Below, piece by piece: positions 1 through 64,000 of a DNA stretch of 64,000 nucleotides. The stretch is from the NCBI GenBank assembly GCA_000004985.1, contig GG738848.1. One strand, written 5' to 3'. Numbering within the stretch: position 1 is the first letter of the stretch; each line of letters starts with the position of its first letter. The position numbers were made by a program, and so were the translations under genes. The notes under the pieces are model-generated. The model was given only the letters and a program-made list of their open reading frames with translations, ran no database searches and had not been told where the DNA came from. This stretch comes from Naegleria gruberi. Its lineage: Eukaryota.

Positions 1-584
1 GAGCAAATGATTCTTTTCATGTTTCTTGTGTTTTTTTTCTTGATTGTTTTCAAAATTGCCTAGCTAATGATTCATCTATTTAAGGAAATTAGATTATCTT
101 CCTTAATTGGAAGAGATAGTTAAGAAAAAGTGAATAGATATTATTACCCATGAATCCATGAATCAGTACATTGTATCTATCAACAGTAGATTACATGCTA
201 AATGTTCGAAATTTGCAAAATTTTCACAATTTCATCGTTTTCATTTGCTAATTGAGTAATTTTCCATCTCAGAGTTGAGTTCAATGGTAAAGATATCTAT
301 TTTGCATAATTTTCAAGATTCACTGTAGTTGCTCTTAATTTAATTCTTTTCAAATGTAACTTGAAGTATCTCTGTTGACTTTCGAATAACAATTTAACAT
401 TACAATTTGAAACTGTAAATTCTTCCAATCTACAAAGTTGAAAATGCTGAACTCTGGGGCAGTACCTAACTACAGCGCTATTCGTACGAATGTTTGAATT
501 TTATTGGCAAGCATCGCACAATATTAGTACAGCCCCTCTTCCTGAAAGAGAAAACTAAAGTTTCGAATATTACCACGCAAAAAA

Positions 585-2603
585 ATGATAGCAAACAAGT
601 ACTATTCTCTTATTCATCATGGGCTATTCCTCTTGTTTACATTATTATTGTTGCGTTTCAATATAAATCAAGTCGACTGCCAAACATCAAATAATTATTT
701 AATGACATTACCGATACATGCAAACGAACCACAATGTTTAATTAAACCAGATGGTGATCCGGTTTTATTTGAATGGAATTTAAATTGTTCAAATGTCACT
801 TGTAATAATTTATCTATACATTTATCGAAAATGACAGCTACCTATTGTTTGGTGATTCAATTATTTTCAGATGAGGATTGGATGTTTGTAAATGTCAGCC
901 AAACTGAGAATTTCAAAATATTTACCAATCATCGACTGCCTGACAATGTCAGATTTCGACTTTTTTGTTATTTTCAAGATATGGGAGAGTTGGATTTTGA
1001 CATTGAGCCGACAAGGATCTTCTTGACCAGAAATGGATCTGAAGTGATGAAGAATTGCTCAGATGGTCAAGTAAATGAAAAATTGGATGAAATGATTAGT
1101 GACAGTTATTGGAATTTCACACGACGAAAACAATTTCAACAATATTTCATGAAAATTACTGAACTGAATGTGGAGATACCTCTAAGAATTGATAATTTGA
1201 CGAATTTACAAATGCATGTCATGCCTATTGACATTTATGGTTATCCTGAAAATGTTGGAATGATTTTCACAGGATCCTATTATGTTATTCCACTTTTTAC
1301 AAATTATTCAACGCAGACATCACCCTACTGGGAATCTCAATGCAATGATTTAACTTACAATACTCGATCTCAATACTATATATGGAAATTAATTGCCATT
1401 TCAATAGGTGCTTTGGAATTTTCAATTATTCTCATTCTACTCTTCTATAGAAGGAAGCACATTATTCTAGAGAGTCGATTTATCATTCCACACTTCTCCA
1501 CCTGCATGTATATCTTGCAGTGTGTTGTAAATATCATATTGAATGTAATTTATTATGATCCTAAATGGGATACCATGATTGAAGAGCTAGTTCTCATCAT
1601 TGTCATGTCATTGCATCTGTTACAGGGGTGTAGATACTATGCTTCTCGATTATTCTATTCGAGATTCTATTCGAAAAGAGATGGCTTAATGATGAAGATT
1701 CTCCTTTCGAAAATTCCATTTCTAATAGCCATTGTAACAGTTGTCTTGTTGGAGGGAGGAATTGTGACAGCTCTCATTATTAAGGTACCCATTACTGAGA
1801 TTTCAACATTCTACGATAGTATTTCCATTGTTTGTGGAGTGAGTTATATGATTCTACTTGGAATTGGTTTACTAGCTCACTTTATTTCACATTTCAAATT
1901 TGTTAGAAAGTTGAGGAAACCGAAACAAATTATGAAATGGTTCTTTTTATATGATGATGCATTTGGATATAATGGGGAGTTTTTAGTGTTTGTGATTATT
2001 TGGATTTTAGCGGGAATTCATTTTGTAATTTCTGAAATTTGTGGAGATTATTTGACAATTTCCTTATATGACGAAACTAGACCTTTATCTAAAAAGTATT
2101 TGAATAATGGATTTGGATATGCACTGTATGGGATTACTAAAATAATGTCGACAATGGGATTTGGATTGCAATATTTATTTTTAATTACAATGACATTTGT
2201 CAAGAAACGAAAGTTTGATAAATCTGACTTTCGACACCAAAAGGATGAGATGGACATGTTCATTTCCAAGATATTTAACGATGGAAGTATTTGTGTTGAA
2301 ATTCTGAAACGATTTCTCATGGCAGAATTCAAATTAGAATTATTAGAAATCTACCTATTCCTCACAGAGAATCCAAAATCAACACTGATGAATCTCGTTA
2401 AACAACATCCTCAGAATTACTTTGCCATTATTCGATACTTTAAGAAATCCAATCTGGAGAGTGAGTATCAAATCTGCTATCGAGAATCTACCGAATTATT
2501 ACTAGAAGTTTTTACCAGATTGAAACAGACAGTTGTCTATGAAGAGGAATATGTGAAAAAGATGGCAGAAGAAATGCAATTCGTATTGGATACCATTAAA
2601 TAA
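585..2603 (+). CDS. 7-transmembrane receptor-like protein (GPCR-like): ~270-aa N-glycosylation-rich extracellular N-terminal domain, seven predicted TM helices, ~140-aa cytoplasmic tail
   Basis: Continuous 672-codon ORF. Seven hydrophobic 18-23 aa segments (IWKLIAISIGALEFSIILILLFY ... GFGLQYLFLITMTFV) with short connecting loops and basic residues after the TMs. No motif-level family assignment was possible from sequence alone. Confidence 0.5.
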   Translation: MIANKYYSLIHHGLFLLFTLLLLRFNINQVDCQTSNNYLMTLPIHANEPQCLIKPDGDPVLFEWNLNCSNVTCNNLSIHLSKMTATYCLVIQLFSDEDWMFVNVSQTENFKIFTNHRLPDNVRFRLFCYFQDMGELDFDIEPTRIFLTRNGSEVMKNCSDGQVNEKLDEMISDSYWNFTRRKQFQQYFMKITELNVEIPLRIDNLTNLQMHVMPIDIYGYPENVGMIFTGSYYVIPLFTNYSTQTSPYWESQCNDLTYNTRSQYYIWKLIAISIGALEFSIILILLFYRRKHIILESRFIIPHFSTCMYILQCVVNIILNVIYYDPKWDTMIEELVLIIVMSLHLLQGCRYYASRLFYSRFYSKRDGLMMKILLSKIPFLIAIVTVVLLEGGIVTALIIKVPITEISTFYDSISIVCGVSYMILLGIGLLAHFISHFKFVRKLRKPKQIMKWFFLYDDAFGYNGEFLVFVIIWILAGIHFVISEICGDYLTISLYDETRPLSKKYLNNGFGYALYGITKIMSTMGFGLQYLFLITMTFVKKRKFDKSDFRHQKDEMDMFISKIFNDGSICVEILKRFLMAEFKLELLEIYLFLTENPKSTLMNLVKQHPQNYFAIIRYFKKSNLESEYQICYRESTELLLEVFTRLKQTVVYEEEYVKKMAEEMQFVLDTIK

Positions 2604-2998
2604 TAACTTGTTCCATTATATTTCAATTAAGCTTTTGTTGAATTCAATCACTAATCCTGAGATTCGCCAATGGTGCTTTGATTGAGTTTAGTTTAAAATG
2701 GTTAAAAAAAGACTACAGCACCACAGGTTCCCAAGTTGTCTCCAACCTCAGTACTGATGTGGCTCGACGATACTTAACTTCTCAAATCGGACGGGATGAG
2801 GTGCATTCATCGTTAATTATTTCAATGTAGTTCGAGCCATTTCCTATCTATAAATCTTAATCTTGAATAAGAAAATGATCTGGACTTACAACAGCTCAAC
2901 ACTGGTTTTTGGCTCATTGCTATAAAACGTACTTAAATATAGTTTAATAATTTTTATGAAGAATGCGTTGTTACAATTTTTATGATATTTAAAAAAAA

Positions 2999-4240
2999 AT
3001 GAGCAAACGAAAAAGACAAGATTTTGAAAATCATCATCGCTTAATTAATTCGGAGGAAATATTCACTAACAATTTTAATAATAATATGGAAGAGAAAGCA
3101 AAAAAGAGTGTGAAATTCCAACAAGAAGAAATATTTTCAGATGATGTTTGTTTTGAAATAATCTCCATGATTGATGATTCATGGTTTATTTTAAATAATT
3201 GTTGTTTAATTTCAAAACAATTCTTTAATGTGATCAAGGAACGTTCAAAACTTGTTATTCAATTTAACAAAAAATTTACAGAGAAACGAGTTGAATTATG
3301 CATGAAAAGTCAATTCATGAATAGTATTGTTAATCTTAAAGTTTCTCGTTGGTTGCTTGACTCTGTAGACCAACTCAAATTCATAAGTGAAATGAAACAA
3401 TTAACATCACTCGATATATATAGCAATCGAATTGGTGTAGAAGGAGTTAAATATATAAGTGAAATGAAACAATTAACATCACTTAATATTTCTGAAATTG
3501 AAATTAGTGATGAAGGAGCCAAATATATAAGTGAAATGAAACAATTAACATCACTTTATATACATAATAACGAAATTGGTGATGAAGGATCCAAACACAT
3601 AAGTGAAATGAAACAATTAACATCACTTAATATTGGTTGTAATGAAATTAGTGATGAAGGAGCTAAACATATAAGTGAAATGAACCAATTGATATCGCTT
3701 AGTATTGGTTACAATCGAATTGGTGATGAAGGATTCAAATATATAAGTGAAATGAAACAATTAACATCACTCGATATTACTGACGATGAAATTGGTGATG
3801 AAGGAGCTAAATATATCAGTGAAATGAAACAATTAACATCACTAAATATTGGTTTTAATGAAATTGGTGATGAAGGAGCCAAATACATCAGCGAATTGAA
3901 ACAATTAACATCACTTGATATTTCTGAAACTGAAATTAGTGATGAAGGAGCCAAATATATAAGTGAAATGAAACAATTGATATGGCTTACTATTGGTTAT
4001 AATGAAATTAGTGACAAAGGAGCTAAATACATCAGCGAACTGAAACAATTAACATCACTCGATATTACTGACAATAAAATTGGTAATGAAGGAGCCAAAT
4101 ATATAAGTGAAATGAACCAATTGATATCGCTTAATATTGGTTACAATCGAATTGGTGATGAAGGAGCCAAATATATAAGTGAAATGAAACAATTGACATC
4201 ACTAAGACAAATCAGTTTAGGATTTTACTGTAATAATTGA
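2999..4240 (+). CDS. F-box-like / leucine-rich-repeat protein (RNI-type 24-residue LRRs, ~12 units)
   Basis: 413-aa ORF. The N-terminal segment CFEIISMIDDSWFILNNCCLISKQFF is F-box-like. Tandem 24-aa units follow, with consensus ISEMKQLTSLdIsdNeIGDEGAKY. The paralog at 11446 is about 93% identical over the N-terminal 120 aa. Confidence 0.7.
   Translation: MSKRKRQDFENHHRLINSEEIFTNNFNNNMEEKAKKSVKFQQEEIFSDDVCFEIISMIDDSWFILNNCCLISKQFFNVIKERSKLVIQFNKKFTEKRVELCMKSQFMNSIVNLKVSRWLLDSVDQLKFISEMKQLTSLDIYSNRIGVEGVKYISEMKQLTSLNISEIEISDEGAKYISEMKQLTSLYIHNNEIGDEGSKHISEMKQLTSLNIGCNEISDEGAKHISEMNQLISLSIGYNRIGDEGFKYISEMKQLTSLDITDDEIGDEGAKYISEMKQLTSLNIGFNEIGDEGAKYISELKQLTSLDISETEISDEGAKYISEMKQLIWLTIGYNEISDKGAKYISELKQLTSLDITDNKIGNEGAKYISEMNQLISLNIGYNRIGDEGAKYISEMKQLTSLRQISLGFYCNN
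3376..4210 (+). repeat. In-frame 72-bp tandem repeat array (LRR-coding), about 12 units
   Basis: Direct 72-nt periodicity (ataagtgaaatgaaacaattaacatcact...). The open antisense frames across it are periodicity artefacts. Confidence 0.85.
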
Positions 4241-4378
4241 TAACCCAAATGTTAAAAGTTTGCATATGGTTGGGTGGGCTTAATAACAAGAAATAGTATT
4301 GGCTTAATGGAATGAGGTGCATTCATCATGATAAAGCCGTAGCCATTTCATACCTTAAAATAATAATCAGTAATTAAA

Positions 4379-6280
4379 TTAAACTTTATAGAGAACTTCC
4401 TTAATGTCAACATGTTGATGTTGTTTACAATTATCGTATAGTGTTTTGAAAATCTTGTGTTTCTCAATTGCAATATCGAAATTCTTCTTTTGAGCTCGAC
4501 TGATTGCTTCCTTCAGTCCAGTATCAATCATGGTTGCAAATTTCTTCCTGGCCATATCCCATCCAATACTTGTGGCCATAATTCCACTCAGATTAATCAT
4601 TCTAAAATCAATATATCTCGTACTATTATTATCAATCTTTTGTAATAACCTAGCTCCAATCATTGGCAATCTTGTTCTAGAATCTCCACTATCGTATGAT
4701 TTCATCAATAGGAGACATTCTGTTATTTCACCACCAACGAATGATGCCTGACTTGAGAGTACCATGTCGAGGGCTCGTTTAGGGAATAAAGAAATCTCAA
4801 AATCTGATGAAAGAGTGGCAATTGAATATTTCTGTTGTGAGCTAGTCATGTTAATGGGCTCACTCTGGTTGAAGGTCACATTCTTCAACACTGACGATAA
4901 GTGATCATCAGTGTGTAGTGCCTTGACACATTCCTCCAGAGAATTCTCCAATTTACCAACCATTTTAAAAGTCTTTGATTCCAAATGTCCAACTGTATAA
5001 TCTGCCTTTGTGGACCATTGCATTAATTTTCCTCGATTCTTAATAGTTGGATACCAATCTGGAGAAAATTCCTTAGTGAGATAATTAATGGCCTTCCAAT
5101 CTGAATCAATTACAAATTTTACACTCAAATCCTCGGCTGAGAATCGATGGTCCTTCTCTGCATGCTTGAATAAATCTCTCTTCTTTAACAGAATGTGAAG
5201 GGCAGAGGAGGGCAATTTCTTTGGTTCCAGATTCGTCTTGATCCACTTGTTAATGAATTTTTCTTCATCCACCTGGAAAATATTAAACCAATCCTCCAAA
5301 TCATGCAAAAACATTTGAATAATGATTTGAATCTCATCCAACATTCCAATACCAATCAATTTATCATTTGGATCAGTATGGAGTGGAATTTCAATGTTTT
5401 TCGAATAGCATTCGTGTTGTTTCTTTAAAAAACTTTCCAATCTTTCATGTGAAAACAATTTTGCAGTTCTATTCTTTAAATGCATGATTAAACTTGTCAG
5501 GAAATGGAAAGGATTGCCTTCTCCTCCAGTATTTATACTAATTTCTATATTACTTGTAGGAATTTCCAATTCTAACAATAAATCTCTGCAAAATTCATCA
5601 ATCATTTCCATTACCACTTGTCGTGATGTGACAGTTGACTTGATTTTCAATGAACTTGCATCCATAAACTTGATAAGAAACAACACCTTAGCTCTAGCTT
5701 CTAGTTCATACTCAAAACTTTGCAAATATTTGAAAAATTGTTCTCGCATTTCTTCTAACGGAGGTAAATGTTTGAATTCTCCATAAGATTTTGAAGATTT
5801 TGAAGATTTTGTTGATTTTGTTGATTTTGCTGTGGAACTTCCATGGGAATGTGCTGAATTAGTTGATAAATTATCATCGGGAAGGTATTGGTCGTGATGG
5901 TTGTGATGGTGTCCATCAGAAAGTGCACTGGTTGACAATGGACTCGAGCTGATGGGATGATGGTTGGCAGTTCTGTCAAAATCATCGACTCCTTCAATAT
6001 TTATCTTGATTTGCTCTTCACTACTAGTAGAAAATGTAAAATCTGCATGTAAACTATAGGATTTAAAGTGTGAGCCTTGTCCATTCGAATAGGAGCCATC
6101 AAATAAACTAGACGAAACAGGAGAAGTTGACAAGAATGAAGTAGACGAAACCGGAGAACTTCCACCTGCAAAATGTGATGGAGAAAGACCCCTCGGTGAA
6201 TGTTGTGAACCATTCAAAGATGACAATCCTTTGTGTGAATCCACAACCGCTAGAAAATTGACAGGTAATTGTACTGACAT
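4379..6280 (-). CDS. Ser-rich hypothetical protein, C-terminal ~220 aa possibly a START/Bet v1-like lipid-binding fold
   Basis: 633-aa ORF on the minus strand. Low-complexity Ser/His N-terminal half (KSTKSTKSSKSS is encoded by a 9-bp repeat at about 5790-5830). The C-terminal region shows the W..G...PKRA(L)D...SSQASF..G...C pattern. The START call is tentative. Confidence 0.5.
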   Translation of the reverse strand: MSVQLPVNFLAVVDSHKGLSSLNGSQHSPRGLSPSHFAGGSSPVSSTSFLSTSPVSSSLFDGSYSNGQGSHFKSYSLHADFTFSTSSEEQIKINIEGVDDFDRTANHHPISSSPLSTSALSDGHHHNHHDQYLPDDNLSTNSAHSHGSSTAKSTKSTKSSKSSKSYGEFKHLPPLEEMREQFFKYLQSFEYELEARAKVLFLIKFMDASSLKIKSTVTSRQVVMEMIDEFCRDLLLELEIPTSNIEISINTGGEGNPFHFLTSLIMHLKNRTAKLFSHERLESFLKKQHECYSKNIEIPLHTDPNDKLIGIGMLDEIQIIIQMFLHDLEDWFNIFQVDEEKFINKWIKTNLEPKKLPSSALHILLKKRDLFKHAEKDHRFSAEDLSVKFVIDSDWKAINYLTKEFSPDWYPTIKNRGKLMQWSTKADYTVGHLESKTFKMVGKLENSLEECVKALHTDDHLSSVLKNVTFNQSEPINMTSSQQKYSIATLSSDFEISLFPKRALDMVLSSQASFVGGEITECLLLMKSYDSGDSRTRLPMIGARLLQKIDNNSTRYIDFRMINLSGIMATSIGWDMARKKFATMIDTGLKEAISRAQKKNFDIAIEKHKIFKTLYDNCKQHQHVDIKEVLYKV

Positions 6281-6803
6281 TTTTTTTTGAATAATTACTG
6301 ACAGTTATTCAACGGAAACAACCCAAAATGCAAGTAAATAACAAGGGCAATCCTTCAGTTTTGTAATTTCTTCAAATTTCGTTTTCAAACTAGGAAGAAT
6401 TGGTTTCCAAAATGTTTACAAATTTTTTGAGAATCGTTGCCATAAAAAATTTTAACAAAAATCTGAAAAATTTTGTTGTTTATCAATTAATTTTAGTATT
6501 AATTGCACTCGCGTGAGAAGATGATTCACTCAATCGATATTATTATTAAGGTGCAATTCTTACAGAGATCTTTAGTTTGTTTTTATGTTTATGTTTCGTT
6601 TCAATGAAGATGGAATGACTGGAACAATCTTTGAATTGTGGAACAAGTTACTTTGATTTCGAATATTAGACAGTTCAGTAAGTGGTGTGCCTTAGATTTT
6701 TGTCTGTGATTCATGAACTTGGTTTCAAAGTTATGTCAACGTCAAGTGTCTAATCAAAAAAAATACTTCAGTTGCTCCTTCATAATATTCATAATAAAAA
6801 AAC

Positions 6804-8422
6804 ATGGGCAATAAACTCATCATATCCCAGTCGGGTTCGTTCTCTCTGGATTCATCTACTTCATCTCTGCAAGCTTTCTATCAACAACCACTTGGCCGAA
6901 ACTTGAGACGAAACTCGACCGAAATACAAGCATCTCCTTCATCTCCAACAAAAAGAACGTCATCAAAGGGACCACTCAGTGCTGGATCAACATCCCTGAA
7001 TGATGTAGTATTCGAAAGATCTTCCTCACCAACTACAAACCCTCAGGATTATAACATTTTATTAGACGAAAGTTCAGAACCTGTAAAGAAGAGAATGAAC
7101 GTCATCATGTTAGGAACAGGAGGAAGTGCCAAAACCACAGTTTTAAAACAATTCAAATGTAAGTATTATTCCTTTTCTTTACAAGGTAATAATTTAAATT
7201 ATTTTACAAAATATTTAACATGTTTAATATAATTATAATATATTTAAAAAAATATTTACAAACAAAAAATCAATATCATTGAAAATAGTATTGGGAGGTA
7301 AAAGAGAAGATCTTACACAATCACTCTGGCAAGAAGGAATTGTCGTTCCATGTTTCGATTTGTTGATTGCCATTTTCAATCGAAAGAATTTCTATTATCC
7401 AAATGCAGAATATCATCACGAAGAATCTGATGAAGTTGAACAGCAAGTATTCGATCTGTTCGATCAAAAGAAGATTCTCAACATTATTCATCCGAATAAT
7501 CAGAAATTGATTGAGGAAATTGCTGAAATGTGGAACAATGAACCAATTTTGAGAAAGGTCTGTACGGAAATGCTTTTGGAAAATCAAGTGGAATCGGTTC
7601 CGGTTGAGGATGTGAATTATTATTTTTCCAGAGCTGTTGCAGTTCATCGGGGAGATAAACCATCGGATAAGGATTTGTTAATTTCACAAAGAAAGACAAC
7701 TGGTGTTACACATGTTGAATTTGCATTTAATAATGGTTCTACTTTGGTTAATATTTGGGATTGTGGTAAGTGAAATCATATTTTTGATTGTAAAATGTGA
7801 AATTTTGTGTAAATTTATGAATAATAATATAGGTGGTCAGAAAAATGAAAGAAAGAAGTGGAAATACATGTTTACCGAATCTCAAAAGTTAACAGGAAAG
7901 ATCTTTGTCATTTATTTCGTAGCTCTTTCAGAATATAATCAATTGTGCTACGAAGACGAAACCACCAACCGAACTCACGAATCTTTGAAAATTTTCGAGA
8001 GTGTTGCCAATAATCCAGAGTATGAGAATTATCCTCTCTTCCTCATCTTTACAAAGAAGGACATTTTCAAACAAAAATTGAGATATACCAGTTTATCTGT
8101 CTGTTTTGAAGATTGTCCAGAAGATTTGAAAGCTAACGAAGACACTACCAAGATAAAGAGAGATATCATTAACAATTGGACTGGATTTTTAGAGGATAGA
8201 CAATGTGTCTCTGATGAAATTTATGAAAAATCATTTGATTTTGTCAAGAGAAAATTTATGGAGCGAATTTCCAATGCCGATCGCAGAAAACAAACTGAAA
8301 AGAATATCAAGGTTGTGAATGCAATGGATGCTGATGATGTGAGAAGTAATCTTGTTGAAGAATTATTGGAACAAACAATGGTGGAAGAAATATATAAGGA
8401 TGATTTGGTTCATTATCTTTAA
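6804..8422 (+). CDS. Heterotrimeric G-protein alpha subunit, 3 exons (6804..7158, 7289..7765, 7833..8422)
   Basis: Exon 1 ends ...GTGGSAKTTVLKQFK, a P-loop-like segment, followed by a GTAAGT donor at 7159. Exon 2 carries RKTTGVTHVEFAFNNGSTLVNIWDCG(G), matching the switch I/II signature R.KTTGI...DVGGQ. Exon 3 starts GQKNERKKW and continues with ...ALSEYNQ..EDETTNR.HESL..F... and FTKKD (NKxD) and VVNAMDADD (TCAxDT). Splice sites GTAAGT/AG join the ORF frames cleanly. MG at the N-terminus. Confidence 0.8.
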
Positions 8423-8426
8423 AATT

Positions 8427-8448
8427 CTCGTCATTCAATAAAAGTTAA
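8427..8448. repeat. Target-site duplication, left copy (ctcgtcattcaataaaagttaa)
   Basis: Exact 22-bp direct repeat of 9620..9641 flanking the retroelement fragment. Contains the AATAAA of the Galpha 3' UTR. Confidence 0.7.
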
Positions 8449-9619
8449 ATTGTAATATTTATTAACGTCTCTTGTATCGTAAAGACCTGAGAGACGAGGT
8501 CTACAACCAGTAAGTTTCGGTTCAGCGTTTAAGTGTTATGGGTTGACGCTAAGTGGTTGGTTAGACTGAGCCTGCCTGTGGTAGGCAGAGAGGTATTTCC
8601 TGTTAATAGTGAAGCTTGCATTGGGACGGTTGTACCACACTGAGTTCTTGTAGCAATTTTCCAAATAAATAGCTAGTGCTTTGTAGACTTCTAGGGCCAC
8701 ATTCTTAGGTATTCTTTTGCGCTTAGACCAGTTAAGCCAGTCATTACGGGAGCAACGACCATCAAATTCTATCCTAAGTTGAGAGGATTCTGAGATATCA
8801 GGAGGGAAACGAATCTTGTTAAGGCTAAATTTCTGGGAGATAGCGTCCCATGTGGCATACAGTTCATCCTTTTCAGGATTGCATTTGGGACAAGTTTGGA
8901 ATACGTGGGTCCAATCTTCCTTGACATTACATTTGTCACAAATACTGTCGTTACCTAGTAAAATTGAGTGGTGGAGATTAAAGTAGAGGAGTCTTTGCTG
9001 ATAATAAGACAAGAGAGAGTTTCTCCAGAAGGAGAGAGTGCTATTATGCCAATTATAGTCATTGTCTAATTGGCCCAACTTATTAATAATTTTCTTGGAT
9101 CGCTGAGTTTCAATGATAGCATTTCTAAGGTTGGAGACAGGCTTGTGATTGGTACGGTTACACAAGACCCATCCATTATCTGTGGATTTGAAGTAATATT
9201 TCAGATCTTTCATTGTAGCGGCAGCATTTTTCCACAGTGAATCTGTAGTTTCACCCTTGAGCGCCTTATTTATCATGGCTCTTGCGATTTTGGGTGATAG
9301 GAGAGGTAGAATTGACAAACCTACAGACAGATGCCATCCTTTCCACGTGACTTATATCAACTGGAGATGAAAGTCCAAGTCCACCCTGGGATTTATCACC
9401 ATATATAACGGCTTTAGAGAGCCTGTTGTCACATCCAATTCTTTTCTTAATAATTCCACTAATTTTGACTTCCAATTTTTCCAATAGTGAAAGTGGAATA
9501 GCATCTACGCTTGAGAGGTATCTAGGTACAGAAAGCACCTTAGATAATATTACGTTCCTCATTGGACCGAAACAACTTTTAAGAGAACCTTATCATCGGA
9601 GGGAGACCAAGACATGTTA
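8449..9619 (-). mobile_element. 5'-truncated, frameshifted non-LTR (LINE-like) retrotransposon remnant: 3' part of ORF2 (post-RT GGLGL region plus C-terminal CCHC zinc knuckle)
   Basis: The minus-strand ORFs 9266..9562 and 8536..9318 overlap in different frames (decay). Motifs: ...KRIGCDNRLSKAVIYGDKSQGGLGL... (conserved K..GGLG box after the RT core of non-LTR elements) and CDKCNVKEDWTHVFQTCPKC (C..C...ET..H.F..CP knuckle typical of the CR1/L1-like ORF2 C-terminus). Local GC is higher than surrounding DNA. Flanked by perfect 22-bp direct repeats. No poly(A) tail. Confidence 0.65.
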
Positions 9620-9641
9620 CTCGTCATTCAATAAAAGTTAA
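9620..9641. repeat. Target-site duplication, right copy
   Basis: Identical to 8427..8448. Confidence 0.7.
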
Positions 9642-10051
9642 TATTTCTCAGAGCTGCAAGACTTGTTGTGCTGTTTATTTAAAAATCTCAATTTTTCCCT
9701 AATGACGGCATTTACCCCTGAACGGCAAAAAACAACCAACCTGAGCAAAAAAAAAATGAATTTAGGTCCTACTTTGACACAAATCATCTACCACATTTCA
9801 TCAGAATCACACAGCTAAACAACAGGGTTGGTGTTTTTCATAAATTGTACCCTGTATTTAACTATTAAGTTTTATTAAATTCGGGAGTTGATTTTTCGAA
9901 AAAAGAATAGAGGGCGGCTACTTTTGAAAAACAACTACCTCATTCCGAAAAACAACAGACCACCAAAATTCAATTCCTAAATGGCTAACACACCATAGCA
10001 CACAAATTTGGTTTATTCAATTTTTAGAATTGTCACACTCATCACACCAAT

Positions 10052-10309
10052 TTACAAGTCACAAACACTATTCAACTTCAATTCGACTCTTCTCTTTTTC
10101 CAAGCTGAACTCAAATAGTCTTTGATCTTGTCCTTGATTTCACTGAAGAGACACCCATTTTGAAAAGTCAAGCAAATATCCTCTACCAACTGAATGTCAA
10201 GGTGTTCTCCTTCATTGATTTTATCTGAAATAACAACCTCTTCAAATCTAATCTTGGCTCCAACACCATCTACAGAAAGCACTTTTATTGGGAAAGAAGA
10301 ATTTCTAAA
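10052..10309 (-). CDS. Probable 3'-terminal exon of an unresolved spliced gene (hypothetical protein)
   Basis: The frame is open from the stop at 10052 up to 10309 without any ATG (...FRNSSFPIKVLSVDGVGAKIRFEEVVISDK...). It is preceded on the coding strand by a tttag acceptor. The upstream exon(s) could not be identified. Confidence 0.25.
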   Translation of the reverse strand, partial: FRNSSFPIKVLSVDGVGAKIRFEEVVISDKINEGEHLDIQLVEDICLTFQNGCLFSEIKDKIKDYLSSAWKKRRVELKLNSVCDL

Positions 10310-11445
10310 TTAAGAAGTCTATCATTTATGAAACATTAAAAATGAATCAACAAGACGTTAAGAAGAAAAACATTCAATACACAAAAACATACAGAGAACG
10401 AAAACGTATCAAGAAGGTTGTAAAAGAGACTATGAAGATATTAGCAAAAATGTAACAAAGGAACAATTATTAACTGGAAATTTGAAATTGGAAATAGATG
10501 AATCAAATTTGAAATCTGGACAACAAGAAGTAATTTTTCATGAGCAAGTGAGTTTCAGTTTTGGAGAATTGGGAGGATTTGATTTAAATGACAATAGTAG
10601 TAGTATTGTTGACGAATCAACAATGTATAAGGGGTAGGCGGTGAATGTTGTTACAGCAATAACAATTATTCTCTTTATTATTGTATTTTGCGAGATTGCA
10701 ACATCAAAGATTGGATTGTTATTGAAATTATTAGGAGAATTGCTTTCCAAAGATCATTTATTATGTAAAACTAAAGATGCTCTGTTGAAATATGTGCTCA
10801 ACTTTGGCAAAATGGCAAAGGTATTTAATTCTACGACTAATCGATAAGAATCATGTAAGTATTTAAATTAATTAATTTATTGATATCTTTAGGATTTCCG
10901 TATTAATACATCCCTTTCAGATTTGGTGGTCAAGACTGTTTCAGGGAACATTGCTAGTGTCAAATCAATGGATTTTTCACTTAAATCAATCTCAATATGC
11001 TTTTACTAGCAGTGGAAAGTAAGTGGTTTCATGGCTAAATTGCAACTAATATTTTAGAAGTGTAATAATCACAAGTTTTATTGAGAAGAACAATACTGTA
11101 TTTGCTATTTTGGATAATTATGTGGATGGGAAATTTACTCACACTTTCACGGAGCCAATTACTAACCTCAAAGACCTCACATTTTCATTTGTTGATTCAT
11201 TTGGTCTTGGTCATTTTTCCAACCATTCCATTCTGCTAAGTTGACTCTTAATAAAAGTTTAGGTTATGATTGTAAAAAATTCAAGTCCTCAATTTATTGC
11301 AAATCAACCCCTCACTTTTTCAAAAAGCCAGGTCTGGATTTGATAAAAACCACTGTTCAGATAGTGGTACCTGATTTTACCCCTCGATTTTTTGCAAACT
11401 ACCACTTATTTCCGTCATTAGGGAATTTTGATATTTTAGAAAAAA

Positions 11446-12672
11446 ATGAGCAAACGAAATAGACAAGATTTTGAAAATTATCATCAATTTATTAATTCGG
11501 AGGAAATATTCACTAACAATTTTAATATTATGGAAGAGAAGGCAAAAAAGAGTGTGAAATTCCAACAAGAAATATTTTCAGATGATGTTTGTTTTGAAAT
11601 AATTTCCATGATTGATGATTCATGGTTTATTTTAAATAATTGTTGTTTAATTTCAAAACAATTCTTTAATGTGATCAAGGAACGTTCAAAACTTGTTATT
11701 CAATTTAACAAAAAATTTACAAAGAAACGAGTTCAATTATTCATGAAAAGTCAATTCATGAATAGTATTGTTAATCTTAAAGTTTCTCGCCGGTTACTTG
11801 ACTCTTTAGAACAACCCAAATTCATAAGTGAAATGAAACAATTAACATCACTTAATATTTCTGACAATCAAATTGGCTTAGAAGGAGCCAAATACATCAG
11901 TGAAATGACACAATTAACATCACTTGATATTAGTGTAAATCGAATTGGTGTTGAAGGAGCTAAATTCATAAGTGAAATGAAACAATTAACATCACTTGAT
12001 ATTAGTGTAAATCGAATTGGTGTTGAAGGAGTTAAATTCATAAGCGAAATGAAACAATTAACATCACTTGATATTTCTGACAATCAAATTGGCTTAGAAG
12101 GATCCAAATACATCAGTGAAATGACACAATTAACATCACTTGATATTAGTGTAAATCGAATTGGTGTTGAAGGAGCTAAATTCATAAGTGAAATGAAACA
12201 ATTAACATCACTTAATATTAGTGTAAATCGAATTGGTGTTGAAGGAGTTAAATTCATAAGTGAAATGAAACAATTAACATCACTTGATATTTCTGACAAT
12301 CAAATTGGCTTAGGAGCCAAATACATAAGTGAAATGACACAATTAACATCACTTGATATTTCTGTAAATCGAATTGGTGATGAAGGAGCTAAATTCATAA
12401 GTGAAATGAAACAATTAACATCACTTGATATTTGTGACAATCAAATTGGTGTTGAAGGAGCCAAATTCATAAGCGAAATGACACAATTAACATCACTTGT
12501 TATTACTAGCAATCGAATTGGTGTTGAAGGAGCTAAATTCATAAGTGAAATGAAACAATTAACATCACTTGATATTTCTGGCAATCGAATTGGTGATGAA
12601 GGAGTTAAATTCATAAGTGAAATGAAACAATTAACATCACTTAATATTAGTGTAAATCGAATTGGTGGATGA
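11446..12672 (+). CDS. F-box-like / LRR protein, paralog of 2999..4240
   Basis: 408-aa ORF with the same F-box-like N-terminus and 72-bp LRR units (ISEMKQLTSLDISVNRIGVEGAKF). The stop TGA arises within a repeat unit (attggtgGatgaagg versus the canonical attggtgatgaagg). Confidence 0.65.
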   Translation: MSKRNRQDFENYHQFINSEEIFTNNFNIMEEKAKKSVKFQQEIFSDDVCFEIISMIDDSWFILNNCCLISKQFFNVIKERSKLVIQFNKKFTKKRVQLFMKSQFMNSIVNLKVSRRLLDSLEQPKFISEMKQLTSLNISDNQIGLEGAKYISEMTQLTSLDISVNRIGVEGAKFISEMKQLTSLDISVNRIGVEGVKFISEMKQLTSLDISDNQIGLEGSKYISEMTQLTSLDISVNRIGVEGAKFISEMKQLTSLNISVNRIGVEGVKFISEMKQLTSLDISDNQIGLGAKYISEMTQLTSLDISVNRIGDEGAKFISEMKQLTSLDICDNQIGVEGAKFISEMTQLTSLVITSNRIGVEGAKFISEMKQLTSLDISGNRIGDEGVKFISEMKQLTSLNISVNRIGG

Positions 12673-13137
12673 AGGAGTTAAATTCATAAGTGAAATGAAA
12701 CAATTAACATCACTTAATATTTCTGACAATCAAATTGGCGTAGAAGGAGCCAAATACCTCAGTGAAATGACACAATTAACATCACTTGATATTTCTGACA
12801 ATCAAATTGGCTTAGAAGGAGCCAAATACATAAGTGAAATGAAACAATTAACATCACTTGATATTTCTGCAATCGAATTGGTGATGAAGGAGCTAAATTC
12901 ATAAGCGAAATGAAACAATTAACATCACTTAATATTAGTGTAAATCGAATTGGTGGAGAAGGAGCCAAATACATCAGTGAAATGAAACAATTAACATCAC
13001 TTAATATTATGACAATCGAAATTGGTGACAAGGAGCCAAATACATAAGTGAAATGAAACAATTAACATCACTTCATATTACTAGCAATCAAATTGGCGTA
13101 GAAGGAGCCAAATACATAAGTGAAATGAAACAATTAT
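12673..13137 (+). pseudogene. Out-of-frame degenerate LRR repeat units (~6.5 x 72 bp) trailing the F-box/LRR gene
   Basis: Repeat units remain recognisable but carry several 1-3 nt indels (12662-12672, ~12870, ~13010) that break the frame. Either a decayed part of the array or assembly errors in a repetitive stretch. Confidence 0.5.
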
Positions 13138-13671
13138 TGTAGTTTAATAAAACTATTTTTTGATTGATTGAGATGGAAAATAATAGATTTAATAGAATCG
13201 ATCCATATCTAGAAACCTCATTGAACTGAGCTTGAAACTTTGGCTTTGATTTCTTTTGTTTCATTAAGCTTAGAAATAGTTTTTTCAAATTGCTTCTTTT
13301 ACCTTCTTGAATCATCCCTTGGTTGGATGTCATTACAGGGAGTGCCTTAGCAATCACCTTATCGGTATTACCTAGTTGGCATCAGTGGCGATGGCATCGA
13401 TAGGTTTAATTAAATTTGAAAGTGGTTGAATTTTCCTTACAATTTCGACCTCTAGATTTGTTTATCCAGGGCTATCATCCTCGTTCTAAGAAATCAAAGT
13501 TTAGATGAACAGCCAAGCATAATATCAATTTTTACAAAATATGAAACTTGCCAATTTCGAAGGAATGGGTATTCTGATAATCTTCTATCTAGAATGAACC
13601 AATGACAAGAAAATACCTATTTATTGTTTCAATTAAACCAACATTAAACCAACTACTGGTTTGCAACTCAT

Positions 13672-15783
13672 TCAGGGAGGAACCAGAGTTGTTTGAGAAT
13701 GAACACTTGGAAATATAACATGCCACAAATATTTAAAGTCCAAAAAGAGAGTTTTCCAATTTAGAAGCATATTTTGAAATCGAATATTGTTGAGAAAGAC
13801 ATATGAATCCGTTTCACATGCCTCCAAACTGTGTGATATGAAATATTTCAGTAGAGGTGAAATTACGTATCGTGTGAATAGATTTGAAATATTTTGAGGA
13901 CGAAAGACTGCCTCTGCCAAGTAATCCACAAACCAAACATAGGAATAGGTATAGTGAAAGACAAGTTGAAGATTTCTACTAAACGTAAAGTTGAATGTGT
14001 AGGGAAGTGGATGTACGTGCTTTTGTCGATTCTTCTTCTTTTCCAATCGAGAAGCAACCAATGATTCATGCAATGCTAAACAAGATTCACACACCAGTGC
14101 AATTCCTCTTCCATAGTAAGGATTAAGTGAGGCAACAGCATCACCCAGAGCGAGGAATCCCTCTACAATTGATTTCTTACCTCTCTTATTGGTAAGAGAA
14201 GGCAAAGTATCCCAATGATTGAACAAGACATAATCTCTCCTGTAAATACTCCAATCCATAACTGGTGGTTCTCCCTCTCCCACAAACTTGGTAAAACACT
14301 CCTCACATACTTTGAAAGCACTTGGAATTTCTTGCTTGATGAATTGGAGAACTGCATCTTTGGATTTTAGGTTTTTGGCCTTTTCAAATGTTCCCAATTT
14401 ACTGACAATAAACATGGCAAGATTATTTTCAATTCTATAGACCATTACTCGTTCAGTTTTGGGAAATTCATTACTATAGACCGTTAGCCATTGAGGTTTC
14501 TTTTCTCTCATGTAGAAACCCTCAGAGAGACATTCTGGCTTGATCTTGAATATTGCCATTACGTTTGTGATTTGAGACTTCTTTTTGGTTTTCTTCATTG
14601 GTTTGGCACGGTGATCAATTTCTGCCACCTCATTCAAAATCCACTCTGGTGTCTTGGTATAAACACCACTGCAATCAATGACCAAGCTGGCATCAAGTGT
14701 GCTTGTCTTTCCATCTATTGAAGGATGTCCACCTATGGCATCAAACTTGTTCTCTCCACTAATCTGTACTCCTACAGCTCTGTGAACGATATTTCCCAAA
14801 TATGTGGGTGAATTAGATTGTTGTTGAGAGCTCGAACTCGATGTATCTGAAATGGTATTATGATCTGGAATTTCACTATACGTTGCAGAGAAAATCTTCT
14901 TGGTAATACTGTCATATGAACTAAAGTGTTCCTCATGATATCGTTCCCAGAGAATATCCTTCACCTCTGTCTTTTCCAATACTATAATATTTTTCAAGTT
15001 TTTTACATAATCTCTGAGCCAACTTTCCAAAAAGGTCCTCGACATCATAATCATGTTGGGAAAGTTCAATAAATTAAGTGGTACTCTCGGTTTACCATTT
15101 GTTCTATAATCAGCCATATCAATACTCAATTCAAAGGCACCTTCTTCGACCATACTCTCAGTGAATGATTTTTCATTCTTGGTCAATAACTTGTCTAACA
15201 ATTGGATACATTTCATCAATAGGATATGAGTCTGATGTCCGTGAGCCACCATCGTATGCCCAGGAACCATCTCCTTCTGTTCCACAATATAAACCTGATC
15301 AAAGTGATGTGAGAGAACACACCCAGACAACAACCCAGATATAGAACCACCAATAATTACACAACTTTTACCAGCTTTGGGTATGTGCTTCTTTTCCAAT
15401 TGTTCAATTTCCTTCTCCAATGTCAAATCAGAGTGTTGCTTAATCTCCAAGAATGGAACTATAAACTTTTTAAATAACTTTACAATAATCGCCTTTAAAA
15501 TAAATACTAGAATAAAAATAAATAAATAATACACCAATAAGTCAATACTATTACAAGATATATTTGAGGATTTGCAAAAATCTTCCTTCCAATCCCTCAC
15601 TCGATCCTTATAAATCACAGTTTGATTCATCACCAAATGTGTCCAATTCTTTAAAGTTTCCCAATCATTCCGATGTTGTTGTTGATGATTCGTATGTTTT
15701 ATCTGATGTTGATTATGATGACTATTCATCACTGATGATGATGATGCCTGTGATGATGGATTACTCCTCAAACTTCCCGTCAT
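13672..15783 (-). CDS. Membrane-anchored FAD-dependent monooxygenase/oxidoreductase-like protein
   Basis: 703-aa ORF. His/Gln-rich N-terminus, one TM (LLVYYLFIFILVFILKAIIVKLF), a dinucleotide-binding motif CVIIGGSISGLLSG (GxGxxG) followed by ...VYIVEQ, and a C-terminal LGDAVASLNPYYGRGIAL segment matching the GD-x-ahxxP-xxGxG motif of flavoprotein monooxygenases. Confidence 0.6.
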   Translation of the reverse strand: MTGSLRSNPSSQASSSSVMNSHHNQHQIKHTNHQQQHRNDWETLKNWTHLVMNQTVIYKDRVRDWKEDFCKSSNISCNSIDLLVYYLFIFILVFILKAIIVKLFKKFIVPFLEIKQHSDLTLEKEIEQLEKKHIPKAGKSCVIIGGSISGLLSGCVLSHHFDQVYIVEQKEMVPGHTMVAHGHQTHILLMKCIQLLDKLLTKNEKSFTESMVEEGAFELSIDMADYRTNGKPRVPLNLLNFPNMIMMSRTFLESWLRDYVKNLKNIIVLEKTEVKDILWERYHEEHFSSYDSITKKIFSATYSEIPDHNTISDTSSSSSQQQSNSPTYLGNIVHRAVGVQISGENKFDAIGGHPSIDGKTSTLDASLVIDCSGVYTKTPEWILNEVAEIDHRAKPMKKTKKKSQITNVMAIFKIKPECLSEGFYMREKKPQWLTVYSNEFPKTERVMVYRIENNLAMFIVSKLGTFEKAKNLKSKDAVLQFIKQEIPSAFKVCEECFTKFVGEGEPPVMDWSIYRRDYVLFNHWDTLPSLTNKRGKKSIVEGFLALGDAVASLNPYYGRGIALVCESCLALHESLVASRLEKKKNRQKHVHPLPYTFNFTFSRNLQLVFHYTYSYVWFVDYLAEAVFRPQNISNLFTRYVISPLLKYFISHSLEACETDSYVFLNNIRFQNMLLNWKTLFLDFKYLWHVIFPSVHSQTTLVPP

Positions 15784-16331
15784 TTTTGTATATTATTTAC
15801 AACAACAATATTAAATAATTTAAATAATTTAAATAAATTGATGATCATTATCATAATTCTCAAAATCGAGAGCAGTAAATATTAATTTGCTGTTGATGAT
15901 CAGAAAAAGTCGCGTTAAGGAAAAACTGAGCAAACAAGTGTTGTTATTTTTTTTGATTTGTTTTTGTGGCCCTAAAAAGGAAAATTAGCTGGAATAGATC
16001 AACCCAAATATGGTACTTTCATTTTACTGTAAAAATCTGAGAAAAATATTCTTTAATTTCAAAATTGCATTGCTAAAAGTTGAATAGATGAAACTAAACT
16101 CTGATTCTGATAAAGTGCTAATATTATTAATTTTGGAAATTAGTAAGTTTTGAGATTTTCTTTTTAGAGCTCTTCCACCTGCAAGAATATATATCTGGCA
16201 GTGTGTACCAGGATCCTCTGTGGTTGTAATTTGTTTCTATTGTAATTTGCTCACGTTATAGAGAATCACGTTTCGAAATCCCTTTAAATTTGTCACACTG
16301 GTAAATTAAACTTGCTTATTCGAAACAAAAA

Positions 16332-17675
16332 ATGCTTTCTTTCGCCTTTAGAGTTTTTAAACCTTTAATTTATAGTGTAGTTGGACTTTTTCAACCTTCT
16401 GATCCTGCTGTATCTTCCTCCTATGTGAGATTGGCCAATACTCTATTCGAATTACATTTTAATTATATTGAGAATAAGAAACCAATTTCCAATTTCTTTA
16501 TAACTTGTGAGTTTGATGGTAAAACAGTGAGAAAGCAAGTATTACTAAAAGGTGATGGAAAACGTGATGGTGGTATCTATCATCATGCAGTTGAACTTCA
16601 TCCACAAAAGTTAATGTCCATTAAGGTGGAAACCGAAAGTGGAAGGTTGTTATTCGAAGCTCTAGATATTAATACCAACAGTTTCAAACAAGAAACTCTA
16701 ACATTAATGGAAATGTCTATTCCAGACAGAAAGCAAGAACTATTCGATTCTATTAAGGACAAATTAATTTCCATTTCCAAAAATGTAATCATTGGATCCA
16801 TGTCCATCACATTTAGTGGCAAATCATCCCTCCTCAACAATATCTTCAAAACACTTGGTTCCAAACATGTTCCATTCCCAGTAGGAAGCACAGAACAAGC
16901 AAGAGAAGCTTACAAACTATTTTATGGAAGTTATCCAAGTAATGATTATTTGTCGTCGTTCACCACTGAAATTCTCAAGAAAAATGTGGATGATGTTGAG
17001 GGAATGGAATCTCTTTGGATTTGGGATTTGCCTGGAATTTTCGAATTTACCACTGCCGGTCAAATGCCAACACTTTTGAGTTTGACAGATGACTTATTGA
17101 ACAAGTTATTTGTTACAAAGAATGGAATGATGAAATTGAATGGTAACCAAGAGGATAAAAAAGTCAATCGAGAAGAAGAAGAATTCTCACTGAAACCTCA
17201 AGCTTTAATTGTAACTCTTCCATTGGAGAATAGTTTCGCCTATAATTCCACAAGTGATAATAATATTGCGTTATATTTTGGAAGAATTTCTGGATTTCTA
17301 TCAAAGGAGCATAATGTGAAATCTGTTTATTGTTATACCAAGATAGACGAAACTTATATTTACCAGAATTACATTTCAAAGAATGTGGGAATTACTAGCA
17401 TGTTGGACGAAACTGATCCTACACCAGATCAAATGAAACTCAATTTACTCAAACAATTCCATGAATGGGATATTTTAGAAAGAAAGGATAATAATTTTCC
17501 AGATATGGTTAACAGTGATCATACAATTCCTTTTTTATCAATCAATTCCCCAACTAAGGAAATTGACAACTTTTTCCAAGTTCAATATTTGGAAGTGTTA
17601 AATCTGGCATTGGATAAATGTTTCCAGAAGAAATCATCCCTCTCATGTGAATCCATTTGCATTGTTAAAAAATAA
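16332..17675 (+). CDS. IIGP/IRG-family (immunity-related GTPase)-like protein with a non-canonical P-loop
   Basis: 447-aa ORF. Ordered motifs: NVIIGSMSITFSGKSSLLN (IIGP1 has NVAVTGETGSGKSSFIN), LWIWDLPGI (IIGP1 FWDLPGIG, G3) and YCYTKIDE (IIGP1 VRTKVDSD, G4). The first Gly of GxxxxGKS is displaced by a 2-residue insertion. Confidence 0.45.
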   Translation: MLSFAFRVFKPLIYSVVGLFQPSDPAVSSSYVRLANTLFELHFNYIENKKPISNFFITCEFDGKTVRKQVLLKGDGKRDGGIYHHAVELHPQKLMSIKVETESGRLLFEALDINTNSFKQETLTLMEMSIPDRKQELFDSIKDKLISISKNVIIGSMSITFSGKSSLLNNIFKTLGSKHVPFPVGSTEQAREAYKLFYGSYPSNDYLSSFTTEILKKNVDDVEGMESLWIWDLPGIFEFTTAGQMPTLLSLTDDLLNKLFVTKNGMMKLNGNQEDKKVNREEEEFSLKPQALIVTLPLENSFAYNSTSDNNIALYFGRISGFLSKEHNVKSVYCYTKIDETYIYQNYISKNVGITSMLDETDPTPDQMKLNLLKQFHEWDILERKDNNFPDMVNSDHTIPFLSINSPTKEIDNFFQVQYLEVLNLALDKCFQKKSSLSCESICIVKK

Positions 17676-17803
17676 GAAGAAGAAACATGACTAAAAGAAT
17701 AAACCTTTCATTTACTTAAGAGGAAACAAATCTTAATTATTTTAAACTATTTGAATTTGTAAATATTGTAAAGTTTTTGTAAAGTTTTTTGTAAACTTGA
17801 AAT

Positions 17804-18577
17804 TTATTCCTTTACAGATTTAAGCAATTTTGATGCACTCGCCAAAATTTCAAAATGATACCCATTTCTCGAAATATATGGAGAGTGTACAATGCGTTTC
17901 ATTTGTGCACCAACGAAAATGAAATCTTTTGGAGTCAAACTTTCAAGCGAATCTGGCGATCTTCCTGATATAAAAATGAAACTCTTTACAATAATCTTTC
18001 GTGTAAATCTTGGTGATTTTTCAACGTGATTGAAAATCGTTTCGTCAAGTTTGTCCATGTGGGGAATATTTTCATAGAATAAATTGTCAATTCTTGGGGA
18101 TTTGACAAGAGTTGGAGAATTAGGTGTGAATGAATTGTAATTTTCTTGAAATTTGTTTTCGAGAAGAGAATTGTTTTGATCTGGTTTTTTGGCAAAGTAT
18201 TTGCATGTTACTAATGTTGGCTGGATCAAAAATAGAATGCTTATCATTATCATTTGAAAGATTGACAACAAGATGATTGAGATATACGAAAGTGAAACTG
18301 AAACCAAGACGGCAAGAGATGATTTTTGAGAGAATGTCAATTTCTGGGTAGTACAATAACCCAAGGAAGTTAAAAATCTCAAATTGAACAAGAAAATTGA
18401 ACCAGCATCTTCGTGATGAAGAATTGTCAATAAGAGTTCCCACCAATTTCTATACGATACTCGACTATTGTCTGTAAAAAACAAAAGGAAGGGTAGAAAG
18501 TTTGCCAACAAGTAAATCCATCCATTTCTATCTTCCATAGCAAGCTCTTGGTGCATTCTGATTCTTTCGTAATTCAT
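17804..18577 (-). CDS. Multi-pass membrane protein (hypothetical). Start reassigned to the second Met (ORF as supplied runs to 18667)
   Basis: Five or six hydrophobic helices. The first 30 codons of the supplied ORF overlap three copies of the promoter motif AAACGTGAT and translate to repeated NHVS peptides. The internal Met at 18577 (MNYERIRMHQ...) is more plausible. Confidence 0.4.
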   Translation of the reverse strand: MNYERIRMHQELAMEDRNGWIYLLANFLPFLLFFTDNSRVSYRNWWELLLTILHHEDAGSIFLFNLRFLTSLGYCTTQKLTFSQKSSLAVLVSVSLSYISIILLSIFQMIMISILFLIQPTLVTCKYFAKKPDQNNSLLENKFQENYNSFTPNSPTLVKSPRIDNLFYENIPHMDKLDETIFNHVEKSPRFTRKIIVKSFIFISGRSPDSLESLTPKDFIFVGAQMKRIVHSPYISRNGYHFEILASASKLLKSVKE

Positions 18578-18589
18578 TTTTTTGTTATT

Positions 18590-18685
18590 CGAAACGTGAT
18601 TTTCCTCCTTACCAATCTTAACATTCCTTGAAACGTGATTTTTCAACAATCCTAAACAGACTGTCATCAGAAAACGTGATTAAAC
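18590..18685. promoter_or_regulatory. Three evenly spaced (~40 bp) copies of GAAACGTGATT in the shared upstream region of divergent genes 17804(-) and 18700(+)
   Basis: Copies at about 18591-18601, 18630-18640 and 18671-18681. The same motif occurs as a triplet at 27006-27085 and once at 16264-16275. Confidence 0.5.
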
Positions 18686-18699
18686 TTTAAAAAAAAACG

Positions 18700-19401
18700 A
18701 TGGGTAGATTAGTATATCTTGCAGCTGCAGGATTAGTTGGATATTTGCTTGGAACGAGACAAACTAATACTGACAGCCCAAGTTCACTTTCGAATAACTC
18801 GCCACAATCATTGATTGAGGTTTCTACAACAGACCCAGTTGTGGAATTTCAGCAATTGGCTGTGGTTTCTAATCCCAGTGATATTGAAGAAACATCATCT
18901 ACAGCTTTGGAAGTTATTCTAAACGATTCGTCTCCCAAATCCCTCACATGGTATAATACTGCACTCTATACTACAATTCTATTACTTTCATGTAAACTTG
19001 GAGTTTCGATTTATACCACACTGTTCACAACCTTCAGTATTCCAATGTCTTTGCAAGAACAGATTCGTATTCCAATTCTAATAACTAAAAACTATTCCTC
19101 TGAATGCTACAATCACTCTCTCCTTCTCAATCTACTCAATAGCAAAATGAAAGATTCTCGCTTCACATTTGAATTTTGCTCAGCTCCCGAAAAACCTCAT
19201 TTGAATTGTTGTTTCTATCTGGAAGATAGTAGAGATGTGAAAAGTCCATTCGACAAGTCAATTCTCTACATTGTGAATAGTAAAATAGCACAAGCAGTGA
19301 ATAGACCTCACATGTTCGTGTGTGCTCATTCGACCAATATTTTGGAATTGAAGAATATTCAGAATTTGATGGAATATTTGGAGATTAATTTTGTGGTATA
19401 G
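18700..19401 (+). CDS. Hypothetical protein
   Basis: 233-aa ORF. N-terminal hydrophobic segment (signal/anchor-like). No recognisable motifs. Confidence 0.4.
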   Translation: MGRLVYLAAAGLVGYLLGTRQTNTDSPSSLSNNSPQSLIEVSTTDPVVEFQQLAVVSNPSDIEETSSTALEVILNDSSPKSLTWYNTALYTTILLLSCKLGVSIYTTLFTTFSIPMSLQEQIRIPILITKNYSSECYNHSLLLNLLNSKMKDSRFTFEFCSAPEKPHLNCCFYLEDSRDVKSPFDKSILYIVNSKIAQAVNRPHMFVCAHSTNILELKNIQNLMEYLEINFVV

Positions 19402-19434
19402 ATATGGATTAGAATAAAAATATATAAAATTGGT

Positions 19435-22400
19435 TTATTGAAAGGATCCAAGTTGAATCTTGTTGTGTTTTTGAACCATTGCATAGAACATGGATGAGTG
19501 ATCGTTTAATAATTGTGTTGGACTTGCAAATTCTTTCACAATTCCATCATCAATGACCACAACTTTATCATAATCCAAAATAGTTTCCAATCGGTGGGCA
19601 ACACAAATGACAGTACATTTCTGGGAGAATTCATTTCTCAAGACTTGTTGGATTAGTTTGTCAGTTTCCAAATCGCAGAGAGCTGTGGCTTCGTCCAATA
19701 CGAGAATTTTACAGTTTCGAATAAGTGCTCTGGCAAGACAGAGTAATTGTCTTGTACCTGCTGAGATGTTTTCTCCATTTTCTGATATTTCCATTCCTAA
19801 TCCTGTTGCTCGAGGTTGAATCTCATCACTTTCTTCATTCGAAAGTTGGAATAATTTATCTTTCATTCCAACCTTTTCCAATGCATTCCAAAGCTCCCGA
19901 TCTGTAAATTGTGAATATCCATCAAGATTATCTCTTAATGTTCCTTTAAAGAGTGTTGGCTGTTGAGGAATGATACACAAGGCACTTCTCAAAGTTTCTA
20001 AAGGAACATTTCTAATATCAATTCCATCTACCAAAATGGAAGATTCTGATTCAATTTCTTGCATTCTGAATAGAGATTGGATTAAACTTGATTTTCCACA
20101 ACCTGTCCTTCCACAAACAGCAATTCTTTCCTTTTCCTTAATAGTTAAATTAATTCCTTTAAGAACTAATTTGTTAGTCACTTGATTATTCGACTCTAAA
20201 CTCTTGTACCTCATTAATACATTGTTGAAATTAATGTTTCCCTCACTCGCAAAGCTTTCAACTTTTTCACCTACTCCCTCAGGTTCATATTTTTCACTTT
20301 CCAAATTTGAATATTGGTCAATTCTTTGAATGGAAACTAAACCATTTTCTATCAATACCAATAAATAAGACAAGTAATATAAAACATCAAAGTTTGAAGT
20401 AGCTTGTAGAATAATCATTCCAACAAGTGGACCTCCAGATGCTAAAACACTTGACATGATAATAACCGAAACGGCAAGACCACCCAATATTTCATTTCGA
20501 ATATCAAAGTATTTGTACATGCACTGAATATTATATCTCACGTGTACGTGGTTATCTGCCTTAAATTCGAATAAATCTTTCATTAATTCTTCCTTTCCAA
20601 ATGCACGAATGGTTTGAAGGCCATTAAGAGTTTCGGATATTTGAGAACTGAGTGGAGATGAATAAATTCCAGACAATGTTGACAATTCTCTCAATGTAAC
20701 TCTAAAGTAACTTTGATAATACAAGATTATTGGGAATAAAATAACTAAAATAAATATGGAAAATGGAGAAAGTATTAAAATGGTAACTAGGCCAAAAATC
20801 CAAAACATGAGAACTGGAACAAACTCTCTCAACAATGAATTCAACTCACTATCAATTTGATTAGTATCTCTGGTAAATCTTGCAATAATTCTACCCACTG
20901 GTGTATTATCAAAAAAGGTAATACAAGAATTAACAATACTGTTCATGAGTTTTTCATGAAGTTTCTTTGCAGTATTCAAATAATGGGATAGAGCAAGGAA
21001 ATTACCCATCACATCTACGCATACATAAAGAATAGCACTTCCTAAATAAGTCATTAAATAGAAAATTAAAGTGAAATTTTCATATTTCTCATCAGTTGAC
21101 CATTTGGTAAGGACATATTGATGAACAACATCAAGAATTTTGAATATAATTCCAAGAATGCAAATAACTACAAATATTGGCTTGTTATAACCAACAGCAA
21201 ACTTGAGAAGAGTTTTGTAATTTTCCCAAACTGTTCCCTTCACTCGTTGTTCTTCTTCTATGGATGTGAATTTCTCCAATGATTCGTCATCATTTGGAAG
21301 TAGTTGAAGAGTTGGCTTGATTTCTTCTTGTTCAGTTTCGAATAAATCTTCTTCGACTTCTTCCTTCTTTTTACTAAACTCATCAATCAAATTTCTAAAT
21401 ACATTATTGGAATCTTGATAAAGTTCATGATAAGTTCCATTCTGAATGATTTTTCCATCTTCAAATACAAGAATTCTCTCTGCTTTGTCAATAAAGTGAA
21501 TTTGATTCGTGACCATAATTGTTGTTTTACCAGCTTCCAAAAGTGGAAGTATTCCAAATTTCATAATATGATCTGCAGTGTGAACATCAACTGCTGAGAG
21601 AGGATCATCCAATAGATAAACATCTGCGTTCGAATAGAGACATCTTGCTAAGGAAACTCTCAATTGTTGACCTCCTGACAAGTTGACACCATTTTCACCA
21701 ATCATACTCAAATCTAAAATTTCTTTTGAGATTTGATAAAGATCAGTTTCTAAATTGCATGCGTGTAATACTTTGGAATATCTTTCCGAATTAAATTCTT
21801 CACCAAAAGTTATATTTTCACGAATAGTTTGGTTTCTAATCCAAGAATCTTGTGAACAGTAGGCATATTTGAGTTTAGATTGTTTTTGGAAAGTGGAACA
21901 GCCATCATCTATTAGTCTAGTTTCTCCCAATAATGAAGATAAGAAAGATGACTTTCCAGAACCGACCTTTCCAATAACACAAATAAACTCACTCTTTCTA
22001 ATTGACAAATTCATTCCTTTCAAACAAGAAACAGGTTCAGTAGAATCAACAGGATCCCAAGTAAATGAAGCATCTTTCATTTCTGTAATTATTTCATCAT
22101 TTTCCACTTGGGCAATTTGGTGTGAAACTTCTTCAGCTCTCAGAAACTTGACAATTCTGTTAAATCCAGTTACTGCTCTTGAAACTTGTAATGCAGATGA
22201 AGGAAGTTGAATTGTTTCATATCTTACCAATTCCAAAGCATTAAGGAAGGAGAATGCAAGACTAACACTCAAAGATTGATTGCTGAAATAACAAAAATGG
22301 ACGAAACTGACAAATGAAATGAAAGGAGCAAAAGTATTCCACAAGCATTCCATTCCTGCGTCTGAAATGAACCCCTTCTTAATATTTCTCATCTCAGTTT

Positions 22401-23391
22401 CTCTAATATTCATAATCTTGTCTTTAAATAGTTTCTCCATTGTATAATATTTGACAAATCTCATAGCAGAAACTAATTGTGAAATAATTTCACTTCTTTC
22501 GTCCTGGTTCGACTCTATAATCTTTTCCATTCTCTGCTCCCAAATCATACAAACAATAGAAATTGGAATAATCACAAGTAAAATGGCAGAGAATCCAACA
22601 AGTGCTGAAATTCCTAGAAGAAATATTGAGAAGGAAATGGAAACTGAAATGTAAACAAAAGCTCCAATGATAATTTCAACATGATAGTAAAACCATTCGA
22701 ACTTTTCAGTGTCAGTCGTTGCAATATTCATAACCGTTCCAGTTGAGTATTCTTGCTTGGAGCTAGAGTTTAGTTTAAGTGTCTTGTTGTAAATTGCATT
22801 AGAAAGGGAACTCTTTGTAAACTCTCCAATTTCTTGAGCAATGAATAGGCCGTGATCTGCACAGAATGTTTTCACAACCTTACAAATAAATAGGATTATA
22901 CAAAAACCAACAATATATGAAACTGATTCAATATTCAAGTCATTATTGGAAAGTGTACTTTCACAATATATCAAAATAATGTTCAAAATGAATAATCTTG
23001 CAACTTCTGAACCAATCAATATCAATTTCAATACAAATGCCCAAGCAATCTGTAAAAAGTACAACTTGACAAAAAACCAAGCACATTTCCATGTGGAAAT
23101 TTCAGCTGAATTCTCAAATGTTTCAATAAACTTTTCAAAGGGTTTCGAGCTTGATCTAAATCCCCATGATGGCTGCATCTTGGTCAATTCATTCAATTCT
23201 AAAAATCCTTTAGAAAAAACCTTCTTAATCATTGGCTGTACTGAACTAAACGTGAATGCACTCCATAAATGTCCAATCGAACATCCATTAGAATATGCTG
23301 TTTCGTCATATATCGTTTCCTTCCTTCTAAATGTTGAAGAGCATTGGGACATTTCAAGTTGTTGTTGTGTTTTTTTGATATTTTCATTCAT
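19435..23391 (-). CDS. ABC transporter, ABCC/MRP-type full transporter (TMD-NBD-TMD-NBD)
   Basis: 1318-aa ORF. NBD1: Walker A GKVGSGKSSFLSSLLGE and signature LSGGQQLRVSLARCLY. NBD2: Walker A GRTGCGKSSLIQSLFRM and signature-like ISAGTRQLLCLARAL. Two 6-TM blocks. Confidence 0.9.
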   Translation of the reverse strand: MNENIKKTQQQLEMSQCSSTFRRKETIYDETAYSNGCSIGHLWSAFTFSSVQPMIKKVFSKGFLELNELTKMQPSWGFRSSSKPFEKFIETFENSAEISTWKCAWFFVKLYFLQIAWAFVLKLILIGSEVARLFILNIILIYCESTLSNNDLNIESVSYIVGFCIILFICKVVKTFCADHGLFIAQEIGEFTKSSLSNAIYNKTLKLNSSSKQEYSTGTVMNIATTDTEKFEWFYYHVEIIIGAFVYISVSISFSIFLLGISALVGFSAILLVIIPISIVCMIWEQRMEKIIESNQDERSEIISQLVSAMRFVKYYTMEKLFKDKIMNIRETEMRNIKKGFISDAGMECLWNTFAPFISFVSFVHFCYFSNQSLSVSLAFSFLNALELVRYETIQLPSSALQVSRAVTGFNRIVKFLRAEEVSHQIAQVENDEIITEMKDASFTWDPVDSTEPVSCLKGMNLSIRKSEFICVIGKVGSGKSSFLSSLLGETRLIDDGCSTFQKQSKLKYAYCSQDSWIRNQTIRENITFGEEFNSERYSKVLHACNLETDLYQISKEILDLSMIGENGVNLSGGQQLRVSLARCLYSNADVYLLDDPLSAVDVHTADHIMKFGILPLLEAGKTTIMVTNQIHFIDKAERILVFEDGKIIQNGTYHELYQDSNNVFRNLIDEFSKKKEEVEEDLFETEQEEIKPTLQLLPNDDESLEKFTSIEEEQRVKGTVWENYKTLLKFAVGYNKPIFVVICILGIIFKILDVVHQYVLTKWSTDEKYENFTLIFYLMTYLGSAILYVCVDVMGNFLALSHYLNTAKKLHEKLMNSIVNSCITFFDNTPVGRIIARFTRDTNQIDSELNSLLREFVPVLMFWIFGLVTILILSPFSIFILVILFPIILYYQSYFRVTLRELSTLSGIYSSPLSSQISETLNGLQTIRAFGKEELMKDLFEFKADNHVHVRYNIQCMYKYFDIRNEILGGLAVSVIIMSSVLASGGPLVGMIILQATSNFDVLYYLSYLLVLIENGLVSIQRIDQYSNLESEKYEPEGVGEKVESFASEGNINFNNVLMRYKSLESNNQVTNKLVLKGINLTIKEKERIAVCGRTGCGKSSLIQSLFRMQEIESESSILVDGIDIRNVPLETLRSALCIIPQQPTLFKGTLRDNLDGYSQFTDRELWNALEKVGMKDKLFQLSNEESDEIQPRATGLGMEISENGENISAGTRQLLCLARALIRNCKILVLDEATALCDLETDKLIQQVLRNEFSQKCTVICVAHRLETILDYDKVVVIDDGIVKEFASPTQLLNDHSSMFYAMVQKHNKIQLGSFQ

Positions 23392-24621
23392 TGAAAAACG
23401 TGTTTTTGTGTTTTTTAAAGGATAACCGAAGGTTACCGTTCAAGAGGTTCAAAGGTGAATTTGAAAGTAGTAAGGAAGCATTTCTTGTTGATTTCAAGGG
23501 AATCTCATTGTAAACTAATGAGACTCAGATATTGTGGTTAATTTGAACCTCAATCTTGAAAATGAGAATTTCAAAATTGATTGCCATTGGAATGTTTAAA
23601 TTTGATTGAATATTTAGAAGTGAATTATAATAATTCATGTTGAATGAATACTCCGTGATCCTCAGGAGGTTAAATTTACTAATTCTCAGCAATTGATGAA
23701 GGTGTGATGGGTGCTTCTAATGTTGGACATGATGATGTTTCGAATCGGAATGGTTACATGTTGTTATAATAATAATTCGTAATTCGTTTCTTGAGCAGAA
23801 GACTCCTTGTTGGGTTGTTTTATCCAATCATGATGTTGTTGTAGTGTGGATTTTTTTATTAAAATTTAAAAAGCAATCAAATTTGGCGGTTTTCCAAAGT
23901 AACGGTTTTTTCAAATAAAAAATAAACAAGACACTTTATTAGAGACATGTTCATCGTCTTGTTGTTTGTCTAAAAGCAATACACTTGGATGTACACCGTG
24001 TAGACGTGCGGTTCATACATGATACTAAAAGCTATTGGAGAACATAATATGATTATAATTTAATCAGGCTTTTTGTTAGTCTGGTACCATCATAATATTA
24101 AATTCAGCATCATAGCGGTTTAAGGATTCCTACTCTGCAGCCCTTCAATACAACATCTAACAACTATGACTCAAAATATGTTATATTGTTGATTGATGAA
24201 GAATGGAACGATAGCTACCAGGAAATGTTATTAGAAGGTAGATGAAATTTATATGGCAGATGATGCTCTTGTTGCTTCATCAGGCTTCGACACTTGGCAA
24301 ACAGACTAAGAGTTCGCAATTACCTTTTAATCATACTCAATATCCAGTTTATCACAATATAGGAAGAGCCCACTTTGCAATATCACATGTTTTATTATTA
24401 CAATATCATTTTGATATTGTTGAATATTATATAATTCAATTTAATGGTTTTCCACAAAAGAAGTCATGGTTTCGTTCATTTGAAAGGGTTAGAATGGTTT
24501 ATTACAATATAATACATGGTGGTGTATGCCATTTTGTGGCAATACTGAATTCGCGCTAAATGTGTTCAGTTAGAGAGAAATGGTTTCGTCAGAAGTATTG
24601 AGAGAAGAAGAAACGGTTTGT

Positions 24622-24795
24622 TTAGAATACCATTCCAATAACAGCCAAGATAGCAATCAATAACATGGCAGCAAATCCTTGTTCAGCAGCACCAGCATAT
24701 ACTTCAGATTCGTGATATTGAGCATTAATTGGTGAGGCAAAGAAGAACATGATACAAGCCAAGAGCATCATGACGAGGAAAGTTTGAGTGTTCAT
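24622..24795 (-). CDS. Small (57 aa) predicted secreted/membrane peptide: signal peptide plus C-terminal TM
   Basis: Minus-strand reading MNTQTFLVMMLLACIMFFFASPINAQYHESEVYAGAAEQGFAAMLLIAILAVIGMVF*. It is below the ORF-track size cutoff. Codon usage matches neighbouring genes. Confidence 0.3.
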   Translation of the reverse strand: MNTQTFLVMMLLACIMFFFASPINAQYHESEVYAGAAEQGFAAMLLIAILAVIGMVF

Positions 24796-25329
24796 TTTGA
24801 ATAGTTTTGATTAGTTTTGTTTAGTTGTTTTGTTTTGTTATTGTTTCAGAATCTAACGGCACAGTTGTTAATTTATAGGACTTTTCGAATACATACTGAA
24901 ATGGTCAAGTGGTTCCGTAAATGCTTCCATTACGAAATTTGTGTTCATCACTACAATTTAAGAAAACGGCTGCCGATATGAATTTTCTTCAAATGTAGTA
25001 TTCAGATAACAACATCGGCAATAATACAACCATTCTCAAATTCATCCACTTCTCAAAAAGACGAAACTAATCTCTACATGAATTTGAGAGAATCAAATCA
25101 TGCGATATCAAAACGAATATTACACTCACTTTCCTAACATTCTATTTTATTGGCATATTAGAAAAATTCAATATGGAATTGGAAACACAAGTTTACAATT
25201 CTAAACATCTCTTAATATATTGACCTGACTTGAAAAACTTTACAAATCTCTTTACAAAGTCTTTCGGTGTAAGGAGGAATTGTTGTGGCATTTTGATCGA
25301 TATCCGTAAAATTAAATAATAAAATGGTT

Positions 25330-25402
25330 TGCTGACGGACGGGATCGAACCGGCGACCAATGGCTTATTAGACCAACGCTCTACCGACTGAGCTACGCCA
25401 GC
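25330..25402 (-). tRNA. tRNA-Ile (anticodon AAT)
   Basis: Reverse complement: GCTGGCGTAGCTCAGTCGGTAGAGCGTTGGTCTAATAAGCCATTGGTCGCCGGTTCGATCCCGTCCGTCAGCA. 7-bp acceptor stem, GTAGAGC D-arm, anticodon loop CTAATAA, GGTTCGATCC T-loop, one C-U mismatch in the T-stem. Confidence 0.8.
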
Positions 25403-25567
25403 TTACATTCATTACAAATAACCTATAGAATTATGTAATAAAACAAATAACAATTTGTGCGAGATCCAATTTATCCTAGCTGTTAGCAATTCATTATTAA
25501 AATTGTTTTAATACAGCAGATCTCGTCAATCATCACAAGTTGATAGTGTGGTTGTATTGTAATGTAA

Positions 25568-25648
25568 GTTGAGGTGGCCGAGTGGTTAAGGCGCCAGCCT
25601 GCTAAGTTGGTGGAGAAATCCGCGTGGGTTCGAATCCCATCCTCAACG
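25568..25648 (+). tRNA. tRNA-Ser (anticodon GCT), long variable arm
   Basis: GTTGAGGTGGCCGAGTGGTTAAGGCGCCAGCCTGCTAAGTTGGTGGAGAAATCCGCGTGGGTTCGAATCCCATCCTCAACG. Class II tRNA with 3-bp D-stem, anticodon loop CTGCTAA, 13-nt variable arm, GGTTCGAATCC T-loop. Confidence 0.85.
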
Positions 25649-25741
25649 ATTTTGCTTGTTGGGTAAAATAAATTTTTGAACTGCTTTACTTGTTATTTCC
25701 ATTTTGATTTTCTTCTGAAGAAGCATGTACAATATATTTCA

Positions 25742-26947
25742 TTATTTATTGAAAGAAGTATTGTCAAATGCAACTTTTGTGTCTTGAAACAAATCTTGAA
25801 GAAATGAATAATCGACATCATTGTCGACCACCTTTTCCACAACTGGGACTGGATTTGAAACATTGATAAATATCAATTTCTTCAGTTTCTCATAGAATTC
25901 AGAAATAATATCAGCAAGAGGTTGGACAAGAACTTGGAAGACACCTGTCAGAATATTCCAAATAAATTTCCAAGTAAATGAAACTGTGGCTGCACCCACT
26001 TTGGTGGATTCAATTAAATATTTGACAAATGATTGCAAATATCCATTAAAATTATAGTTGAATGAATCCTTTTCCTTAAATAGTGAAATAATTTGAGTAA
26101 TTGTGAAATAGGCCAATCCTGCTACAGCTGTGATAAACAAAGATTTGAGATCTAATTTGATTTTCTTCATGGCCAAAGCAGGAACTAGAACTGAAGTAAT
26201 GGCCAGCAATTTTTCATAGCTGAAAGTTTTTAAAAGGTAAACTTCTGAAACAAGTTCCCAAATCTTTCCTAAAAATTGAGAAATGGTTTCGTCTTGAAAA
26301 TCAAATGGACTTGAAATTGGGACTACCTTATCTCCACTACATAGTAATGCCAATTGTTTGAAATTAATCAAATTCTTTGCCTTTTTGAAAAGAGTTTTCA
26401 TATCTGAACGTTGGTCAACTGTGGCATACGGTTGACAGTTCAGTGTCAAGATAGAAATGTCCTTGTCAGGATACTGTTTCTTCATCTTGTAAGCAACTTC
26501 ACAGGCAACGCTTCCTCCAGCTTTATAGCCAGTTACAATAATGTTGTAATTGGTTGTTTTAACTGAAGGCGCAAACTTTTCATAAATCATATTCGAAACT
26601 TGGCTAATAGTTTCCAAATCCTCCTTCTCTTCATTAAATGACTTGCAAACCAAAACGATCAATTGCTTGCCATCAAATTGAATAAATTGTCCAAGAGAAA
26701 TTCTATTCTCAAAGTTACACGAAACGGTCGAATCTGCAATGAGAGGTTTTACGTCTTGTTGCGAAACAACTTGTGCAAGCCATTTCTTTGTTGGAAAATT
26801 GTCAATGTCAATGACTTGCAATTCTTCGAATGGTTGGCTAGTCACGACAGGAATGAGAGATTCTAATGAATGGACCGATTCTAATGGTGTTAGTGATTCT
26901 ACTGATTCGACTGAGGATGTGAACCATCCTGTTAACCAACTTGACAT
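25742..26947 (-). CDS. Lipase class 3 (alpha/beta-hydrolase) domain paralog with a non-canonical nucleophile elbow
   Basis: 401-aa ORF. ...TTNYNIIVTGYKAGGSVACEVAYKM aligns to the lipase_3 core VVVTGHSLGGALA, with GYKAG in place of GHSLG (Lys at the Ser position; a GGSVA follows). C-terminal amphipathic/hydrophobic region. Confidence 0.55.
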   Translation of the reverse strand: MSSWLTGWFTSSVESVESLTPLESVHSLESLIPVVTSQPFEELQVIDIDNFPTKKWLAQVVSQQDVKPLIADSTVSCNFENRISLGQFIQFDGKQLIVLVCKSFNEEKEDLETISQVSNMIYEKFAPSVKTTNYNIIVTGYKAGGSVACEVAYKMKKQYPDKDISILTLNCQPYATVDQRSDMKTLFKKAKNLINFKQLALLCSGDKVVPISSPFDFQDETISQFLGKIWELVSEVYLLKTFSYEKLLAITSVLVPALAMKKIKLDLKSLFITAVAGLAYFTITQIISLFKEKDSFNYNFNGYLQSFVKYLIESTKVGAATVSFTWKFIWNILTGVFQVLVQPLADIISEFYEKLKKLIFINVSNPVPVVEKVVDNDVDYSFLQDLFQDTKVAFDNTSFNK

Positions 26948-27005
26948 TTTTTTGAAGATTTGAAGCTTGACAGTTGCATTAGAGAATGATTAGTTGTGCT
27001 TCACG

Positions 27006-27085
27006 ATCACGTTTTGATTAATAACCCAAAAAATCTTAAACGTGATAATCATTTTGTTCAAAGTGTCAAATATCAATCACGTTTT
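27006..27085. promoter_or_regulatory. Triplet of AAACGTGAT motifs (mixed orientation, ~35-40 bp spacing) in the 172-bp divergent promoter between the two lipase-3 paralogs
   Basis: atcacgtttt at 27006-27015, aaacgtgat at 27038-27046, atcacgtttt at 27076-27085. Confidence 0.5.
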
Positions 27086-27119
27086 ACATTTTAAATAATT
27101 AATTCGAAAAAAAATAGAA

Positions 27120-28250
27120 ATGACACTCACCAACATTGATATTGAAAATAAAGAGATTTTAAAGTGGCTATGCAAAAGAACAAACTCAATCTATAGCTCA
27201 ACTTTGTTGCCAGAATTGTCAGAACTTCCGTTGAAATCTGGCAGCTTGATATTTCATGATAACAATAATTCAGTATTGGCAGTAGCAGATATATATGATT
27301 CAATAGGATCAGTAGTGGTTACTTGTAAAGGAAGTCAATCAATCTATGACTGGGTGTCAAATTTCACTGAATTTCCAACAACTTCTAATCAAAATTCTAT
27401 TCCTGATTTCATTTACGAGAATGCATTGAAAATTTCACAGAAATTTGATAGAGAATCGCCAAATATTTTCAATAATAAGAAGGTGATTTGTTGTGGGCAT
27501 AGTAGAGGTGCAGGAATTGCTTCTTATTTGGGCTATCATATTGCTTCAAATTCCAAGAACTGTCAAGTGTCTGTTTTGACATTTAGCTCAATTCCATATG
27601 CCAATGATCAATTTAAAACTGCTTTCGACAATGTAATTTACAAAGCTAAGAATATCATTTCAATTCTAGATCCACTTCAAACTTTATGGGTTTCTAGAAA
27701 TATCCCAGGAGAAACTAGAATATTGGAATTCACCTATCCAGGTGCATCAGCAATTGCACTCTTTACCATTCCACTAACAGCATTCGTTAAGGAGATTCAT
27801 TGTCTGTTTGACAAAATTTTCCATTTGCAAGGAATTTCTGAAATATTGGAATGTGCAACATCTTTTGCCTTATTTAAAGGTACAAGTCAATTCTTGTCCT
27901 TTTCTGGACTGGTGACCATGTTTCTTATGGATGTTGGAGTTAATGTATTCCAAGGAAAGTGTCACAAGATGGATTATACACAGCATGTAGTTGGAGGTGG
28001 CGTTGAACCTCTTATTAAGGCAGTTTTTGAGTTGCTGTCTGATGTCAACAACAAGACAACCAACCTGGTGAATTTGATAACTAAGTTTGTGATGGGACCA
28101 TTATTTGGATTGTTGAAGAAACTTTTCGTGAATGTTGTTGATCTGATCGATCAATTATGGAACGCCCTAAAGGAATTTGTGGGACAAGCTGTTAATTTCT
28201 TTAAATCTAGTTTATCTTTGATTTCCTATCATCCAATAGTGCAAAATTAA
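27120..28250 (+). CDS. Lipase class 3 (alpha/beta-hydrolase) domain protein with canonical nucleophile
   Basis: 376-aa ORF. KKVICCGHSRGAGIASYLG matches the GHSxG lipase_3 elbow. C-terminal hydrophobic/amphipathic segment as in the divergent paralog. Confidence 0.6.
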   Translation: MTLTNIDIENKEILKWLCKRTNSIYSSTLLPELSELPLKSGSLIFHDNNNSVLAVADIYDSIGSVVVTCKGSQSIYDWVSNFTEFPTTSNQNSIPDFIYENALKISQKFDRESPNIFNNKKVICCGHSRGAGIASYLGYHIASNSKNCQVSVLTFSSIPYANDQFKTAFDNVIYKAKNIISILDPLQTLWVSRNIPGETRILEFTYPGASAIALFTIPLTAFVKEIHCLFDKIFHLQGISEILECATSFALFKGTSQFLSFSGLVTMFLMDVGVNVFQGKCHKMDYTQHVVGGGVEPLIKAVFELLSDVNNKTTNLVNLITKFVMGPLFGLLKKLFVNVVDLIDQLWNALKEFVGQAVNFFKSSLSLISYHPIVQN

Positions 28251-28276
28251 AATTTGTAGTAATATCCTTATTCTTT

Positions 28277-29521
28277 TTATAATGAAAAATGATAGAATTC
28301 TCTCGTAAAACTCAAAGGACGGCTATTATATAATTTACACAAAGATTTCAATTCAAATTTGTAAAAACCTGTATCAATAATTCCTCCATAGCTATCTCTT
28401 GAATATGCTCCATGATACCTATGAAATTCAGCAATATTTTGCACAATCAATCCATAACCTCCTCCTTGATAAGGGCATTCCAATATTTTTGGTTTAAACT
28501 TGGAATAAATAATATCAAAGGGATGGACTCTTGAACTCTTCATATGAACCCCTCCAGAAGAAGTTGTCATTCCATAGAAGAAACATCCAATTAATACTCG
28601 GTAGATTCCAACATCTTTGCAATCTTGAAAAGTGTTCGAATTATTCTTGCTGTAAATACGACTTTTGAGAAATCCAGGAGTGTAGTATTGGTAAATTTGG
28701 TCAATTGTGGTCAAGTTTCTTGTATAGCAATTTATGTAAGTCACATCCAGCATGAAACATGTCTCAGTTCCGTCGAGTTTTCCCATTAAAAAATAATGTA
28801 CCAAGTTGGTTGTAGAACTTGCTGTGTCAAAAGTTTTGAGTTTGATGTAAACTTGTTTCTTTTCTTGATCCACATCAAGAATGTCAACCAATCTTGAAAG
28901 TATTTCATTTTCTAACATTAAATTGACATTCTTGCAATCTGAAATATTCAAATATTTGACAATCTCCAAAATGGAATCAAATTTCAAATCAAATTCAATG
29001 TGCATAACATTTGTATTCTTCCGTTCAGCACCAATGATTGAATAGAAAGTCTCTTTCTTCATTCGTTCATTCCCCATATTAAAATTGTTCTTGACTTCGT
29101 CTAACGAATTGCAATCATTCTTTTCCAAATCAAAACTCTTTGTATGATCAAAACCACATTTGAATCGAATAATTATCTTTGATCTCTTAATATTTACAAC
29201 ATGATCATGACCATTTGGCATGACTTTTCCCTCCTGTATAGATTGCTCCATCAAACCCTCATGATCATTCGATCCATCACTCACCACTGGAGCATAATTT
29301 CTACTATTCATAAATTGCTCCAAAAGTTGTTGATCTAAATTTTCTCTCTTCTTCCGATCATGAAAAGTAATCCTTGTCTTGACAATAATTCCGAAACTCT
29401 GCAAAATTTCAATCAGGGATGATTTATCAGCATTCTTCTTGTTATTATTATTTGTATTCTTTTCCCTCCTCTTGTGATGATCAGAAGCTGATGAACCTCT
29501 CTTTACATCATGTTGAGACAT
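28277..29521 (-). CDS. Hypothetical protein with basic N-terminus (nuclear-localisation-like), domain not recognised
   Basis: 414-aa ORF. KRREKNTNNNNKKNADK basic N-terminal stretch. Gly-rich C-terminal region (SSGGVH...QGGGYG). Confidence 0.45.
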   Translation of the reverse strand: MSQHDVKRGSSASDHHKRREKNTNNNNKKNADKSSLIEILQSFGIIVKTRITFHDRKKRENLDQQLLEQFMNSRNYAPVVSDGSNDHEGLMEQSIQEGKVMPNGHDHVVNIKRSKIIIRFKCGFDHTKSFDLEKNDCNSLDEVKNNFNMGNERMKKETFYSIIGAERKNTNVMHIEFDLKFDSILEIVKYLNISDCKNVNLMLENEILSRLVDILDVDQEKKQVYIKLKTFDTASSTTNLVHYFLMGKLDGTETCFMLDVTYINCYTRNLTTIDQIYQYYTPGFLKSRIYSKNNSNTFQDCKDVGIYRVLIGCFFYGMTTSSGGVHMKSSRVHPFDIIYSKFKPKILECPYQGGGYGLIVQNIAEFHRYHGAYSRDSYGGIIDTGFYKFELKSLCKLYNSRPLSFTREFYHFSL

Positions 29522-29591
29522 TTTTTATAAATTCCGAGATGAACAAATCTACCATCATCATCATTTAAATTCACTGGGATAATTATTTGGT

Positions 29592-30329
29592 TTATTCACT
29601 TTCATTAATTGGCTTGATCTCATCATCTTCTAATTCTTGATTTCCATTCTTATTCTTCTTCATCTTGTTGATCACTCTACGGACAAGTCCCAATACTTTC
29701 AATGCGATGAAACTCATCACAATGAAACCACCATTAAGCATCATGACAATAAAAACCTTCCTTGGAATGTAAGTGACATTTGGTGGAACCATTGTTAAAT
29801 CATTGAAATTATTAAGGAAACAATAATATTTCGTAAGGGGTTGCATACTTGCCAATACTTCATTGGCCAATGAAAAACTTGTGGTAACAACGCCTGAATA
29901 GAGAACTCCATCACTCGGAGTGTTGACCATTGATACTAGCCAAGCTGGTGAATAACAAGATCCTCCAATAGAGCACGTCTCTGCACTCTTTGGAATCGTA
30001 CGCCTATCAGATTCTTCTCTCGAATAGACCGGTGTAATAATTGTCTCTGAATTTTGATAATACAATGATTTCAGATGAATTGGAGTAACAAAATTGAATT
30101 CTCTCTTTGCAATCTCACAATCATAAGCAGTACATCTGTGCTCATTCAATGAGGATAAAATCATCTCACACGAACGAATGGTTTCCGTATTTTCCAATCC
30201 ATATTGTCGGAAAAACTCTGTCAATATATAAGTAAATACCACAATGGAAACAATTAGAGTCATTAAGAGAATGAACCGAATAGGATCCTTCCTTGCCAAT
30301 TCCTTAATCTGCTCCAATTTATCTAACAT
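29592..30329 (-). CDS. Hypothetical two-TM membrane protein with Cys-containing luminal loop
   Basis: 245-aa ORF. N-terminal TM (IRFILLMTLIVSIVVFTYIL) and C-terminal TM (VFIVMMLNGGFIVMSFIALKVLGLV). Acidic tail. Confidence 0.45.
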   Translation of the reverse strand: MLDKLEQIKELARKDPIRFILLMTLIVSIVVFTYILTEFFRQYGLENTETIRSCEMILSSLNEHRCTAYDCEIAKREFNFVTPIHLKSLYYQNSETIITPVYSREESDRRTIPKSAETCSIGGSCYSPAWLVSMVNTPSDGVLYSGVVTTSFSLANEVLASMQPLTKYYCFLNNFNDLTMVPPNVTYIPRKVFIVMMLNGGFIVMSFIALKVLGLVRRVINKMKKNKNGNQELEDDEIKPINESE

Positions 30330-30997
30330 TGATTTTTTTCTTTTTGATTTTAAAATCGCGAATTTCCATTGAGCTTAATACTATTTCCAACCAACTTCCA
30401 AGATAAAGCTAGTTCGTGTAACTAGTTAAAGATATTACGGCATGTTACCTGTTGTTGTTTTTTAAAAGATTTGGAAAACGATCAAGCTTCTTATTATCGA
30501 GAGTTAAGATAACATGATGTGCCACCATGCCAATTTTAAGATCAATCCACTGATATCAAAGCCAACAAGCCCAAACTCAAGAAGTGTTAATGTTGAATGG
30601 TTATGTGAATGCTCATGTGTAACTCAAGTGCCCTAACTTCCTTATACTCAGTCAATTACAACAGATCTACCCAAACTTTTCTTTTCTTGTTCAATATTTT
30701 CAATATTCTTGATAGGAAACAATAGACAATATATTGTTTTAATTTCACTCTACAGGAACACCTTTGGGACTTCATTCTTCCACAATCAAGAGCAAGTTTT
30801 CCGGTTGTAAATCATTCAATGAAATTGAGAGAGGATTCGTATAGGAGTTTGTTTCTAATGTTTCTAATGATGAGAAGAGAAAAAATCTTGGTCACCACTT
30901 GGATATGAGCCCGATGAAAAGGCAAATATCAAGGTTGACTAACCGATTTGTGTTAAAACTAATCAAAAAAAAATAATCAAACATCTGACACTTTCAC

Positions 30998-33556
30998 ATG
31001 ACATCCGTCAATAAGAACAAGGCTCTGTTTGAAAAGCTGGATGCCAGCGCAGCCAAAGACCAGCACATTTTGAATGGTGGAGCTACAACTACTGTACAAA
31101 AGAAACCATCATCAATTTCAACATCCAATAATTCGTCTAGTTTCGGCAAAGCAAAATCATCAAATAATAATAATACTAAAACAACCAATAATAATAATAC
31201 CAAAACGACAAATTCATCATCCACTTCATCATCATCCTTTCTAAACAAGACTAATAGTTCACCATCATTGAAATCGAATAATAATTCGAATAGTGCTTCA
31301 GCAACCAAGACCACACCAACTCCACCTCCTTTCAAACAAACCACCACAACTCCCACTGCGCCACCAAAAACCAGCACAGTTTCCACCACTTCTGTCAATT
31401 CACTCAACAAACTATCAACCAACAGTCAATCAAGTCCAACCTTGAAAAGTACTTCAACCACCAGCAGCAGTATTAACAGTCCTAGTGGTAGCACACGTAA
31501 AGCACCTCCTCCACCATCATCCTCTTCATCATCAGCATCATCAACTTCTCCTAAACTGCCATCAACACCAAGTACGTCAGCCATCAAAAAAACATCAAAC
31601 ACTCCAAGTACTCCAAGCACACCAATTTCTGCACTTGTGGACAATGATTACTTTAGTTCAATTACTAAAGATGTTCCAAAGAGTGAAATTAAAATATCTG
31701 GTCCTAAAGGATTGACACACGTTGGTCATGCCTCAACTAATGATCCAACTGCATTGTTTAAGAAAAATGCTCGATCTCAAACGATTACTGGTGGAGAACT
31801 TTCGAATAGTTCAACAAAGAAGAGGGATGGAGTGAGTTTTGATGTTCCTGTAAGTGAAAAGAGTGAAAAGAAGGATGGAGAAGCATCTGGTTCGAGTGCT
31901 AAACAAGTTTTGAATCAGGCAACTGATAAATTGAAAAGTGGAATGTCCAAGATGACCAATTTGGTCAAGACTACTTGGGCTGCTGTTGGAAATGATAGTC
32001 CATCTACTCCAACCAGTAGCTCCAGCTCTAGTGGTAGTAGCTTAACAAGTTCTAAGAAATCAAAGCCAAAGAAATTGCCACCAGTTCCAAAACCTGCAAA
32101 TTCAGTTCGTGTTGCAAATACCAAAGTTGTGAGTATTTACATTCCAGAGAATGATGCTTCCGAACATGATCGTGAATTGGAAAAGACCAGAACTGAATTG
32201 GAAAAGAGAAAGACCATGATGAACGAGAAAATTAAGGAAGAGGAAAAGAAGAAATTAGCAGAAATGAAACAAAATATTCTCCAAGAGGAGCAAGCCAAGA
32301 AGAAACAATTGGAAGAAACATTACAAAAGGAAGAACGTGCCAAATTGGAAAAACTTGAAAAGGAACTAGCCAGTTTATCAGACCAAAAGAGAGAAGAACA
32401 ACTTAAACAATTGAGAAATGAAGAAGCCAGAAGAAAGGAGAAAATGCTCTCTGATTTGGACAGAGATGCCAAGACTAAGATTAAGGAAATCGATAGTCAA
32501 GTTCGTGCTGAAAAAGAAGATCGTTTGAGACAACTCGAAGAGGAAATGAGAAAAGAAGAAGCTCTTGCCAGAAAGGACATTGAAAAGAAATTCAAGGAAG
32601 AGGAATTGAAAAAGAAACAAGAACTTCAAGCCAAGATTGAAAAGGAAGAAAAGGAAATGTTGCAACGTATTCAAAAGAAACTCCAGGAAGAGGAAGAAAG
32701 AAAACTCAAAGAGCTCGCTCGTAAAATGGAAGAAGAAGAACAGCAACGATTGGAAAAGATTAAAGCCAACTTGAAAGAGATTGAAAATGCTAAAAAGCAA
32801 ACACCTCAACATCAAGAAGTTTCACAATTGAGAAGAAAGTCAGTCACTGCTCGTCTCATGCAGGAAGAAGAAGAAAAGATCAAACAATTAAGTCAACAAA
32901 TTAAACAAGAAGAAATGAAACGAATTGAAGAATTGGAAAAGAAGATGAAACAAGAAGAACAAGAAAGAAAGCAAAGAATGAAACAAGAACTCGAACGTCT
33001 CGAAGACGAACAACGTCAACTCTTAATGCAACAATTGGAAGAAGAGAAACGAAAGCTCCAAGAAAAATTCCAAAAGGAAGCCGAAAAGGAAGCTGAGGAA
33101 CACCGAAAGAAACTCCTAGCTCAAAATTCTGCAATCATTTCGAATAATGTTTCAGTTCCACCACCTCCTCCATCTTCTTCATCATCAGGTTCTATTCCTC
33201 CACCTCCAGGTGGTAGCTCTCTTCCACCTCCACCTCCAACTGCCATTCTTCCTGTCTCTACTCCAAAAATTGAAATTCACATTGATTTACCAGAACTCTC
33301 TGGAAGAGGTGACTTGTTAGAAAGTATCAGAAAGGGAGCTAGTTTAAAGAAAGTCACTACAGAACAAATCAGCAAACCTCAATCCTCAGGAAATGCCATC
33401 ACTAACATGCTCAAAAAAGCCCTCGACCAAAAACGAATTCACATGGCAGACGAAAGTGATGAAGAAGAAAGTGAAGACGAAGATGATGAATGGGATTCAG
33501 AAGCTCACAATTTAATTGAATCTAAAAAGAAATCATTAGTCAACTCTGATGAATAA
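30998..33556 (+). CDS. Arp2/3 nucleation-promoting-factor-like protein: S/T/N-rich N-terminus, long E/K coiled coil, poly-proline (FH1/profilin-binding-like) region, WH2-Central-Acidic tail
   Basis: 852-aa ORF. PPPPPSSSSSGSIPPPPGGSSLPPPPP, then WH2 GRGDLLESIRKGASLKKV, an amphipathic C-region NMLKKALDQKRIHMA and acidic DESDEEESEDEDDEWD with a conserved Trp. This is the classic VCA arrangement. The antisense ORFs here are low-complexity artefacts. Confidence 0.65.
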   Translation: MTSVNKNKALFEKLDASAAKDQHILNGGATTTVQKKPSSISTSNNSSSFGKAKSSNNNNTKTTNNNNTKTTNSSSTSSSSFLNKTNSSPSLKSNNNSNSASATKTTPTPPPFKQTTTTPTAPPKTSTVSTTSVNSLNKLSTNSQSSPTLKSTSTTSSSINSPSGSTRKAPPPPSSSSSSASSTSPKLPSTPSTSAIKKTSNTPSTPSTPISALVDNDYFSSITKDVPKSEIKISGPKGLTHVGHASTNDPTALFKKNARSQTITGGELSNSSTKKRDGVSFDVPVSEKSEKKDGEASGSSAKQVLNQATDKLKSGMSKMTNLVKTTWAAVGNDSPSTPTSSSSSSGSSLTSSKKSKPKKLPPVPKPANSVRVANTKVVSIYIPENDASEHDRELEKTRTELEKRKTMMNEKIKEEEKKKLAEMKQNILQEEQAKKKQLEETLQKEERAKLEKLEKELASLSDQKREEQLKQLRNEEARRKEKMLSDLDRDAKTKIKEIDSQVRAEKEDRLRQLEEEMRKEEALARKDIEKKFKEEELKKKQELQAKIEKEEKEMLQRIQKKLQEEEERKLKELARKMEEEEQQRLEKIKANLKEIENAKKQTPQHQEVSQLRRKSVTARLMQEEEEKIKQLSQQIKQEEMKRIEELEKKMKQEEQERKQRMKQELERLEDEQRQLLMQQLEEEKRKLQEKFQKEAEKEAEEHRKKLLAQNSAIISNNVSVPPPPPSSSSSGSIPPPPGGSSLPPPPPTAILPVSTPKIEIHIDLPELSGRGDLLESIRKGASLKKVTTEQISKPQSSGNAITNMLKKALDQKRIHMADESDEEESEDEDDEWDSEAHNLIESKKKSLVNSDE

Positions 33557-33652
33557 AAAATTCAAGTAACACAAATAATAAATTTATAGTTTACAAAAAA
33601 TTAGCGCGCCCAAAACTTTCCACCAAAATTTAGAAAATCAAAATCAAAAAAA

Positions 33653-34555
33653 ATGCCAAAAGCCGCCAGCAAAAAATCCACAGAATCAAATTCTTCGTCA
33701 TCACCAAGCACTTCACAGAAGACAACTGCTCCTGCTGTAAAACCACTCACCAAGCCAAAGATTAAATCCTTTCCGTGCGCACCAGCTTTTGAATGTAAAA
33801 GTGGTGAATTATTGTGGGGTCAACTTCAACACATGATCAAAGGCTCTTCGGCTACGAGTCATGATACTTCGAATGGTCCGATCACTTCAGGATTTGGAGG
33901 AGGAACCATTTTGCAGAGCACTTTTAGATATAGATTGGCTGCTAGGAAGGGAAATTGGATTGTGGAGAGATTTGAATCGGAGAGTGGTTTTGGATTTGTT
34001 GTTCATCATGAAGATTTGAGTGGACAGGAATTGTTGGATCGATGTGCAAAGATTGGTATTTCGAATGGACAGACACACGATGATCACAATATTGTCTATG
34101 TGAATCGTTATGATTGGAGTTATCACAGTGGAGATCAAGATGAAGTTTCGAGGGAGGTCAAGCAATTTATTACTCCACCAAAGAAGAGTAAGAAGAAGAG
34201 TGATTCAAGTGATGAGGAAGATGACTTCTCATGTGACGATAATGAATTTTTGGATGAAATTGGTCAACTCTTTGCTGGTAGATTGATTTTGTTGGATGCT
34301 CCTGAATACCAATCATATATGAAATTGGTTGCTTCTGGTAAACATCCTGAGAATGGAGATTGTGTACAATTTAAATCATCTACTGGAACTTTTTGTGGTG
34401 CTCATCTTTCAGATGCAGATACAGAATATGAGTTAGGTTGGATGATTTTCTCTGGTGAAAAGCATAAGGATTTCCCACAAGATGATGAATTTGTAGGATT
34501 TGTCTATGATTCTTCATATTGTGGATTGGAAGAGGGTCCTTTCACTATTGTATAA
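33653..34555 (+). CDS. Hypothetical protein
   Basis: 300-aa ORF. Ser-rich N-terminus, acidic internal stretch. No recognisable motifs. Confidence 0.45.
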   Translation: MPKAASKKSTESNSSSSPSTSQKTTAPAVKPLTKPKIKSFPCAPAFECKSGELLWGQLQHMIKGSSATSHDTSNGPITSGFGGGTILQSTFRYRLAARKGNWIVERFESESGFGFVVHHEDLSGQELLDRCAKIGISNGQTHDDHNIVYVNRYDWSYHSGDQDEVSREVKQFITPPKKSKKKSDSSDEEDDFSCDDNEFLDEIGQLFAGRLILLDAPEYQSYMKLVASGKHPENGDCVQFKSSTGTFCGAHLSDADTEYELGWMIFSGEKHKDFPQDDEFVGFVYDSSYCGLEEGPFTIV

Positions 34556-34990
34556 TAATATTGTAAAGTTTTAATTTTTACTGTAAATTGCCTTTATTGA
34601 CATGTTTCTTGGCTAATTGAATTTACATTTAGTCGGGCCATTCAAAATTTAAAACAATTGTGTGGTGAGGTTCTAAAAGTGAAGGATAATTGAAAATTTT
34701 GGCATTTATCCAATATGTCCAATAAGTTTTAACCTAAAACAAATCCCTCGCACAAAACTCTGCTGCAGAATAATAGAAAAAAAACACCATGCTTCATTTC
34801 ATCCTGTTGTTATTGCAACTTGTATTCAGTTCATTCTCGTTTTTTGAGATTTTGGATGATGAGTTGATTTATGGTGATCACCAGCAGGAGAGTATTGATT
34901 CTTTGCCAGATTTATAAATTCCCGTTCTGAAATCTTTTGCCTTATTTTGAAGAAATTTGTGTATTGTACAATTTATTTCAAAGATGACAC

Positions 34991-35999
34991 TTAATAATCA
35001 TCCAGTCCAACATTATGACATTTAATATTAATGTCACACAACTGTTTCTTTTCACTCATTTGACTAAGGTTCTTTTTGAATAACACTTTGCGTCCTTTTA
35101 CAAGTTGATAAAGAGGATAATCAAAGTTCTTAATATATTCTGCAAGCTCATAGAAACCTCGATCTTTGGCAATTAACTCTGGACTCTTCTCCAGAGAACA
35201 AGACTTGTTCTTATCACATCCCTTCTTCAATAAATATTTCACTACTGAAAAGAATCCAAAATTTGCTGCAATCCAAACAGATGTCTTCACACAAGTTAAC
35301 TTATAGATAACAATTTGATACTTACTTGCTTTGACTGGTTTCGGTGGTATTAAAATTGATATTAATAAGGTATTTCATTATTACTTACTGGCTGTAACCA
35401 TGAAAAGTAACCATGAAAAATCCACAATTATTAATAGTCATTGTATAAAATAGTGTTGGTTTTAAAATTAGTGATAGGATTAAACTTACTCCATTGACTT
35501 CATCTAGTCTAGATCCTTGTTGAACAAGAACTTTCACAAGTGGTAACATTCCCTTTGCACAAGCAGAATATAAAGGAGTTCTATTGAAACACTTATCATA
35601 GGTATTGACCAATTCTGAGAGTGGAAGAATCTTCGACTTGCTGCTTGGACCTTCATGTTGATGTTGTTGCTGTTTTGAAAGAAAATTAAAGATAGATTCA
35701 ATCTTGAGCACATCACCCTTCTCTATCCAATAAACAGTCTTGAAAATTAAATATTCCAAATTAACGTCTTCCATAGGTTGTGTTTGGCCGTTTGCATTTG
35801 TTTGAACAATCCCTGCATCTCTTAAGGCATTCATCTGATGAATATTAATAGCTTCTTGGTCATTCTCCAGAGTTTGTTGATTCGGTTGGTTTCTTACTCT
35901 CAAGCCAGCTCCACCACTCGTAGTAGATGAAACTCTTCCATTAGTAGTTGCCATTTGTCTCGTAGCCGCTCTAGCCGGTTGTTGTCCTCCTTGATTCAT
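34991..35999 (-). CDS. Ankyrin-repeat protein, 2 exons (35500..35999 and 34991..~35299)
   Basis: Exon 1 ends ...TPLYSACAKGMLPLVKVLVQQGSRLDEVNG at a GTAAGT donor (intron from 35499). Exon 2 resumes after a ctataag acceptor with ...TSVWIAANFGFFSVVKYLLKKGCDKN (ANK consensus). The ~200-nt intron contains a second GTAAGT, so a micro-exon alternative cannot be excluded. Confidence 0.5.
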
Positions 36000-36476
36000 C
36001 CTCTATTGTTCCTTCCTTAACAAGCCTTAAATTTTTTTTCAGTTAATTTTTGTATTCGTTGTTGTTCGCCTCAATGATGATGAAAAATAAGCGCTGAGGT
36101 TCAAAGCAAGAAGATGGTTGTTGTTTTTTTTCTTAATGTTGTTTGCAAGTCCTTTTTAATAATAGCATTTTGGCGCCTTATTTGCAAATAGAGATCCACC
36201 ACAGCCGTCGTTCAATTGTTTGGATTGGAATATAAAATTTGTTGAGGATGTTATTGTTTGAATTTCATGGTTGGAAACATGGAATTAGATTGTATGGAGT
36301 GTATTTTTAAAGTCTGTTCACTCGTTCAATTATTTGTTTCTTTAACAATAAGAATCTGTTTGTGGTAATTTTTTGCATTGTATTGAAATTGTTGATTGGT
36401 GAAAAGTGGTCTGTTTGAATATGTAAATCTTGTAACAATTATGGTGTGGATTCATTACATGCTTTCAGTTTATTTT

Positions 36477-39400
36477 TCAAAGTCTTATTTTATCTTCGTT
36501 TTCTTCAGTTTCTTGTTGTTCTATAGCTTGTTGGTCATCAACTGGTGGATATGTTTCTTCCTTTCTATCCATGAAGAATGCCCTAGTACTGCCCATCAGG
36601 TTCAAACTATTACGAAGAGATGCATTGTGCATATTTTCAGCTCTCATTCTGGTAGATCTAAATGATGCGAACTTGGAGTTTGATTCTGGTTGACTTGTGG
36701 CTGATTGTACTTGTGTTAGTTGTTGTAAATGTTTGAAAACTTCAACTTCTACTGGATTTTCATGATCTACATTATGAATTACAGACCCTCCAAAACTGAC
36801 ATGAGCATTAGAATCTGCACCTTCCTCTTGATGAGGGAAAATTTCAAGTGGATCAACGTGATGTTTCTTCTTGAGTAAGTAGGTCTGGCAAAGTCCTTTT
36901 CCTTTCACATCAATTTTCCGTTCCTCAAATTCCATTCCCAAATCGTGAACTCTTTCATAGGTAGTTCTAGAAATTTGGATACGACCTGGTTCTCCTGTTG
37001 ATTCCATTCTTGAGGCAGTATTGATGGTATCTCCCCACAAGTCGTAGGCAAACTTTTTGATTCCAATCACACCAGCAACAACTGGTCCTGTATGTAGGCC
37101 GACACGAATGTTTACATTGGTATTCTCGCTGCAATTGTATTCCTTGATTACCTGAAGTGTATCAATGGCGAATCTCAATGACCTTTCAGGGTGATCTGAT
37201 TGAGCATTCAAATCAATACCTCCAACACAAAAGTAAGCATCTCCAATGGTTTTAATCTTTTCCAAATTATACTTTTCAGTGAGCAAATCAAATCCATTCA
37301 CAATAGCATTCAACATTAATACAAGTTCAGATGGATTCATTCCAGAACTAATTCTTGTAAACCCAACCATGTCAGAGAAGAATACAGTTACATCATTGAA
37401 TTTTTCAGCAATGAATGTCTCTCCTCCCTTCAATTTGGAAGCAACACTCTCTGGCATGATATTCAACAATAACTGTTCAGATTTCTTCTTCTCTTCAGCT
37501 AGTAACATGTTTTGCTTCTTCTCAGGTGTGAAATCCTTGATGAAACAACTAATAACTGGCTTCTTGTTGAAAATACTAACAAACAAATTGACTTTGGAAG
37601 GGAATTTGGTTCCATTCTTTCTGTAGCATTCCAATTCAAGAGTTTCACCAAAAGGTTGTGTTGCATTGACCATTTGTTGAATAATGGTTTCCAAACGTTG
37701 TCTATTATTATCGGAAGGATCGAATAGCTTGGTGAGCTTTTCTCCTAAAACATCACTATTAGTCATGCCAAACATCTTTTGAGCAACTGGATTGAAAAGT
37801 TCAATGTCACCTTGTGAGTTACACAAAATGGCTCCATCAACTGCTGCATTCAAAATGGCTCTCACCTTACCGTCTCCACCACTACCTTCTTCTTCGTTGG
37901 TTTGTTTCTTTGATATTCTTAATTTGCTTGGAAGATTATTGAAAAGAGCAAATTGTTTCAACTCTTCATTGGATTCCATAGCCTCAATTGGAAGGTAGTT
38001 GAGTAAACTTCTTAATTGGTTGGATTGATCCCAAATATTTTGAATTAAACCATATGTCAAATATCCTAAAATTGCTAAAATAATAAATCCAAAAACAGAA
38101 AATAGGATGGTAATGATGAGATTTGGAACTGACATTGATGATGAATAGAAAGTAAACAAGTTCAAGAATTTTTGCAACAAAATATTGCACTTGTCATCTG
38201 TAGTAAGCATTGTCTTGTAAAGGTCAATCAACTTGTAATTACTAAAGTAAACATCCTCTGAAAATGTATTACTAGCCGTAGAGAAATCAACAATTAAATC
38301 ATTAATACTACTACAAGAGTAATAGGTGGTATTAGTACAGTTGGTACTTTCAAGAATAGCCGTAACTTCAGTGCTTGATGACGTAAATGAAGATTCATAT
38401 TGTAAATTATTCCAATAACTTGCAAGTGATCCCGTCAGTGCCTTATTCTCATCATGGAAAGAGTCAATTTCTGAAGATGTTATCAGCCTGGGGTCATTGA
38501 TACTGGAAATGTCTGCATATCTCTTGGCAATAAAAATCTCCGAAAGTCTAAATGTTATAGAGACAGAGGTGGTCATAATTTTAACACCACTTTCAATATT
38601 CTCGAGTGCAAGTATTGCTTTTTGGGAGTCTAATTGAAAATCCAAGAAAAGCATAGACATGCAGCATACTGTCAAGAAAATAGTCGCAACAATCAAGAAG
38701 GAAACTGAAAATTGAGGTCTTTCAAATAATGTAGGATCTTTCACATCAATATCTTCACCACTCTTTGATTCCAAGTGGTGATAGATTTTTCCAATATAGT
38801 CCTTTGTGATTGATCTTGACATGAACTTGATTGTTGACTTAATTTGTCTCAATTTAAACGTAGAGAATGCCACAAAAACAATTGCAATAATACCATAAAC
38901 AGATATCGAAATAGCATAAAAGTAAATAAACTGCTCTTGCAACATTGTGTACTGTTCCTTATTTCTTTGTAAAAATAATTCACACATGTTTGAAAAACTA
39001 GCGGTTTGAACTTTTCTATTCTTCCAGAAAAACATAAAGTTAGAAGCAGTTGTTGTGTTTGAATATGATGTCATGTCCATTGCCAAATATTCATTGGTGT
39101 TTTTGATTATAATATCATTGATTTCTGAAAGGGAGGCATTTCTCTTTTGATTGAAAGAGTCTGCACTTGTAAAGTTGTTATCATAGTAAACAACTGGTAA
39201 ATAAAGATCATGAGTAGAACTGGTAAAATCAGATAGCATTCCTTTTGTGAATTTTGATGCTGATTTCTTGAGAGATTGAAGAACTGTTACATATGTTCTA
39301 ACTCTTGCCTTGTGTGCTGCAAAATAGCTTGTTGTACTGTTGGATCCATTGACCATAGTTGCAGCAATATCGTTACTGTACAATGGAAACATCTTGTTAA

Positions 39401-41726
39401 AGTTTTGAATCATTCTAATCTCTTTTAACATGTATCTTGGGAAGAATTGTGGAATGCAAACATAATGTGCAACTGCCACATTATTATCAATTTGAATAGA
39501 GAAACTCACACCGAGACCAATTGCAACAGTCAAAATACTCAATGAAAAGCAAAAGATAAAGCCAAAGAAGTACATCAAAATGTTTGATCCCTTTGTTCTA
39601 TTGAGGGCGGATCTTATTTGCAACTCCTTCTTGATAATTGATGAACGATTTTCTACTCCATCAAACTCAGACGACTCTGAAACAGACTTTTCATCAAAGT
39701 TGAACTTGTTATTTTTCGATTCAACATTTGGCATGTATGGCAGGACCTTATTTCCTTTGACAACTGGTTTCTTGTGGGAAACTTTACGAGTTTCCTCATC
39801 CTCAATAGTTGCTGCCTCGTCATACATTTCATTGGCTCTTTCTTTGTCAAATTTAATTTCTTCCAAAAACTTGGCATATGTTCTTAAAACATTCTTATTG
39901 TTACCATAATTTGACATTAAATTGGTTAGCACAAGGGTACATTGTTTTGTGAGTGATGTGATTTGACTGTTCAATGAGTCAATCTTGTCTACGGATACTG
40001 ATTCACTCATCATTTCCTTCCAAAATGATTTGTGTAAAGAGCTGATAATAGCATGCTTCTTTTCAATTTTCTGAATGATATGTTTGACTTCTAATAGCTT
40101 TTTACCATCTTCTAGAGATATCTCCAACTCTTTTGTTCTGAGACTGATGGAAAATCTTTGAATCAGATTTGGTAAGTTTTTAGTGGCCTTCTCCAAAAGT
40201 TTCAATCCAGCACTTTGTTGACCTTCAATAAAGTTTCCTGTAATCACAGCAGCAATTACTAAAAGGTCAATATTCTGATAAGTTTTCTGACTAGCAACTC
40301 CTTTGATAAAGCATTTGGCCATTTCAATTTCTGTCAAATTACCAATTGATAAACCTTCCTTTGCAGTCTTGACACAAAATTTCAAGAAGAGAAACAATCT
40401 TCTAGTCTTTTTTGTTTCCTCAATTTCATGTAAAATGTTGAGCGCTTGTCTCTCAAGAATATACTTGGGATTAATAAAATCCAAATTGTCACTCTTAATT
40501 AGAGAATCAAGACCCTTCTCCAAGTGATCGAGAAATACTGCCTTGATATCTTTCATAATCATTCGAGTGTACATCTCTAATGAAATACTTCCAACTGCAA
40601 AGAAGACAATCATTACAAAGAAGGTTATTCCCATCAATCCTAAACCAAGTCCAAACTCATTCTCTTTGTTTACATAGACAGATACCACTCCACACAAGGA
40701 AGAACCAACTGCAGCACACATAAAACCAAAGTAAACTGAATTCTCCCATCTTGTATAGAATGGAATAAAGTACAGAAAAGATGCAGCAAGAATAAATCTT
40801 GTTAGAAAGTAATAAACTGCTTGAATGACAATGTAATCGTCTGAAACCAAGCATGTAAAAATGTAAAAACTTGTTGAAGCAAGAAAGTTGAAGAATAAAA
40901 AGTGCAAATCGTACGAAGCAAATGGTGTCTTACTTTTAGCATGTACATCCATCAATGTGTGGGTTCCAACAAATAATGAAAGTGGCACTGCAAACACTGA
41001 CATAATTCCAAGAACCATCATGGCAATATTACCACTTCCGTAACAATATACATCTGGGTATCTCTGTAAAACTTGATGTGGTGTCAAAGCTGGTGCAACA
41101 ATCACCGATGATGCATAGTTACAATCGAGGAAACCCAACAAGAGCCAACTAATTGGCATAGATAGTAGACACGTTGTTGCAATAATTATCTGCGTGGCAA
41201 TCTTTATCTTTGGCCAATATTTGCTCATTGTATAGACTGACCTATAGGCCAATGCCAAAGTAATAACCGAAACAATAAGAAACGCAAAGAAAACCGAAGC
41301 AATAATTAAGGCTGGTATATATGGAACATTTTCCAATCCAAATGTCATTGGATAATTGAGTGCTCTAGCTATCCATTTACCATATTCTCCATAGTTATAG
41401 TCTGGTTGTATTCCAATGAATAGTCCTATCCAAATAATGTACAAGTGCACGCACAACATGACGATTTTGTCTTTCCTTGAGATACATTCTGTCGAGTCGT
41501 GCAAACTCATCAACAAAGTTATCAGAGATTCTTCAACTTTTGCCATGAAGGTCATATTATTAAATTCAGTGTCCAAATCAGTTACTGAAACAACAGATTC
41601 AGAGCCAGAACCTGCAAACTTTGGTGGGCCTGCATTACTCCCCACCGAAAATCTTCTTGCACGTGTATCATATTGAGAGGGATTGCCCATACTGATGGCA
41701 TCGTCTGTAATGTTGAGATTATTCAT
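36477..41726 (-). CDS. Giant multi-pass membrane protein with C-terminal PAS domain and class III adenylate/guanylate cyclase catalytic domain
   Basis: 1749-aa ORF. Two blocks of about 6 TM helices with a large extracellular region between them. PAS: [30 protein letters not shown]. Cyclase: [12 protein letters not shown]...[14 protein letters not shown]...[36 protein letters not shown]. Confidence 0.9.
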   Translation of the reverse strand: [1749 protein letters not shown]

Positions 41727-43216
41727 AATGTTGTTTGATTTAGTTTTTTTTGATTAGTGACTGCAGTGTAAGAGCTCAATATTCATTATCGCCATCATTA
41801 AACTTCATTGTTGTACAACATTAGAATGGATGCAGTTTCGTATTTGTAAATATCTCTTTCTATCTAGCCAAGACCTATAGTTGAATATTAGTGGTTCAAT
41901 TATTCCATACGTACTTGGTGGTATGGCACATCTTGGAACCATCACTAGGAATCAGAGGTTGTAGAATAACAATCACTTCCGCTCATCAAACAACAATAAA
42001 CTTCAGACGAAATATTAGAGTGTGTTGTATCTTAAATTTGAGCGTTAATGAGGCATGATAGCACCAATTTAAAGTCATTTCTATGTCTCGTGATTTTAAT
42101 TTTCGCTTATTAAAACACACATCATTGAAAAGGTAACAGAAAAATCTAAATATGATGTTTGCTGGGGAGAACAAGTTGCTTGGCAAATAAAATTCTTTGA
42201 TACGTTGTATAAGCTGTTCCTTTGTTTAATCTCACCGTGAGATGATGTTGGATGAGAGCGAATAAGTAGATATTACATTCCTACTTTGATAGTGTAAATT
42301 CTCTCATGTGATTCTATCTCTTCTCTTAAAGGATGCGTGATTAGATTGTGGCCTCTTGGAATACCACTATGATGAAACATGAAGATAAAAATCTCTTGAA
42401 TTTTTTTGTTAATTGAATTTTACATTCGTGGTGATGTGGATTCTTATCATACGGAGCAAGATGAATAATTTATTATTGTTATTATTCTGTTAATTTTACT
42501 CCAAAGCATGATGGGGATCATGTGGATTTCAAAGCTTGTGTTTTTCTTGTTCAAAACAAGTTGAAGAAGGTATTAAAGACCAAACAAATGTCGTTAGACA
42601 ATACAAGCATCGAACAATCATCAATACCTTGAGGTGGTAGATTTGAATCTCCTAATAGTGGTTTGAGAAGATCATCGCCTTCCTACATTAATTTATATTG
42701 CAAACCTTCAACAGCATCCGAAAAGAAGAAGAATTTTACTAACAACAACATGGTGGTCGGACAATCGCTTCCTTTAAATTTCCTACCAGAGAAGTACCCA
42801 ACATCATTAAAATACACAACCATCCTCTGCCAATAACATCTTCCTTTCCAATAATTATTTCACTCTCCAAAATCTTCGAGGCCTCTGCTGTTTTATGTTG
42901 CATAGGAAAACACAGAAAATTTCCCATTTTCTTGCTCAAGCCATTTTTTTAAATTTTTTTAAATTTTTTTTTAGTAATTTTGCCCTTCAATCACTTTCAC
43001 AATTTTTGTAACGGAGTGTCAACTTTCTGAGAGTACCTTTCTAATAGTGGAAACAATAGCAAGAAATGGAAGAGGCGTGAAGTGTGATCTTGGAAATAGT
43101 CTGCTTAACGAATCACACAAAAAAACGTCTCTCAACAATTCGTTTCGTCTTGTTATTTAGCATTGCAGGATTTTATTCGAAATTTGTTCTTGTTGGAAAG
43201 GAGAACAATTTAATAG

Positions 43217-45406
43217 ATGGGTCAGCAACAATCAGGAGCTCGTGTCGATGACATGGTCATCCCTTCCACATCAAATTATTCAACTACAATACCCACAACT
43301 AACCTTTCGAATAATAATATTCGACAATTTTCAATACCACCAACTAACCTTGTACAATATTCCACTTCTCCTCCATCAAATTCTAATCCAACAACAACAT
43401 CATCTTCTCCTCCATCCATTGAAACTCTCTCACCACCATCAAAGAAAAAATTTATTACTCAACTCGTCAAGAGAATTAAAGCAACTTCACCAGTTCGTAA
43501 AAATCAACTTGTCGATGATCATTACATACCCAATTCGAATAGAAAAGCAGTAGCATCGAGTCCTACCTCTACTCCTGCTTGGTCAATTAATAAGAGATCA
43601 AATTCTATAGTGATGAATAATTCGAATGATGATTCACCACCTAATGAATTGATTATGGCATCTGCTAGGAGTATTTCCTCCTCACAATATGATCAATATT
43701 TGACAGAAAGTGGTGGAGTACCTCTTTCACCAGATGGTCAATATACATTTAGTTTTAGTTTAGAATCAATTTTGGAACAGAATGAGAATGAATTGAGTGT
43801 AATTAGATCATTTTTTGAACAGTATGGATTTGTGATTATTAGAAATGTTATTTCACAGGAGCAAATTGATAAAACAATTGAAGAAATTTGGTCAATTATT
43901 GAAGGAAAAGATGAGTCAACTGTGGAAGTGATGGAATCTTTGAAATCTTTCCATCAATCTGCGTTTATTCCTGCTAATAGAAATGATCCAACAACTTGGA
44001 AAGAAGAATGTGGTTGGCCATCGTTTTCACAAGTTGGAATTCTTGGTAATCAACCAGCTCTTGGAAGATGTGCCATGGAAAATCGTCAGAATGAAAACAT
44101 TTACAAGATTTTCAATTTTTTAATGGGCTGTAAGAATCCAATTTCCACACATTCGAGTACGAGTAGTGGTCTATTGCAACCTCATCAGAGAATTAGTTCA
44201 CTTTCGTTTTCTCCTCAATCTCCTTCTTCCATTTCACCAAATTCTCCTTCCTCTTTGAATTGTGCATCTGGTAGTTCCTGGAATGGAGGTCTCTCTCCTA
44301 GTAATCCACAACAACAAATGTATTCCCAATCGAAAAAGGAGCATTCGAGAAGGAATTTCAATCACAAATTGTGGTGCAGTTTTGAAACGTATGGAGTGAT
44401 GCGTCCAACGAAACAAGTTCTCATGAAAGATGGCAAGACAAGAAAGGATTTCCCTCAATACAAGACCAATGATAATTGGCTTCATTGGAGATTAAATCCA
44501 TGGAAGCTCTATAAGGAATATCAAGCATTGAAGAATAATGTTAAGAAATTTTCACAATCTCCACAGGGAAGTTGTGGCAATTGCTTTGCGTCTGATCATT
44601 CATATTATGATCAGGACTATTCCATTTATTCTGAGGGTTATTTCAATTCATCGAGTCCACTGAGTAGTAGTGTTACCATGCCAAGCGAAGGACAACAATT
44701 CTTGAATGGCAGCAGTGTCAATTCTCCTGGAGACTCGAAAACAAATCCAGAATCGAATGGACAAGCAAAGAAGAAACAATCATCCACTCCCTATGAGAAA
44801 TCTCTTCTCCAATTGAAAACCTGGACAGGAAGAAAGTTTTTACTGAACGAAGATTATGGATTATTCAAAGCTCTCTCTCAACAATCAAATGTAAATTATA
44901 ATTATGTCAATCCAAGAGTTGACTACATGGGATCTGAAGTTAAATTGCAAGGAATGATCAACTTGATTGATAGCAAGGAACAAGATGGAGGATTAATGCT
45001 CGTTCCTTGTTTTCACACTCAATTCCTTTCCTATGCAAAGGCCACTTTTAAAAAGTTTGCTGGAAAATCTGATCATTTGGACAATTTTGTAAAAGTTCCA
45101 CCAGGTTTCCACAATTTAGATTTGTACAAGATGGCCAAACCAATCTCCTTACCAGCTGGAGCAATTATTATTTGGGATTCCAGAATTCCAACTTGTACCT
45201 ATCAGAATGATTCAGACAAATTCCACATGGCTCAATATGTGAGAATGTTCAAATGTGAAAAGTATCTCGTACCATCATCAGAATCCAGTCCTAGAAATCC
45301 ATCACTTTTGGAAATGAGAAGACAATTAATTGAAAGATCAATGCCAAAAGATTTTGAAGTGACACCACTAGGAAAGAAACTCTTTGGATTGGATCGTCAA
45401 TGGTAG
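43217..45406 (+). CDS. PhyH-like (2OG-Fe(II) oxygenase superfamily) protein with long S/P/Q low-complexity insertions and an N-myristoylation-type N-terminus (MGQQQS)
   Basis: 729-aa ORF. N-terminal FEQYGFVIIRNVISQEQIDKTIEEI resembles the PhyH start. C-terminal GGLMLVPCFH...AGAIIIWDSRIP...NDSDKF resembles the PhyH strand motifs. Canonical His/Asp metal ligands were not confidently located. Confidence 0.4.
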   Translation: MGQQQSGARVDDMVIPSTSNYSTTIPTTNLSNNNIRQFSIPPTNLVQYSTSPPSNSNPTTTSSSPPSIETLSPPSKKKFITQLVKRIKATSPVRKNQLVDDHYIPNSNRKAVASSPTSTPAWSINKRSNSIVMNNSNDDSPPNELIMASARSISSSQYDQYLTESGGVPLSPDGQYTFSFSLESILEQNENELSVIRSFFEQYGFVIIRNVISQEQIDKTIEEIWSIIEGKDESTVEVMESLKSFHQSAFIPANRNDPTTWKEECGWPSFSQVGILGNQPALGRCAMENRQNENIYKIFNFLMGCKNPISTHSSTSSGLLQPHQRISSLSFSPQSPSSISPNSPSSLNCASGSSWNGGLSPSNPQQQMYSQSKKEHSRRNFNHKLWCSFETYGVMRPTKQVLMKDGKTRKDFPQYKTNDNWLHWRLNPWKLYKEYQALKNNVKKFSQSPQGSCGNCFASDHSYYDQDYSIYSEGYFNSSSPLSSSVTMPSEGQQFLNGSSVNSPGDSKTNPESNGQAKKKQSSTPYEKSLLQLKTWTGRKFLLNEDYGLFKALSQQSNVNYNYVNPRVDYMGSEVKLQGMINLIDSKEQDGGLMLVPCFHTQFLSYAKATFKKFAGKSDHLDNFVKVPPGFHNLDLYKMAKPISLPAGAIIIWDSRIPTCTYQNDSDKFHMAQYVRMFKCEKYLVPSSESSPRNPSLLEMRRQLIERSMPKDFEVTPLGKKLFGLDRQW

Positions 45407-45508
45407 AGAGAAATGAAATTTGAGCAATAAATTACTTTTATTGAAATCAATTTATTAGAATGTAGATTGAGAGCTTGCATTGAGTGGAAAGTCCAATATA
45501 TAGTTATT

Positions 45509-46669
45509 CTATTTCTTCTTTCTTACAAGTGCTCCAGGATGCGAAAGTGATGCCAATTTAACATTCAACACAATAAACACAATCAATCCAGCAAAAGCAA
45601 TCCAATTAAACGTAGCACTCGCTCTAATATTCTCAAATATGTAATGAGCCGAAACCACAACATTTAGCAAAGCAACCACAAATGGAAAATATTCAGCTGC
45701 TCTTTCTAATGAGAAACCATCCTCTCCTCCAAATATATTTGGAGTCAAATTGACTATTCCCATCACTAGGAAGAGAACGGCAGCTGTTCTTTGTAAATGT
45801 GAGCTACCACCTCCATATCCGTATAAATTATCCATATTTAGTTTACCTTCTCCTCCAAAATATAACAAGAATGAATTGATGAGAAATAAGAAACCTGTGG
45901 ACATGGTTGCAATTCTGTAATACTTTTTAGGTTCGTTTTCTTCCTTAGTAACGAATTTTCTGGTGTCCTTTGCAGCAGGAATGGTTTCGTCTGGACTTTC
46001 GATTAATTCGTCAACTTCTTCGTCAATGATTTCGTCTACAACTTCCTTCTTTCTTCTTCTTGGAGAAACTCTTTCAGAATGAAAACTATTTTCCAGAACC
46101 TTTTCCACATTCGAATCCTTTCTCTGTGGAGGCGAGACGATTCGTTTGCTACTATTCGAATGAGGATTCGTTTGCCTAATTCTCTGAGTTGCATCTTCAA
46201 CCAAATCTCTTTCATTCAAATATTGAAAAGAAGAAGAAGATTCGTATTCATCTTCAGTATTTTGTTCGAAAGTCGAAGTCGTTGGCTGTTGATATGAATG
46301 TTGTAAAGTTTCGGATGTTAAATCCATGACCTTTCGTATTTTCTCTTTCATTTCTTCTAGATTCGAATCAATTTCTTCAAGTGGTGCTTCAAGCTTGTCC
46401 AAAGTGTGATCAATTTTATCAATTGAGTTTTCTACATTTTCTTGATTGATCAAACTGCTTGTTTCCGTATCACCTTTAGTTTTGAGGTAAAACTTGTCAT
46501 TATTCGAATCTAATGAGAAACTTGGTCCAAACTTATCCTTTTCAATACTAAACAAGTCAATCGTAGTATTGGGAACGTTACTATTAATTGGTGTAATCAT
46601 TTTCTTTGCAATTTTTCTGTCTGAATAAAAAAGCAAATTTACAAAAATCTTGAAATGTAATATTTCCAT
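45509..46669 (-). CDS. Hypothetical 4-TM membrane protein with acidic/Ser-rich N-terminal region
   Basis: 386-aa ORF. C-terminal hydrophobic helices (FLFLINSFLLYFGG, AAVLFLVMGIVNL, FPFVVALLNVVVSAHYIF, WIAFAGLIVFIVLNV). The start ATG directly abuts the stop of the upstream gene (TAAATG). The alternative Met at about 46598 would give a 23-codon gap. Confidence 0.45.
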   Translation of the reverse strand: MEILHFKIFVNLLFYSDRKIAKKMITPINSNVPNTTIDLFSIEKDKFGPSFSLDSNNDKFYLKTKGDTETSSLINQENVENSIDKIDHTLDKLEAPLEEIDSNLEEMKEKIRKVMDLTSETLQHSYQQPTTSTFEQNTEDEYESSSSFQYLNERDLVEDATQRIRQTNPHSNSSKRIVSPPQRKDSNVEKVLENSFHSERVSPRRRKKEVVDEIIDEEVDELIESPDETIPAAKDTRKFVTKEENEPKKYYRIATMSTGFLFLINSFLLYFGGEGKLNMDNLYGYGGGSSHLQRTAAVLFLVMGIVNLTPNIFGGEDGFSLERAAEYFPFVVALLNVVVSAHYIFENIRASATFNWIAFAGLIVFIVLNVKLASLSHPGALVRKKK

Positions 46670-48793
46670 TTATGTCACATTAAAGATATGAACTTTTTTC
46701 TTGGAATAATCAGCAACGTAAAGCTCATTATTCACTTCATTCATACACATTCCATAAGGTCCTTGTAAATGTTCACTTTTGAAACTATGTAAATATCCGC
46801 CACTTTCGTCAAATAATTCGATTCTCTTATTGGACGAATCACAAATCAATAATTGTCTAGAAACCTTATCATACAACAGTCCTCTCACAAAATTGAATTC
46901 CCCAATTGAGCTACCACTCTTTCCAAATGAATATTTCAACTCGGCTTGATAATTATTCTTGAAATTGACTCCAGTTGCAAGTGGAGATTCTGGTGTGATG
47001 GAAAGTTTAAAGATTTGAATCTTATTCGAACCTGTTTCACTCACTATTAAATCACCATTCAGTGTCATGTCTATTCCCCATGGAGAGCTAAAGTTTATAC
47101 CACAAGTTGATTGATCGAGTCTGTGAATTGGTTGACCAGTTTGTGAATTCAACAAGTGAATGCAATTATTATTGTAATCACATACAAATAGCAGTTTGGA
47201 ATTTTTACAAAATGTCATTCCACTTGGATAGGAAATTATTCCACTTGATTGTTTCCATTCGTAAAATTGAGATTGTTTGTCAATGATTGAAATTTTCAAT
47301 AATTGTTCCAAATTGAACTTGTAAACTGAACGATCGTTGGATCCAATGAAGATGCTCGTTCTAGATGATGCAGAGGAAGGACTCTTTGGAGAGGAAACTG
47401 CATCACCTCTTATATCTTCCTCAATAATATACAAACAATGAGGTCTGAAGAAGGTCTTGATGGATCCTTTAAATTTCTTTGTTTTCAAATCGTAAACCAT
47501 TATTCTACTATTGAAATAGTCGCTCACTAAGAGAACATTTAAGAGGTGAGAGATTTTGACATCGTATGGATTGGAGAGATTGTTCTTTTCATTTTCTTGT
47601 TGTTCCAGAGAGTGAGAATAAGCGATTGTTCGAGGAATGACTCTTCTCTTCATGATATTCGAAACAGAAGAGAAATGCTCCAACTCTGTTCGAATTTCCT
47701 CGACAATTTCACTCAAATCCATGAGTTGATTCTCATATAAATCTGAAATGTCAGTAAACTGAAACAACAACTTGATTTTCTCAAATTCTTGAAGCGTTTT
47801 GTAATATTTTCGGTGTTTCCTTTCCAATAATTCATATCCTGACATGTCTGATAAACTAGCAAACTCCAAATACAACAATTTCACATCCTTCTTCAATGTT
47901 GCAATTTCTCTGACTATCATTTCGTATTCCAAACATTTCTTCTCAATGCTTTCGTTCAATTTCTCTTGTTTCTCCCTCACTACTCTTTGTACATTCTCAT
48001 AAAATTCATTCGATTGCTGTTTCATCCTCAATTTCATTTTAGAAATCTTGTTTAAATAGAATTGACATTGATCATTCGTCTTGTTTGGTTCCAAACCATG
48101 CATACTCTCCCATTCATTCACACTATTTTCCAATTCACTCAATTCTTGTGTCATTTTCAATTTTTCTTCAGCTTCTATATTCTCAATTAGGAAAATATCA
48201 TGTCCCTTATGCGAATCAACAGAACAAGCAGCACAAATTAATGATTGGCAAGTTTTGCAGACAGTATTGATAGCTACTGAGTGGAGAATACATTTGGGAG
48301 GTTTCTTTCGGGCAGAAAGTGGTGAGGGTTGATGCTGAGAGGGCGAAATTGTATTTAAACTCAAGGGAGAAACTAAACTATTCTGAACCGAATCATGAGG
48401 AAAGATGTGATGATGTGAGCACTTCTTTAAATGTGTTTTTGTATGGAATTTACATAGATACAAATCACATTCCTTGCAAAAACAAGTTGATTCTTGATAT
48501 TCTTCTGCTTTCTTCCAACATTTCGAACAAGGTTGAATTTTATAATAAACTCCATTCGAAACTAAAGATGACGGTGATGATTTAGGAGTTTTAGGTGAGG
48601 ATTCGGTACTGCCAACAAGAGAAGATGAGGTCGTGTTGCTACTAGCACCACTTGAGGAACGAGAATGAATCATGAACTTTTTTTTTATGAAGTTTTTATT
48701 AGAGTTGATTGTTGACATGTGTGTTGCATTTGGAAACAAGAAGAGAATGAGGAAACTTTCTTTCTTGAAACCATGTATGATTCGATTTTTCAA
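46670..48793 (-). CDS. B-box / coiled-coil / NHL-repeat protein (TRIM-NHL-like without an identifiable RING)
   Basis: 707-aa ORF. Two B-box-like Zn modules (CSKCWKK...CFCKECDLYLCKFH and CILHSVAINTVCKTCQSLICAACSVDSHKGHD), about 200 aa of coiled coil, and NHL-type repeats at the C-terminus (e.g. SNKRIELFDESGGYLHSF, GPYGMCMNEVNNELYVADYSKKKVHIFN). Confidence 0.7.
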   Translation of the reverse strand: MKNRIIHGFKKESFLILFLFPNATHMSTINSNKNFIKKKFMIHSRSSSGASSNTTSSSLVGSTESSPKTPKSSPSSLVSNGVYYKIQPCSKCWKKAEEYQESTCFCKECDLYLCKFHTKTHLKKCSHHHIFPHDSVQNSLVSPLSLNTISPSQHQPSPLSARKKPPKCILHSVAINTVCKTCQSLICAACSVDSHKGHDIFLIENIEAEEKLKMTQELSELENSVNEWESMHGLEPNKTNDQCQFYLNKISKMKLRMKQQSNEFYENVQRVVREKQEKLNESIEKKCLEYEMIVREIATLKKDVKLLYLEFASLSDMSGYELLERKHRKYYKTLQEFEKIKLLFQFTDISDLYENQLMDLSEIVEEIRTELEHFSSVSNIMKRRVIPRTIAYSHSLEQQENEKNNLSNPYDVKISHLLNVLLVSDYFNSRIMVYDLKTKKFKGSIKTFFRPHCLYIIEEDIRGDAVSSPKSPSSASSRTSIFIGSNDRSVYKFNLEQLLKISIIDKQSQFYEWKQSSGIISYPSGMTFCKNSKLLFVCDYNNNCIHLLNSQTGQPIHRLDQSTCGINFSSPWGIDMTLNGDLIVSETGSNKIQIFKLSITPESPLATGVNFKNNYQAELKYSFGKSGSSIGEFNFVRGLLYDKVSRQLLICDSSNKRIELFDESGGYLHSFKSEHLQGPYGMCMNEVNNELYVADYSKKKVHIFNVT

Positions 48794-48961
48794 TCAACTT
48801 GTGGTTGTCCATGTGCAATACTGTTTATTGATGGATTTAAATAGTGTTTTATTATAAAGAAAGAGTTTATACAAGCAACTTGACACCAATAGTAGAGGAT
48901 GGCCATGGATGATGGTGTGAAATCATCCATTCACACTTCTTCAAATAAATATTCGAATCTC

Positions 48962-50468
48962 TTAATATTTTTCATGTAATTCTTGGAAGTGTGTTTCGGT
49001 TTTCTTCCTATTCAAGAAAACTAGTAAAATACACACCACAATACACAATGCAATCAAAGATAGAATAAATAATACACCAACAGCAATAATTGGCTTCAAT
49101 GTAAATAAATAATCAACTGGAGCAGTACTGAATTGAAAGTTTCCACCTTTTGAGAATACTACATAGTATTGAGTTGCTTCTCCTGAAAAGAGATAGAGAT
49201 TAGTTGAATTTACATGATAGTCATAATTGAAAAATTGATTTCTTTCAATATTCCAAGTGATTGGTTTCTTTCCAATATAAACATCTTGAATTGTTGCTGT
49301 ATTTTCAATTCTGATTTCAAAATATGTTTGAGGTTGAGTGGTGAAAGTTGCTGTGAATGGTGCGGAATTATCACTTTGAATTGAGTATGTTTGTCCAATT
49401 TCAAGTTTAGTATAATTAAAACTAATCTTTTTAGCATAAAACAAATTATATACAGCACTGGGTGGAGAAATTGTGAATGAATAATCTGGATTTCTATTGG
49501 AGATGACTTGTTGTGTAAGATTTGATTGAACAATGGCTACCATTTCTTGATTTGAATTTGAGAATTGCCACACTGATTGAACTGGATCATTAGATTTCAA
49601 CTCTTGAGCTATCAATGAAATGCAACCATAATTTTGATAGAAATGATCTTCTTTCACACTTTCAATTGAATTCCATTCATTTACCAAACAATTCCCAATA
49701 TAAAATAAAACATTTCGTTGCTGAATAGGATTCAGTTTCAACACCAAATTAGGTTGTCCATAAACGNNNNNNNNNNNNNNNNNNNNNNNNNNNNNNNNNN
49801 NNNNNNNNNNNNNNNNCTGATTTCATTCTGGGAATGTTAAATTTGCAAAATCCACATTAATTTCCATAACTTTTCCCCATTCAACTGGTTTTGTTTCTCC
49901 ATATGGACAAGCAAGTTTAGATTTTCCAGAAAATCCATAATTGATAACACCACCTTCTTTTGATTCACCAGTGAATGTGAGAGTTGGTCTTTCAGCAGCA
50001 GTGAAATCACATGTTAAAGAAATAGACAATGCTCTTGTAACTCCATCAGTAGCAGGAATACCAGCATGGAAGACCTTTACACCAGCACTTTCATCTGCAG
50101 GATTGAGCAATGAAAGTTTAGGAGTACCTTTCTTACCGATAGGATAGCAGAGATTGTATTGTTTAGCATATAGATATCCTTGAGCGTCAACAGTACAAAC
50201 AGCATTGCTTGGATTGGTAACTCCTCCACAAATATTGCTAAAATTCCAACTAATTAGTTTCCGATAATAATAAACAAAATACATACAAATAAAAGTTGAA
50301 ATTAGCATCGGTTGCTGCAACTTTATATCCTGAACCAGGAATATCAATATTAGAAAGGTCGATAATTCCTCTATAAGCAATTGGTAATGAACAAGTCGGT
50401 GCGGAGAATACAACATGCACACAACAAGCAAGCAGCAATGTGAGCAACACAAAGGTCAATCGTAACAT
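48962..50468 (-). CDS. MRH-like type I membrane glycoprotein, paralog A (exon 1 50287..50468; exon 2 50237 down to 48962, interrupted by the N-run 49757..49816 and a 1-nt indel next to it)
   Basis: Signal peptide MLRLTFVLLTLLLACCVHVVFSA and GTATGT/TTTTAG intron as in paralog B. Cys-rich N-terminal domain ending ...GKSKLACPY (MRH-like). C-terminal TM plus cytoplasmic tail. The stretches 49210-49533 and 51077-51400 are near-identical. Confidence 0.5.
49757..49816. other. Scaffold gap (60 N)
   Basis: Run of n. Homology with paralog B shows the flanks are essentially contiguous (B has ...gaaatcag|tttatgg...). Confidence 0.95.
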
Positions 50469-50897
50469 TTTTTTTAGTCACTTCCAAAACCAATCAATCA
50501 TCATGGGTATTAATTTTACCAAAAATTCCGATTATACAAATTAATATTATATATTACAACACAAGAGATTAAATCATTTTGACTATTTTATCTAAAACCA
50601 TTAATTTGTGTATTCATCATCATCATGCTGTTGTGATATTTTTTTTTCAACTTTTTTTGAAGTTGGACCATAGAGTTTACAACAACTGATAAAGAATCAA
50701 TTTGTTTGTAAAATAATAATGGGAACATTTTGATAGGATTCACTGAATCAACCTTAATGGATTATTCCTTGGGGATTAGTTGAGCGTATATTGATCATCA
50801 ATACTTTAGATTGTCAGTAATATGAATGAGAAACACTCATGAGGTGTGAAATCATTCTGGCAACAATTTTTATTTTCCAATATTTCCTCTTTTCCTT

Positions 50898-52319
50898 TTA
50901 AACAAAATATAACAATGAAAAAATCAATGCAATGATCAACAATGAGCCACCAACACAACGATTAGAATCATTTCTAAATGCATGTTCAGTTATAGTGACT
51001 TTGAATCCACCTTTTGAAGATACCAAATAGTATTGAGTTGCTTCACCAGAGTAGATTGTTTCTTTTTGTGTTAAATTCAAATGATAATCATAATTGAAAA
51101 ATTGATTTCTTTCAATATTCCAAGTGATTGGTTTCTTTCCAATATAAACATCTTGAATTGTTGCTGTATTTTCAATTCTGATTTCAAAATATGTTTGAGG
51201 TTGAGTGGTGAAAGTTGCTGTGAATGGTGCAGAATTATCACTTTGAATTGAGTATGTTTGTCCAATTTCAAATTTAGTATAATTAAAACTAATCTTTTTA
51301 GCATAAAACAAATTATATACAGCACTGGGTGGAGAAATAGTGAATGAATAATCTGGATTTCTATTGGAGATGACTTGTTGTGTAAGATTTGATTGAACAA
51401 TGGCTACCATTTCTTGATTCGAATTTGAAAATTGCCACACTGATTGAACTGCCTCATTAGAGTTCAATTCTTGAGCTATCAAAGAAATGCAACCATAATT
51501 TTGATAGAAATGATCTTCTTTCACACTTTCAATTGAATTCCATTCATTTACCAAACAATTCCCAATATAGAATAAAACATTTCTTTGCTGAATAGGATTC
51601 AGTTTCAATACCAAATTTGGTTGTCCATAAACTGATTTCAATTCTGGAAATGTCAAATTTGCAAAATCCACATTAATTTCCATAACTCTTCCCCATTCAA
51701 CTGTTTTTTTTGCATATGGGCAGGCAAGTTTAGATTTTCCAGAAAAACCATAATTGATAACACCACCTTCTCTTGATTCACCACTGAATGTGAGAGTTGG
51801 TCTTTCAGGAGCAGTTAAATCACATGTTAATGAAATAGACAATGCTCTTGAAACTCCATCAGTGGCAGGAATACCAGCATGGACGACCTTTACAACTAAT
51901 CCATCACTAGTCGAATTCAAACTAATTTGGGGAACCCCTTTAACACCTATTGGAAAGCAGAGATTGTATTGTTTGGAATATTGATATCCTTGAGCGTCAA
52001 CAGTACAAACAGCAGTGCTTGGATTGGTGATACTTCCACAAATATTGCTAAATTAGTTTACATTAGTTTTCGAATAATCCACAAATATATGATTATTATA
52101 AAATGGGTTAAAAAATTAATATACATACAAATAAAAGTTCCAATTAGCATCGGTTCCTGCAACCGTATATCCTGAGCCAGGAATATCAATATTCGAAAGC
52201 TCTATAATTCCAACATCACCAATTTTTAATGAACAAGATGATGCAGAGAACACAACATTCACACAACAAGTCAACAGCAGTAGCAGGAGTGTGAGAAACC
52301 GAAAGGTCAATCGAAACAT
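50898..52319 (-). CDS. MRH-like membrane/GPI-type glycoprotein, paralog B (exons 52129..52319 and 50898..52047, 81-nt intron)
   Basis: Exon 1 MFRLTFRFLTLLLLLLTCCVNVVFSA...ANWNFY, then a TT|GTATGT donor and AATTTAG| acceptor give ...F-NICGSITNPSTAVCTVDAQGY.... Six or more conserved Cys, ...SGKSKLACPY motif, many N-glycosylation sites, and a short hydrophobic C-terminus (GGSLLIIALIFSLLYFV). Confidence 0.6.
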
Positions 52320-53525
52320 TTTTTTCTGTCAGGCAGGTGTTTAGTCAATCGATGATGTTGATGTGAAAATGTTGATGTTGAGTCTCATATCGGATAATTT
52401 CGATTTCAATTCATACTAATCCAAATTAAACTACCAAATTAAACTACAAGTAATTGGGTTCGTGCTTATACTGATAATAGACTTTCATCATTCTAAAAAC
52501 CTATTAGAATCATTATTTTAAATTTATTAATATTGTTCATCAATGAAATACTGTTGTATTAATGAAATCCTTTTATGGATAAATCACTTTTAAGGCAATT
52601 GAGAATCTTAGCCATATCCTACTAACCTTTTAAATATGATACAATTTGTTTATTACCATTTTGAACAGGTGTACAAAAATGAACTGAATAAAGTTGCTGT
52701 GGTTGAGAGAGCAATTTCTTTTGAACTGTTTTTTAACTAAGTTTTTATTCATCTCAATCATCAATTTGGAAAGATTGCAAAGGATGCAATCGTGTAATTT
52801 TTGATATATCCATATGAACTTGTTGACAATAATCTATTTAATACTGAGGTTAGGGACTATCAGAGTTTCGTTTACTTTTAAATTTGAAGAGTTTTTTGAA
52901 AAATTTGCAACCTAACAACTCGTTCTTACTCATTTTAACATCTTTTTGAGAATATTGGAATTCTTAGGGGTATGTCTATGCGTAGATTCATAATTTGAAG
53001 TCAGATTTCCAATCACACCTTAGTTCCACTGAGAAATCGTATTTTGTTGAATACAATATTATTGGAAAATAAAAATTTATTTAAACTCTATTTGAAGAGA
53101 ATCTGTAATATGTCAAAATTGAAGTAAACGTTCTGTAATAATATTCCACTTCACAGATTTTTTACAGATTGTATCAGGTTTCGAATAGTTTTGCATTTTT
53201 TTTATTGATTGATTTTTGTTTTTGATGACTTCCATTTTGGAAACTTGAATCCAGCTTAGTGTATCCTTCAATGTTTGCCTTGTTTCTCCTACAGAGCTTA
53301 AGGTTGACCTAATAATCCATCTGAATCCAAACTAAACCTTTCGTATGGTTCACGCGCAACACAACAAGAGATTCATTCTTTCTCTTGCAAACGTTCACAG
53401 AACAAAAAAAGGCCAACGACCAGATCACTAGGAAGTATCAGTTCCCCATCAACAGACTCTTCATACTCTTGTCATTCGTTCACTTTCCAAGATAACAAAC
53501 GAAACAAACCGAAACTAAAAGAAAA

Positions 53526-54917
53526 ATGGCAACGCTGGCACCTTCATCAACCACAAACTCTACCTCCTCTACAACAACCCCAGTTCTGGATGATAAGAAA
53601 ATTCTTTCCTTCTTTCTTTCTTGTGATAAATTAAAGCAAAATCACAAATTTCCCAAAATGGAAAAAATGTGCAGAGAATTTGTTGTGAAAAATTCAAATT
53701 CTGTTGAAATTAGATATATAGCCACTGTTCGATTGTATCTTGCACTGGCTCTTCGGGAATTGTTATATTTCAACGATTCTGTTCATCATTTCAAATTGGC
53801 AATTTCTGAATGTCCATCTATGGGAAGAGATCCAATAATTTTGACAGATTTTGGACATTCATTGTTTTCTGCAGGACTTTATGAGGAAGCTCAGGCAAAA
53901 TTTGATTTGGCACTTGAGATTTATTGTGGAGAATCGAATGAGAAAGATGTGGCTGCTGATTCTTTGGATTGGTCACAAGATTCAATTCTGTCCAAGTTGA
54001 CCAGAAATGCATTGGATATGGAGGAATTGAAAAGTGGATTGGCAATGTGTCAATTAATGATTCTCGATCCAAAAACTCCAGAATATAAGGATATTCTATT
54101 TATTTTGAAACCTAACAATCAATATTCAATTACTCACTCGCTCACTTTCTATGCAATTGGACTTTATTATGAAATGATTAAAGATTACAATAAGGCAATT
54201 GATCATTACAATGGAGCTTTGAAGAAGGATCAACAGTTTGAGGCAGCACTTGAGAGAATGGCTGTTTGTCAAATGAATTTGGGTCAATTTGATAAAGCCA
54301 AATCGAGTTATGATCTCACATTGCAAATGAATAAGCAAAATTATAGAGCTCTGTACCAATTGGCTAAACTTCATATTAGAGCTGGAATGCCACAATTGTC
54401 AAAGAGCAAATTGAGAAGTATTTTGACTCTTGATAAACAGGTGGAAAAGATTGAATCGAGTGAGGACAGGTTGAAATTGATTTCATGTTTGGCAGAATCA
54501 TATTTCCTTCTTGGAGTGTTGGAACATTCAAGTCATTCAGAAACTAAAAAGGTCATTCATGAGCTATTCCAAAATGCCATCAAATATTTTACCATTTACA
54601 GAAATATGACAGTATCTGATCATCAGCAGAGAGAGGAGGAATATCATAATACCATTGGATTATGTCAATATTATTGCGAGAAGTATGAAGAATCTCTGGA
54701 CTGTTTCACACAATCCATCGCTTCAAATCCACAATCAGCTAACGGTTTTTACAACAAGGGAATGTTATTCGAAACTTTGAGAGATTACAAACAATCCCTG
54801 CAACAATACAAACATGCACTTCAACTTTCCCCTCACGACAGTGATTGTGCATGTTCTGTTAAAAGAATAGATAGACTTTTGAAGAAGAATGCATTCCTCC
54901 ATCACGACCTTTTGTAA
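53526..54917 (+). CDS. TPR-repeat protein
   Basis: 463-aa ORF. Multiple 34-aa TPR-like units (e.g. AIDHYNGALKKDQQFEAALERMAVCQMNLGQFDKA, YRALYQLAKLHIRAG). Confidence 0.7.
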   Translation: MATLAPSSTTNSTSSTTTPVLDDKKILSFFLSCDKLKQNHKFPKMEKMCREFVVKNSNSVEIRYIATVRLYLALALRELLYFNDSVHHFKLAISECPSMGRDPIILTDFGHSLFSAGLYEEAQAKFDLALEIYCGESNEKDVAADSLDWSQDSILSKLTRNALDMEELKSGLAMCQLMILDPKTPEYKDILFILKPNNQYSITHSLTFYAIGLYYEMIKDYNKAIDHYNGALKKDQQFEAALERMAVCQMNLGQFDKAKSSYDLTLQMNKQNYRALYQLAKLHIRAGMPQLSKSKLRSILTLDKQVEKIESSEDRLKLISCLAESYFLLGVLEHSSHSETKKVIHELFQNAIKYFTIYRNMTVSDHQQREEEYHNTIGLCQYYCEKYEESLDCFTQSIASNPQSANGFYNKGMLFETLRDYKQSLQQYKHALQLSPHDSDCACSVKRIDRLLKKNAFLHHDLL

Positions 54918-55308
54918 ACTAATTAAAATGCTTTTTTGAATTCACAAATCCTTAACCATACCATTTCTGATGATAACCAAGGTTTGCTTTGCTTATGGAT
55001 AAATTCCTAAATGCTAGTTCCTTCAAAGCACTTTGCAACGTGGAAGGATTCGTAATTTGTTTTACTCTGATTTCCTTCATTTAGCATCTTTTACAAATAG
55101 AATAAGGATAATAGGATCCTTTCAAATTGAAGTTGAGTTGTTTGTTAAGCAGTAAGAGAGGAAAGAGAGGAAATTAGGGCCTTTCACAACAACCCAAACA
55201 CTTCTCAAAGACTGGAAATGGAAGTCGAGTTGGTGGTGAATCGCAACAAGACGAAACAAACTGAGAGATTAATTCCACAACACAAATCATAAAAAAAACC
55301 ATCAAACC

Positions 55309-56424
55309 ATGTTAGTGAACCGCAATGTTTGTTGCATTATCATGATAACGTTGTTGCTGTTGTTGTTGGTTGCAAACGTTACTTTAGCAGAGCAACAAGA
55401 TATTTCGCCATCCACCACAAAACGAACATCGGTTAGTGTTGGTTTCACAAAAGCTCTAGATGTTGGAATGGCTCAAGTTGCAACAAGTGACAAATGGCAA
55501 CAAATATTCGAATCATTGGGTATGTTGTTTGATATATCTCAGTACTAACAAGAGTAATATTTCATTGCTTGTCAATGTTATTGTCGATCGAATAGGCATT
55601 CCATTTAATGTACCAAAATGTTCTTCAAAATTTGGATCGTCATTCCCTTCCAATCCATTTCCTTCATCTAAAACCCAATTGAATATTTGTTATGAAGAAC
55701 CTGCTCAAGTTTGGGCTTCCATTTTCAAAGGTGCTGGTGATTTATTAGTGGAAGTGCTCAACAAACAATACAGCATCAATTTGAAAGCCAATCATTTAAT
55801 TTTGAATACTACAGAGCTTGGATACTTTGATAGTATGAAGGCTGGTGTGGATTCTGGATTGTGTGACATTTGTACCTCCAATGTAAGTTTTTTCTCGGAT
55901 GTTGTTGTTAAATGATGATATACTAATGAAATCTTGTTGTTGTTGTAATTGAATAGATAATTAAAACACAAACAAGAGCCGAACAAGTCAACATGAATTG
56001 TCCATATGGTAGCTCTAGTTTAGCATTCCTTCGTTCCGAACTTGATCCATCAAGATTTAATACTAGCAAAGAACTCAACAATACTGATGCAATCATTGTT
56101 GTTTATGGAGGAACCTATTTTGAAACTGTTGCTAGAACAATGTTTCCTGCTGCCAAACTAATTCTAGAACCTGGTGGTTATGACGCCACTTATGGATATA
56201 TCAAGGATAAACGTGCCCATGCAACCATTGCTGATGCTGTTGATTTAAGTTATTGGTTGAAAAACAACAAGAACCAGTGTACAAATTGTTATATTAGATT
56301 CTTTGGAGATCCATATGAGTACGGAAGCGTTACTACTAAATTGTATGATAGTGAAGGAACGAAGAATGGTTATTCAATGTTAATGCTGTTATTGTTGGTG
56401 CTTTTCTGCTTGTTCAATATATAA
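55309..56424 (+). CDS. Secreted, probably GPI-anchored, NMT1/SsuA-like (type 2 periplasmic-binding-protein fold) solute-binding protein, 3 exons (55309..55519, 55596..55882, 55957..56424)
   Basis: Signal peptide MLVNRNVCCIIMITLLLLLLVANVTLA. Mature N-terminus VSVGFTKALDVGMAQVATSDKWQQIFESLG|IPFNV resembles the start of SsuA/NMT1/THI5 binding proteins. C-terminal hydrophobic tail GYSMLMLLLLVLFCLFNI. Introns have GTATGT/GTAAGT donors, TACTAAC/TACTAAT branch sites and AATAG acceptors, and the frames join exactly. Confidence 0.5.
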
Positions 56425-56805
56425 CATATCATGGTTACTAGATTACTAGGCATTAAATAAATTAAATTTGTATTATAATTATTGGTAATTGATGATGCCT
56501 TTCCACTTGAAAAATTCCGTACAGGAAATTACATTCCAATTTAATAGAAGTATTAAATCTTGTTGTTAATTCACTATTAATACTATTAGCACTAGGTATA
56601 AATGATGTCCTATTACTTCCAAACCATCACGATGTAACAAGAGCTAGCAAATCATCTCGTCCGTGTGCGTAATAAAATCAAAGCAAGTTGCTGAAGAATT
56701 TTGATAGATTTTTTATTTTTAAAAATTTTTTTATTGTAAAACTAATCACGAGTTCATCATCAAGAAAGGAAGAAGCAAATGGAAATAATAAATTTATAAA
56801 AAAAA

Positions 56806-58791
56806 ATGATCAGAAAGAAGGTTCGTAGAAATCCTGCCTCCGGTGATGGAGCACAATCTCTCGAGGAATTGAATAGGATCAGAAAGGAACAATACTTGAA
56901 GAAGAAGGCCATGCTTCAAGATTTGGTCAATGCACAAAAAAAGGACATTCCGATCCAGTATATTATCCTGATCAAACAATATGAAGATGAAACATTTGAT
57001 GAAATTTATGTAGCCCTTGATCCGATGCTACATATATTTAGTTTTTTAAGTCCACATGATTTATTGCTCAAGGTTGGATTGGTTTGTAAATCTTGGTATT
57101 TCCTTTCTTTTAGAACCAATTTCCTTTGGCAATCTTTGTATTATAAAGAATTTGGAGATGTACAAGCAAGACCTATTCATACTGCTCTCCTTGATGAAGA
57201 TGATGACTCTGAATTTGATGGACATTGGAAGAAGGTGTTCAGTTTTAGAGTGGATTTGAGAAACAAATGGTACAATAATTCACCAGACAGAGTTGGTTAT
57301 TGTGATATTATGGAGAGTGAAATTGTAAAAAGTACAAGAACTAAATACACCAATAAGGGAGAACTTTTCAGAAAGGATGCACACACAGCTTGTGTTGGAG
57401 AGGATGAAATTGGAACAGAGTCAGAAAATAAGAAATTGTACAGAGTTAATCCAGAGGACAGATCGACCATCACTACAATGTGTTTGATTGGATCAGATCG
57501 TTTATTGGCAGGTGATGCTAGAGGCGTCATTAAATTGTTCAACTTGCGATCTTTCCAACAAGTGAAAAAGTTTGTTGGAGCTCATCAAACCAGTGTACAC
57601 AAAATTGTTGCTATCACTCCTGAACACTTGAAATTCAAATCGGATGACATGTCAGTTTTGGGATATTCATTCAAACTTGAAGCAACACATCATTACTTCT
57701 TATCTAATGATTTCCAAAACAATTCTATTTGTGTTTGGGATTTGGAGACTGGTTTGCTATTGAAGAGATTTAGAGGAACTGACAAGGTTCACTCTGTATC
57801 TGGATCATCCACACACCTGAATGGAACTGTATTAGATATGAGAATTTGTACTATTAATGAGTATGGACCTGTACTCTTTGTAATTACACCAAAGAATGTA
57901 GAAATTTATGAACTCAACACTTTAAGATTATTGAAATTATATAGACCTTTCTATGAGCCAAAGAAGCATGAAATTGTCACCAAGAAACTCATTGATGCTG
58001 CCATTGAATCCTTTGATAAGGATGACATTGAAGTAGAGCAGGAGGAAGAAGAGGCTGATGATAATTTTGATGATGATACTGGTATGAATCAACCATCAAA
58101 AACTTTGGTTTGTTTTGAATTGTTAGATGGAAATACATTTGCCTTTGTCAGTGGTGATATGAAACTCTATGTGTACAATTTGAGTAATGGTATTTGTGTC
58201 AAGAAAATGGACATGAAGCATACTAAGATGCTTGACATTGATAATTACAATAGGCCAACTTCCATTGATTCCTTCAAGAAGAAGTATAACAAATTCAAAG
58301 AGTCTGACGTGCTCATCACGCAAATAGCCAAGACCAATTTGGAGGGTCAAATTGCTTTGGTATTGAGCTTGAGACCATCAGGTTATAATGGGTATGATCC
58401 ACTCAAATCCTACATCAAGTACTTTGATTATAGATTTGGTTGTGAGAATCCTGTGAGGTCATGTCAAGTCGGAAATTATGACTATTACTCTTCTGGTAAA
58501 ATCTTCTTTGATGACGATAAGATTATTCAATGCACTCAGAGTCATATTCAATTATTGGGACGTTGGGATGGTACTTTGAAACAAGAATTGTTGCCAACTC
58601 TCAATGTTGGATATTATACGATTGCCAACTTTATTGCAGATGATCGTTTCCTAATTATGGGTACATCCTTTGGTGGTATTGTTGTGAATGATTATGGAGG
58701 AAATTTATTGTATTGGAGTGATTTGAAGGGTAGAAAACTTGTGGATGATGAACCAAAAGAGGAGGATAAAATGGATGATTCTCAAGATTAA
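56806..58791 (+). CDS. F-box / WD40-repeat protein
   Basis: 661-aa ORF. F-box LDPMLHIFSFLSPHDLLLKVGLVCKSWYFLS. Downstream WD-like repeats (...GDARGVIKLFNL..., ...ICVWDLETG...). Confidence 0.65.
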   Translation: MIRKKVRRNPASGDGAQSLEELNRIRKEQYLKKKAMLQDLVNAQKKDIPIQYIILIKQYEDETFDEIYVALDPMLHIFSFLSPHDLLLKVGLVCKSWYFLSFRTNFLWQSLYYKEFGDVQARPIHTALLDEDDDSEFDGHWKKVFSFRVDLRNKWYNNSPDRVGYCDIMESEIVKSTRTKYTNKGELFRKDAHTACVGEDEIGTESENKKLYRVNPEDRSTITTMCLIGSDRLLAGDARGVIKLFNLRSFQQVKKFVGAHQTSVHKIVAITPEHLKFKSDDMSVLGYSFKLEATHHYFLSNDFQNNSICVWDLETGLLLKRFRGTDKVHSVSGSSTHLNGTVLDMRICTINEYGPVLFVITPKNVEIYELNTLRLLKLYRPFYEPKKHEIVTKKLIDAAIESFDKDDIEVEQEEEEADDNFDDDTGMNQPSKTLVCFELLDGNTFAFVSGDMKLYVYNLSNGICVKKMDMKHTKMLDIDNYNRPTSIDSFKKKYNKFKESDVLITQIAKTNLEGQIALVLSLRPSGYNGYDPLKSYIKYFDYRFGCENPVRSCQVGNYDYYSSGKIFFDDDKIIQCTQSHIQLLGRWDGTLKQELLPTLNVGYYTIANFIADDRFLIMGTSFGGIVVNDYGGNLLYWSDLKGRKLVDDEPKEEDKMDDSQD

Positions 58792-58872
58792 ATGATTTTT
58801 TAACAAGTTGTTTTTACTCTTATGGTTGGATTAATTTTAGAAAATTATTGAGGAAGGAGCATACTTTTGGTA

Positions 58873-59754
58873 TTACATTTTGAGTTTTTTTATTTGTTTC
58901 TTTAACCATGGTCCTAATGGTTCTCTAGTGAATGCAAAACCATGAGTCACTAAAAATGTTTGATATCCCTCTTCATAGGCCCATTTGACACTCTTTACAA
59001 TTTCGACTTTATCATATAGGTAGAAGTGATAAGCTGGTTTTCCATACGAAATGAATCCTCCTCCCATAATATCATTAATAATGGCTGCCTTCTTGTTATC
59101 CATCAAGACCACCAAACAACCTTCAGTATGACCTTTCATATTCTTCAAAGTGGCCTTGACTCCAAACTCCTCCAAGCTTTCTCCTCCCCAAAAGGTCAAA
59201 TCAGGTTCGAATGGAATGATGATCTTTCTGTCACCTCTAATTTTCAATATCTTTGCAGAGATTCCTGCTGGAACACTTGGAGCTCCTTCTCCCTTCCTCA
59301 ACAAGTCAGCCTCATATTCTGGGCAAGCAATTGGCACATGGGGGTAATGCTTTTTGAAATACCAAGCTCCACCTGCATGATCAAAGTGAGCATGTGTAAT
59401 GAGAATTAAGGAGAGATCATTTGGTGTGATTCCTGCTACTTTATCCAATTGTTTTATCAATTCCAATTCGTCACCATGTGTAGCAGTGTCAATAAGAATG
59501 TACTTTGCCTTCTTGTTGATATTGAGATGAGCATATTTGTTCGATTCTTGTTGTAAATTGTTGCATTCTTCCCAATTACACTTGACTAGAAAGACATTAC
59601 TCTTTGGAAAAATGTCAATGGCAATAACTTCATTATCAAGAATGCTGAATACTCTATCCTTTTCATTCATTCTTTGAATATCCTTATCGGATACTTTTCT
59701 AATATTATTGCTATTTGAGTTTGTTGATGAAGACTTGCTTTGAACTGATATCAT
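58873..59754 (-). CDS. Metallo-beta-lactamase-fold hydrolase
   Basis: 293-aa ORF. ILITHAHFDHAGG (HxHxDH zinc motif) with downstream His/Asp ligands (GHTEGC). Confidence 0.8.
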   Translation of the reverse strand: MISVQSKSSSTNSNSNNIRKVSDKDIQRMNEKDRVFSILDNEVIAIDIFPKSNVFLVKCNWEECNNLQQESNKYAHLNINKKAKYILIDTATHGDELELIKQLDKVAGITPNDLSLILITHAHFDHAGGAWYFKKHYPHVPIACPEYEADLLRKGEGAPSVPAGISAKILKIRGDRKIIIPFEPDLTFWGGESLEEFGVKATLKNMKGHTEGCLVVLMDNKKAAIINDIMGGGFISYGKPAYHFYLYDKVEIVKSVKWAYEEGYQTFLVTHGFAFTREPLGPWLKKQIKKLKM

Positions 59755-60358
59755 GATGAATACTGTTGTTCTTTTGATGCTGTGGAAGACAATTTTTTCT
59801 TGTAGGTATTTTTCAATAACATCTCTGTTTGGAAGGTATTTATTTCAAAAAGTTTGCCCTGAGTCCGCTTGTTCGAGTAGTATTAACTCTGTGGTTAGTG
59901 CAGCATTATTTTGTTCCATTATATAAAAATGGAATTTTGAATATATTAGGTATCACAAGTCCTCCCGTGATATTTATAAAGGTAATAATAATCGAGATCC
60001 TACAACCAATTCCAACCGCAAGGTTTATAGCCACGATGTTCAACAATTATTCTGGTCTGCCATTTGATGGAAACAACACTGATGGCTTCCTTAATTATTT
60101 CTTCTATCACCAACAATGATTTGAGGTTAATTGTTGTTGGCTAGAGTTAAATCCATATCCAACAATTTACCCATACTCCCTGTCACTCTAGCCACACACC
60201 AACAACTACAACATGATTGGCCACACACAGAAGTTAAGAAAGACTACAACCATGTTAATTTGGTCTTCCCAACCCTGAATAACTAGTTAAAGATCTTTCG
60301 CGAGATTAAGATGCTGATAAACGCAATCTCCCTGTTATACAGTGAATATTGGTAAAAA

Positions 60359-62672
60359 ATGACGAACATGGTTACACCCATGCATCACTCGATGGATCAA
60401 TTTGCGTTTGATGAAGATCCCTCGCTTAATGATTCGCAGCGGAAGAAGAGAAAGATATCGGCAAGAAAGGTGCTTAGTTTGCGGAATATTATCATTACAC
60501 TGATAGCTTTATTTATGGTGATTATTGCGTTTGTAGTGTGGATTATAGGATTCACAGCTAGTAATTCATCAACTCGTTTGTTGAGTGAGAGGCTGAAGGA
60601 GAGTTCTTCCGAGAGAGTAGTAGTAATGATTGAGAGTATGTTCTATCAGGCGCAGGATTTGGCTCTCACATTCAAGAATTTCTATGATCAACAATCCGAT
60701 TACATGTCCAACTTTTTTGTAAATAGGACAATATATGAAAGAGCAGTCAAATCCATGTTGTTTTCCTCACTCATAACTAGGCAATCTGCAATGAATTCTG
60801 TTAATTTTGTTTTTAACACTGGTCATATTGTTGGATGGGAGTGCTATAACTTGGGTTGCAATTATATAATTTCGAGAGAGAGCGATTTAACCATGATGGC
60901 TTACAATTACGATTTTAAGGCAGGTAAGCTCAAAGATACTACAGTATATCAAGTACCTGGATTCAATGCTGCCACTATTATTCCAACATACAAGGTGGTT
61001 ACAGATCCAATTTACAAAAATAGTACGGTGAGAGGAACTGGAATGTTTTTCCCAATTAGTAGACATGTTGTTTTCGTGGATACCTACGTTACATCGATTG
61101 CACTTCCGTACTATGATACGGATGAAAAGTTGGTAGGTGCTGCCAACGTTGTATTTTATACTGACACACTGAATAGTAAGGTCAGAGAAGCTAATCCTTC
61201 ACAAGAGGGTTACATTATAGTTATCGAGGATAGTGGTGTGATTGTTGCTCACTCATTTGCTAATCAGACAGCCATTATGGAAAAACCATGTTATTTAGAA
61301 GGAAATGCAGCAGTGAAATCATTATGTTCCTATTTTTTTCCACCAAATGTAACTACCATTAGTTCTAGATTCCCTAGTAGTACTCAAAAATTTTCTTTGG
61401 ATGGTTTGTCAATTCAAAGAACTGAAACATCGTTCCCTGGTGTAAAGTGGCATATTTTCATTGCCATTCCAGATAAGGAAATATTAGGTGATATTGTAGT
61501 GCAGTCGTATAATACCATTTGGATCTCTGCACTTGTATTGGTACTTGCAATTATAGTCTCTGTTCTGACAACCTTCTCACTGATGAGAACTCTTTCACAA
61601 TTGGCCAGGTGTTTCGATGCTATTCGTAACTTGGATTTGGATGCATCCACCATTGTTAAAGCCACTTCAGGAAGAACCTATGTTTATGAATTGGGAGAAT
61701 TACAAAACAATTTCAAGAGTATGATTGTTACCCTTAAATCTATTAGAAAGTTTGTTCCAGTCCAAATCATTAAAAAGATTCTCATCACTGGCAAGGAAGC
61801 ATCACTGGGTATTCAAGATGCTGATGCAACTATCTTTTTCCTTGATATTGCTGGATTTACCACTCTTTCAGAAAAGATGGAACCAAAGGCTTTGGTAGAT
61901 ATGATTTGTTCTGTATTTGAAACTTGTTCTCAGGCAATTTCAAGACGTGATGGTGTTATTGACAAGTTTATTGGTGATGCAGGTATGTACATATTAATTC
62001 ATGTATTTATTTATAATTATATTAGTTATGGCATTGTGGAATGTTCCAACTAAAACTCCAGATCACGAATATCATGCCATTCAAGCAGCCATTGAAATTC
62101 AAACAGAAATGGAAAAGAAGAATATACCAATTCGTATAGGAATCCATAGTGGTCGTGTAAAAGCTGGTAATATTGGAAGTGTTGATAGATTTAGCTTTAG
62201 TGTCGTTGGAGATGGGGCCAATTTAGCCAGTAGATTAGAAGGTGCCAACAAGGCTTACTCTTCAAAGATTATTTGTAGTAGTAGTACAATGGAGGTTGCT
62301 CTCATTAGTGAGGAACGATTAGTTCTTCATGATCCAAATATAAATCGACTCATGTATAGAAGATTAGATAAATTGAAAGTGAAAGGTAAAGAACAACCAG
62401 TATTGACCTACCAAGTCTTTCTCTCAAGCCATCCAAAACATACCAATGATTTAGACGCAAGAGATGTTAAACTCTACGAAAAGGCTTTTGATTTGTTGAT
62501 GAAAAATCAATATAAGGAAGCTCTTGCAATATTTTATACTCTCATAGATAAGGCTCCTAAAGATGTTGTTTTGGAAAAGAAGATTGAGTTGTGCAAATCT
62601 TTAGTTGAGAATGGTGGTTTTTATGATGATGGAAAGAAGTTTGATGGCTCTATTGAATTTACTGAGAAGTAA
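60359..62672 (+). CDS. Receptor-type class III adenylate/guanylate cyclase with extracellular Cache-like sensor domain, 2 exons (60359..61982, 62026..62672)
   Basis: TM1 (IITLIALFMVIIAFVVWIIGF), about 330-aa extracellular domain with a Cache-like signature (...ALPYYDTDEKLVGAANVVFYTD...GYIIVIEDSGVIVAHS), TM2, then cyclase DATIFFLDIAGFTTLSEKMEP...KFIGDA|(43-nt GTATGT...TTAG intron)|VMALWNVP...IGIHSGRVKAGNIGSVDRFSFSVVGDGANLASRLEG. Splicing restores the GDAVMA motif. Confidence 0.8.
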
Positions 62673-62941
62673 AAGTTGTCAGATGCAGTTCGATTCCGCA
62701 AGTTGAAATTATAAAAACCATCAATAGGGATTGTTCAATATCATGGAGAGAGTTTTTATATCTTTAATAAAAGTTTTTCTCTTGTTTCACACAACTAAGA
62801 TTTTCCTTGAACCCAAATAAGTACATTAACAACAATTATCCAATCAATTTCAATCAAAATGATTATCAAAATACCCACCTCAAATAGCTAATTCACGCAT
62901 TTCCCAACAAATTCAAACATTGAAAAAATATAAACACAAAG

Positions 62942-63493
62942 ATGACATCATTCTCAACAGAATCCATCTTAATGAGTGGAATGTCAACAAATGGCACCAA
63001 GATGCATCCAATGCACATGTATTTCTCAATGGAATCATTTCAACCTTACTACAAATACATTCTTTTCCAAAATTGGAATGCTGATACCGATTGGAAGTAT
63101 GCTTTATCATTTTTAGGAGTGTTTTTATTGGCATTCTTCAATCAGTCGATATATTTCTCACTTCACTTTCAAGTTGATGAGAAGAGGAGAAGAATTCTTC
63201 ACTATCTAGTTTCATATATTGTAAAACCGATTGGTTTCTTTGTGGAAATGAGCATTGGATATTTACTCATGTTGGTTTCAATGACGTATAACTTTGGATT
63301 GTTCATGGCAATAATTGTTGGTAACTTTATTGGATATATCATCTTCCAAATGTTGATTTCTGAATATTTGGAACGTAAACAAGCAAGAACCAGTGAAGAA
63401 GAAGTGGAAAGGCAATCGCTTACCAACCTTAAGGTCGGAGAAGAATCGGAACCAAAGAAGCCTTGTTGTAAGAAACAAAACGTAATAAATTAG
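62942..63493 (+). CDS. Ctr-family copper transporter
   Basis: 183-aa ORF. N-terminal Met motifs (MHPMHM), three TMs with MxxxM (MLVSM) in TM2 and GxxxG (GNFIG) in TM3. Confidence 0.7.
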   Translation: MTSFSTESILMSGMSTNGTKMHPMHMYFSMESFQPYYKYILFQNWNADTDWKYALSFLGVFLLAFFNQSIYFSLHFQVDEKRRRILHYLVSYIVKPIGFFVEMSIGYLLMLVSMTYNFGLFMAIIVGNFIGYIIFQMLISEYLERKQARTSEEEVERQSLTNLKVGEESEPKKPCCKKQNVIN

Positions 63494-63582
63494 TTAGAAA
63501 CGGTATGATGAGAATGATGTCTGAAATCTGGATTCATTACAACAAATCCTATTCCTTTAGTATCAGAATCTCAATGAAAATT

Positions 63583-64000
63583 TTATTTCTTGATTTCTTT
63601 TACTTCTTTATCTACCAATTTGATAGCTAGTTTAGCTCTTGCATGTATGATATCATCAAAAGTAAATCCACTTATCTTTTGACACTTTTCCAAAAGACTC
63701 TTTGTTTCATGTAAATATTTCAGTTTTTCCTCCTGTGAATTTTCAACTCCAGCAACAACCTTATTAAAATAGGTGAACTCTGCCAATTCATAATATGAAA
63801 ATGCTGACCAAATCTTTTCAATTTTGATCTTTTCAAATGAAGTGGTTTTGTGAAATTCTTGTAAACTTTCCTCAGCCTTGTTCAAAACTTGTAAAAAGTG
63901 TGCGTTAACGAAATGAATTCCAGAGCAAATATCTGGATAAACCTTTGATTTCTCATCCACAACCTTTACATCCAACACAAATTGTTTGAAAAATTCATAC
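63583..64000 (-). CDS. Hypothetical protein, 5' end may extend beyond the window
   Basis: ORF of 131 or more aa on the minus strand reaching the window edge. Helical/charged. No motifs recognised. Confidence 0.35.
   Translation of the reverse strand, partial: YEFFKQFVLDVKVVDEKSKVYPDICSGIHFVNAHFLQVLNKAEESLQEFHKTTSFEKIKIEKIWSAFSYYELAEFTYFNKVVAGVENSQEEKLKYLHETKSLLEKCQKISGFTFDDIIHARAKLAIKLVDKEVKEIKK

What the first reader, a model, noticed from the sequence alone, without database searches (positions are those of the whole stretch)
8427..9641. Dead-on-arrival LINE insertion with a perfect 22-bp target-site duplication inside the Galpha 3' UTR
The exact 22-mer ctcgtcattcaataaaagttaa occurs at 8427-8448 (5 nt after the Galpha stop codon) and again at 9620-9641. 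It brackets 1.17 kb whose minus strand encodes the post-RT GGLGL box and the CCHC knuckle (CDKCNVKEDWTHVFQTCPKC) of a non-LTR retrotransposon ORF2. The two ORF pieces are frameshifted relative to each other and the element lacks its RT core and 5' region. This is a classic 5'-truncated target-primed reverse transcription product. The duplicated target includes the AATAAA signal of the Galpha gene, so the element landed at that gene's polyadenylation site. The transcript probably now terminates within or reads into the element. The element is GC-richer than the host DNA and is likely a member of an uncharacterised LINE family of this organism.
Basis: partly seen in the sequence, partly recalled or inferred. 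Interest (0 to 1): 0.6.

Follow-up and report, generated by a model that had tools for sequence, protein, structure and literature searches.

The report
Truncated LINE insertion behind Naegleria Galpha gene
A 1.17-kb dead fragment of a jumping gene (a LINE retrotransposon found in Naegleria and its relatives) sits just after a G-protein alpha gene of Naegleria gruberi, flanked by a perfect 22-bp duplication of its landing site; it is real, cleanly explained and ordinary.

Summary
CTCGTCATTCAATAAAAGTTAA occurs exactly twice in the window, at 8427-8448 and 9620-9641, with none expected by chance. It brackets 1171 bp.

On the minus strand, the insert encodes the last third of a LINE ORF2 (RT thumb with the GGLGL box, then a CX2CX7HX4C knuckle and a C-terminal domain). 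An 87-nt 3'UTR follows.

The organism is Naegleria gruberi. Full-length relatives in N. fowleri (4760 bp) and Willaertia magna (4807 bp) carry ORF1 plus a roughly 1150-aa ORF2. That ORF2 has an APE endonuclease, an RT domain and the same C-terminal domain. Both elements are flanked by 19-20-bp target-site duplications and have no poly(A) tail.

The window copy begins just after the RT palm domain, at about residue 773 of 1158. It has two frameshifts and an intact 3' end. It is therefore a 5'-truncated product of target-primed reverse transcription, dead on arrival.

The first nick fell 6 nt after the AATAAA that lies 15 nt downstream of the Galpha stop codon. That is inside the predicted poly(A) site, and the duplication preserved the signal. 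The effect on the transcript was not tested.

This is a new member of a known kind, and interest is low.

The parts
8427..8448 (.). Left copy of the 22-bp target-site duplication (TSD). It abuts the 3' end of the minus-strand element and contains the Galpha-proximal AATAAA at 8437-8442.
   Evidence: Exact repeat, 2 occurrences against 0 expected. It is the only direct repeat in the region. The hexamer was verified.
9620..9641 (.). Right copy of the 22-bp TSD. It abuts the truncated 5' end of the element and contains a second AATAAA at 9630-9635, followed by the original downstream flank.
   Evidence: The empty site was reconstructed.
8449..9619 (-). 5'-truncated LINE remnant of 1171 bp, comprising the C-terminal third of ORF2 plus the 3'UTR.
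   Evidence: tblastn of P0002, P0003 and P0020 hits only this locus in the window. The homologues carry RVT_1 and APE domains.
9577..9618 (-). First frame piece, NMSWSPSDDKVLLK. It is homologous to P0002 residues about 71-84, just after the YLG motif at the end of the RT palm. It is followed by frameshift 1, with a deletion of about 11 codons relative to P0002.
9287..9562 (-). Second frame piece: RT thumb region with the GGLGL box (9371-9385). It ends at frameshift 2 near 9288 (ITQN | IARAM).
   Evidence: The family profile matches the R2 thumb (E 5e-4).
8536..9288 (-). Third frame piece: C-terminal domain with the CX2CX7HX4C knuckle (8890-8940) and the conserved NCYKN..W motif (8635-8658). 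The stop codon is at 8536-8538.
   Evidence: (nearly invariant C, C, H, C and CYKN..W columns).
8449..8535 (-). Element 3'UTR of 87 nt. A hairpin CGUCUCU...AGAGACG lies at 8466-8496 and the element's own AATAAA at 8458-8463 (read on the minus strand). The copy ends 15 nt after the start of the hexamer and has no poly(A) tail.
   Evidence: It aligns to the 3'UTR of L002 up to the last bases. The same hairpin is predicted in both copies, though its sequence is conserved and shows no covariation.
6804..8422 (+). Host G-protein alpha subunit gene. It has three exons (about 6804-7232, 7279-7773 and about 7830-8422; exon limits were read from ORFs, and splice sites were not mapped). The stop codon is at 8420-8422.
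   Evidence: Pfam G-alpha covers profile positions 9-45, 68-191 and 191-326 across the three pieces.

Best explanation
This is a dead-on-arrival, 5'-truncated copy of an APE-type non-LTR retrotransposon (LINE). The family was found here only in heterolobosean amoebae (Naegleria, Willaertia) and in unattributed environmental contigs. The copy inserted in minus orientation into the 3' end of a Naegleria gruberi Galpha gene.

Mechanism (inferred from the anatomy and from how LINEs are known to work):
1. The element's endonuclease nicked the plus strand between 8448 and the base now at 9642 (5'-AATAAAAGTTAA|TATTTC-3').
2. The freed 3'-OH primed reverse transcription of the element's RNA from its very 3' end.
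3. Synthesis or template use stopped after 1171 nt, just downstream of the RT palm coding region.
4. The second strand was cut 22 bp away, and fill-in produced the 22-bp duplication.

The copy lacks ORF1, the endonuclease and the RT core, and it carries two frameshifts, so it cannot move or encode a working protein.

The duplication includes the AATAAA located 15 nt after the Galpha stop codon, so the gene keeps that signal. The predicted cleavage point (15-20 nt after the hexamer in this species) now falls in the first bases of the antisense LINE tail. A second, fully native copy of the signal lies 1.19 kb further on.
For: Shown:
- Exact 22-bp direct repeat flanking the insert, with none expected by chance.
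- The insert's minus strand is 59% identical in protein to P0002 and P0003. Its relatives P0006 and P0007 have RVT_1 upstream of the same C-terminal domain.
- The full-length ORF2 proteins P0020 (N. fowleri) and P0019 have Exo_endo_phos followed by RVT_1.
- The retained region matches the R2 thumb by profile. By fold, it matches only R2 and L1 ORF2p.
- The truncation point corresponds to about residue 773 of 1158.
- The 3'UTR aligns to its end with an independent copy, L002.
- Full-length relatives are bounded by 19-20-bp TSDs and have no poly(A) tail: L001 (4760 bp) and L006 (4807 bp).
- There are no LTRs or TIRs.
- Other, diverged copies lie on other N. gruberi scaffolds: P0003, P0005 and P0009.

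From the literature: N. gruberi uses AAUAAA 15-20 nt upstream of cleavage, has a median 3'UTR of 39 nt, and uses a U-rich downstream element (PMC11529991).

Inferred: the order of nicks, truncation during integration, and the consequence for Galpha mRNA.
Against: - No near-identical source element was found. The closest relatives are only about 59% identical in protein, or 69% in DNA for L002. The parent lineage within N. gruberi is therefore not identified.
- The whole genome could not be searched, so the uniqueness of the 22-mer and the copy number of this subfamily are unknown.
- No empty-site allele was available.
- The two frameshifts could be sequencing errors, mutations after insertion or errors of reverse transcription. 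This does not affect the main reading.
Confidence: 0.93

Rival explanations
1. The 8536-9318 ORF is a real host gene, a domesticated LINE-derived protein, as the public annotation implies. That annotation lists a 267-aa 'predicted protein' with an intron. On this reading it is not a dead fragment.
For: P0001 (N. gruberi predicted protein, 267 aa) is this locus. A 260-aa stretch without stop codons remains. The TSDs are perfect, so there has been little time for decay.
Against: The annotated 'intron' sits exactly on the frameshift at about 9288-9300. It removes residues that are conserved and contiguous in the relatives (VCRFVNSTSPITQN-IARAM). The reading frame continues upstream, beyond the annotated start codon, into thumb-domain sequence and on to the TSD, through a second frameshift. 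The piece starts in the middle of a domain. The exhaustive search found only 17 related proteins, all consistent with LINE ORF2 fragments.
Confidence: 0.03
2. A full-length element inserted here and was later shortened by a genomic deletion, so it was not dead on arrival.
For: Nothing specific. Deletions do occur, and one deletion of about 11 codons lies near the 5' end of the remnant.
Against: A later deletion that removed 3.6 kb of the 5' part would have had to stop exactly at the inner edge of an intact 22-bp TSD copy. The perfect repeat abuts the truncated end directly.
Confidence: 0.02
3. Endonuclease-independent capture of LINE cDNA at a double-strand break, or a chance or recombinational duplication unrelated to retrotransposition.
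For: None beyond the general existence of such events.
Against: Endonuclease-independent insertions typically lack TSDs and are often 3'-truncated (established knowledge of L1 biology). This copy has a 22-bp TSD of the same size class as two full-length relatives and an intact 3' end. In all three cases the TSD begins T-rich on the element's sense strand. That points to a shared nicking preference.
Confidence: 0.02

Closest known systems
APE-type non-LTR retrotransposons (LINEs) in general; 5'-truncated 'dead-on-arrival' copies as known from L1, CR1 and Drosophila elements
   Same: The relatives have a two-ORF layout (ORF1 is weakly conserved). ORF2 has the order APE endonuclease, RT, C-terminal CCHC domain. 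Copies are flanked by TSDs of about 20 bp. This copy has a 5' truncation with an intact 3' end.
   Different: There is no poly(A) or simple-repeat tail. Copies end 14-18 nt after the start of an AATAAA hexamer. The C-terminal domain has only 17 detectable relatives among 1.84 billion representative proteins.
L1 clade (human LINE-1 ORF2p; PDB 8uw3, 8c8j)
   Same: It has a CX2CX7HX4C knuckle near the C-terminus and an N-terminal APE endonuclease. It matches L1 ORF2p by sequence (E 7e-15 for the RT of P0007) and by fold (E 0.011).
   Different: There is no poly(A) tail. The TSDs start T-rich rather than A-rich on the sense strand, so the nicked strand is A-rich rather than TTTT|AA. The RT and thumb are closer to R2 than to L1 among solved structures. 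The endonuclease also gives weak matches to Exo_endo_phos_2 (PF14529). Nearest RTs outside the family often carry PF14529, which I associate from memory with Jockey/CR1/I-type elements. I do not file it under L1.
R2 (restriction-like-endonuclease LINEs; PDB 8gh6, 9nl2, 9dou)
   Same: These are the best solved-structure matches for the RT, the thumb (including the GGLG box) and the following region. Both have a CCHC knuckle after the thumb.
   Different: This family has an N-terminal APE endonuclease. The positions after the knuckle where a PD-(D/E)xK motif would sit are not conserved (alignment, by inspection). Insertion is not rDNA-specific. It is not a member of R2.
Tail-less 'stringent' LINEs such as CR1/L2, whose RT is thought to recognise a 3'UTR stem-loop (recalled from the literature, not tested)
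   Same: There is no poly(A) tail. A hairpin lies just upstream of the 3' end in the window copy and L002, and different hairpins are present in L004 and L003.
   Different: The hairpin is not supported by covariation and is not significant in L001. No 3' microsatellite is present. Clade membership was not tested.

Membership tests
Non-LTR retrotransposon (LINE), APE-type | Reverse transcriptase of the non-LTR type in the element's ORF2 | tested here: met
   The RT is absent from this truncated copy by definition. It is present directly upstream of the homologous C-terminal domain in the relatives P0006, P0007, P0019, P0020 and P0022 (RVT_1, E 1e-33 to 1e-39). The best PDB matches are R2 and L1 ORF2p.
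Non-LTR retrotransposon (LINE), APE-type | The retained segment is itself homologous to the post-palm (thumb) region of LINE RTs | tested here: met
   The family profile, which includes the window's own translation, matches the thumb of R2 proteins at E 5e-4 with the GGLG box aligned. An AF2 model of P0002 matches only R2 (E 2e-6) and L1 ORF2p in the PDB. The model is of moderate quality (pLDDT 65).
Non-LTR retrotransposon (LINE), APE-type | Apurinic/apyrimidinic-like endonuclease at the N-terminus of ORF2 | tested here: met
   P0020 matches Exo_endo_phos at residues 9-223 (E 7e-8, above the Pfam cut-off). P0019 and P0022 give weaker matches. This was tested in the relatives only.
Non-LTR retrotransposon (LINE), APE-type | Target-site duplication flanking the insertion, with no LTRs or TIRs | tested here: met
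   There is a 22-bp exact TSD here. The TSDs are 19-20 bp in L001 and 19 bp in L006. No terminal repeats were found.
Non-LTR retrotransposon (LINE), APE-type | Variable 5' truncation with a constant 3' end among copies | tested here: met
   The window copy starts at the equivalent of about residue 773 of 1158. L002 is truncated further in. The 3'UTRs of both align to the same end.
Non-LTR retrotransposon (LINE), APE-type | Dispersed multiple copies in the same genome | tested here: inconclusive
   Three other N. gruberi predicted proteins on other scaffolds belong to the family: P0003, P0005 and P0009. They are only 31-59% identical. The genome itself could not be searched, so the copy number of this subfamily is unknown.
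L1 clade | 3' poly(A) tail and an A-rich start of the TSD (TTTT|AA nick) | tested here: not met
   There is no A-run at the 3' junction in any of six copies. The TSDs begin T-rich on the sense strand: 21 of 30 bases are T in the three TSD-defined cases (P = 3e-5).
L1 clade | RT groups with L1 in a phylogeny of reference RTs | not testable with these tools
   No reference set of LINE clades (Repbase or RTclass1) is available. Among solved structures, R2 scores better than L1.
R2 / RLE-type LINEs | C-terminal PD-(D/E)xK restriction-like endonuclease and no APE domain | tested here: not met
   An APE domain is present. No conserved D/E-x-K appears after the knuckle in the 10-sequence alignment. 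The PPD is replaced by NTT, PNR or PPE in some members (by inspection).

The most novel reading that the evidence does not exclude
The family may have an unusual way of forming and placing its 3' end. Every copy examined ends 14-18 nt after the start of its own AATAAA, which is the hexamer-to-cleavage distance measured for N. gruberi mRNAs, yet no copy carries a poly(A) tail. Every copy is followed by a T-rich stretch of target DNA on the sense strand.

This suggests two things. First, the endonuclease may prefer to nick the A-rich strand, which is why it hit the Galpha AATAAAAG. Second, each new copy would be placed just upstream of a U-rich downstream element, which its terminal poly(A) signal needs in order to work.

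If so, host poly(A) signals read on the opposite strand would be natural targets. In addition, reverse transcription would have to start at the exact junction between the 3'UTR and the poly(A) tail, without base-pairing to the tail.

The basis is thin. Only three junctions are defined by TSDs, and three more were placed by eye.
Probability: 0.3. Interest if true: 0.4.

Novelty: new member of a known kind. Interest (0 to 1): 0.17.

Why it matters
Mostly for annotation. The public 'predicted protein' at this locus (267 aa) is a LINE remnant whose modelled intron hides a frameshift. It should be masked as a repeat.

Transposable elements are scarce in Naegleria: about 0.3% of the genome in one survey (bioRxiv 10.64898/2026.06.24.734286), with LINEs at 0.25% in N. 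lovaniensis (PMC6125883). A young, cleanly bounded insertion together with two full-length relatives therefore gives a usable reference for a heterolobosean LINE family. That reference includes its termini, TSD length and lack of a tail.

The insertion also creates a natural tandem poly(A)-site test case for a Galpha gene. Neither point is surprising to a specialist in mobile elements.

Tried and rejected
- Pfam on the two insert ORF pieces gave no hit. This region of LINE ORF2 is not covered by Pfam, so homology had to come from database proteins.
- The look-up of encoding contigs for the N. gruberi proteins P0001, P0002 and P0003 returned nothing. Other N. gruberi copies could therefore not be read as DNA.
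- The search for related loci on JGI metagenome contigs failed twice because the alignments lacked a conserved enough stretch. With a tighter alignment it gave 202 pattern matches, none confirmed.
- A 3'UTR motif scan of metagenome contigs (GATAYAAGAGACGTWAATAAA) returned four loci, L007-L010. All were chance matches with unrelated flanks.
- tRNA-gene targeting was considered because L003 lies next to a tRNA-Gln. It was rejected as a general feature: there is no tRNA near the window insertion or in L001 and L002.
- The shared motif TTTTWTKGAAT in the window, L002 and L001 targets looked like a specific target sequence. The motif is rare in the window: 3 sites, two of them the TSD copies, against 2.6 expected by chance. 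However, L003, L004 and L006 share only the T-run, so I keep only 'T-rich start'.
- No TSD could be found for L002 or L004.
- Literature searches found no description of this LINE family in Naegleria.
- Clade assignment (L1, Jockey/CR1/I or other) was not resolved.

Full report
**Observation**

The 22-mer CTCGTCATTCAATAAAAGTTAA occurs at 8427-8448 and 9620-9641. Even with three mismatches allowed, it occurs nowhere else on either strand of the 64-kb window. None is expected by chance. It is the only direct repeat of at least 12 nt in 8300-9800, the insert has no terminal inverted repeats, and the repeat cannot be extended by one base on either side.

The upstream ORF ending with TAA at 8420-8422 is the last exon of a G-protein alpha gene (Pfam G-alpha, E 2e-35). 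Two upstream pieces cover the rest of the profile.

The bracketed insert is 1171 bp and 40.2% GC, against 33.8% for the window and 33-36% for neighbouring exons. The only correction is that the coding remnant lies in three frame pieces rather than two.

**What the insert encodes**

Read on the minus strand, the insert translates in three pieces:
- 9577-9618: NMSWSPSDDKVLLK.
- 9287-9562: ...SKAVIYGDKSQGGLGLSSPVDISHVERMASVCRFVNSTSPITQN.
- 8536-9288: IARAMINKAL...CDKCNVKEDWTHVFQTCPKC...ENCYKNSVWYNRP...stop.

Pfam has no model for this region. A search of 5.8 billion proteins found three relatives:
- P0001, 99% identical, is 'predicted protein [Naegleria gruberi]'. It is this very locus, with a modelled intron placed exactly over the second frameshift.
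- P0002 is 451 aa and 59% identical.
- P0003 is from N. gruberi, on another scaffold, and 59% identical.

The organism is therefore Naegleria gruberi. The alignment shows that the three pieces are contiguous in the relatives. There is one frameshift near 9288. A second lies near 9570, with a deletion of about 11 codons.

**Family and architecture**

An exhaustive profile search of 1.84 billion representative proteins found only 17 relatives of this C-terminal region. The two longest, P0006 and P0007, have an RVT_1 domain (E about 1e-38) immediately upstream of it.

A search with P0007 recovered full-length ORF2 proteins of 1145-1158 aa. One is N. fowleri FDP41_006562 (P0020), and there is also a Willaertia magna protein. 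Pfam gives Exo_endo_phos at residues 9-223 and RVT_1 at 525-766 of P0020.

Among solved structures, the RT matches R2 proteins (E 2e-29) and human LINE-1 ORF2p (E 7e-15). A profile that includes the window's own translation matches the R2 thumb with the GGLG box aligned (E 5e-4). An AlphaFold model of P0002 is of moderate quality (pLDDT 65, and 60-94 over residues 125-410). It matches only R2 (E 2e-6, TM 0.46-0.50) and L1 ORF2p (E 0.011) in the PDB; every other hit has E above 0.5.

The knuckle is CX2CX7HX4C, and its four ligands are nearly invariant in the family.

The window copy begins at the equivalent of P0020 residue about 773, just after the YLG motif that closes the RT palm. It therefore keeps only about 385 codons of ORF2 and the 3'UTR. 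It lacks ORF1, the endonuclease and the RT core.

**Full-length relatives behave the same way**

- In N. fowleri (L001, VFQX01000052.1), a 4760-bp element has ORF1 (347 aa) and ORF2 (1158 aa). It is flanked by (A)TTTTTTGGAATTGGAAATT at 4763/4-4782 and 9542/3-9561.
- In Willaertia magna (L006), a 4807-bp element is flanked by the 19-mer TATTTTTTTTTCGCAATTT at 3790-3808 and 8616-8634.
- Their 5' termini are alike: GGGTCTTCGAAAAAATG and GGGATTTCAAAAAAATG.
- ORF1 is weakly conserved across family members.
- Neither element has LTRs, TIRs or a poly(A) tail.

A 22-bp duplication is therefore what this family makes.

**The 3' end is intact**

A further 5'-truncated copy, on a short contig assembled from a public sequencing run, is 69% identical in DNA (L002). 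It aligns with the window element through the whole 3'UTR, including a hairpin (CGUCUCU...AGAGACG) and the AATAAA, up to the last few bases. The hairpin sequence is conserved without compensatory changes, so it is not independently supported as a structure.

**Mechanism**

These features are the signature of target-primed reverse transcription that stopped early:
- a TSD of family-typical length;
- an intact 3' end;
- a 5' end that stops inside ORF2 and abuts an undamaged TSD copy;
- no terminal repeats.

The order of events is inferred. The plus strand was nicked at AATAAAAGTTAA|TATTTC. cDNA synthesis ran from 8449 towards 9619. The second nick was made 22 bp to the left. A later deletion is unlikely, because it would have had to end precisely at the TSD. 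The perfect 22/22 TSD and the absence of in-frame stop codons suggest a fairly recent event.

**Relation to the Galpha gene**

Direct RNA sequencing of N. gruberi has shown several rules (PMC11529991):
- AAUAAA is the main poly(A) signal.
- A U-rich downstream element helps.
- The median 3'UTR is 39 nt.

The AATAAA at 8437-8442 begins 15 nt after the Galpha stop codon. The predicted cleavage point is therefore about 8452-8462, giving a 3'UTR of 30-40 nt. The nick fell 6 nt after the hexamer, between the signal and the predicted cleavage site.

Because the hexamer is inside the TSD, the gene keeps it. Cleavage would now fall in the first 4-14 nt of the antisense LINE tail (AUUGUAAUAUUUAUUAACGUCUCUUG), which is itself U-rich. 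A second hexamer with the native downstream flank lies at 9630-9635. Which site is used was not testable here.

**Side observation on the family**

In all six copies whose 3' junction I could read, the element ends 14-18 nt after the start of its own AATAAA with no A-tail. The flank then begins T-rich on the sense strand. For the three junctions fixed objectively by TSDs, 21 of the first 30 bases are T, against a 33% background (P = 3e-5).

This suggests nicking of the A-rich strand, the opposite polarity to L1. It is also consistent with an element whose terminal poly(A) signal borrows a U-rich downstream element from the target. A more specific shared motif (TTTTWTKGAAT) was seen in three targets but not in the other three, so I do not claim it.

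**Comparison with known families**

The element works like, and is, an APE-type LINE. I could not assign a clade. It does not meet the L1 hallmarks of a poly(A) tail and A-rich TSD starts. It is not an R2, because it has an APE domain and no conserved PD-(D/E)xK after the knuckle (by inspection). Its nearest RTs outside the family often carry Exo_endo_phos_2, which I associate from memory with Jockey/CR1/I-type elements.

I found no description of this family in the searchable literature. Repbase and Dfam could not be queried.

**Verdict**

It is an ordinary kind of event: a new, apparently undescribed member of a known kind. Its main value is for annotation. Interest is low (0.17).

Noticed in passing
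window 8536-9337 (minus strand): The public N. gruberi 'predicted protein' P0001 (267 aa) is this LINE remnant. Its modelled intron removes exactly the frameshifted bases between ...SPITQ and KIARAM..., so the gene model is an annotation artefact.
   Followed up: yes
L001 4783-9541 (N. fowleri VFQX01000052.1) and L006 3809-8615 (Willaertia magna JBEGDK010000165.1): Two full-length, TSD-bounded elements of the same family (4760 and 4807 bp) share a 5' terminus, GGG[TA][CT]TTC[GA]AAAAAATG. The ORF1 start codon lies only about 14 nt from the element's first base, which leaves almost no 5'UTR or internal promoter space.
   Followed up: partly
window TSD; L001 9542-9561; L006 8616-8634; L002 about 1342; L003 about 4708; L004 about 4237: All six 3' junctions end 14-18 nt after the start of AATAAA without a poly(A) tail. 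Each is followed by a T-rich target on the sense strand, which suggests a nicking preference for the A-rich strand.
   Followed up: partly
model of P0002 (relative of window 8536-9562): The region after the RT palm matches R2 proteins better than human L1 ORF2p, both by profile and by fold, although the family uses an APE endonuclease. I could not determine whether the part after the CCHC knuckle is a degenerate restriction-like endonuclease fold, because no residue-level structural alignment was available.
   Followed up: partly
L003 5006-5078: A full-length family member from a contig assembled from a public sequencing run lies about 300 bp upstream of a tRNA-Gln gene. This was not seen at the other insertions, so it is probably coincidence.
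   Followed up: yes
L001 4763-4782 and 9542-9600: The N. fowleri element sits in an intergenic gap of about 75 bp between a synaptobrevin gene and a peptidase M16 gene that point away from each other. The insertion lies about 38 bp upstream of the peptidase start codon.
   Followed up: no
window 11446-13061: A long ORF is made of tandem repeats of about 24 aa (ISEMKQLTSLDISxNRIGxEGAKF). It looks like a leucine-rich-repeat gene. It was not analysed.
   Followed up: no
window 49767-49816: A run of 50 N marks an assembly gap.
   Followed up: no
window 25330-25648: A pair of tRNA genes pointing away from each other: tRNA-Ile(AAT) on the minus strand and tRNA-Ser(GCT) on the plus strand, 165 bp apart.
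   Followed up: no

Follow-up and report, generated by a model that had tools for sequence, protein, structure and literature searches.

A stop codon inside the repeat array of an F-box-like/LRR gene of Naegleria gruberi: possible recent truncation or consensus error

Why does a gene of Naegleria gruberi end in the middle of a repeat unit when further units follow its stop codon? The question arose from a sequence-only reading of a 64-kb stretch of contig GG738848.1 (64,000 nucleotides), which we call the window. It contains two paralogs, denoted copy 1 and copy 2, that had been described as F-box/LRR genes. The stop of copy 2 had been ascribed either to the recent truncation of a longer LRR array or to indels mis-called in the assembly, and both alternatives survive the analysis reported here, with the evidence leaning to truncation. 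The two genes and the parts of copy 2 are located as follows.

2999 to 4240, + strand: copy 1, the intact paralog; 413 aa, 11.5 units and an ordinary non-repeat tail
11424 to 11445, + strand: upstream segment of about 22 bp common to both copies, where the homology of the paralogs begins
11446 to 12672, + strand: copy 2 ORF as assembled; 408 aa and TGA at 12670-12672, with an N-terminal module and 12 LRR units
11572 to 11700, + strand: F-box-like motif of copy 2, aa 43-85, EIFSDDVCFEIISMIDDSWFILNNCCLISKQFFNVIKERSKL, based on family-profile evidence
11816 to 13136, + strand: tandem array of 72-bp (24-codon) LRR units; 18.4 copies by TRF (score 1812)

Six long ORFs of the window were exact matches to annotated proteins of N. 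gruberi NEG-M (NAEGRDRAFT_78219, _56856, _62815, _46042, _78224 and _78227), all of them on one 712,659-bp scaffold. The GC content is 33.8%, and stop-free stretches of at least 200 codons cover 45.8 kb. The sole N gap of the window is 50 N long (49767-49816), and a gap check of the whole window found none near copy 2. The NEG-M draft assembly is built from Sanger reads (PMC9928731 Table 1), and NEG-M is a heterozygous diploid according to PMC9928731. While the flanking genes match the public N. gruberi protein set exactly, copy 1 and copy 2 are both absent from it, and both F-box-like/LRR paralogs appear to be unannotated genes. Between them lies a G-protein alpha subunit gene (6804-8422, + strand) in three ORF pieces (6804-7232, 7279-7773 and 7703-8422), presumably split by two short introns. 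On the - strand at 8536-9562, the ORFs 8536-9318 and 9266-9562 overlap in different frames with no Pfam match; the former has a C-x2-C…H-x4-C-like motif, and the region may be a decayed mobile-element fragment. Elsewhere in the window, the ORFs 60359-62053 and 62001-62672 (60359-62672, + strand) share about 50 bp and lie in different frames, which could be due to a short intron or another frameshift, and a separate F-box-annotated gene, NAEGRDRAFT_78227 (661 aa; UniProt name 'F-box domain-containing protein'), is located at 56806-58791 (+ strand).

As had been read, copy 2 ends prematurely, with its TGA inside ATTGGTGGATGAAGG. Unit borders in the array were set by anchoring on the conserved AGYGAAATGA, which gave 18 units, all of 72 bp except units 7 (69), 12 (73), 15 (71) and 17 (71). 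The earlier estimates of about 18 units in copy 2, post-stop ones included, and about 12 in copy 1 agree with the anchored and TRF counts, and the stretch of array past the stop, put before at about 465 bp, measured about 470 bp or 6.3 units. That all other units read attggtgatgaagg does not hold for copy 2, in which ATTGGTGATGAAGG occurs in merely three of the 18 units (at 12373, 12589 and 12877); other types are ATTGGTGTTGAAGG (six units), ATTGGCTTAGAAGG (three), ATTGGCGTAGAAGG (two) and ATTGGTGGAGAAGG (one), and IGVEG and IGLEG units predominate. The array also has a higher-order period of 216 bp (TRF score 2004). In a unit distance matrix, units 2 and 5 were identical, units 3 and 6 were one base apart and units 1 and 4 three bases apart, so that units 1-3 and 4-6 are copies of a 216-bp block at 98% identity (4 of 216 positions differ). 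Considering this near-identity, a three-unit block was duplicated very recently, in line with the earlier proposal that the arrays evolve through gain and loss of units. The units at or behind the stop also include some with near-twins upstream (13 with 1, 15 with 11, 12 with 6). When read off-frame, each unit contains three or five stops, and therefore any +/-1 shift terminates translation at once.

The deviations from the 72-bp length and the path of the LRR frame through the 3' part of the array were assigned as follows.

12259 to 12327, + strand: unit 7, 69 bp; in-frame 3-bp deletion after 12313, giving IGLGAKY instead of IGLEGAKY
12616 to 12688, + strand: unit 12, 73 bp; longer by one base (a G at 12667/12668 or a T at 12670), which gives TGA at 12670-12672
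12673 to 12869, + strand: 3' part of unit 12 to 5' part of unit 15; LRR codons in frame +1 relative to the ATG, untranslated as assembled (ORF 12662 to 12904)
12833 to 12903, + strand: unit 15, 71 bp; a base is missing between 12869 and 12870 (TCTG^CAAT), and the LRR frame is back to 0
12976 to 13046, + strand: unit 17, 71 bp; net -1 from three events: loss of a base after 13009, gain of one in the A-run 13019-13021, loss of one near 13029/13030
13047 to 13142, + strand: unit 18, partial unit 19 and TAG at 13140-13142 (…ISEMKQLL*), read in frame +2 by three-frame translation

In unit 12, whose nearest unit is unit 6 with two differences, the extra base turns …ATT GGT G?? GAA GG… into ATT GGT GGA TGA. 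A single inserted G had been blamed; one extra base is indeed present, but its identity is ambiguous, since GGTGATGAAGG with a G inserted and the unit-16-type GGTGGAGAAGG with a T inserted would both account for the motif. The LRR frame then runs in the order 0, +1, 0, +2, with +1 over 12668-12869, 0 until unit 17 and +2 to the TAG at 13140-13142, which is presumed to be the ancestral stop. Six units thus follow the stop as described, but about two of them are back in frame 0 and not out of frame. Further indels had been placed near 12870 and 13010; the first corresponds to the base missing in unit 15, but the second is best explained by three events in unit 17 instead of one. The in-frame deletion of unit 7 lies beyond that account. 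Five single-base edits restored a stop-free ORF to the terminal TAG, in which the added units were perfectly LRR-like; its length is 565 aa where about 570 aa had been predicted.

Copy 1 aligned with copy 2 over 2975-4203 and 11424-12641 at 85.4% identity (blastn). Since the homology covers the CDS and about 22 bp only and the outer flanks are unrelated, a segmental duplication of the whole locus was ruled out. Decayed units were looked for past the copy 1 stop and none were present. The N-terminal regions of the two copies differ in length at two places, each by one codon. The proteins closest to copy 2 are N. gruberi 'predicted proteins' encoded on other scaffolds (70-82% identity), and the family, in which an F-box-like module is joined to LRR units of 24 residues, is restricted to Naegleria. 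Two annotated paralogs on other NEG-M scaffolds have unusual ends: P0002 ends with TIVLVMKEPSS*, an off-frame reading of DNRIGDEGAKFI, and P0001 with DNPNW*, an off-frame reading of DNQIGD. Arrays terminated by frameshifts therefore seem to recur in the family.

We favour, at even confidence, a real and recent frameshift that truncated copy 2 and left a still-usable 408-aa product. Tandem duplications, of units as well as three-unit (216-bp) blocks, would have enlarged the array to about 18 units, after which a one-base insertion in unit 12 would have made the TGA. The outcome would be a 12-unit protein of the size of the intact neighbouring paralog (408 versus 413 aa), and the six units past the stop would have turned into untranslated 3' sequence and begun to decay neutrally, with four more one-base indels, few private substitutions and no nonsense substitutions yet. 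With so little decay, the truncation should be young. All five frame-breaking indels occur at or after the first stop of copy 2, and the sole indel within the translated array, that of unit 7, keeps the frame at 3 bp. By chance, all four later indels would be confined to the last 474 of 1696 bp with a probability of 0.006, which rises to 0.078 when unit 17 is taken as a single event. Private substitutions numbered four in 432 bp downstream of the stop and two in 792 bp upstream, a difference that is not significant (Fisher p=0.19), and none of the 144 post-stop codons carries a nonsense substitution. Copy 2 shows the pattern of a fossil 3' coding region, in which a stop is caused by an indel relative to homologous units and homologous codons continue behind it in other frames.

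For an independent copy of the locus, we performed exact-protein look-ups of the 408-, 413-, 80- and 45-aa ORFs and the flanking genes, which found no other assembly. A homolog search with the 703-aa downstream neighbour led back to NEG-M and otherwise only to orthologs of N. lovaniensis and N. fowleri at 62% identity, and scans of JGI metagenomes with the array/flank junction and the unit core gave no matches. The ENA metagenome ERZ929261 (run ERR1078381, PRJEB11402) contains an N. gruberi-like organism with 98.9% DNA identity to NEG-M, and one of its Illumina contigs, L001, aligns to window 4222-6528 at that identity; NAEGRDRAFT_56856 differs at 3 of 633 residues. Compared with NEG-M, the 1902 bp of coding sequence in L001 had eight substitutions and no indels, while about 405 bp of noncoding sequence had about seven substitutions and about five indels. 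An indel:substitution ratio near 1:1 is accordingly natural here, and the five indels and four private substitutions in the ~470 bp past the copy 2 stop look like ordinary neutral divergence. Three Illumina-assembled LRR-family members from the environmental relative (L002-L004) have short diverged arrays with ordinary tails and speak neither for nor against recurrent frameshifting.

The main alternative is an artefact of assembly or consensus, in which case the true gene is the continuous, 18-unit frame of about 565 aa; we regard this as a serious possibility, though a tentative one. It could have arisen by stacking reads from different unit types, from paralogous arrays or from two haplotypes of a diploid, or from low-quality read ends. 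What keeps it serious is the position of the indels. All six array indels, the in-frame one included, lie at or beside the 17 of 72 columns that separate unit types (unit columns 34-39, 44 and 51-57), for which the chance is about 0.5^6 = 0.016 with one-column tolerance, and this is unexpected under random neutral indels. The coincidence may reflect either consensus errors or a hotspot of mutation or conversion. In addition, the coexisting variants GGTGATGAAGG and GGTGGAGAAGG merge exactly into the GGTGGATGAAGG of unit 12, and AATCGAATTGG and AATCAAATTGG likewise into the AATCGAAATTGG of unit 17, as mis-stacked or heterozygous reads could yield; the single-base deletions in units 15 and 17, however, cannot come from merging variants that differ by single substitutions. 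Unit 17 has its three indels within 22 bp, which resembles poor-quality sequence. The ease with which five edits give a perfect ORF without nonsense codons, the high homogenisation of the array (identical units 2 and 5, the 216-bp block repeat) and the heterozygous diploid state described for NEG-M also suit an artefact, and the annotated paralogs that end off-frame could reflect a systematic assembly problem. On the other hand, a platform with homopolymer errors was ruled out since the assembly is a Sanger one (PMC9928731), and Sanger chemistry is not prone to such indels. No gap is present near the locus and long ORFs are intact elsewhere in the window. Errors that are blind to the frame would not be expected to spare the first 1220 bp of +/-1 indels and to place five in the last 474 bp. 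Finally, the affected units are those nearest to the unique 3' flank; as units 12-18 lie within about 470 bp of it, Sanger reads could probably have anchored them.

Returning to truncation, the leaning towards it rests on the indels clustered past the stop, the in-frame indel upstream, the product length equal to that of the paralog, the similar neutral spectrum in the environmental relative and the Sanger platform. While the anatomy of the locus, its family placement and the spread of its indels are shown directly, we infer that the indels are biological and that the 408-aa product is still functional. If the frameshifts are real, the whole locus might instead be a dead pseudogene, whose 408-aa ORF is unexpressed or non-functional and intact through youth only, which we consider unlikely. 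Copy 2 has no EST-backed model for expression, being unannotated in the public gene set, but copy 1 is likewise unannotated and the missing annotation says little. The N-terminal regions of the two copies gave dS 0.073, dN 0.041 and a dN/dS of 0.56, from only 17 differences, which suggests weak constraint, and the protein ends mid-unit (…NRIGG*), unlike natural ends in the family. Against this, the upstream 1224 bp have no stop or +/-1 indel, the sole indel there is in-frame, the F-box-like core does not differ between the two copies and the product is as long as the intact paralog.

It is highly improbable that the silent post-stop units serve as a standing reservoir, from which slippage, unequal exchange or gene conversion between units at the hypervariable columns would switch array length and surface residues on and off, as in contingency-type loci but in a free-living eukaryote, though the indels at type-separating columns and the paralogs apparently ending off-frame are compatible with it. 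Least credible of all is a bypass of the stop, by a +1 ribosomal shift at GGA-UGA-A or by an intron that removes the damaged units: skipping the U of UGA would restore the LRR frame exactly, reading IGG-EGVKF (the unit 16 motif) and adding 77 aa to 12904, and GT and AG dinucleotides occur in every unit, but the site (GGT GGA TGA AGG) is none of the known +1 shift sites such as UCC-UGA-U or CUU-AGG-C and offers neither a shift-prone heptamer or stop context nor a single shift to a complete product, the next two frame changes (12869/70 and unit 17) would each require a rescue of their own, and GTAAAT recurs in many in-frame units, so that no specific splice site is marked.

Whichever way copy 2 came to its stop, the label of an F-box protein needed examination. 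Pfam searches of the copy 1 and copy 2 proteins matched LRR models and no F-box model, and neither F-box (PF00646) nor F-box-like (PF12937) matched the copy 2 protein, even when the N-terminal part was searched by itself with a cut-off of E<=10. With residues 1-126 as the query, HMMER run exhaustively over 1.84 billion representative proteins yielded 20 proteins only at E<=0.001, and a word-indexed search with the N-terminal module returned one protein only. Among 21 homologs of the module, ten matched the Pfam F-box-like model, with a best E of 2.8e-5, below the gathering score. A first family profile that included linker residues matched nothing meaningful in the PDB. When a profile of FSDDVCFEIISMIDD…LISKQFFNVIKE from 15 family members was compared with all PDB sequences, it gave eight matches, all of them F-box proteins aligned inside the F-box; FBXO42 was the best (E=0.0015), followed by beta-TrCP1, beta-TrCP2, COI1, TIR1 and FBXO44. 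In the AlphaFold2 model, residues 48-54 and 59-80 are helical with a pLDDT of only 50-71, and residues 1-45 are disordered. The earlier F-box label is thus supported at the level of the family profile, but not by a Pfam match of the copy 2 protein, and 'F-box-like/LRR' is a fair name for the family rather than for the copy 2 sequence by itself. Members of the family probably serve SCF-type ubiquitin ligases as substrate receptors, and the copy 2 product would be expected to bind Skp1.

If the frameshift is real, copy 2 is a very young case of shortening in a tandem-repeat protein, whose discarded repeats can still be read. If it is an artefact, copy 2 draws attention to a type of consensus error that affects homogenised repeat arrays in the NEG-M reference, and such errors would also account for oddly truncated gene models of paralogs. 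In either case, two unannotated genes are added to the N. gruberi catalogue, and a Naegleria-restricted F-box-like family with 24-residue LRR units is documented, the nearest solved relative of which is a Ralstonia GALA effector. Neither outcome alters the understanding of such proteins or arrays, and the value lies mainly in annotation and quality control. Taken all together, the copy 2 stop is an ordinary gene truncation or a draft consensus error, and no new kind of system.

The repeats place copy 2 among known LRR proteins. Its units have the LxxLxLxxNxIGxEG core and the 72-bp period of the 24-residue RNI-like/GALA-type LRR; Pfam LRR_6 matched copy 2 with E=1.1e-55, and further LRR models matched both copies. 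The AlphaFold2 model of the 408-aa product is a regular beta/alpha solenoid with a mean pLDDT of 85.4 and a pLDDT above 90 in the repeats. In a Foldseek search, the best structural match was the LRR domain of Ralstonia RipG4 (PDB 9j7j; E=9e-20, 30% identity, rmsd 2.8 Å), followed by Legionella LegL1, ribonuclease inhibitors, NLRPs and FBXL2-SKP1. The nearest relatives of the array outside Naegleria include proteins of Pandoraea, Ralstonia (GALA/RipG) and Legionella (LegL1, PDB 4xa9) at 29-47% identity, and these bacterial relatives would fit what is known of eukaryote-like F-box/LRR proteins that amoebae and their associated bacteria have in common.

The FBXL receptors (FBXL2-SKP1, PDB 6o60; FBXL17-SKP1, 6w66) resemble copy 2 in that an F-box-like helix motif at the N-terminus leads directly into an alpha/beta LRR solenoid, and the copy 2 model aligned with FBXL2 over 390 columns (TMq 0.68). 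The LRR units of FBXL proteins, however, are cysteine-containing and about 26 residues long, compared with 24 in copy 2, which also, unlike these receptors, reaches no Pfam F-box threshold and has a rare N-terminal module (20 of 1.84 billion proteins). The Ralstonia GALA/RipG type III effectors share with copy 2 the architecture of an F-box or F-box-like part plus 24-residue LRRs, with equal unit length, and GALA proteins were among the sequence-search matches to copy 2 (29% identity); RipG proteins are secreted effectors of bacteria, whereas copy 2 is a nuclear gene of a eukaryote and lacks a secretion context. In the LGR proteins of Protochlamydia amoebophila, LRR arrays grow by adjacent concatenation and a three-LRR block is triplicated (PMC2216083). 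The block duplication in copy 2 matches this concatenation model for bacterial LRR arrays (PMC2216083), as both show tandem duplication of single units and of three-unit blocks. The LGR units are, in contrast, bacterial, 28 residues long and kept in frame, while the copy 2 array also has frame-breaking indels. Large F-box and LRR families, as in plants and nematodes, undergo birth-and-death evolution, and many of their members are truncated or pseudogenised. The Naegleria family is similar in being lineage-specific and multi-copy, with dispersed paralogs of which some annotated ends look frameshifted. Compared with the typical remnants of birth and death, the remnant units of copy 2 are still nearly intact and follow the new stop directly, and the event, if real, would therefore be very recent.

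What the first reader, a model, noticed from the sequence alone, without database searches (positions are those of the whole stretch)
16332..17675. IIGP/IRG-like GTPase with a displaced P-loop glycine
Three IRG-diagnostic motifs occur in order: xxSGKSSLLN, WIWDLPGI and CYTKIDE. The first P-loop Gly is missing because of a 2-residue insertion (GSMSITFSGKSS). Immunity-related GTPase homologues in unicellular eukaryotes are sparsely documented. In IRGM-type proteins, altered P-loops correlate with regulatory rather than catalytic roles. This gene also carries the ACGTGAT promoter motif.
Basis: partly seen in the sequence, partly recalled or inferred. Interest (0 to 1): 0.5.

Follow-up and report, generated by a model that had tools for sequence, protein, structure and literature searches.

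The report
Naegleria-only divergent GTPase-like gene
This is a real Naegleria gruberi gene for a fast-diverged GTP-binding-type protein with an unusual serine in its nucleotide-binding loop, and it resembles mammalian immunity-related GTPases only about as distantly as septins do, so it is a lineage-specific GTPase relative rather than a protist IRG.

Summary
The ORF 16332-17675 (+) is real. It is identical to NAEGRDRAFT_62815, annotated 'predicted protein' in Naegleria gruberi. All three quoted motifs are present.

The P-loop lacks its first glycine, but not through an insertion. Ser158 occupies that position (SxxxxGKS), and both full-length paralogues have the same serine.

The protein belongs to a small family detected only in N. 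gruberi-like genomes: three paralogues and one scrambled pseudogene. No relative was found in 1.84 billion representative proteins, IMG/VR, GTDB genomes or JGI metagenomes.

Pfam IIGP does not hit any member. Only MMR_HSR1 matches, below threshold.

Profile comparisons put IRGs first among known GTPases (hhalign 90-93%, Irga6 top in the PDB). However, an IRG profile scores human septin-2 equally well, so this is inter-family distance. The match covers only a pre-P-loop helix, G1 and G3. The IRG C-terminal helical domain is absent, and the N-terminus is a different, probably beta-rich, domain.

AlphaFold failed twice (pLDDT 35), so the fold is untested.

The promoter element, extended to AAACGTGAT, is strongly enriched in the window. 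It also occurs twice upstream of a paralogue.

Verdict: a new lineage-specific variant of septin/IRG/Era-like GTPases, of modest interest.

The parts
16332..17675 (+). Complete single-exon CDS (447 aa plus stop) of NAEGRDRAFT_62815
   Evidence: ORF list. 100% identity and full coverage to the NCBI protein. Codon usage is typical of the window: r=0.92 against other ORFs, GC3 0.295.
16265..16273 (-). AAACGTGAT promoter-proximal element, 59-67 bp upstream of the ATG
   Evidence: the 9-mer occurs 8 times against 0.46 expected. The same 9-mer occurs twice in the 424 bp upstream of the paralogue allele on L001.
16332..16400 (+). N-terminal hydrophobic segment MLSFAFRVFKPLIYSVVGLFQPS (aa 1-23). Putative membrane anchor or targeting peptide. 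It takes the place of the MGxxxS start of the paralogues.
   Evidence: Highest Kyte-Doolittle 19-residue window of the protein (1.48, aa 2-20). The paralogues start MGNQYS and MGNKQS. Its function is inferred.
16419..16667 (+). Family-specific N-terminal domain (aa 30-112), probably beta-rich
   Evidence: Conserved among the paralogues. Both AlphaFold models place strands here, and it is the only part with pLDDT around 55-64. Foldseek gives only generic FN3/Ig-like sandwich matches at E>3e-3. There is no Pfam or PDB sequence match.
16674..16781 (+). Helical segment just before strand beta1 (aa 115-150). This is the only extra-G-domain stretch that aligns with IRGs (Irga6 aa ~31-67).
   Evidence: hhalign and HMMER alignments. 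Upstream-only hhalign gives P=0.01. Helices are predicted at aa 119-149.
16803..16826 (+). G1 / Walker A variant S158-ITFS-G163-K164-S165, with Ser in place of the first Gly
   Evidence: Ser is conserved in P0002 and P0005. K164, S165, L168 and N169 are invariant.
16956..16967 (+). Candidate G2 / switch I threonine (SFTT; family pattern S[FY]T)
   Evidence: Conserved column in the family alignment. The assignment is inferred from position only.
17025..17036 (+). G3 / switch II DLPG after the hydrophobic strand LWIW
   Evidence: It aligns in register with IRG WDLPG. D232 and P234 are invariant in the family.
17112..17186 (+). Target-specific low-complexity insertion (aa 261-285, VTKNGMMKLNGNQEDKKVNREEEEF), absent from the paralogues
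   Evidence: Family alignment. It misleads HMM alignments into placing the next strand at the G4 position.
17202..17222 (+). Strand ALIVTLP (family A[ILV]FVPIP), interpreted as beta4
   Evidence: Family alignment. In P0005 only 27 residues, enough for one helix, separate G3 from this strand. It therefore cannot be beta5/G4 (inference).
17337..17348 (+). G4 guanine-specificity motif TKID at the end of strand SVYCY (paralogues SKID, SQID)
   Evidence: TKID and SKID variants also occur in bona fide IRGs. The strand is predicted at aa 331-338 in the single-sequence model (low confidence).
17451..17480 (+). Most conserved block of the family (K-x-F-x-E-W-D-I-L-E), putative helix alpha4
   Evidence: K374, F376, E378, W379 and E383 are invariant in all four copies.
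17526..17546 (+). Candidate beta6 / G5 (IPFLSIN), followed by the last helix. The protein ends 42 aa later.
   Evidence: P400 and F401 are invariant. The assignment rests on position and pattern only. No comparator aligns significantly here.

Best explanation
The locus is a native, intact, single-exon Naegleria gruberi gene (NAEGRDRAFT_62815). It encodes a lineage-restricted, highly diverged P-loop GTPase-type protein. With two full-length paralogues (NAEGRDRAFT_58069, NAEGRDRAFT_58985) and one decayed copy, it forms its own small family.

Proposed architecture:
- an N-terminal membrane-targeting feature: a hydrophobic segment in the target, MGxxxS myristoylation motifs in the paralogues;
- a family-specific, probably beta-rich domain (aa ~30-112);
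- a helical linker (aa ~115-150);
- a Ras-like G domain (aa ~150-447) with G1 = SxxxxGKS, G3 = DLPG and G4 = TKID, with no C-terminal helical domain.

Proposed mechanism (inferred). K164/S165, D232/G235 and T336-K337-x-D339 bind Mg-GTP as in other TRAFAC GTPases. The conserved Ser158 is a family-specific P-loop adaptation that probably tunes affinity or hydrolysis rather than abolishing binding. The protein would act as a nucleotide-dependent switch or assembly factor at a membrane, with the N-terminal domain providing target recognition. Transcription is probably driven by AAACGTGAT elements shared with at least one paralogue.

Its nearest known relatives are the IRG and septin/Era-like GTPases, at between-family distance. 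It is not a member of the IRG family.
For: Shown:
- The ORF and its identity to the annotated protein.
- Native codon usage.
- The family is limited to N. gruberi-like sequences in a full HMMER scan of 1.84 billion representatives. Nothing was found in JGI metagenomes, IMG/VR or GTDB genomes.
- The motif order is non-random (280 of 200,000 shuffles) and conserved in paralogues, including the Ser at the first Walker A position.
- MMR_HSR1 is the only Pfam model that touches all members.
- Irga6 is the top PDB hit for the family profile.
- hhalign against IRG gives 90-93% with clean negative controls.
- IRG sequences outscore septin, Era, Der, GIMAP, GBP, dynamin and Ras sequences.
- Calibration: IRG against septin-2 scores the same as IRG against the target.
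- MGxxxS starts in the paralogues. The N-terminal hydrophobic maximum in the target.
- AAACGTGAT is enriched 8 against 0.46 expected and is shared with the paralogue promoter.

Inferred: GTP binding, membrane association, the role of Ser158, the role of the N-terminal domain, and the secondary-structure assignment of beta4 / alpha3 / beta5-G4.
Against: - No structure: both AlphaFold runs gave pLDDT about 35, so the G-domain fold is not demonstrated.
- The C-terminal half (aa 286-447) has no significant similarity to any GTPase.
- HMM alignments place the conserved A-x-FVPIP strand, not TKID, at the G4 position. I rejected that register on topological grounds only.
- Ser in place of the first P-loop Gly violates the classical [AG]xxxxGK[ST] pattern (my knowledge of PROSITE PS00017) and could impair catalysis.
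- Paralogue 58985 has degenerate G3/G4 (DCPA, SQID), which shows that the family tolerates loss of the motifs.
- No expression or functional data were found.
Confidence: 0.55

Rival explanations
1. It is a true, very divergent member of the IRG (p47 immunity-related GTPase) family, that is, a protist homologue of the animal cell-autonomous immunity GTPases.
For: IRGs are the top-scoring known family. The alignment extends about 40 residues upstream of the P-loop into a helix that is IRG-specific (upstream-only P=0.01). WDLPGI and TKID are identical to IRG signatures: WDLPG in 124 of 126 IRG domains, and TKID/SKID variants are present. The paralogues carry the MGxxxS start that 11 mouse IRGs have (PMC1297648).
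Against: PF05049 is not hit by any member or by the family consensus. My own IRG HMM gives 13.3 bits for the target, but P0005 (3.6 bits) is within the shuffle range and P0002 is not among the top matches. The IRG profile scores septin-2 as high as the target. The C-terminal helical domain is absent and the N-terminal region is a different domain. W and L of WDLPG are not conserved in the family. Bekpen et al. warn that G-domain similarity alone did not establish an IRG relationship for C. elegans or cyanobacterial sequences (PMC1297648).
Confidence: 0.1
2. It is a pseudo-GTPase. The G-domain scaffold is retained, but the Ser-substituted P-loop makes it a non-hydrolysing, or even non-binding, regulatory or scaffold protein.
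For: The first Walker A Gly is replaced in every member. Paralogue 58985 has also lost G3 Gly (DCPA) and G4 Lys (SQID). The family evolves fast (20-33% identity between paralogues) and has a decayed copy.
Against: In the target and in P0002 the residues that contact nucleotide (GKS, DxPG, [TS]KID) are all intact and conserved across 33% overall identity. That argues for selection on nucleotide binding. Ser is a small residue that the P-loop may tolerate (inference).
Confidence: 0.2
3. It is not a GTPase at all but another kind of P-loop NTPase (for example KAP- or ABC-like ATPase), and the DxxG and TKxD matches are coincidental.
For: For paralogue 58985 the best weak Pfam hits are KAP_NTPase and ABC_tran (E 0.03-0.05), ahead of MMR_HSR1. 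The second half of the domain matches no GTPase.
Against: Those hits cover only the P-loop region. The ordered G1-G3-G4 pattern is rare by chance (0.14% of shuffles) and conserved in P0002. G3 follows a hydrophobic strand at GTPase-typical spacing and aligns in register with IRG G3. The PDB hits of the family profile are GTPases, apart from one short 56-residue chain (PSD-1).
Confidence: 0.07
4. The ORF is a chance or decayed reading frame, not a functional gene.
For: It is annotated only as 'predicted protein'. No literature or expression evidence was found.
Against: A 447-codon open frame in 33% GC DNA. Codon usage matches the neighbours. Conserved paralogues keep the frame and motifs. A conserved promoter element is shared with a paralogue.
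Confidence: 0.02

Closest known systems
IRG / p47 immunity-related GTPases (Irga6/IIGP1; Pfam PF05049)
   Same: Best-scoring known family in profile comparisons. Shares the GKS[ST]-h-h-N P-loop helix, WDLPGI (target only), the TKID/SKID type of G4, a helix immediately before beta1, and MGxxxS starts in the paralogues. Both are multi-copy, fast-diverging, lineage-restricted families.
   Different: No PF05049 hit. Ser replaces the first P-loop Gly, whereas 118 of the 119 sampled IRG domains that matched the P-loop pattern have Gly. There is no C-terminal helical domain. The N-terminus is a different, probably beta-rich, domain of about 110 aa. The similarity is no stronger than IRG against septin-2. 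No interferon system exists in Naegleria (general knowledge).
Septins (for example human SEPT2/SEPT3)
   Same: Second-best family: SEPT2 hhalign score 34.0, P 7e-4, and septin-3 among the PDB hits. The P-loop signature G/S-E-[ST]-G-x-GKST-L-[IL]-N is very close to paralogue 58985 (SETGSGKSTLLN).
   Different: Septins have DTPG and AKAD motifs, a septin-unique element and coiled coils (general knowledge). Pfam Septin is not hit.
Era/EngA/MnmE-type GTPases (Pfam MMR_HSR1, PF01926)
   Same: The only Pfam family reported for the target, P0002 and the family consensus (14.9-16.7 bits, covering G1 to G3). mt-EngA is among the PDB hits.
   Different: Below the gathering score of 21.9. Era and Der single sequences score lower than IRGs. 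There are no KH or other RNA-binding domains. The proline-type G3 (DLPG/DMPG) and [TS]KID differ from DTPG and NKxD.
Dynamin superfamily (dynamin-1, Mx, GBP1)
   Same: DLPG and TKxD motifs are also typical of dynamins (general knowledge). Both have a helix before the P-loop.
   Different: Dynamin-1 and GBP1 G domains match the P-loop region only, at non-significant scores (18.4 and 20.5). No dynamin, Mx, GBP, mitofusin or BDLP chain reached E<=10 in the PDB profile searches.

Membership tests
IRG (p47 immunity-related GTPases, Pfam IIGP PF05049) | Significant match to the family profile PF05049 | tested here: not met
   No IIGP hit at E<=10 for the target, P0002, P0005/P0004 or the family consensus. 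An IRG HMM built here gives the target 13.3 bits, but P0005 (3.6 bits) falls within the shuffle range and P0002 is not among the top matches.
IRG (p47 immunity-related GTPases, Pfam IIGP PF05049) | Ras-like G domain flanked by N-terminal and C-terminal helical domains not found in other GTPases (PMC1297648) | tested here: not met
   The protein ends about 42 aa after the putative G5, against about 180 aa in Irga6. The N-terminal 110 aa are predicted beta-rich. Only one pre-P-loop helix aligns, weakly (P=0.01). This is based on sequence and alignment, because no confident structure was obtained.
IRG (p47 immunity-related GTPases, Pfam IIGP PF05049) | G1 GxxxxGKS (or GMS), G3 WDLPG, G4 TKxD | tested here: inconclusive
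   G3 WDLPG and G4 TKID are met in the target. The first Gly of G1 is replaced by Ser in all members, whereas 118 of 119 sampled IRGs have Gly. The W and L of G3 are not conserved in the paralogues.
IRG (p47 immunity-related GTPases, Pfam IIGP PF05049) | Closer to IRGs than other GTPase families are to IRGs | tested here: not met
   The IRG profile scores septin-2 at 52.3 (P 1.3e-6). It scores the target at 55.9 (P 7e-7), P0005 at 40.3 and P0002 at 23.1.
IRG (p47 immunity-related GTPases, Pfam IIGP PF05049) | Inducible role in cell-autonomous defence at pathogen-containing membranes | not testable with these tools
   No expression or functional data were found.
TRAFAC-class P-loop GTPases (general) | Walker A GxxxxGK[ST] | tested here: inconclusive
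   The G-K-S core is intact and invariant. The first Gly is replaced by a conserved Ser.
TRAFAC-class P-loop GTPases (general) | G3 DxxG after a hydrophobic strand, and G4 [NT]KxD after a hydrophobic strand | tested here: met
   LWIW-DLPG at aa 232-235 and VYCY-TKID at aa 336-339. They are conserved as DMPG/SKID in P0002. The ordered pattern is rare in shuffles.
TRAFAC-class P-loop GTPases (general) | Ras-like alpha/beta fold with beta2 antiparallel and a switch I Thr | not testable with these tools
   AlphaFold pLDDT was 35 in both runs. The fold search returned only generic beta-sandwich matches for the N-terminus. A candidate G2 Thr (S[FY]T) was assigned by position only.
MMR_HSR1 (PF01926) | Score above the Pfam gathering threshold (21.9 bits) | tested here: not met
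   14.9, 15.0, 12.5 and 16.7 (consensus) bits.
Dynamin superfamily | Similarity of the G domain beyond the P-loop to Dynamin_N / dynamin G domains | tested here: not met
   Dynamin-1 G domain hhalign score 18.4, P 0.14, P-loop only. No dynamin-type chain in the PDB profile hits. No Dynamin_N Pfam hit.

The most novel reading that the evidence does not exclude
The Naegleria family is a genuine deep relative of the animal IRGs. On this reading it is a membrane-targeted (myristoylated or anchored), multi-copy, fast-evolving GTPase system used by a free-living amoeba for cell-autonomous defence against intracellular bacteria or giant viruses. It would be co-regulated through the AAACGTGAT element with lipases. 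This would put IRG-type immunity before the origin of animals, or show it arose convergently, with a Ser-type P-loop as a new catalytic variant.
Probability: 0.07. Interest if true: 0.75.

Novelty: new variant of a known kind. Interest (0 to 1): 0.3.

Why it matters
If the assignment holds, Naegleria carries a private family of septin/IRG-like GTPases. The family combines a conserved Ser-for-Gly P-loop, a novel N-terminal domain and lipid- or hydrophobic-type N-terminal targeting. That adds a data point on how far the Walker A motif can drift in GTPases whose other nucleotide-contacting motifs remain conserved. It also gives a handle, the shared AAACGTGAT element, on an uncharacterised Naegleria regulon. 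It does not, on present evidence, extend the IRG immune system to protists. The gene is already annotated, as 'predicted protein', so the gain is classification rather than discovery.

Tried and rejected
1. Pfam, NCBIfam, PADLOC and PHROGs scans found no family assignment.

2. AlphaFold2 was run on the single sequence and on the 5-row family alignment. Both gave pLDDT about 35. Foldseek on the second model returned only generic FN3/Ig-like matches for the N-terminus at E>3e-3 and is not usable.

3. Homologue searches found only N. gruberi-like paralogues:
   - a word-indexed search of 5.8 billion proteins with the sequence and with the family alignment;
   - full HMMER against 1.84 billion representatives;
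   - pattern scans of JGI metagenomes, IMG/VR and GTDB genomes.

4. I tried to build a diverse Era profile as a profile-level control. The genome scan returned only sequences at least 94% identical, which are useless as a profile. Controls were therefore single sequences, recalled from memory and verified against the PDB.

5. An alternative register was proposed by the Pfam MMR_HSR1 alignment and by hhalign: A-x-FVPIP at G4 and CYTKID at G5. I rejected it for two reasons. Paralogue 58985 has only about 27 residues, one helix, between G3 and that strand, so beta4 and alpha3 would be missing. The conserved [ST][KQ]ID at the end of a strand also fits G4. This remains an inference.

6. The N-terminal domain profile against the PDB gave only chance-level PBP1b hits.

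7. DNA of paralogues 58069 and 58985 was not on record.

8. The literature holds no mention of the three locus tags, of IRGs in Naegleria, or of the motif. No supplementary expression tables were held.

9. Recent horizontal or viral origin was considered and not supported. Codon usage is native and there are no viral or prokaryotic relatives.
Full report
**What is at the coordinates.** The window is AT-rich (about 30-39% GC). An uninterrupted ATG-to-TAA frame of 447 codons runs from 16332 to 17675 on the + strand. Its translation is 100% identical over the full length to a GenBank protein of Naegleria gruberi, 'predicted protein' NAEGRDRAFT_62815 (EFC49274.1 / XP_002682018.1 / D2V1A5). That protein sits on a 712,659-bp contig. 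Codon usage and GC3 match the other long ORFs of the window (r = 0.92, GC3 0.295). It is therefore a native gene and shows no compositional sign of recent transfer.

**The observation.** Minimal versions in this order and spacing (GK[ST], then DxxG, then [NT]KxD) occur in 280 of 200,000 shuffles of the protein. They recur in a paralogue that is only 33% identical. The pattern is therefore not chance.

The P-loop detail is wrong in one respect. Counting back from G163-K164-S165, the position of the canonical first glycine is Ser158 (S-ITFS-GKS). Gly155 is three residues further upstream and is not a conserved column. The two full-length paralogues also have Ser at exactly that position (S-IASG-GKS and S-ETGS-GKS). 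This is a family-wide Gly-to-Ser substitution, not an insertion.

**The family.**
- A full HMMER scan of 1.84 billion representative proteins found four proteins at E<=1e-3: the query itself, P0002, P0004 and the 55-aa fragment P0003.
- P0002 is NAEGRDRAFT_58069 (432 aa, 33% identity).
- P0004 is a 97.6%-identical allele of NAEGRDRAFT_58985 (P0005, 467 aa, about 20% identity) from an ENA metagenome.
- P0003 lies on the contig L002. That contig carries a decayed fourth copy with frameshifts, an internal deletion and an inverted piece.
- Word-indexed searches of 5.8 billion proteins found nothing further. Pattern scans of JGI metagenomes, IMG/VR and GTDB genomes also found nothing.
- The family is, as far as these tools can see, restricted to N. 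gruberi-like genomes.
- Motifs across the members: G3 is DLPG / DMPG / DCPA and G4 is TKID / SKID / SQID. Paralogue 58985 is partly degenerate.
- Both paralogues start MGN..S, the MGxxxS N-myristoylation pattern. The target instead starts with a 20-residue hydrophobic segment, the most hydrophobic window of the protein (KD 1.48).

Pfam IIGP (PF05049) gives no hit at E<=10 for the target, either paralogue or the family consensus. The only GTPase model reported for every member is MMR_HSR1, at 12.5-16.7 bits against a threshold of 21.9. NCBIfam, PADLOC and PHROGs give nothing.

Profile methods nevertheless point to IRGs as the nearest known family.
- A profile of the Naegleria family searched against all PDB sequences puts six Irga6 entries first (E 0.004-0.1). 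Septin-3 and mitochondrial EngA follow (E 0.5-0.9), and the LRRK2 Roc domain appears in one of the two searches at E 1.3. No dynamin, GBP or mitofusin appears.
- hhalign against a 10-sequence vertebrate IRG profile gives 90.6-93.3% probability and P 3e-7 to 1e-6. The profile was built from the real sequences returned.
- Reversed or column-shuffled controls score at most 22, against 55.9 for the real comparison.
- In pieces, the collinear match consists of a helix before the P-loop (P 0.01), the P-loop (P 7e-5) and G3 (P 9e-4).

I also compared the family profile with single sequences. The comparators were recalled from memory and verified as essentially exact against the PDB.

| Sequence | hhalign score |
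|---|---|
| 9 of 10 IRG representatives | 33-49 |
| Septin-2 | 34 |
| Era | 28.8 |
| Der | 28.2 |
| GIMAP2 | 24.3 |
| GBP1 | 20.5 |
| Dynamin-1 | 18.4 |
| H-Ras | 17.7 |

**Calibration.** The same IRG profile scores human septin-2 at 52.3 (P 1.3e-6). That is as high as it scores the target (55.9, P 7e-7) and higher than it scores the paralogues (40.3 and 23.1). My IRG HMM gives the target 13.3 bits, against at most 6.3 for 300 shuffles, but P0005 (3.6 bits) falls within the shuffle range and P0002 is not among the top matches. The similarity is real, but it is at the distance that separates different families of the septin/IRG/Era-like assemblage. It is not within-family distance.

The aligned part stops after G3. 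The C-terminal half (aa 286-447) has no significant similarity to any comparator or to the IRG profile. IRGs are defined by a Ras-like G domain flanked by N- and C-terminal helical domains (PMC1297648). Here the chain ends about 42 residues after the putative G5. The first 110 residues form a different, conserved and apparently beta-rich domain.

Bekpen et al. also caution that G-domain similarity alone did not establish an IRG relationship for C. elegans and cyanobacterial sequences. The IRGM analogy is loose as well. The IRGM ('GMS') change is Lys-to-Met, not a change of the first glycine. In the 119 of 126 sampled IRG G domains that matched the P-loop pattern, the first glycine is present in 118.

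**Anatomy of the G domain.** The Pfam MMR_HSR1 alignment and the low-confidence extension of hhalign place the conserved strand A-x-FVPIP at the G4 position and CYTKID at G5. I reject that register. The target has a private 25-residue low-complexity insertion (aa 261-285) that creates the spacing. In paralogue 58985 only about 27 residues, one helix, lie between G3 and that strand, which leaves no room for alpha2, beta4 and alpha3.

My reading is: A-x-FVPIP is beta4, the following helix is alpha3, and the strand ending in [ST][KQ]ID is beta5/G4. After that come the invariant K-x-F-x-E-W block (alpha4), IPF-x-S (beta6/G5) and a terminal helix. This gives a complete canonical G-domain order. The strand/helix pattern of the single-sequence model (E291-296, H311-326, E331-338) agrees, but at very low confidence. 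This step is inference.

**Structure.** AlphaFold2 failed with the single sequence and with the 5-row family alignment (mean pLDDT 35.2 and 35.4). The fold is therefore untested, and the Foldseek run is uninformative for the G domain.

**Likely mechanism (inferred).** I propose a membrane-targeted GTPase-type switch or assembly protein. Mg-GTP would bind through K164/S165, D232/G235 and T336-K337-x-D339. These residues are conserved with P0002 despite 33% overall identity, which argues for selection on nucleotide binding. The conserved Ser158 is a family-specific P-loop variant that may tune affinity or hydrolysis. The N-terminal domain would provide target recognition. The rivals (pseudo-GTPase, true IRG, other NTPase, non-gene) are weighed in the rivals section.

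**Promoter element.** ACGTGAT occurs 11 times against 4.0 expected. The extended form AAACGTGAT occurs 8 times against 0.46 expected. Seven of the eight copies are promoter-proximal:
- one copy 59-67 bp upstream of this gene;
- three direct copies about 40 bp apart upstream of the ORF starting at 18700;
- three copies between the divergent ORFs 25742-26947 (-) and 27120-28250 (+). The latter is a class-3 lipase and the former a weak match to the same family.

The eighth copy is inside the target CDS. The same 9-mer occurs twice in the 424 bp upstream of the paralogue allele on L001, where the 8-mer expectation for the whole 4.3-kb locus is 0.14. This suggests co-regulation of family members. 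No literature on the motif was found.

**Verdict.** The IRG interpretation is partly supported: IRGs are the nearest known family, but the protein is not a member. It is a lineage-specific, divergent variant of septin/IRG/Era-like GTPases with a Ser-type P-loop and a novel N-terminal domain. It is already annotated as an uncharacterised protein. Interest is modest.

Noticed in passing
It clusters in promoter-like intergenic DNA. There are three direct copies about 40 bp apart before the ORF at 18700, and three copies between a divergent ORF pair of which one is a class-3 lipase and the other a weak lipase-like match. Two copies lie upstream of a paralogue of the GTPase-like gene on a separate contig. 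It is probably an uncharacterised Naegleria cis-regulatory element with an ACGT core.
   Followed up: partly
window 25742-26947 (-) and 27120-28250 (+): A head-to-head pair of ORFs. The + strand ORF is a class-3 lipase (Pfam Lipase_3, E 2e-12). The - strand ORF matches the same model only weakly (E 0.006, 17.0 bits, below the 22-bit threshold). They share a 170-bp intergenic region that holds three AAACGTGAT copies.
   Followed up: partly
L002 1686-2347 (ENA metagenome ERZ929261 contig k127_500839); also L003: A decayed fourth copy of the family. The C-terminal piece is on the + strand and the middle pieces are on the - strand in two frames with stop codons. A deletion joins the 'RLAN' motif of the N-terminal domain directly to 'KSTILN'. 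This is either a pseudogene or a scrambled assembly.
   Followed up: partly
L001 1640-1660: The metagenome allele (P0004) of paralogue NAEGRDRAFT_58985 differs from the reference by a 2-nt frame difference after '...FFTHF'. Its called product therefore ends early (411 against 467 aa), while the remaining 61 residues are encoded 100% identically in another frame. This is a strain frameshift or an assembly error.
   Followed up: partly
window 17112-17186 (aa 261-285 of the target): A target-specific Asn/Lys/Glu-rich insertion between G3 and the next strand. It makes Pfam and hhalign alignments mis-register the second half of the G domain.
   Followed up: yes
window 13672-15783 (-): The upstream neighbour is a 703-aa ORF with a Ser/His/Gln-rich N-terminus and a weak, sub-threshold match to Trp_halogenase (E 0.002). 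It may be an FAD-dependent oxidoreductase-type protein.
   Followed up: no
window 17804-18667 (-) and 18700-19401 (+): The two downstream neighbours are ORFs without any Pfam match. Two of the three AAACGTGAT copies before the 18700 gene lie inside the annotatable 5' end of the minus-strand ORF, so that ORF's true start may be further downstream.
   Followed up: no

What the first reader, a model, noticed from the sequence alone, without database searches (positions are those of the whole stretch)
18590..18685. Triplet of AAACGTGATT motifs at ~40-bp phasing in a 120-bp divergent promoter, implying a mis-called start codon
GAAACGTGATT occurs three times (18591, 18630, 18671) with 39-41 bp spacing, immediately upstream of gene 18700(+). 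In the supplied ORF table these lie inside the first 30 codons of the minus-strand ORF 17804..18667, where they translate to the repeated peptide NHVS. A regularly phased DNA motif is much more likely to be regulatory than coding. The internal Met at 18577 (MNYERIRMHQ...) is probably the true start, which places all three motifs in a shared bidirectional promoter. The spacing suggests multimeric factor binding.
Basis: seen in the sequence. Interest (0 to 1): 0.55.

Follow-up and report, generated by a model that had tools for sequence, protein, structure and literature searches.

The report
Repeated promoter motif in Naegleria gruberi
Three copies of a short DNA word sit in the 122-bp gap between two back-to-back genes of the amoeba Naegleria gruberi and recur in neighbouring promoters, so they are most likely docking sites for one gene regulator, which is a real but ordinary kind of feature.

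Summary
AAACGTGATT occurs three times on the + strand (18592, 18631, 18672; spacing 39 and 41 bp). The 11-mer with a leading G occurs only twice.

The window is Naegleria gruberi nuclear DNA. The reference protein XP_002682179.1 (NAEGRDRAFT_62816, 257 aa) already starts at the internal Met (ATG 18577). The "mis-called start" therefore comes from the longest-ORF table, not from the annotation. The 18577 ATG has the AAAAAA run typical of gene starts in this window; the 18667 ATG has none.

The motif is far beyond chance. The core AACGTGAT occurs 10 times against 1.6 expected, and no simulation produced two copies within 100 bp. Clusters also sit in two other divergent promoters, at 16251-16273 and 27005-27084, in both orientations. 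The 11 best matrix hits in 64 kb all lie within 16.2-27.1 kb, across six adjacent genes.

Spacers between copies are unrelated, and no RNA family or structure was found. The best reading is a homotypic cluster of binding sites for an unidentified factor that recognises an ACGT core (the AACGTG "T/G-box" type), shared by a local group of genes. Fixed 40-bp phasing is not a general rule.

No orthologous loci, genome-wide data or literature on the motif could be reached. Function is inferred, not shown.

The parts
18592..18601 (+). Motif copy 1, AAACGTGATT (extended TTCGAAACGTGATT). Its nearest end lies 14 nt upstream of ATG 18577 of the minus-strand gene.
18631..18640 (+). Motif copy 2, AAACGTGATT (GAAACGTGATTTT is identical to copy 1 over 13 nt).
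18672..18681 (+). Motif copy 3, AAACGTGATT (preceded by GA, not G). It ends 18 nt upstream of ATG 18700.
18578..18699 (.). 122-bp intergenic region between the two divergent start codons; candidate bidirectional promoter. No RNA family match, and the region folds less well than its shuffles.
17804..18577 (-). Gene NAEGRDRAFT_62816 (XP_002682179.1, 257 aa, orphan with hydrophobic segments). True start at ATG 18577, preceded by AAAAAA.
18700..19401 (+). 233-aa ORF with an N-terminal hydrophobic segment. It has no homologue and is not in the protein collections. The codon-usage score is positive in this frame only, and the ATG is preceded by AAAAAAAAACG.
16251..16273 (-). Second cluster: TCACGTT (16251-16257) plus an exact AATCACGTTT (16264-16273, extended AATCACGTTTCGAA), 58-80 bp upstream of ATG 16332 of NAEGRDRAFT_62815.
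27005..27084 (.). Third cluster, in the 172-bp gap between two divergently transcribed class-3-lipase-like genes: 27005-27014(-) AAACGTGATC, 27038-27047(+) AAACGTGATA, 27075-27084(-) AAACGTGATT.
23396..23405 (+). One-mismatch copy, AAACGTGTTT, 4 nt upstream of ATG 23391 of the ABCC-type transporter gene 19435..23391(-). Best matrix hit outside the training sites in non-coding DNA.
16560..16569 (+). Intragenic near-copy, AAACGTGATG, inside the NAEGRDRAFT_62815 coding sequence. Status unknown; it lies within the motif island.
23248..23257 (+). Intragenic near-copy, AAACGTGAAT, about 140 bp inside the ABCC coding sequence. Status unknown.
18022..18031 (+). Intragenic near-copy, CAACGTGATT, inside the NAEGRDRAFT_62816 coding sequence. 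Status unknown.

Best explanation
The three AAACGTGATT copies are a homotypic cluster of binding sites for one sequence-specific transcription factor. They lie in the 122-bp promoter shared by NAEGRDRAFT_62816 (start at 18577) and the unannotated ORF 18700..19401 of Naegleria gruberi.

The conserved core is AAACGTGAT, an ACGT-core element of the AACGTG/CACGTT "T/G-box" type. In other eukaryotes such elements are read by dimeric bHLH or bZIP proteins.

The same element marks the promoters of neighbouring genes: NAEGRDRAFT_62815, the two lipase-like genes, and probably the ABCC transporter. The likely role is co-regulation of a local group of six lineage-specific genes, several with membrane or lipid-related features.

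Shown here: the motif exists, is non-random, lies in non-coding DNA, recurs in neighbouring promoters in both orientations, and the start codon is at 18577. Inferred: protein binding, the class of factor, and co-regulation.
For: - AACGTGAT occurs 10 times against 1.62 expected; 0 of 100 shuffles reach this.
- Seven of the 10 lie in the 28% of the window that is non-coding, in three clusters, each at a divergent gene pair.
- In 300 simulations none gives two copies within 100 bp; the window has two clusters of three.
- In the alignment of the eight sites (seven cluster sites plus the one-mismatch ABCC copy), only AAACGTG and one further T are invariant and the flanks differ.
- The spacers between the three copies are no more alike than shuffled sequence (p = 0.27), and Tandem Repeats Finder finds nothing. 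The word is kept while its surroundings are not.
- Pieces of the motif are the only rare k-mers shared by the four promoters.
- In an unbiased 8-mer ranking of intergenic DNA, the motif comes just after coding-repeat and low-complexity words.
- The 11 best matrix hits in 64 kb all lie in 16.2-27.1 kb, including 4 hits not used to build the matrix.
- Start at 18577: reference protein and AAAAAA context.
- No Rfam family matches, and the folding z-score is +2.0.
- AACGTG is a documented bHLH (MYC2) site in plants (PMC6021540).
Against: - There are no binding, expression or transcription-start data.
- No orthologous promoter could be retrieved, so conservation is untested.
- The Willaertia magna ABCC locus (L001) is not syntenic and carries no copy.
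- All statistics come from one 64-kb window; genome-wide enrichment is unknown.
- The outer copies lie only 14 and 18 nt from the two ATGs. They may fall in the 5' UTRs or core promoters rather than upstream of them.
- The ORF 18700..19401 is not confirmed as an expressed gene.
Confidence: 0.7

Rival explanations
1. The motif is a core-promoter, transcription-start or 5'-UTR (RNA-level) element rather than an upstream factor-binding site.
For: The proximal copies lie very close to start codons: 4 nt (ABCC), 14 nt (62816), 18 nt (ORF 18700) and 35 nt (lipase 27120). For four genes the proximal copy reads ATCACGTTT in the sense direction.
Against: The distance to the ATG varies from 4 to 108 nt. 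There are two or three copies per promoter. Both orientations occur relative to the nearest gene. The motif is absent from the other roughly 20 gene starts in the window, so it is not a general core element. The region shows no RNA structure.
Confidence: 0.12
2. The triplet is a decayed local tandem duplication of about 40 bp with no function. The other occurrences are unrelated.
For: The spacing is regular (39 and 41 bp). Copies 1 and 2 share 13 identical bases.
Against: The spacers are not significantly similar (p = 0.27) and Tandem Repeats Finder finds nothing at score 30. Decay that spares exactly the 10-mer three times implies selection. Independent clusters with different flanks and orientations exist at 16.26 kb and 27.0 kb.
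Confidence: 0.06
3. The copies are coding. Translation starts at ATG 18667 and the protein carries a repeated NHVS peptide.
For: The 30-codon extension is open. Its codon score is ambiguous rather than clearly non-coding: 26% of stop-free intergenic windows score at least as high, and 17% of genic windows score as low or lower.
Against: - The reference model starts at 18577.
- ATG 18667 has no A in positions -6 to -1, unlike all 24 other ORF starts.
- That start would leave only 32 bp between the divergent ATGs.
- The third copy lies outside the ORF.
- The motif recurs in non-coding DNA in both orientations.
- A 30-codon open stretch upstream of a true start has roughly a 10% chance at this base composition (my estimate).
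Confidence: 0.03
4. The motif belongs to a mobile element, a structured RNA gene, or a chance pattern.
For: None beyond the repetition itself.
Against: - The flanks of the copies are unrelated and no terminal inverted repeats were found.
- Rfam finds only a 5S rRNA and two tRNAs, all elsewhere in the window.
- The region folds worse than its shuffles.
- Chance is excluded.
Confidence: 0.02

Closest known systems
Plant T/G-box (AACGTG / CACGTT), a G-box variant bound by MYC2-type bHLH factors
   Same: All seven strong sites, and the ABCC site, contain the hexamer AACGTG. PMC6021540 calls AACGTG a classic MYC2-binding sequence. The element acts in gene promoters, often in several copies.
   Different: The Naegleria word is longer and asymmetric (AAACGTGAT, often followed by T). 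None of the sites is the palindrome CACGTG. The organism is a heterolobosean amoeba, the binding protein is unknown, and no jasmonate-like pathway is implied.
Class-B E-box sites of bHLH-Zip factors: yeast CDEI/Cbf1 RTCACRTG, the Pho4 CACGTT variant, the SREBP E-box ATCACGTGA (from my own knowledge, not checked here)
   Same: Read on the other strand, the motif is ATCACGTTT. That matches 7 of 8 positions of ATCACGTG and contains the Pho4-type CACGTT.
   Different: One half of the palindrome is consistently replaced by TTT. No evidence was obtained that N. gruberi has such a factor. This is a resemblance in sequence only.
[quoted passage not shown]
   Same: Two or three copies lie within 25-90 bp in short (122-172 bp) gaps between divergent genes. 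Orientation is mixed, and the word is conserved while the spacers are not.
   Different: Nothing distinguishes it in kind. The particular word and the apparent restriction to six adjacent genes are the specific features.

Membership tests
Homotypic cluster of transcription-factor binding sites | A short word recurs locally far more often than base composition predicts. | tested here: met
   10 copies against 1.62 expected, 0 of 100 shuffles. 0 of 300 simulations give two or more copies within 100 bp, against two observed clusters of three.
Homotypic cluster of transcription-factor binding sites | The sites lie in non-coding DNA upstream of genes. | tested here: met
   With the start at 18577, all three copies are intergenic. 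Seven of 10 core copies lie in the 28% of the window that is non-coding, all at divergent gene pairs.
Homotypic cluster of transcription-factor binding sites | The same word occurs in other promoters, independent of flanks and orientation. | tested here: met
   Clusters at 16251-16273 and 27005-27084 and a single site at 23396. The flanks are unrelated and both orientations occur.
Homotypic cluster of transcription-factor binding sites | The sites are conserved at orthologous promoters of related species. | not testable with these tools
   The flanking genes have no retrievable homologues. N. gruberi loci are not in the positional index. Metagenome and viral scans gave only unrelated loci.
Homotypic cluster of transcription-factor binding sites | A protein binds the sites and they affect transcription. 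| not testable with these tools
   Needs EMSA or DAP-seq, ATAC footprints, or reporter or mutation assays.
G-box / E-box (CACGTG) element | Palindromic CACGTG hexamer. | tested here: not met
   None of the 7 sites has CACGTG; all have AACGTG/CACGTT. The few CACGTG hexamers in the window lie elsewhere (9344, 20539, 41660).
T/G-box (AACGTG) element | AACGTG hexamer in a promoter. | tested here: met
   7 of 7 sites plus the ABCC site. The definition comes from PMC6021540.
T/G-box (AACGTG) element | Bound by a bHLH (MYC2-type) or bZIP dimer. | not testable with these tools
   No transcription-factor gene lies in the window.
Tandem repeat / minisatellite | Whole units of the period are similar, not only a short word. 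| tested here: not met
   Tandem Repeats Finder finds no array at score 30. The spacer alignment is no better than shuffles, p = 0.27.
Coding peptide repeat (NHVS) | The repeat lies inside the translated part of the gene. | tested here: not met
   The reference protein starts at 18577. The context of ATG 18667 is atypical. The third copy lies outside the ORF.
Structured non-coding RNA | Match to an RNA family, or folding better than shuffles. | tested here: not met
   No Rfam hit in the region. Minimum free energy is -6.1 kcal/mol against a shuffle mean of -12.1, z = +2.0.

The most novel reading that the evidence does not exclude
AAACGTGAT is a previously undescribed cis-element of Naegleria gruberi that defines a physically clustered regulon. 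Six adjacent, lineage-specific genes within 11 kb carry it: a GTPase-like protein, two small membrane orphans, an ABCC transporter and two class-3-lipase-like proteins. The other 53 kb of the window carries essentially none. This would be a co-regulated gene island, perhaps a lipid-scavenging or export module, switched by one ACGT-reading factor. The factor's central CpG could be sensitive to the cytosine methylation and TET system that this organism has.
Probability: 0.3. Interest if true: 0.5.

Novelty: new member of a known kind. Interest (0 to 1): 0.3.

Why it matters
My searches found no published cis-regulatory motif for Naegleria, an early-branching eukaryote used as a model for the pathogen N. 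fowleri. A well-defined 9-10-bp word with strong local statistics gives a concrete starting point for three things:
- Genome-wide motif and regulon mapping.
- Identifying its binding factor.
- Testing whether neighbouring genes in Naegleria are co-regulated as a block.

It also flags a probable unannotated gene (18700..19401). In addition, an A-run immediately before the ATG is a useful criterion for choosing start codons in this genome. The start-codon point itself adds nothing, because the reference annotation is already correct.

Tried and rejected
1. Orthologous promoters.
- The minus-strand gene has only its own N. gruberi entry as a hit.
- ORF 18700 has no hit at all in 1.8 billion representative proteins.
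- The lipase-like ORF 27120 has no hit.
- Exact look-ups of N. gruberi proteins and window ORFs in the contig index failed.
- The only heterolobosean locus obtained was the Willaertia magna ABCC locus, L001. It is not syntenic and has no motif copy.

2. Collection scans. I scanned viral and metagenome collections for two motif copies 20-50 bp apart. None was related to the window by blastn or tblastn; the only hit outside L001 was a weak 26%-identity match of the ABCC protein to L047. The motif-rich ones are unrelated tandem repeats.

3. Codon-usage test of the 30-codon extension. It is uninformative once stop-free windows are used as the control.

4. Literature. There is no paper on a Naegleria promoter motif, on the exact word, or on the locus tags.

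5. Function of the neighbours. Pfam and PDB searches gave only a sub-threshold GTPase hint for 62815 and nothing for the two genes flanking the motif.

6. Other readings. Tandem-repeat, mobile-element and RNA-gene interpretations were tested and rejected.

7. A second shared promoter word. Only ubiquitous words (TTCGAA, TTTAAA, A-runs) are shared besides the motif.

Full report
**What is there**

Reading 18400-18900 shows AAACGTGATT at 18592-18601, 18631-18640 and 18672-18681, all on the + strand. Start-to-start spacing is 39 and 41 bp. Copies 1 and 2 share 13 bases (GAAACGTGATTTT). Two copies fall inside the mechanical ORF 17804..18667(-), where they read NHVS. The third lies 5 bp beyond that ORF's ATG.

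**Origin of the window**

- The long ORF is 100% identical over 90% of its length to "predicted protein [Naegleria gruberi]", P0121. That entry is EFC49435.1 / XP_002682179.1 / NAEGRDRAFT_62816, on a 712,659-bp scaffold.
- The neighbouring ORFs 16332..17675(+) and 13672..15783(-) are exactly NAEGRDRAFT_62815 and NAEGRDRAFT_78219.
- The window has about 33% G+C and is gene-dense.

The window is therefore N. gruberi nuclear DNA.

**Start codon**

- P0121 has 257 aa and begins MNYERIRMHQ. The public annotation is already right; the 287-aa version exists only in the longest-ORF table.
- Independent support comes from the start context. Most ATG-initiated ORFs of at least 150 aa in the window are preceded by an A-run.
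- ATG 18577 is preceded by AAAAAA. Only 13 of 2586 ATG triplets in the window have six A's at positions -6 to -1, and 8 of those 13 are ORF starts.
- ATG 18667 is preceded by TTTCTG, with zero A's. None of 24 other ORF starts has zero.
- A start at 18667 would leave 32 bp between the divergent ATGs.
- A codon-usage test of the 30-codon extension is uninformative once it is compared with stop-free intergenic windows.

**Is the motif more than chance?**

- The core AACGTGAT occurs 10 times against 1.62 expected; 0 of 100 dinucleotide-preserving shuffles reach this.
- Seven of the 10 lie in the 28% of the window outside ORFs.
- They form three groups, each in a gap between divergently oriented genes:
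  - 16251-16273: TCACGTT plus an exact AATCACGTTT, 58-80 bp upstream of NAEGRDRAFT_62815.
  - The triplet at 18592-18681.
  - 27005(-), 27038(+) and 27075(-), in the 172-bp gap between two ORFs with class-3-lipase similarity.
- In 300 Markov simulations no sequence had two copies within 100 bp.
- In an unbiased ranking of intergenic 8-mers, AACGTGAT comes directly after words that belong to LRR coding repeats, CAA-type low complexity, and the very common TATTCGAA.

**Not a duplication, a mobile element or an RNA**

- Tandem Repeats Finder reports nothing at score 30.
- The two spacers are no more similar than shuffled versions, p = 0.27.
- An alignment of eight sites (seven cluster sites plus the ABCC copy) leaves only AAACGTG and one further T invariant, with unrelated flanks.
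- Pieces of the motif are the only rare k-mers shared by the four promoters.
- Rfam finds only a 5S rRNA and two tRNAs, all elsewhere.
- The 122-nt region folds worse than its shuffles, z = +2.0.

**A motif island**

A matrix built from the seven sites puts the 11 best hits of the whole 64 kb inside 16.2-27.1 kb. Four of these were not used to build the matrix:
- 23395, whose AAACGTGTTT lies 4 nt upstream of the ATG of the ABCC-type transporter 19435..23391(-).
- 23247, about 140 bp inside that gene.
- 16559, inside the 62815 coding sequence.
- 18021, inside the 62816 coding sequence.

The 11-kb span is 17% of the window, so four of four independent hits falling there has a probability of about 8e-4 (my arithmetic). 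The span holds six adjacent protein-coding genes:
- NAEGRDRAFT_62815, with a weak, sub-threshold GTPase hint.
- NAEGRDRAFT_62816.
- ORF 18700..19401.
- The ABCC transporter.
- The two lipase-like genes, which are only 21% identical and so are not a recent duplication.

**Spacing**

ACGT-centre distances are 39 and 41 bp at the triplet, 31 and 39 bp at the lipase promoter (with alternating orientation), and 15 bp upstream of 62815 (my calculation from the coordinates). Most intervals are 30-40 bp, but there is no fixed period and no helical register. The claim of multimeric binding from phasing is not supported, though five intervals cannot exclude it either.

**Mechanism**

The best-supported reading is a homotypic cluster of binding sites for one sequence-specific factor. 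The sites lie in a compact promoter shared by two divergent genes, and the same element is reused in the neighbouring promoters.

The core AACGTG/CACGTT is the T/G-box variant of the G-box, described as a classic MYC2 (bHLH) site in plants (PMC6021540). On the other strand, ATCACGTT resembles class-B E-boxes; that comparison rests on my own knowledge. A dimeric bHLH or bZIP-type reader is therefore the most likely class of factor. This is inference only, and no such gene lies in the window.

The outer copies are only 14 and 18 nt from the ATGs. A role at the core promoter or in the 5' UTR therefore cannot be excluded for those copies. Variable distance, multiplicity and mixed orientation argue against it as the general explanation.

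**What could not be done**

- No orthologous locus, genome-wide scan, or expression or transcription-start data were reachable.
- Literature searches found no description of this word or of any Naegleria promoter motif.

**Verdict**

The regulatory reading and the start codon at 18577 are supported, although the start is already correct in the reference annotation. The phasing argument is not supported. In kind, this is an ordinary feature: a new, undescribed instance of an ACGT-core promoter element in a poorly studied protist. It comes with a moderately interesting hint of a co-regulated six-gene neighbourhood.

Noticed in passing
window 18700-19401 (+): This 233-aa ORF has coding-like codon usage in this frame only and an A-rich start context. 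Its exact sequence is absent from the 15-billion-protein collection, and it has no hit at all among 1.8 billion representatives. It is probably an unannotated orphan gene of N. gruberi.
   Followed up: partly
window 19435-23391 (-), 25742-26947 (-), 27120-28250 (+), 28277-29521 (-): None of these long intact ORFs (an ABCC transporter of 1318 aa, two lipase-like ORFs, and a 414-aa ORF) is in the protein collection as an exact sequence. The nearest N. gruberi ABCC protein is a 62%-identical paralogue on another scaffold. The reference gene models here may differ or be missing.
   Followed up: no
window, start codons of most ORFs of at least 150 aa (e.g. 585, 2999, 4379, 11446, 16332, 18577, 25742/26947, 56806): Start codons are typically preceded by a run of 5-8 A's. 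Six A's at -6 to -1 occur at only 13 of 2586 ATG triplets, and 8 of those are ORF starts. This is a strong, simple criterion for choosing start codons in this genome.
   Followed up: partly
window-wide; e.g. 18586-18593, 16317-16324, 562-569: TATTCGAA occurs 35 times in 64 kb (12 in intergenic DNA against 0.9 expected), mostly inside coding sequence. TTCGAA directly abuts two motif copies (TTCGAAACGTGATT at 18588 and, on the - strand, at 16264) and lies 14-24 bp upstream of several ATGs. Whether it is a signal or a compositional quirk was not resolved.
   Followed up: partly
window 16200-27100: The 11 best matrix hits for the motif in the whole window lie in this 11-kb span, including hits inside coding sequence at 16559, 18021 and 23247. 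This suggests a local co-regulated gene neighbourhood.
   Followed up: partly
window 2710-2832 (-); 25330-25402 (-); 25568-25648 (+): A 5S rRNA gene lies between protein-coding genes. A tRNA-Ile(AAT) and tRNA-Ser(GCT) pair lies in the 2.3-kb gap upstream of the lipase-like gene.
   Followed up: no
window 2999-4240 (+), 11446-12672 (+) and on to about 13150: These are paralogous LRR_6-type leucine-rich-repeat genes. The 72-bp repeat word GGAGCCAAATA... continues past the stop of ORF 11446..12672 into supposedly intergenic DNA (12746-13104). This suggests a longer gene, an intron or a frameshift.
   Followed up: no
window 49767-49816: A run of 50 N's, an assembly gap, between the ORFs 48962..49747 and 49823..50452.
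   Followed up: no
window 36477-41726 (-): A 1749-aa protein with TPR, PAS and adenylate/guanylate cyclase domains. It carries one isolated AACGTGAT at 36855, consistent with the chance expectation.
   Followed up: no

What the first reader, a model, noticed from the sequence alone, without database searches (positions are those of the whole stretch)
26948..27119. The same ACGTGAT motif triplet in the divergent promoter of the two lipase-3 paralogs, and a single copy upstream of the IIGP-like GTPase
atcacgtttt (27006), aaacgtgat (27038) and atcacgtttt (27076) are again spaced ~35-40 bp apart, in the 172-bp region between head-to-head lipase-3 paralogs. A cgaaacgtgatt copy (reverse orientation, 16264-16275, with a tcacgtt half-site at 16250) sits ~60 bp upstream of the IIGP-like GTPase ATG. 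Outside these sites and coding sequence the 9-mer was not seen elsewhere in the 64-kb window, although the scan was by eye. The genes sharing it (lipase-3 pair, IRG-like GTPase, a membrane protein and gene 18700) may form a co-regulated set.
Basis: seen in the sequence. Interest (0 to 1): 0.55.

Follow-up and report, generated by a model that had tools for sequence, protein, structure and literature searches.

The report
Clustered promoter motif in Naegleria genes
A nine-base word, AAACGTGAT, sits in one to three exact copies just upstream of five neighbouring genes of the amoeba Naegleria gruberi and upstream of a related gene elsewhere in its genome, so it is most likely the docking site of an unidentified gene-regulatory protein, an ordinary kind of element but undescribed for this organism.

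Summary
The window is Naegleria gruberi nuclear DNA. AAACGTGAT occurs 8 times against about 0.5 expected. Seven copies lie within 150 nt of the start codons of five genes. These sit in two short head-to-head promoters (122 and 172 bp, three copies each) and one single-copy promoter. None of 31 other candidate genes has a copy. The eighth copy lies inside one of the five genes.

One-mismatch variants and the palindromic E-box CACGTG are at background. The copies occur in both orientations, and flank similarity ends within 13-17 nt. This argues against a repeat, a mobile element or an RNA signal.

An unlinked N. gruberi-like contig carries two more exact copies upstream of a 21%-identical paralog of the GTPase-like gene.

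The best reading is clustered binding sites for a sequence-specific transcription factor that controls a small set of lineage-specific genes. Neither the factor nor co-expression could be tested. No Naegleria relative with orthologous promoters could be reached.

The gene labels hold only in part. One gene is a class-3 lipase. Its neighbour lacks the catalytic serine. "IIGP-like" rests on motifs alone.

In passing, a second 9-mer, TATTCGAAA, is about 25-fold over-represented in coding and non-coding DNA and remains unexplained.

The parts
27006..27014 (-). Motif copy 1 of the lipase-pair promoter (ATCACGTTT on the + strand). It lies 59 nt from ATG 26947(-) and 106 nt from ATG 27120(+).
27038..27046 (+). 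Motif copy 2 (AAACGTGAT). It forms a perfect 9-nt inverted repeat with copy 1 (23 nt between arms) and a 17-nt, 88% complementary inverted repeat with copy 3.
27076..27084 (-). Motif copy 3 (ATCACGTTT), starting 44 nt before ATG 27120.
26948..27119 (.). 172-bp head-to-head promoter between the two lipase-like genes. It also holds AATTCGAAAA at 27101-27110, about 18 nt before ATG 27120.
25742..26947 (-). Lipase_3-like gene (401 aa) without the catalytic serine (GYKAG). It is a distant paralog of the 27120 gene (21% identity, E 2e-7).
27120..28250 (+). Class-3 lipase gene (376 aa; Pfam Lipase_3 E 2.3e-12; GHSRG nucleophile elbow).
18592..18600 (+). Motif copy 1 of the 18.6-kb triplet, fused to the TATTCGAAA word (TATTCGAAACGTGATT).
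18631..18639 (+). Motif copy 2 of the triplet. It shares the 13-nt GAAACGTGATTTT with copy 1.
18672..18680 (+). Motif copy 3 of the triplet, starting 28 nt before ATG 18700.
18578..18699 (.). 122-bp head-to-head promoter between the membrane-protein gene 17804-18577(-) and gene 18700-19401(+). The longer ORF start at 18667 would translate the motifs, and ATG 18577 has the usual A-run leader, so 18577 is taken as the real start. This choice of start is an inference.
16265..16273 (-). Single exact copy 59 nt before ATG 16332 (TTTCGAAACGTGATT on the - strand). A TCACGTT partial copy lies at 16251-16257.
16332..17675 (+). P-loop GTPase-like orphan gene NAEGRDRAFT_62815 (447 aa). It contains the one coding copy of the motif at 16560-16568.
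16317..16325 (+). TATTCGAAA 15 nt before ATG 16332. The same word lies near the ATG in several window genes and may be a core-promoter element (inferred).

Best explanation
AAACGTGAT (read on the other strand, ATCACGTTT) is the binding site of a sequence-specific transcription factor of Naegleria gruberi.

Shown: it is an exact, asymmetric 9-bp word with an ACGT core. It sits in clusters of three sites spaced 32-41 bp apart in two very short bidirectional promoters, and as single or paired sites in others.

Inferred: the clusters recruit several factor molecules and switch both flanking genes on together under some condition. The controlled set is small and made of lineage-specific genes: a class-3 lipase, its catalytically altered neighbour, members of a Naegleria-only P-loop GTPase-like family, and two small membrane proteins. 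The proximal ATTCGAAA word and the A-rich leader probably form the basal promoter on which this upstream element acts.

Not determined: the factor (a bZIP or bHLH protein because of the CACGT core, or a Myb protein because of AACG), the inducing signal, and whether the factor activates or represses.
For: - Enrichment: 8 copies against 0.46 expected, 0 of 100 shuffles reaching 8. No 9-mer in 60 shuffles reaches its p-value.
- Position: 7 of 8 copies lie between -23 and -137 of the ATGs of five genes, and 0 of 31 other candidate genes has one. The chance of this placement is 2e-7.
- Rank: among 9-mers in non-coding DNA that are not part of a single local repeat, it is second only to TATTCGAAA and ties with the simple repeat ACAACAACA.
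- Orientation: both orientations occur relative to the downstream gene (+++ at 18.6 kb, -+- at 27.0 kb, - at 16.3 kb). This is typical of a DNA-level upstream element and not of an RNA signal or initiator.
- No repeat unit: similarity between copies ends within 13-17 nt, and the three promoters share no 8-mer other than the motif and ATTCGAAA.
- Replication at an unlinked locus: contig L122 is a 4.3-kb N. gruberi-like ENA contig, and other contigs of the same assembly are 98.5-98.8% identical to the window. It has two exact copies plus AAACGTGAA upstream of ATG 425 of P0132. The expectation is 0.04 copies and P is 8e-4. L122 has no nucleotide match to the window.
- Retention across old paralogs: P0132 is a 21%-identical paralog of the window's GTPase-like gene, and the two lipase-like genes are also only 21% identical. 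The motif has therefore been kept next to genes that diverged long ago.
Against: - There is no expression, binding or transcription-start data.
- No orthologous promoter from another Naegleria species could be reached. The motif-bearing genes have no detectable homologs outside N. gruberi.
- All seven sites are exact, with no excess of one-mismatch variants. This is sharper than most binding-site collections and could instead reflect recent copying.
- All window copies lie within 11 kb.
- The ABCC transporter gene between the clusters has only a one-mismatch copy next to its ATG.
- Another remnant of the GTPase-like family (L123) has no copy.
- The Willaertia magna ABCC locus has none in 24 kb, although orthology there is unproven.
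Confidence: 0.62

Rival explanations
1. The copies are leftovers of local sequence copying (small duplications, inverted duplications or gene conversion between nearby promoters) and have no regulatory role.
For: All sites are exact and variants are not enriched. All window copies lie within 11 kb. Copies 1 and 2 at 18.6 kb share 13 nt, and copies 2 and 3 at 27.0 kb share 15 of 17 nt as an inverted repeat.
Against: Similarity stops at 13-17 nt while the spacers of 23-32 nt are unrelated. Orientation patterns differ between the clusters. The motif recurs at an unlinked locus with no other sequence similarity. The flanking genes are old, with paralogs at 21% identity. Neutral 9-mers would have decayed and left one-mismatch relics, and none are seen.
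Confidence: 0.12
2. It is a general core-promoter or start-site element (like an initiator or TATA substitute) and not a gene-specific regulatory site.
For: The proximal copies are very close to start codons (-23, -28, -44). Three of the nine non-coding copies (seven in the window, two in L122) are fused to the widespread TTCGAA word.
Against: It is present at only 5 of 36 candidate genes. It occurs in multiple copies, in both orientations, and at distances from -23 to -347. Core elements are single, oriented and fixed in position.
Confidence: 0.08
3. The motif has some other DNA-level role, such as a boundary or insulator site, a replication-related site, or a silencer that marks a block of rarely expressed lineage-specific genes.
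For: The copies are confined to a contiguous 11-kb block of orphan-type genes. Several of these genes are absent from the public N. gruberi protein set.
Against: The copies sit precisely in the promoter gaps and not at the edges of the block. The motif recurs upstream of a paralog elsewhere. No feature of the sequence points to such a role.
Confidence: 0.08
4. Chance over-representation.
For: The raw count of 8 is reached by some CG-containing 9-mer in 4 of 60 shuffles. Those words are more A/T-rich than the motif.
Against: The composition-corrected family-wise test gives 0 of 60. The placement probability is 2e-7. The independent replication in L122 has P of 8e-4.
Confidence: 0.02

Closest known systems
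Yeast Pho4 low-affinity site CACGTTTT (UASp1 of PHO5) and other class-B bHLH half E-boxes. This comparison is from memory, not from a tool.
   Same: The core CACGTTT is identical. Several sites per promoter act as an upstream activating sequence, independent of orientation.
   Different: Pho4-type factors also use the palindrome CACGTG, which is at background here (3 copies against 3.5 expected). The flanking AT- is invariant here. No bHLH protein was examined. Naegleria is not a fungus.
SREBP / TFE-type E-box ATCACGTGAT (from memory)
   Same: ATCACGT, seven of the nine bases, equals one half of that palindrome. A lipase gene is among the targets.
   Different: The second half is TT instead of GAT, so the site is not a palindrome. 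No evidence links the genes to sterol or lysosome control.
ACGT-core elements bound by bZIP factors (plant G-box and ABRE; T/G-box AACGTG bound by MYC2) (from memory)
   Same: The site has an ACGT core, and AACGTG is contained in the motif. These elements are often repeated in stress-inducible promoters.
   Different: The flanks differ from every named box. The factor is unknown.
Clusters of one kind of site in a shared divergent promoter, such as the four Gal4 sites of yeast GAL1-GAL10 (from memory)
   Same: Three to four copies of one site in the gap between two head-to-head genes, presumably serving both.
   Different: The promoters here are much shorter (122-172 bp against about 680 bp). 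The sites are exact 9-mers and not degenerate 17-mers.
ISRE and GAS elements in promoters of interferon-inducible IRG GTPases (from memory)
   Same: Short elements repeated in promoters of P-loop GTPases of a fast-evolving family.
   Different: The sequences are unrelated. Homology of the Naegleria proteins to IRGs is not established.

Membership tests
Transcription-factor binding site / upstream regulatory element | Non-random enrichment in promoter DNA of a subset of genes | tested here: met
   8 copies against 0.46 expected. 7 copies lie within 150 nt of 5 of 36 candidate starts. The family-wise test gives 0 of 60 shuffles.
Transcription-factor binding site / upstream regulatory element | Works in either orientation and at variable distance | tested here: met
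   Both orientations occur, at distances from -23 to -347. Only the arrangement was tested, not the function.
Transcription-factor binding site / upstream regulatory element | Retained next to related genes at independent loci | tested here: met
   L122 has two exact copies upstream of a 21%-identical paralog and no other DNA similarity to the window.
Transcription-factor binding site / upstream regulatory element | Bound by a protein, and mutation changes expression | not testable with these tools
   This needs a gel shift, DAP-seq or reporter assays.
Palindromic E-box (CACGTG) bound by bHLH dimers | Palindromic CACGTG core enriched at the sites | tested here: not met
   All sites are CACGTT. 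CACGTG occurs 3 times against 3.5 expected, and none is in these promoters.
Core promoter element (initiator or TATA-like) | One oriented copy at a fixed distance in most genes | tested here: not met
   It is present at 5 of 36 genes, in multiple copies and both orientations.
Tandem repeat, mobile element or MITE | Similarity extending through the whole unit and flanks | tested here: not met
   Similarity ends at 13-17 nt and the spacers are unrelated. Tandem Repeats Finder reports nothing at these coordinates at score 100 or above.
Known RNA family | Match to an Rfam model | tested here: not met
   Only a 5S rRNA gene and two tRNA genes were found in the window.
IRG / IIGP GTPases (gene 16332-17675) | Significant match to Pfam IIGP or to a solved IRG structure | tested here: not met
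   There is no IIGP hit even at E up to 1, only MMR_HSR1 at E 0.03. PDB sequence search gave nothing relevant.
IRG / IIGP GTPases (gene 16332-17675) | G1 GxxxxGKS, G3 DxxG and G4 (N/T)KxD motifs | tested here: inconclusive
   The family alignment keeps S..GKS..LN, D.P..F (DLPG in the window protein) and TKID/SKID/SQID. The first glycine of G1 is missing. The fold model was unusable at pLDDT 37.
Class-3 lipases (genes 27120-28250 and 25742-26947) | Pfam Lipase_3 above the cut-off, with a GxSxG nucleophile | tested here: inconclusive
   The 27120 gene meets it: 47.4 bits against a cut-off of 22, with GHSRG. The 25742 gene does not: 17 bits, with GYKAG.

The most novel reading that the evidence does not exclude
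The motif defines a dedicated, inducible regulon of Naegleria-only genes: IRG-like myristoylatable P-loop GTPases, lipase-like membrane proteins, and perhaps the neighbouring ABCC pump. This could be a cell-autonomous response to ingested or invading microbes, driven by a lineage-specific factor. The fused form TTCGAAACGTGATT would tie the regulon to the pervasive and unexplained TATTCGAAA word, which may itself be a new genome-wide signal in this amoeba.
Probability: 0.1. Interest if true: 0.7.

Novelty: new member of a known kind. Interest (0 to 1): 0.38.

Why it matters
The full-text searches made here, by keyword and by sequence, found no gene-specific cis-regulatory element described for Naegleria or other Heterolobosea. 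An exact, easily scanned 9-mer that marks a handful of promoters gives three practical things. It is a handle for defining a regulon genome-wide. It is a bait for pulling down the factor with an oligonucleotide. And the 122-172 bp promoters could serve as compact, possibly inducible promoters for the genetic tools now being developed for Naegleria. It does not change any general concept of gene regulation.

Tried and rejected
- Metagenome scan for three direct copies. It returned at least 120 loci. Nearly all were tandem repeats or regular 32/33-bp arrays in unrelated, mostly higher-GC contigs.
- Homolog searches for orthologous promoters. The lipase gave no hit at all. The GTPase-like gene gave only itself in the word-indexed search and only N. 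gruberi paralogs in the full HMMER search. The best hit of the ABCC transporter was a 62% N. gruberi paralog, then Willaertia magna at 42%.
- DNA look-ups. The N. gruberi reference genome is not in the contig index. The Willaertia locus holds neither motif. L127 turned out to be an unrelated organism with 53% GC.
- Structure of the GTPase-like protein from a 4-sequence alignment. The model had pLDDT 37, so no fold search was run.
- Literature. No paper in the library mentions the motif in Naegleria or lists the locus tags. The repertoire of bHLH, bZIP and Myb factors in Naegleria could not be checked.
- Helical phasing of the sites. Spacings of 32, 38, 39 and 41 bp are not multiples of 10.5.
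- Poly(A) signal as an explanation for TATTCGAAA. N. gruberi uses AAUAAA (PMC11529991).

Full report
**Origin of the window.** Two ORFs are identical to Naegleria gruberi proteins. ORF 16332-17675 is XP_002682018 (NAEGRDRAFT_62815) and ORF 13672-15783(-) is NAEGRDRAFT_78219, both on a 712,659-bp scaffold. Four more ORFs match the same scaffold. The window is 33% G+C, CpG-depleted (observed/expected 0.5) and gene-dense. It carries typical Naegleria genes (LRR proteins, an adenylate cyclase, an ABCC transporter), a 5S rRNA gene and two tRNA genes.

**The observation.**
- AAACGTGAT occurs 8 times on both strands against 0.46 expected from dinucleotide-preserving shuffles, and none of 100 shuffles reached 8.
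- Under a first-order Markov expectation the Poisson p is 2e-7. In 60 shuffles no 9-mer of any sequence reached that value.
- The bare 7-mer ACGTGAT is only about 3-fold enriched.
- One-mismatch variants of the 9-mer are at background, and so is the palindromic E-box CACGTG.
- The unit is therefore the exact, asymmetric 9-mer. It usually has a purine before it and T after it.

**Where the copies lie.** I mapped all 36 candidate start codons. These are the non-nested ORFs of at least 140 aa, plus a 65-aa gene, with the 17804 gene started at ATG 18577.
- Only five genes have the motif within 150 nt upstream: 16332(+), 17804-18577(-), 18700(+), 25742-26947(-) and 27120(+).
- Two of the three regions are very short head-to-head promoters. 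One is 122 bp (18578-18699) and one is 172 bp (26948-27119).
- Each of these holds three copies, spaced 39/41 bp and 32/38 bp.
- The third region has one exact copy plus a TCACGTT partial copy 15 bp away.
- The eighth copy lies inside the coding sequence of the 16332 gene.
- Random placement would put 7 or more of 8 copies into such upstream space with probability 2e-7.
- Orientation differs between clusters: +++ at 18.6 kb, -+- at 27.0 kb and - at 16.3 kb.

I take ATG 18577 as the true start of the membrane-protein gene. The 30 codons above it merely translate the motif copies (KNHVS, ENHVS). ATG 18577 also has the A-run leader seen before most start codons in the window. This choice is an inference.

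**Is it a repeat or a mobile element?** It is not.
- The three promoters share no 8-mer other than the motif itself and ATTCGAAA.
- Similarity between copies stops at 13 nt (GAAACGTGATTTT, 18.6-kb copies 1 and 2) or at 15 of 17 nt (27.0-kb copies 2 and 3, as an inverted repeat). The spacers are unrelated.
- Tandem Repeats Finder reports only the 72-nt LRR coding repeats elsewhere in the window.
- Rfam finds no RNA family at these coordinates.

**Evidence from outside the window.**
- The motif-bearing genes are lineage-specific.
  - The lipase gave no database hit.
  - The GTPase-like protein has only N. gruberi relatives: P0130 (NAEGRDRAFT_58069, 31-33% identity) and P0132/P0133 (NAEGRDRAFT_58985-like, 21%).
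- The N. gruberi reference is not in the contig index.
- An ENA assembly, ERZ929261, contains N. gruberi-like DNA. Its contigs L125 and L126 are 98.8% and 98.5% identical to window positions 4222-6534 and 31267-35237.
- From the same assembly, contig L122 (4,329 bp, 34% G+C) carries P0132. Upstream of its ATG (position 425) it has AAACGTGAT at 78 and 253 and AAACGTGAA at 330.
- L122 has no nucleotide match to the window. About 0.04 copies are expected there, so two copies have P of 8e-4.
- The first L122 copy again reads TTCGAAACGTGATT. The same 14-mer occurs at window 16264(-) and 18588(+).
- The motif therefore accompanies two members of a gene family that are only 21% identical. It likewise accompanies two lipase-like genes that are only 21% identical. 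This argues for retention by selection and against recent copying.
- Counter-examples:
  - L123, a rearranged remnant of the same family, has no copy.
  - The Willaertia magna ABCC locus has none in 24 kb.

**Most likely mechanism.**
- Shown:
  - The element is promoter-restricted and orientation-independent.
  - It occurs in clusters of one kind of site in shared divergent promoters.
  - It recurs at an unlinked paralog.
- Inferred:
  - A sequence-specific factor binds each 9-mer.
  - Three sites within about 80 bp give cooperative occupancy.
  - Both flanking genes are switched together.
- Unknown:
  - The factor's family. The CACGT core recalls bHLH and bZIP sites. CACGTTTT is, from memory, the low-affinity Pho4 site, and ATCACGT is half of the SREBP/TFE E-box. 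AACG recalls Myb sites. I could not examine Naegleria's factor repertoire.
  - The inducing condition and the direction of regulation.
- Possible basal promoter: a proximal ATTCGAAA/TTTCGAAT word lies 14-24 nt before the ATG of three of the five genes (and of the 585 gene), followed by an A-rich leader.

**Rivals.**
- Neutral local copying (0.12) fits the exactness and the 11-kb confinement. It does not fit the unrelated spacers, the lack of decayed relics or the unlinked L122 copies.
- A core-promoter element (0.08) fails on copy number, orientation and the 5-of-36 distribution.
- Another DNA-level role (0.08) has no positive evidence.
- Chance (0.02) is excluded by the statistics above.

**The gene labels.**
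- The 27120 protein is a class-3 lipase by Pfam (47 bits against a cut-off of 22) with a GHSRG elbow.
- The 25742 protein aligns to it over 252 residues (E 2e-7). It scores below the cut-off and has Lys in place of the nucleophilic Ser (GYKAG), so it is probably a non-catalytic relative.
- The 'IIGP-like GTPase' has no IIGP hit.
  - Its family keeps a GKS P-loop, a D-x-P-G/A motif and a T/S-K/Q-I-D motif.
  - Three paralogs (P0130, P0132, P0133) begin with MGN, a possible myristoylation signal.
  - The AlphaFold model from four sequences was unusable at pLDDT 37.
  - The label is a reasonable lead but is not established.
- Several genes of this block are absent from the public protein set. These are both lipase-like genes, the ABCC transporter and the ORFs at 17804, 18700 and 28277.

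**Comparison with the known, and novelty.** The element behaves like an ordinary upstream regulatory site. In architecture it is closest to repeated sites in a shared divergent promoter. In sequence it is closest to ACGT-core and half-E-box sites. It fails the test for a palindromic E-box and for a core element. I found no report of this or any other gene-specific cis-element in Naegleria in the searchable literature. It is therefore a new member of a known kind. It is useful mainly as an entry point to Naegleria transcriptional control and as a candidate compact promoter.

**A second, unexplained word.**
- TATTCGAAA occurs 23 times against about 1 expected.
- The word is sharply defined, with no flank conservation and no excess of variants.
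- Thirteen copies lie in ORFs.
  - The seven sense copies use all three reading frames.
  - All six antisense copies read TCG-AAT (Ser-Asn) in the gene's frame.
- The other ten copies are intergenic, often close to start codons.
- TTCGAA is 5.4-fold over-represented among CpG contexts.
- Two copies occur in the 3.3-kb N. gruberi-like contig L123, and none in 24 kb of Willaertia.
- It is not the poly(A) signal, which is AAUAAA in N. gruberi.
- I have no explanation for it.

Noticed in passing
window, 23 sites (e.g. 380, 561, 1668, 5399, 16317, 18586, 18788, 19715, 20495, 21336, 24883, 43174, 54766): TATTCGAAA is an exact 9-mer with 23 copies against about 1 expected. It occurs on both strands, in coding DNA (sense in all three frames, antisense always as TCG-AAT) and in intergenic DNA. 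It has no flank conservation and no excess of variants. It is often 14-24 nt before start codons and is fused to three of the nine non-coding AAACGTGAT copies as TTCGAAACGTGATT. It is also present in the N. gruberi-like contig L123 and absent from 24 kb of Willaertia. I found no report of it and have no explanation.
   Followed up: partly
window 25742-26947 (-): The lipase-like neighbour has GYKAG where class-3 lipases have GxSxG, so the catalytic serine is replaced by lysine. It is probably a non-catalytic relative of the adjacent true Lipase_3 gene.
   Followed up: partly
window 17804-29521: Several long intact ORFs of this block are not in the 15-billion-protein collection, although neighbouring N. 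gruberi genes are. They are the ABCC transporter (1318 aa), both lipase-like genes and the ORFs at 17804, 18700 and 28277. The transporter's best hit is a 62% paralog. The reference annotation may lack these genes or model them differently.
   Followed up: partly
window 23396-23404, just upstream of ATG 23391 (-): A one-mismatch copy (AAACGTGTT; AACACGTTT toward the gene) lies 5-13 nt before the ABCC transporter's first ATG. It may be a degenerate site or chance.
   Followed up: no
window 2710-2832 (-), 25330-25402 (-), 25568-25648 (+): A dispersed 5S rRNA gene sits between two protein genes. A tRNA-Ile(AAU) and tRNA-Ser(GCU) pair sits just downstream of (beyond the 3' end of) the 25742 lipase-like gene.
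   Followed up: no
window 24600-24795 (-) with upstream 24796-24900: A small hydrophobic 65-aa ORF has a classic-looking promoter: TATTCGAAAAGTCCTATAAATT (TATA-like box about 82 nt before the ATG) followed by a long A/C-rich leader.
   Followed up: no
L122, L123, L125, L126 (ENA assembly ERZ929261, run ERR1078381, PRJEB11402): An assembly filed as a metagenome contains DNA 98.5-98.8% identical to this N. gruberi window, so it comes from a second N. gruberi-like strain or haplotype. It could serve for fine-scale comparison of promoters.
   Followed up: partly
L123 1686-2420: Fragments of the GTPase-like family lie in opposite orientations next to a tRNA gene and an Abhydrolase_3 esterase gene. 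The C-terminal piece is on the + strand and the middle piece on the - strand. This may be a rearranged pseudogene.
   Followed up: no
L050, L059, L072, L077, L089, L090, L114, L119 (metagenome contigs): Unrelated contigs, at least one from a human gut metagenome, carry AAACGTGAT three or more times at exactly 32- or 33-bp spacing with poorly conserved flanks. They were not examined. They may be 11-residue coding repeats or iteron-like arrays.
   Followed up: no
window 49767-49816: A run of 50 N marks an assembly gap.
   Followed up: no
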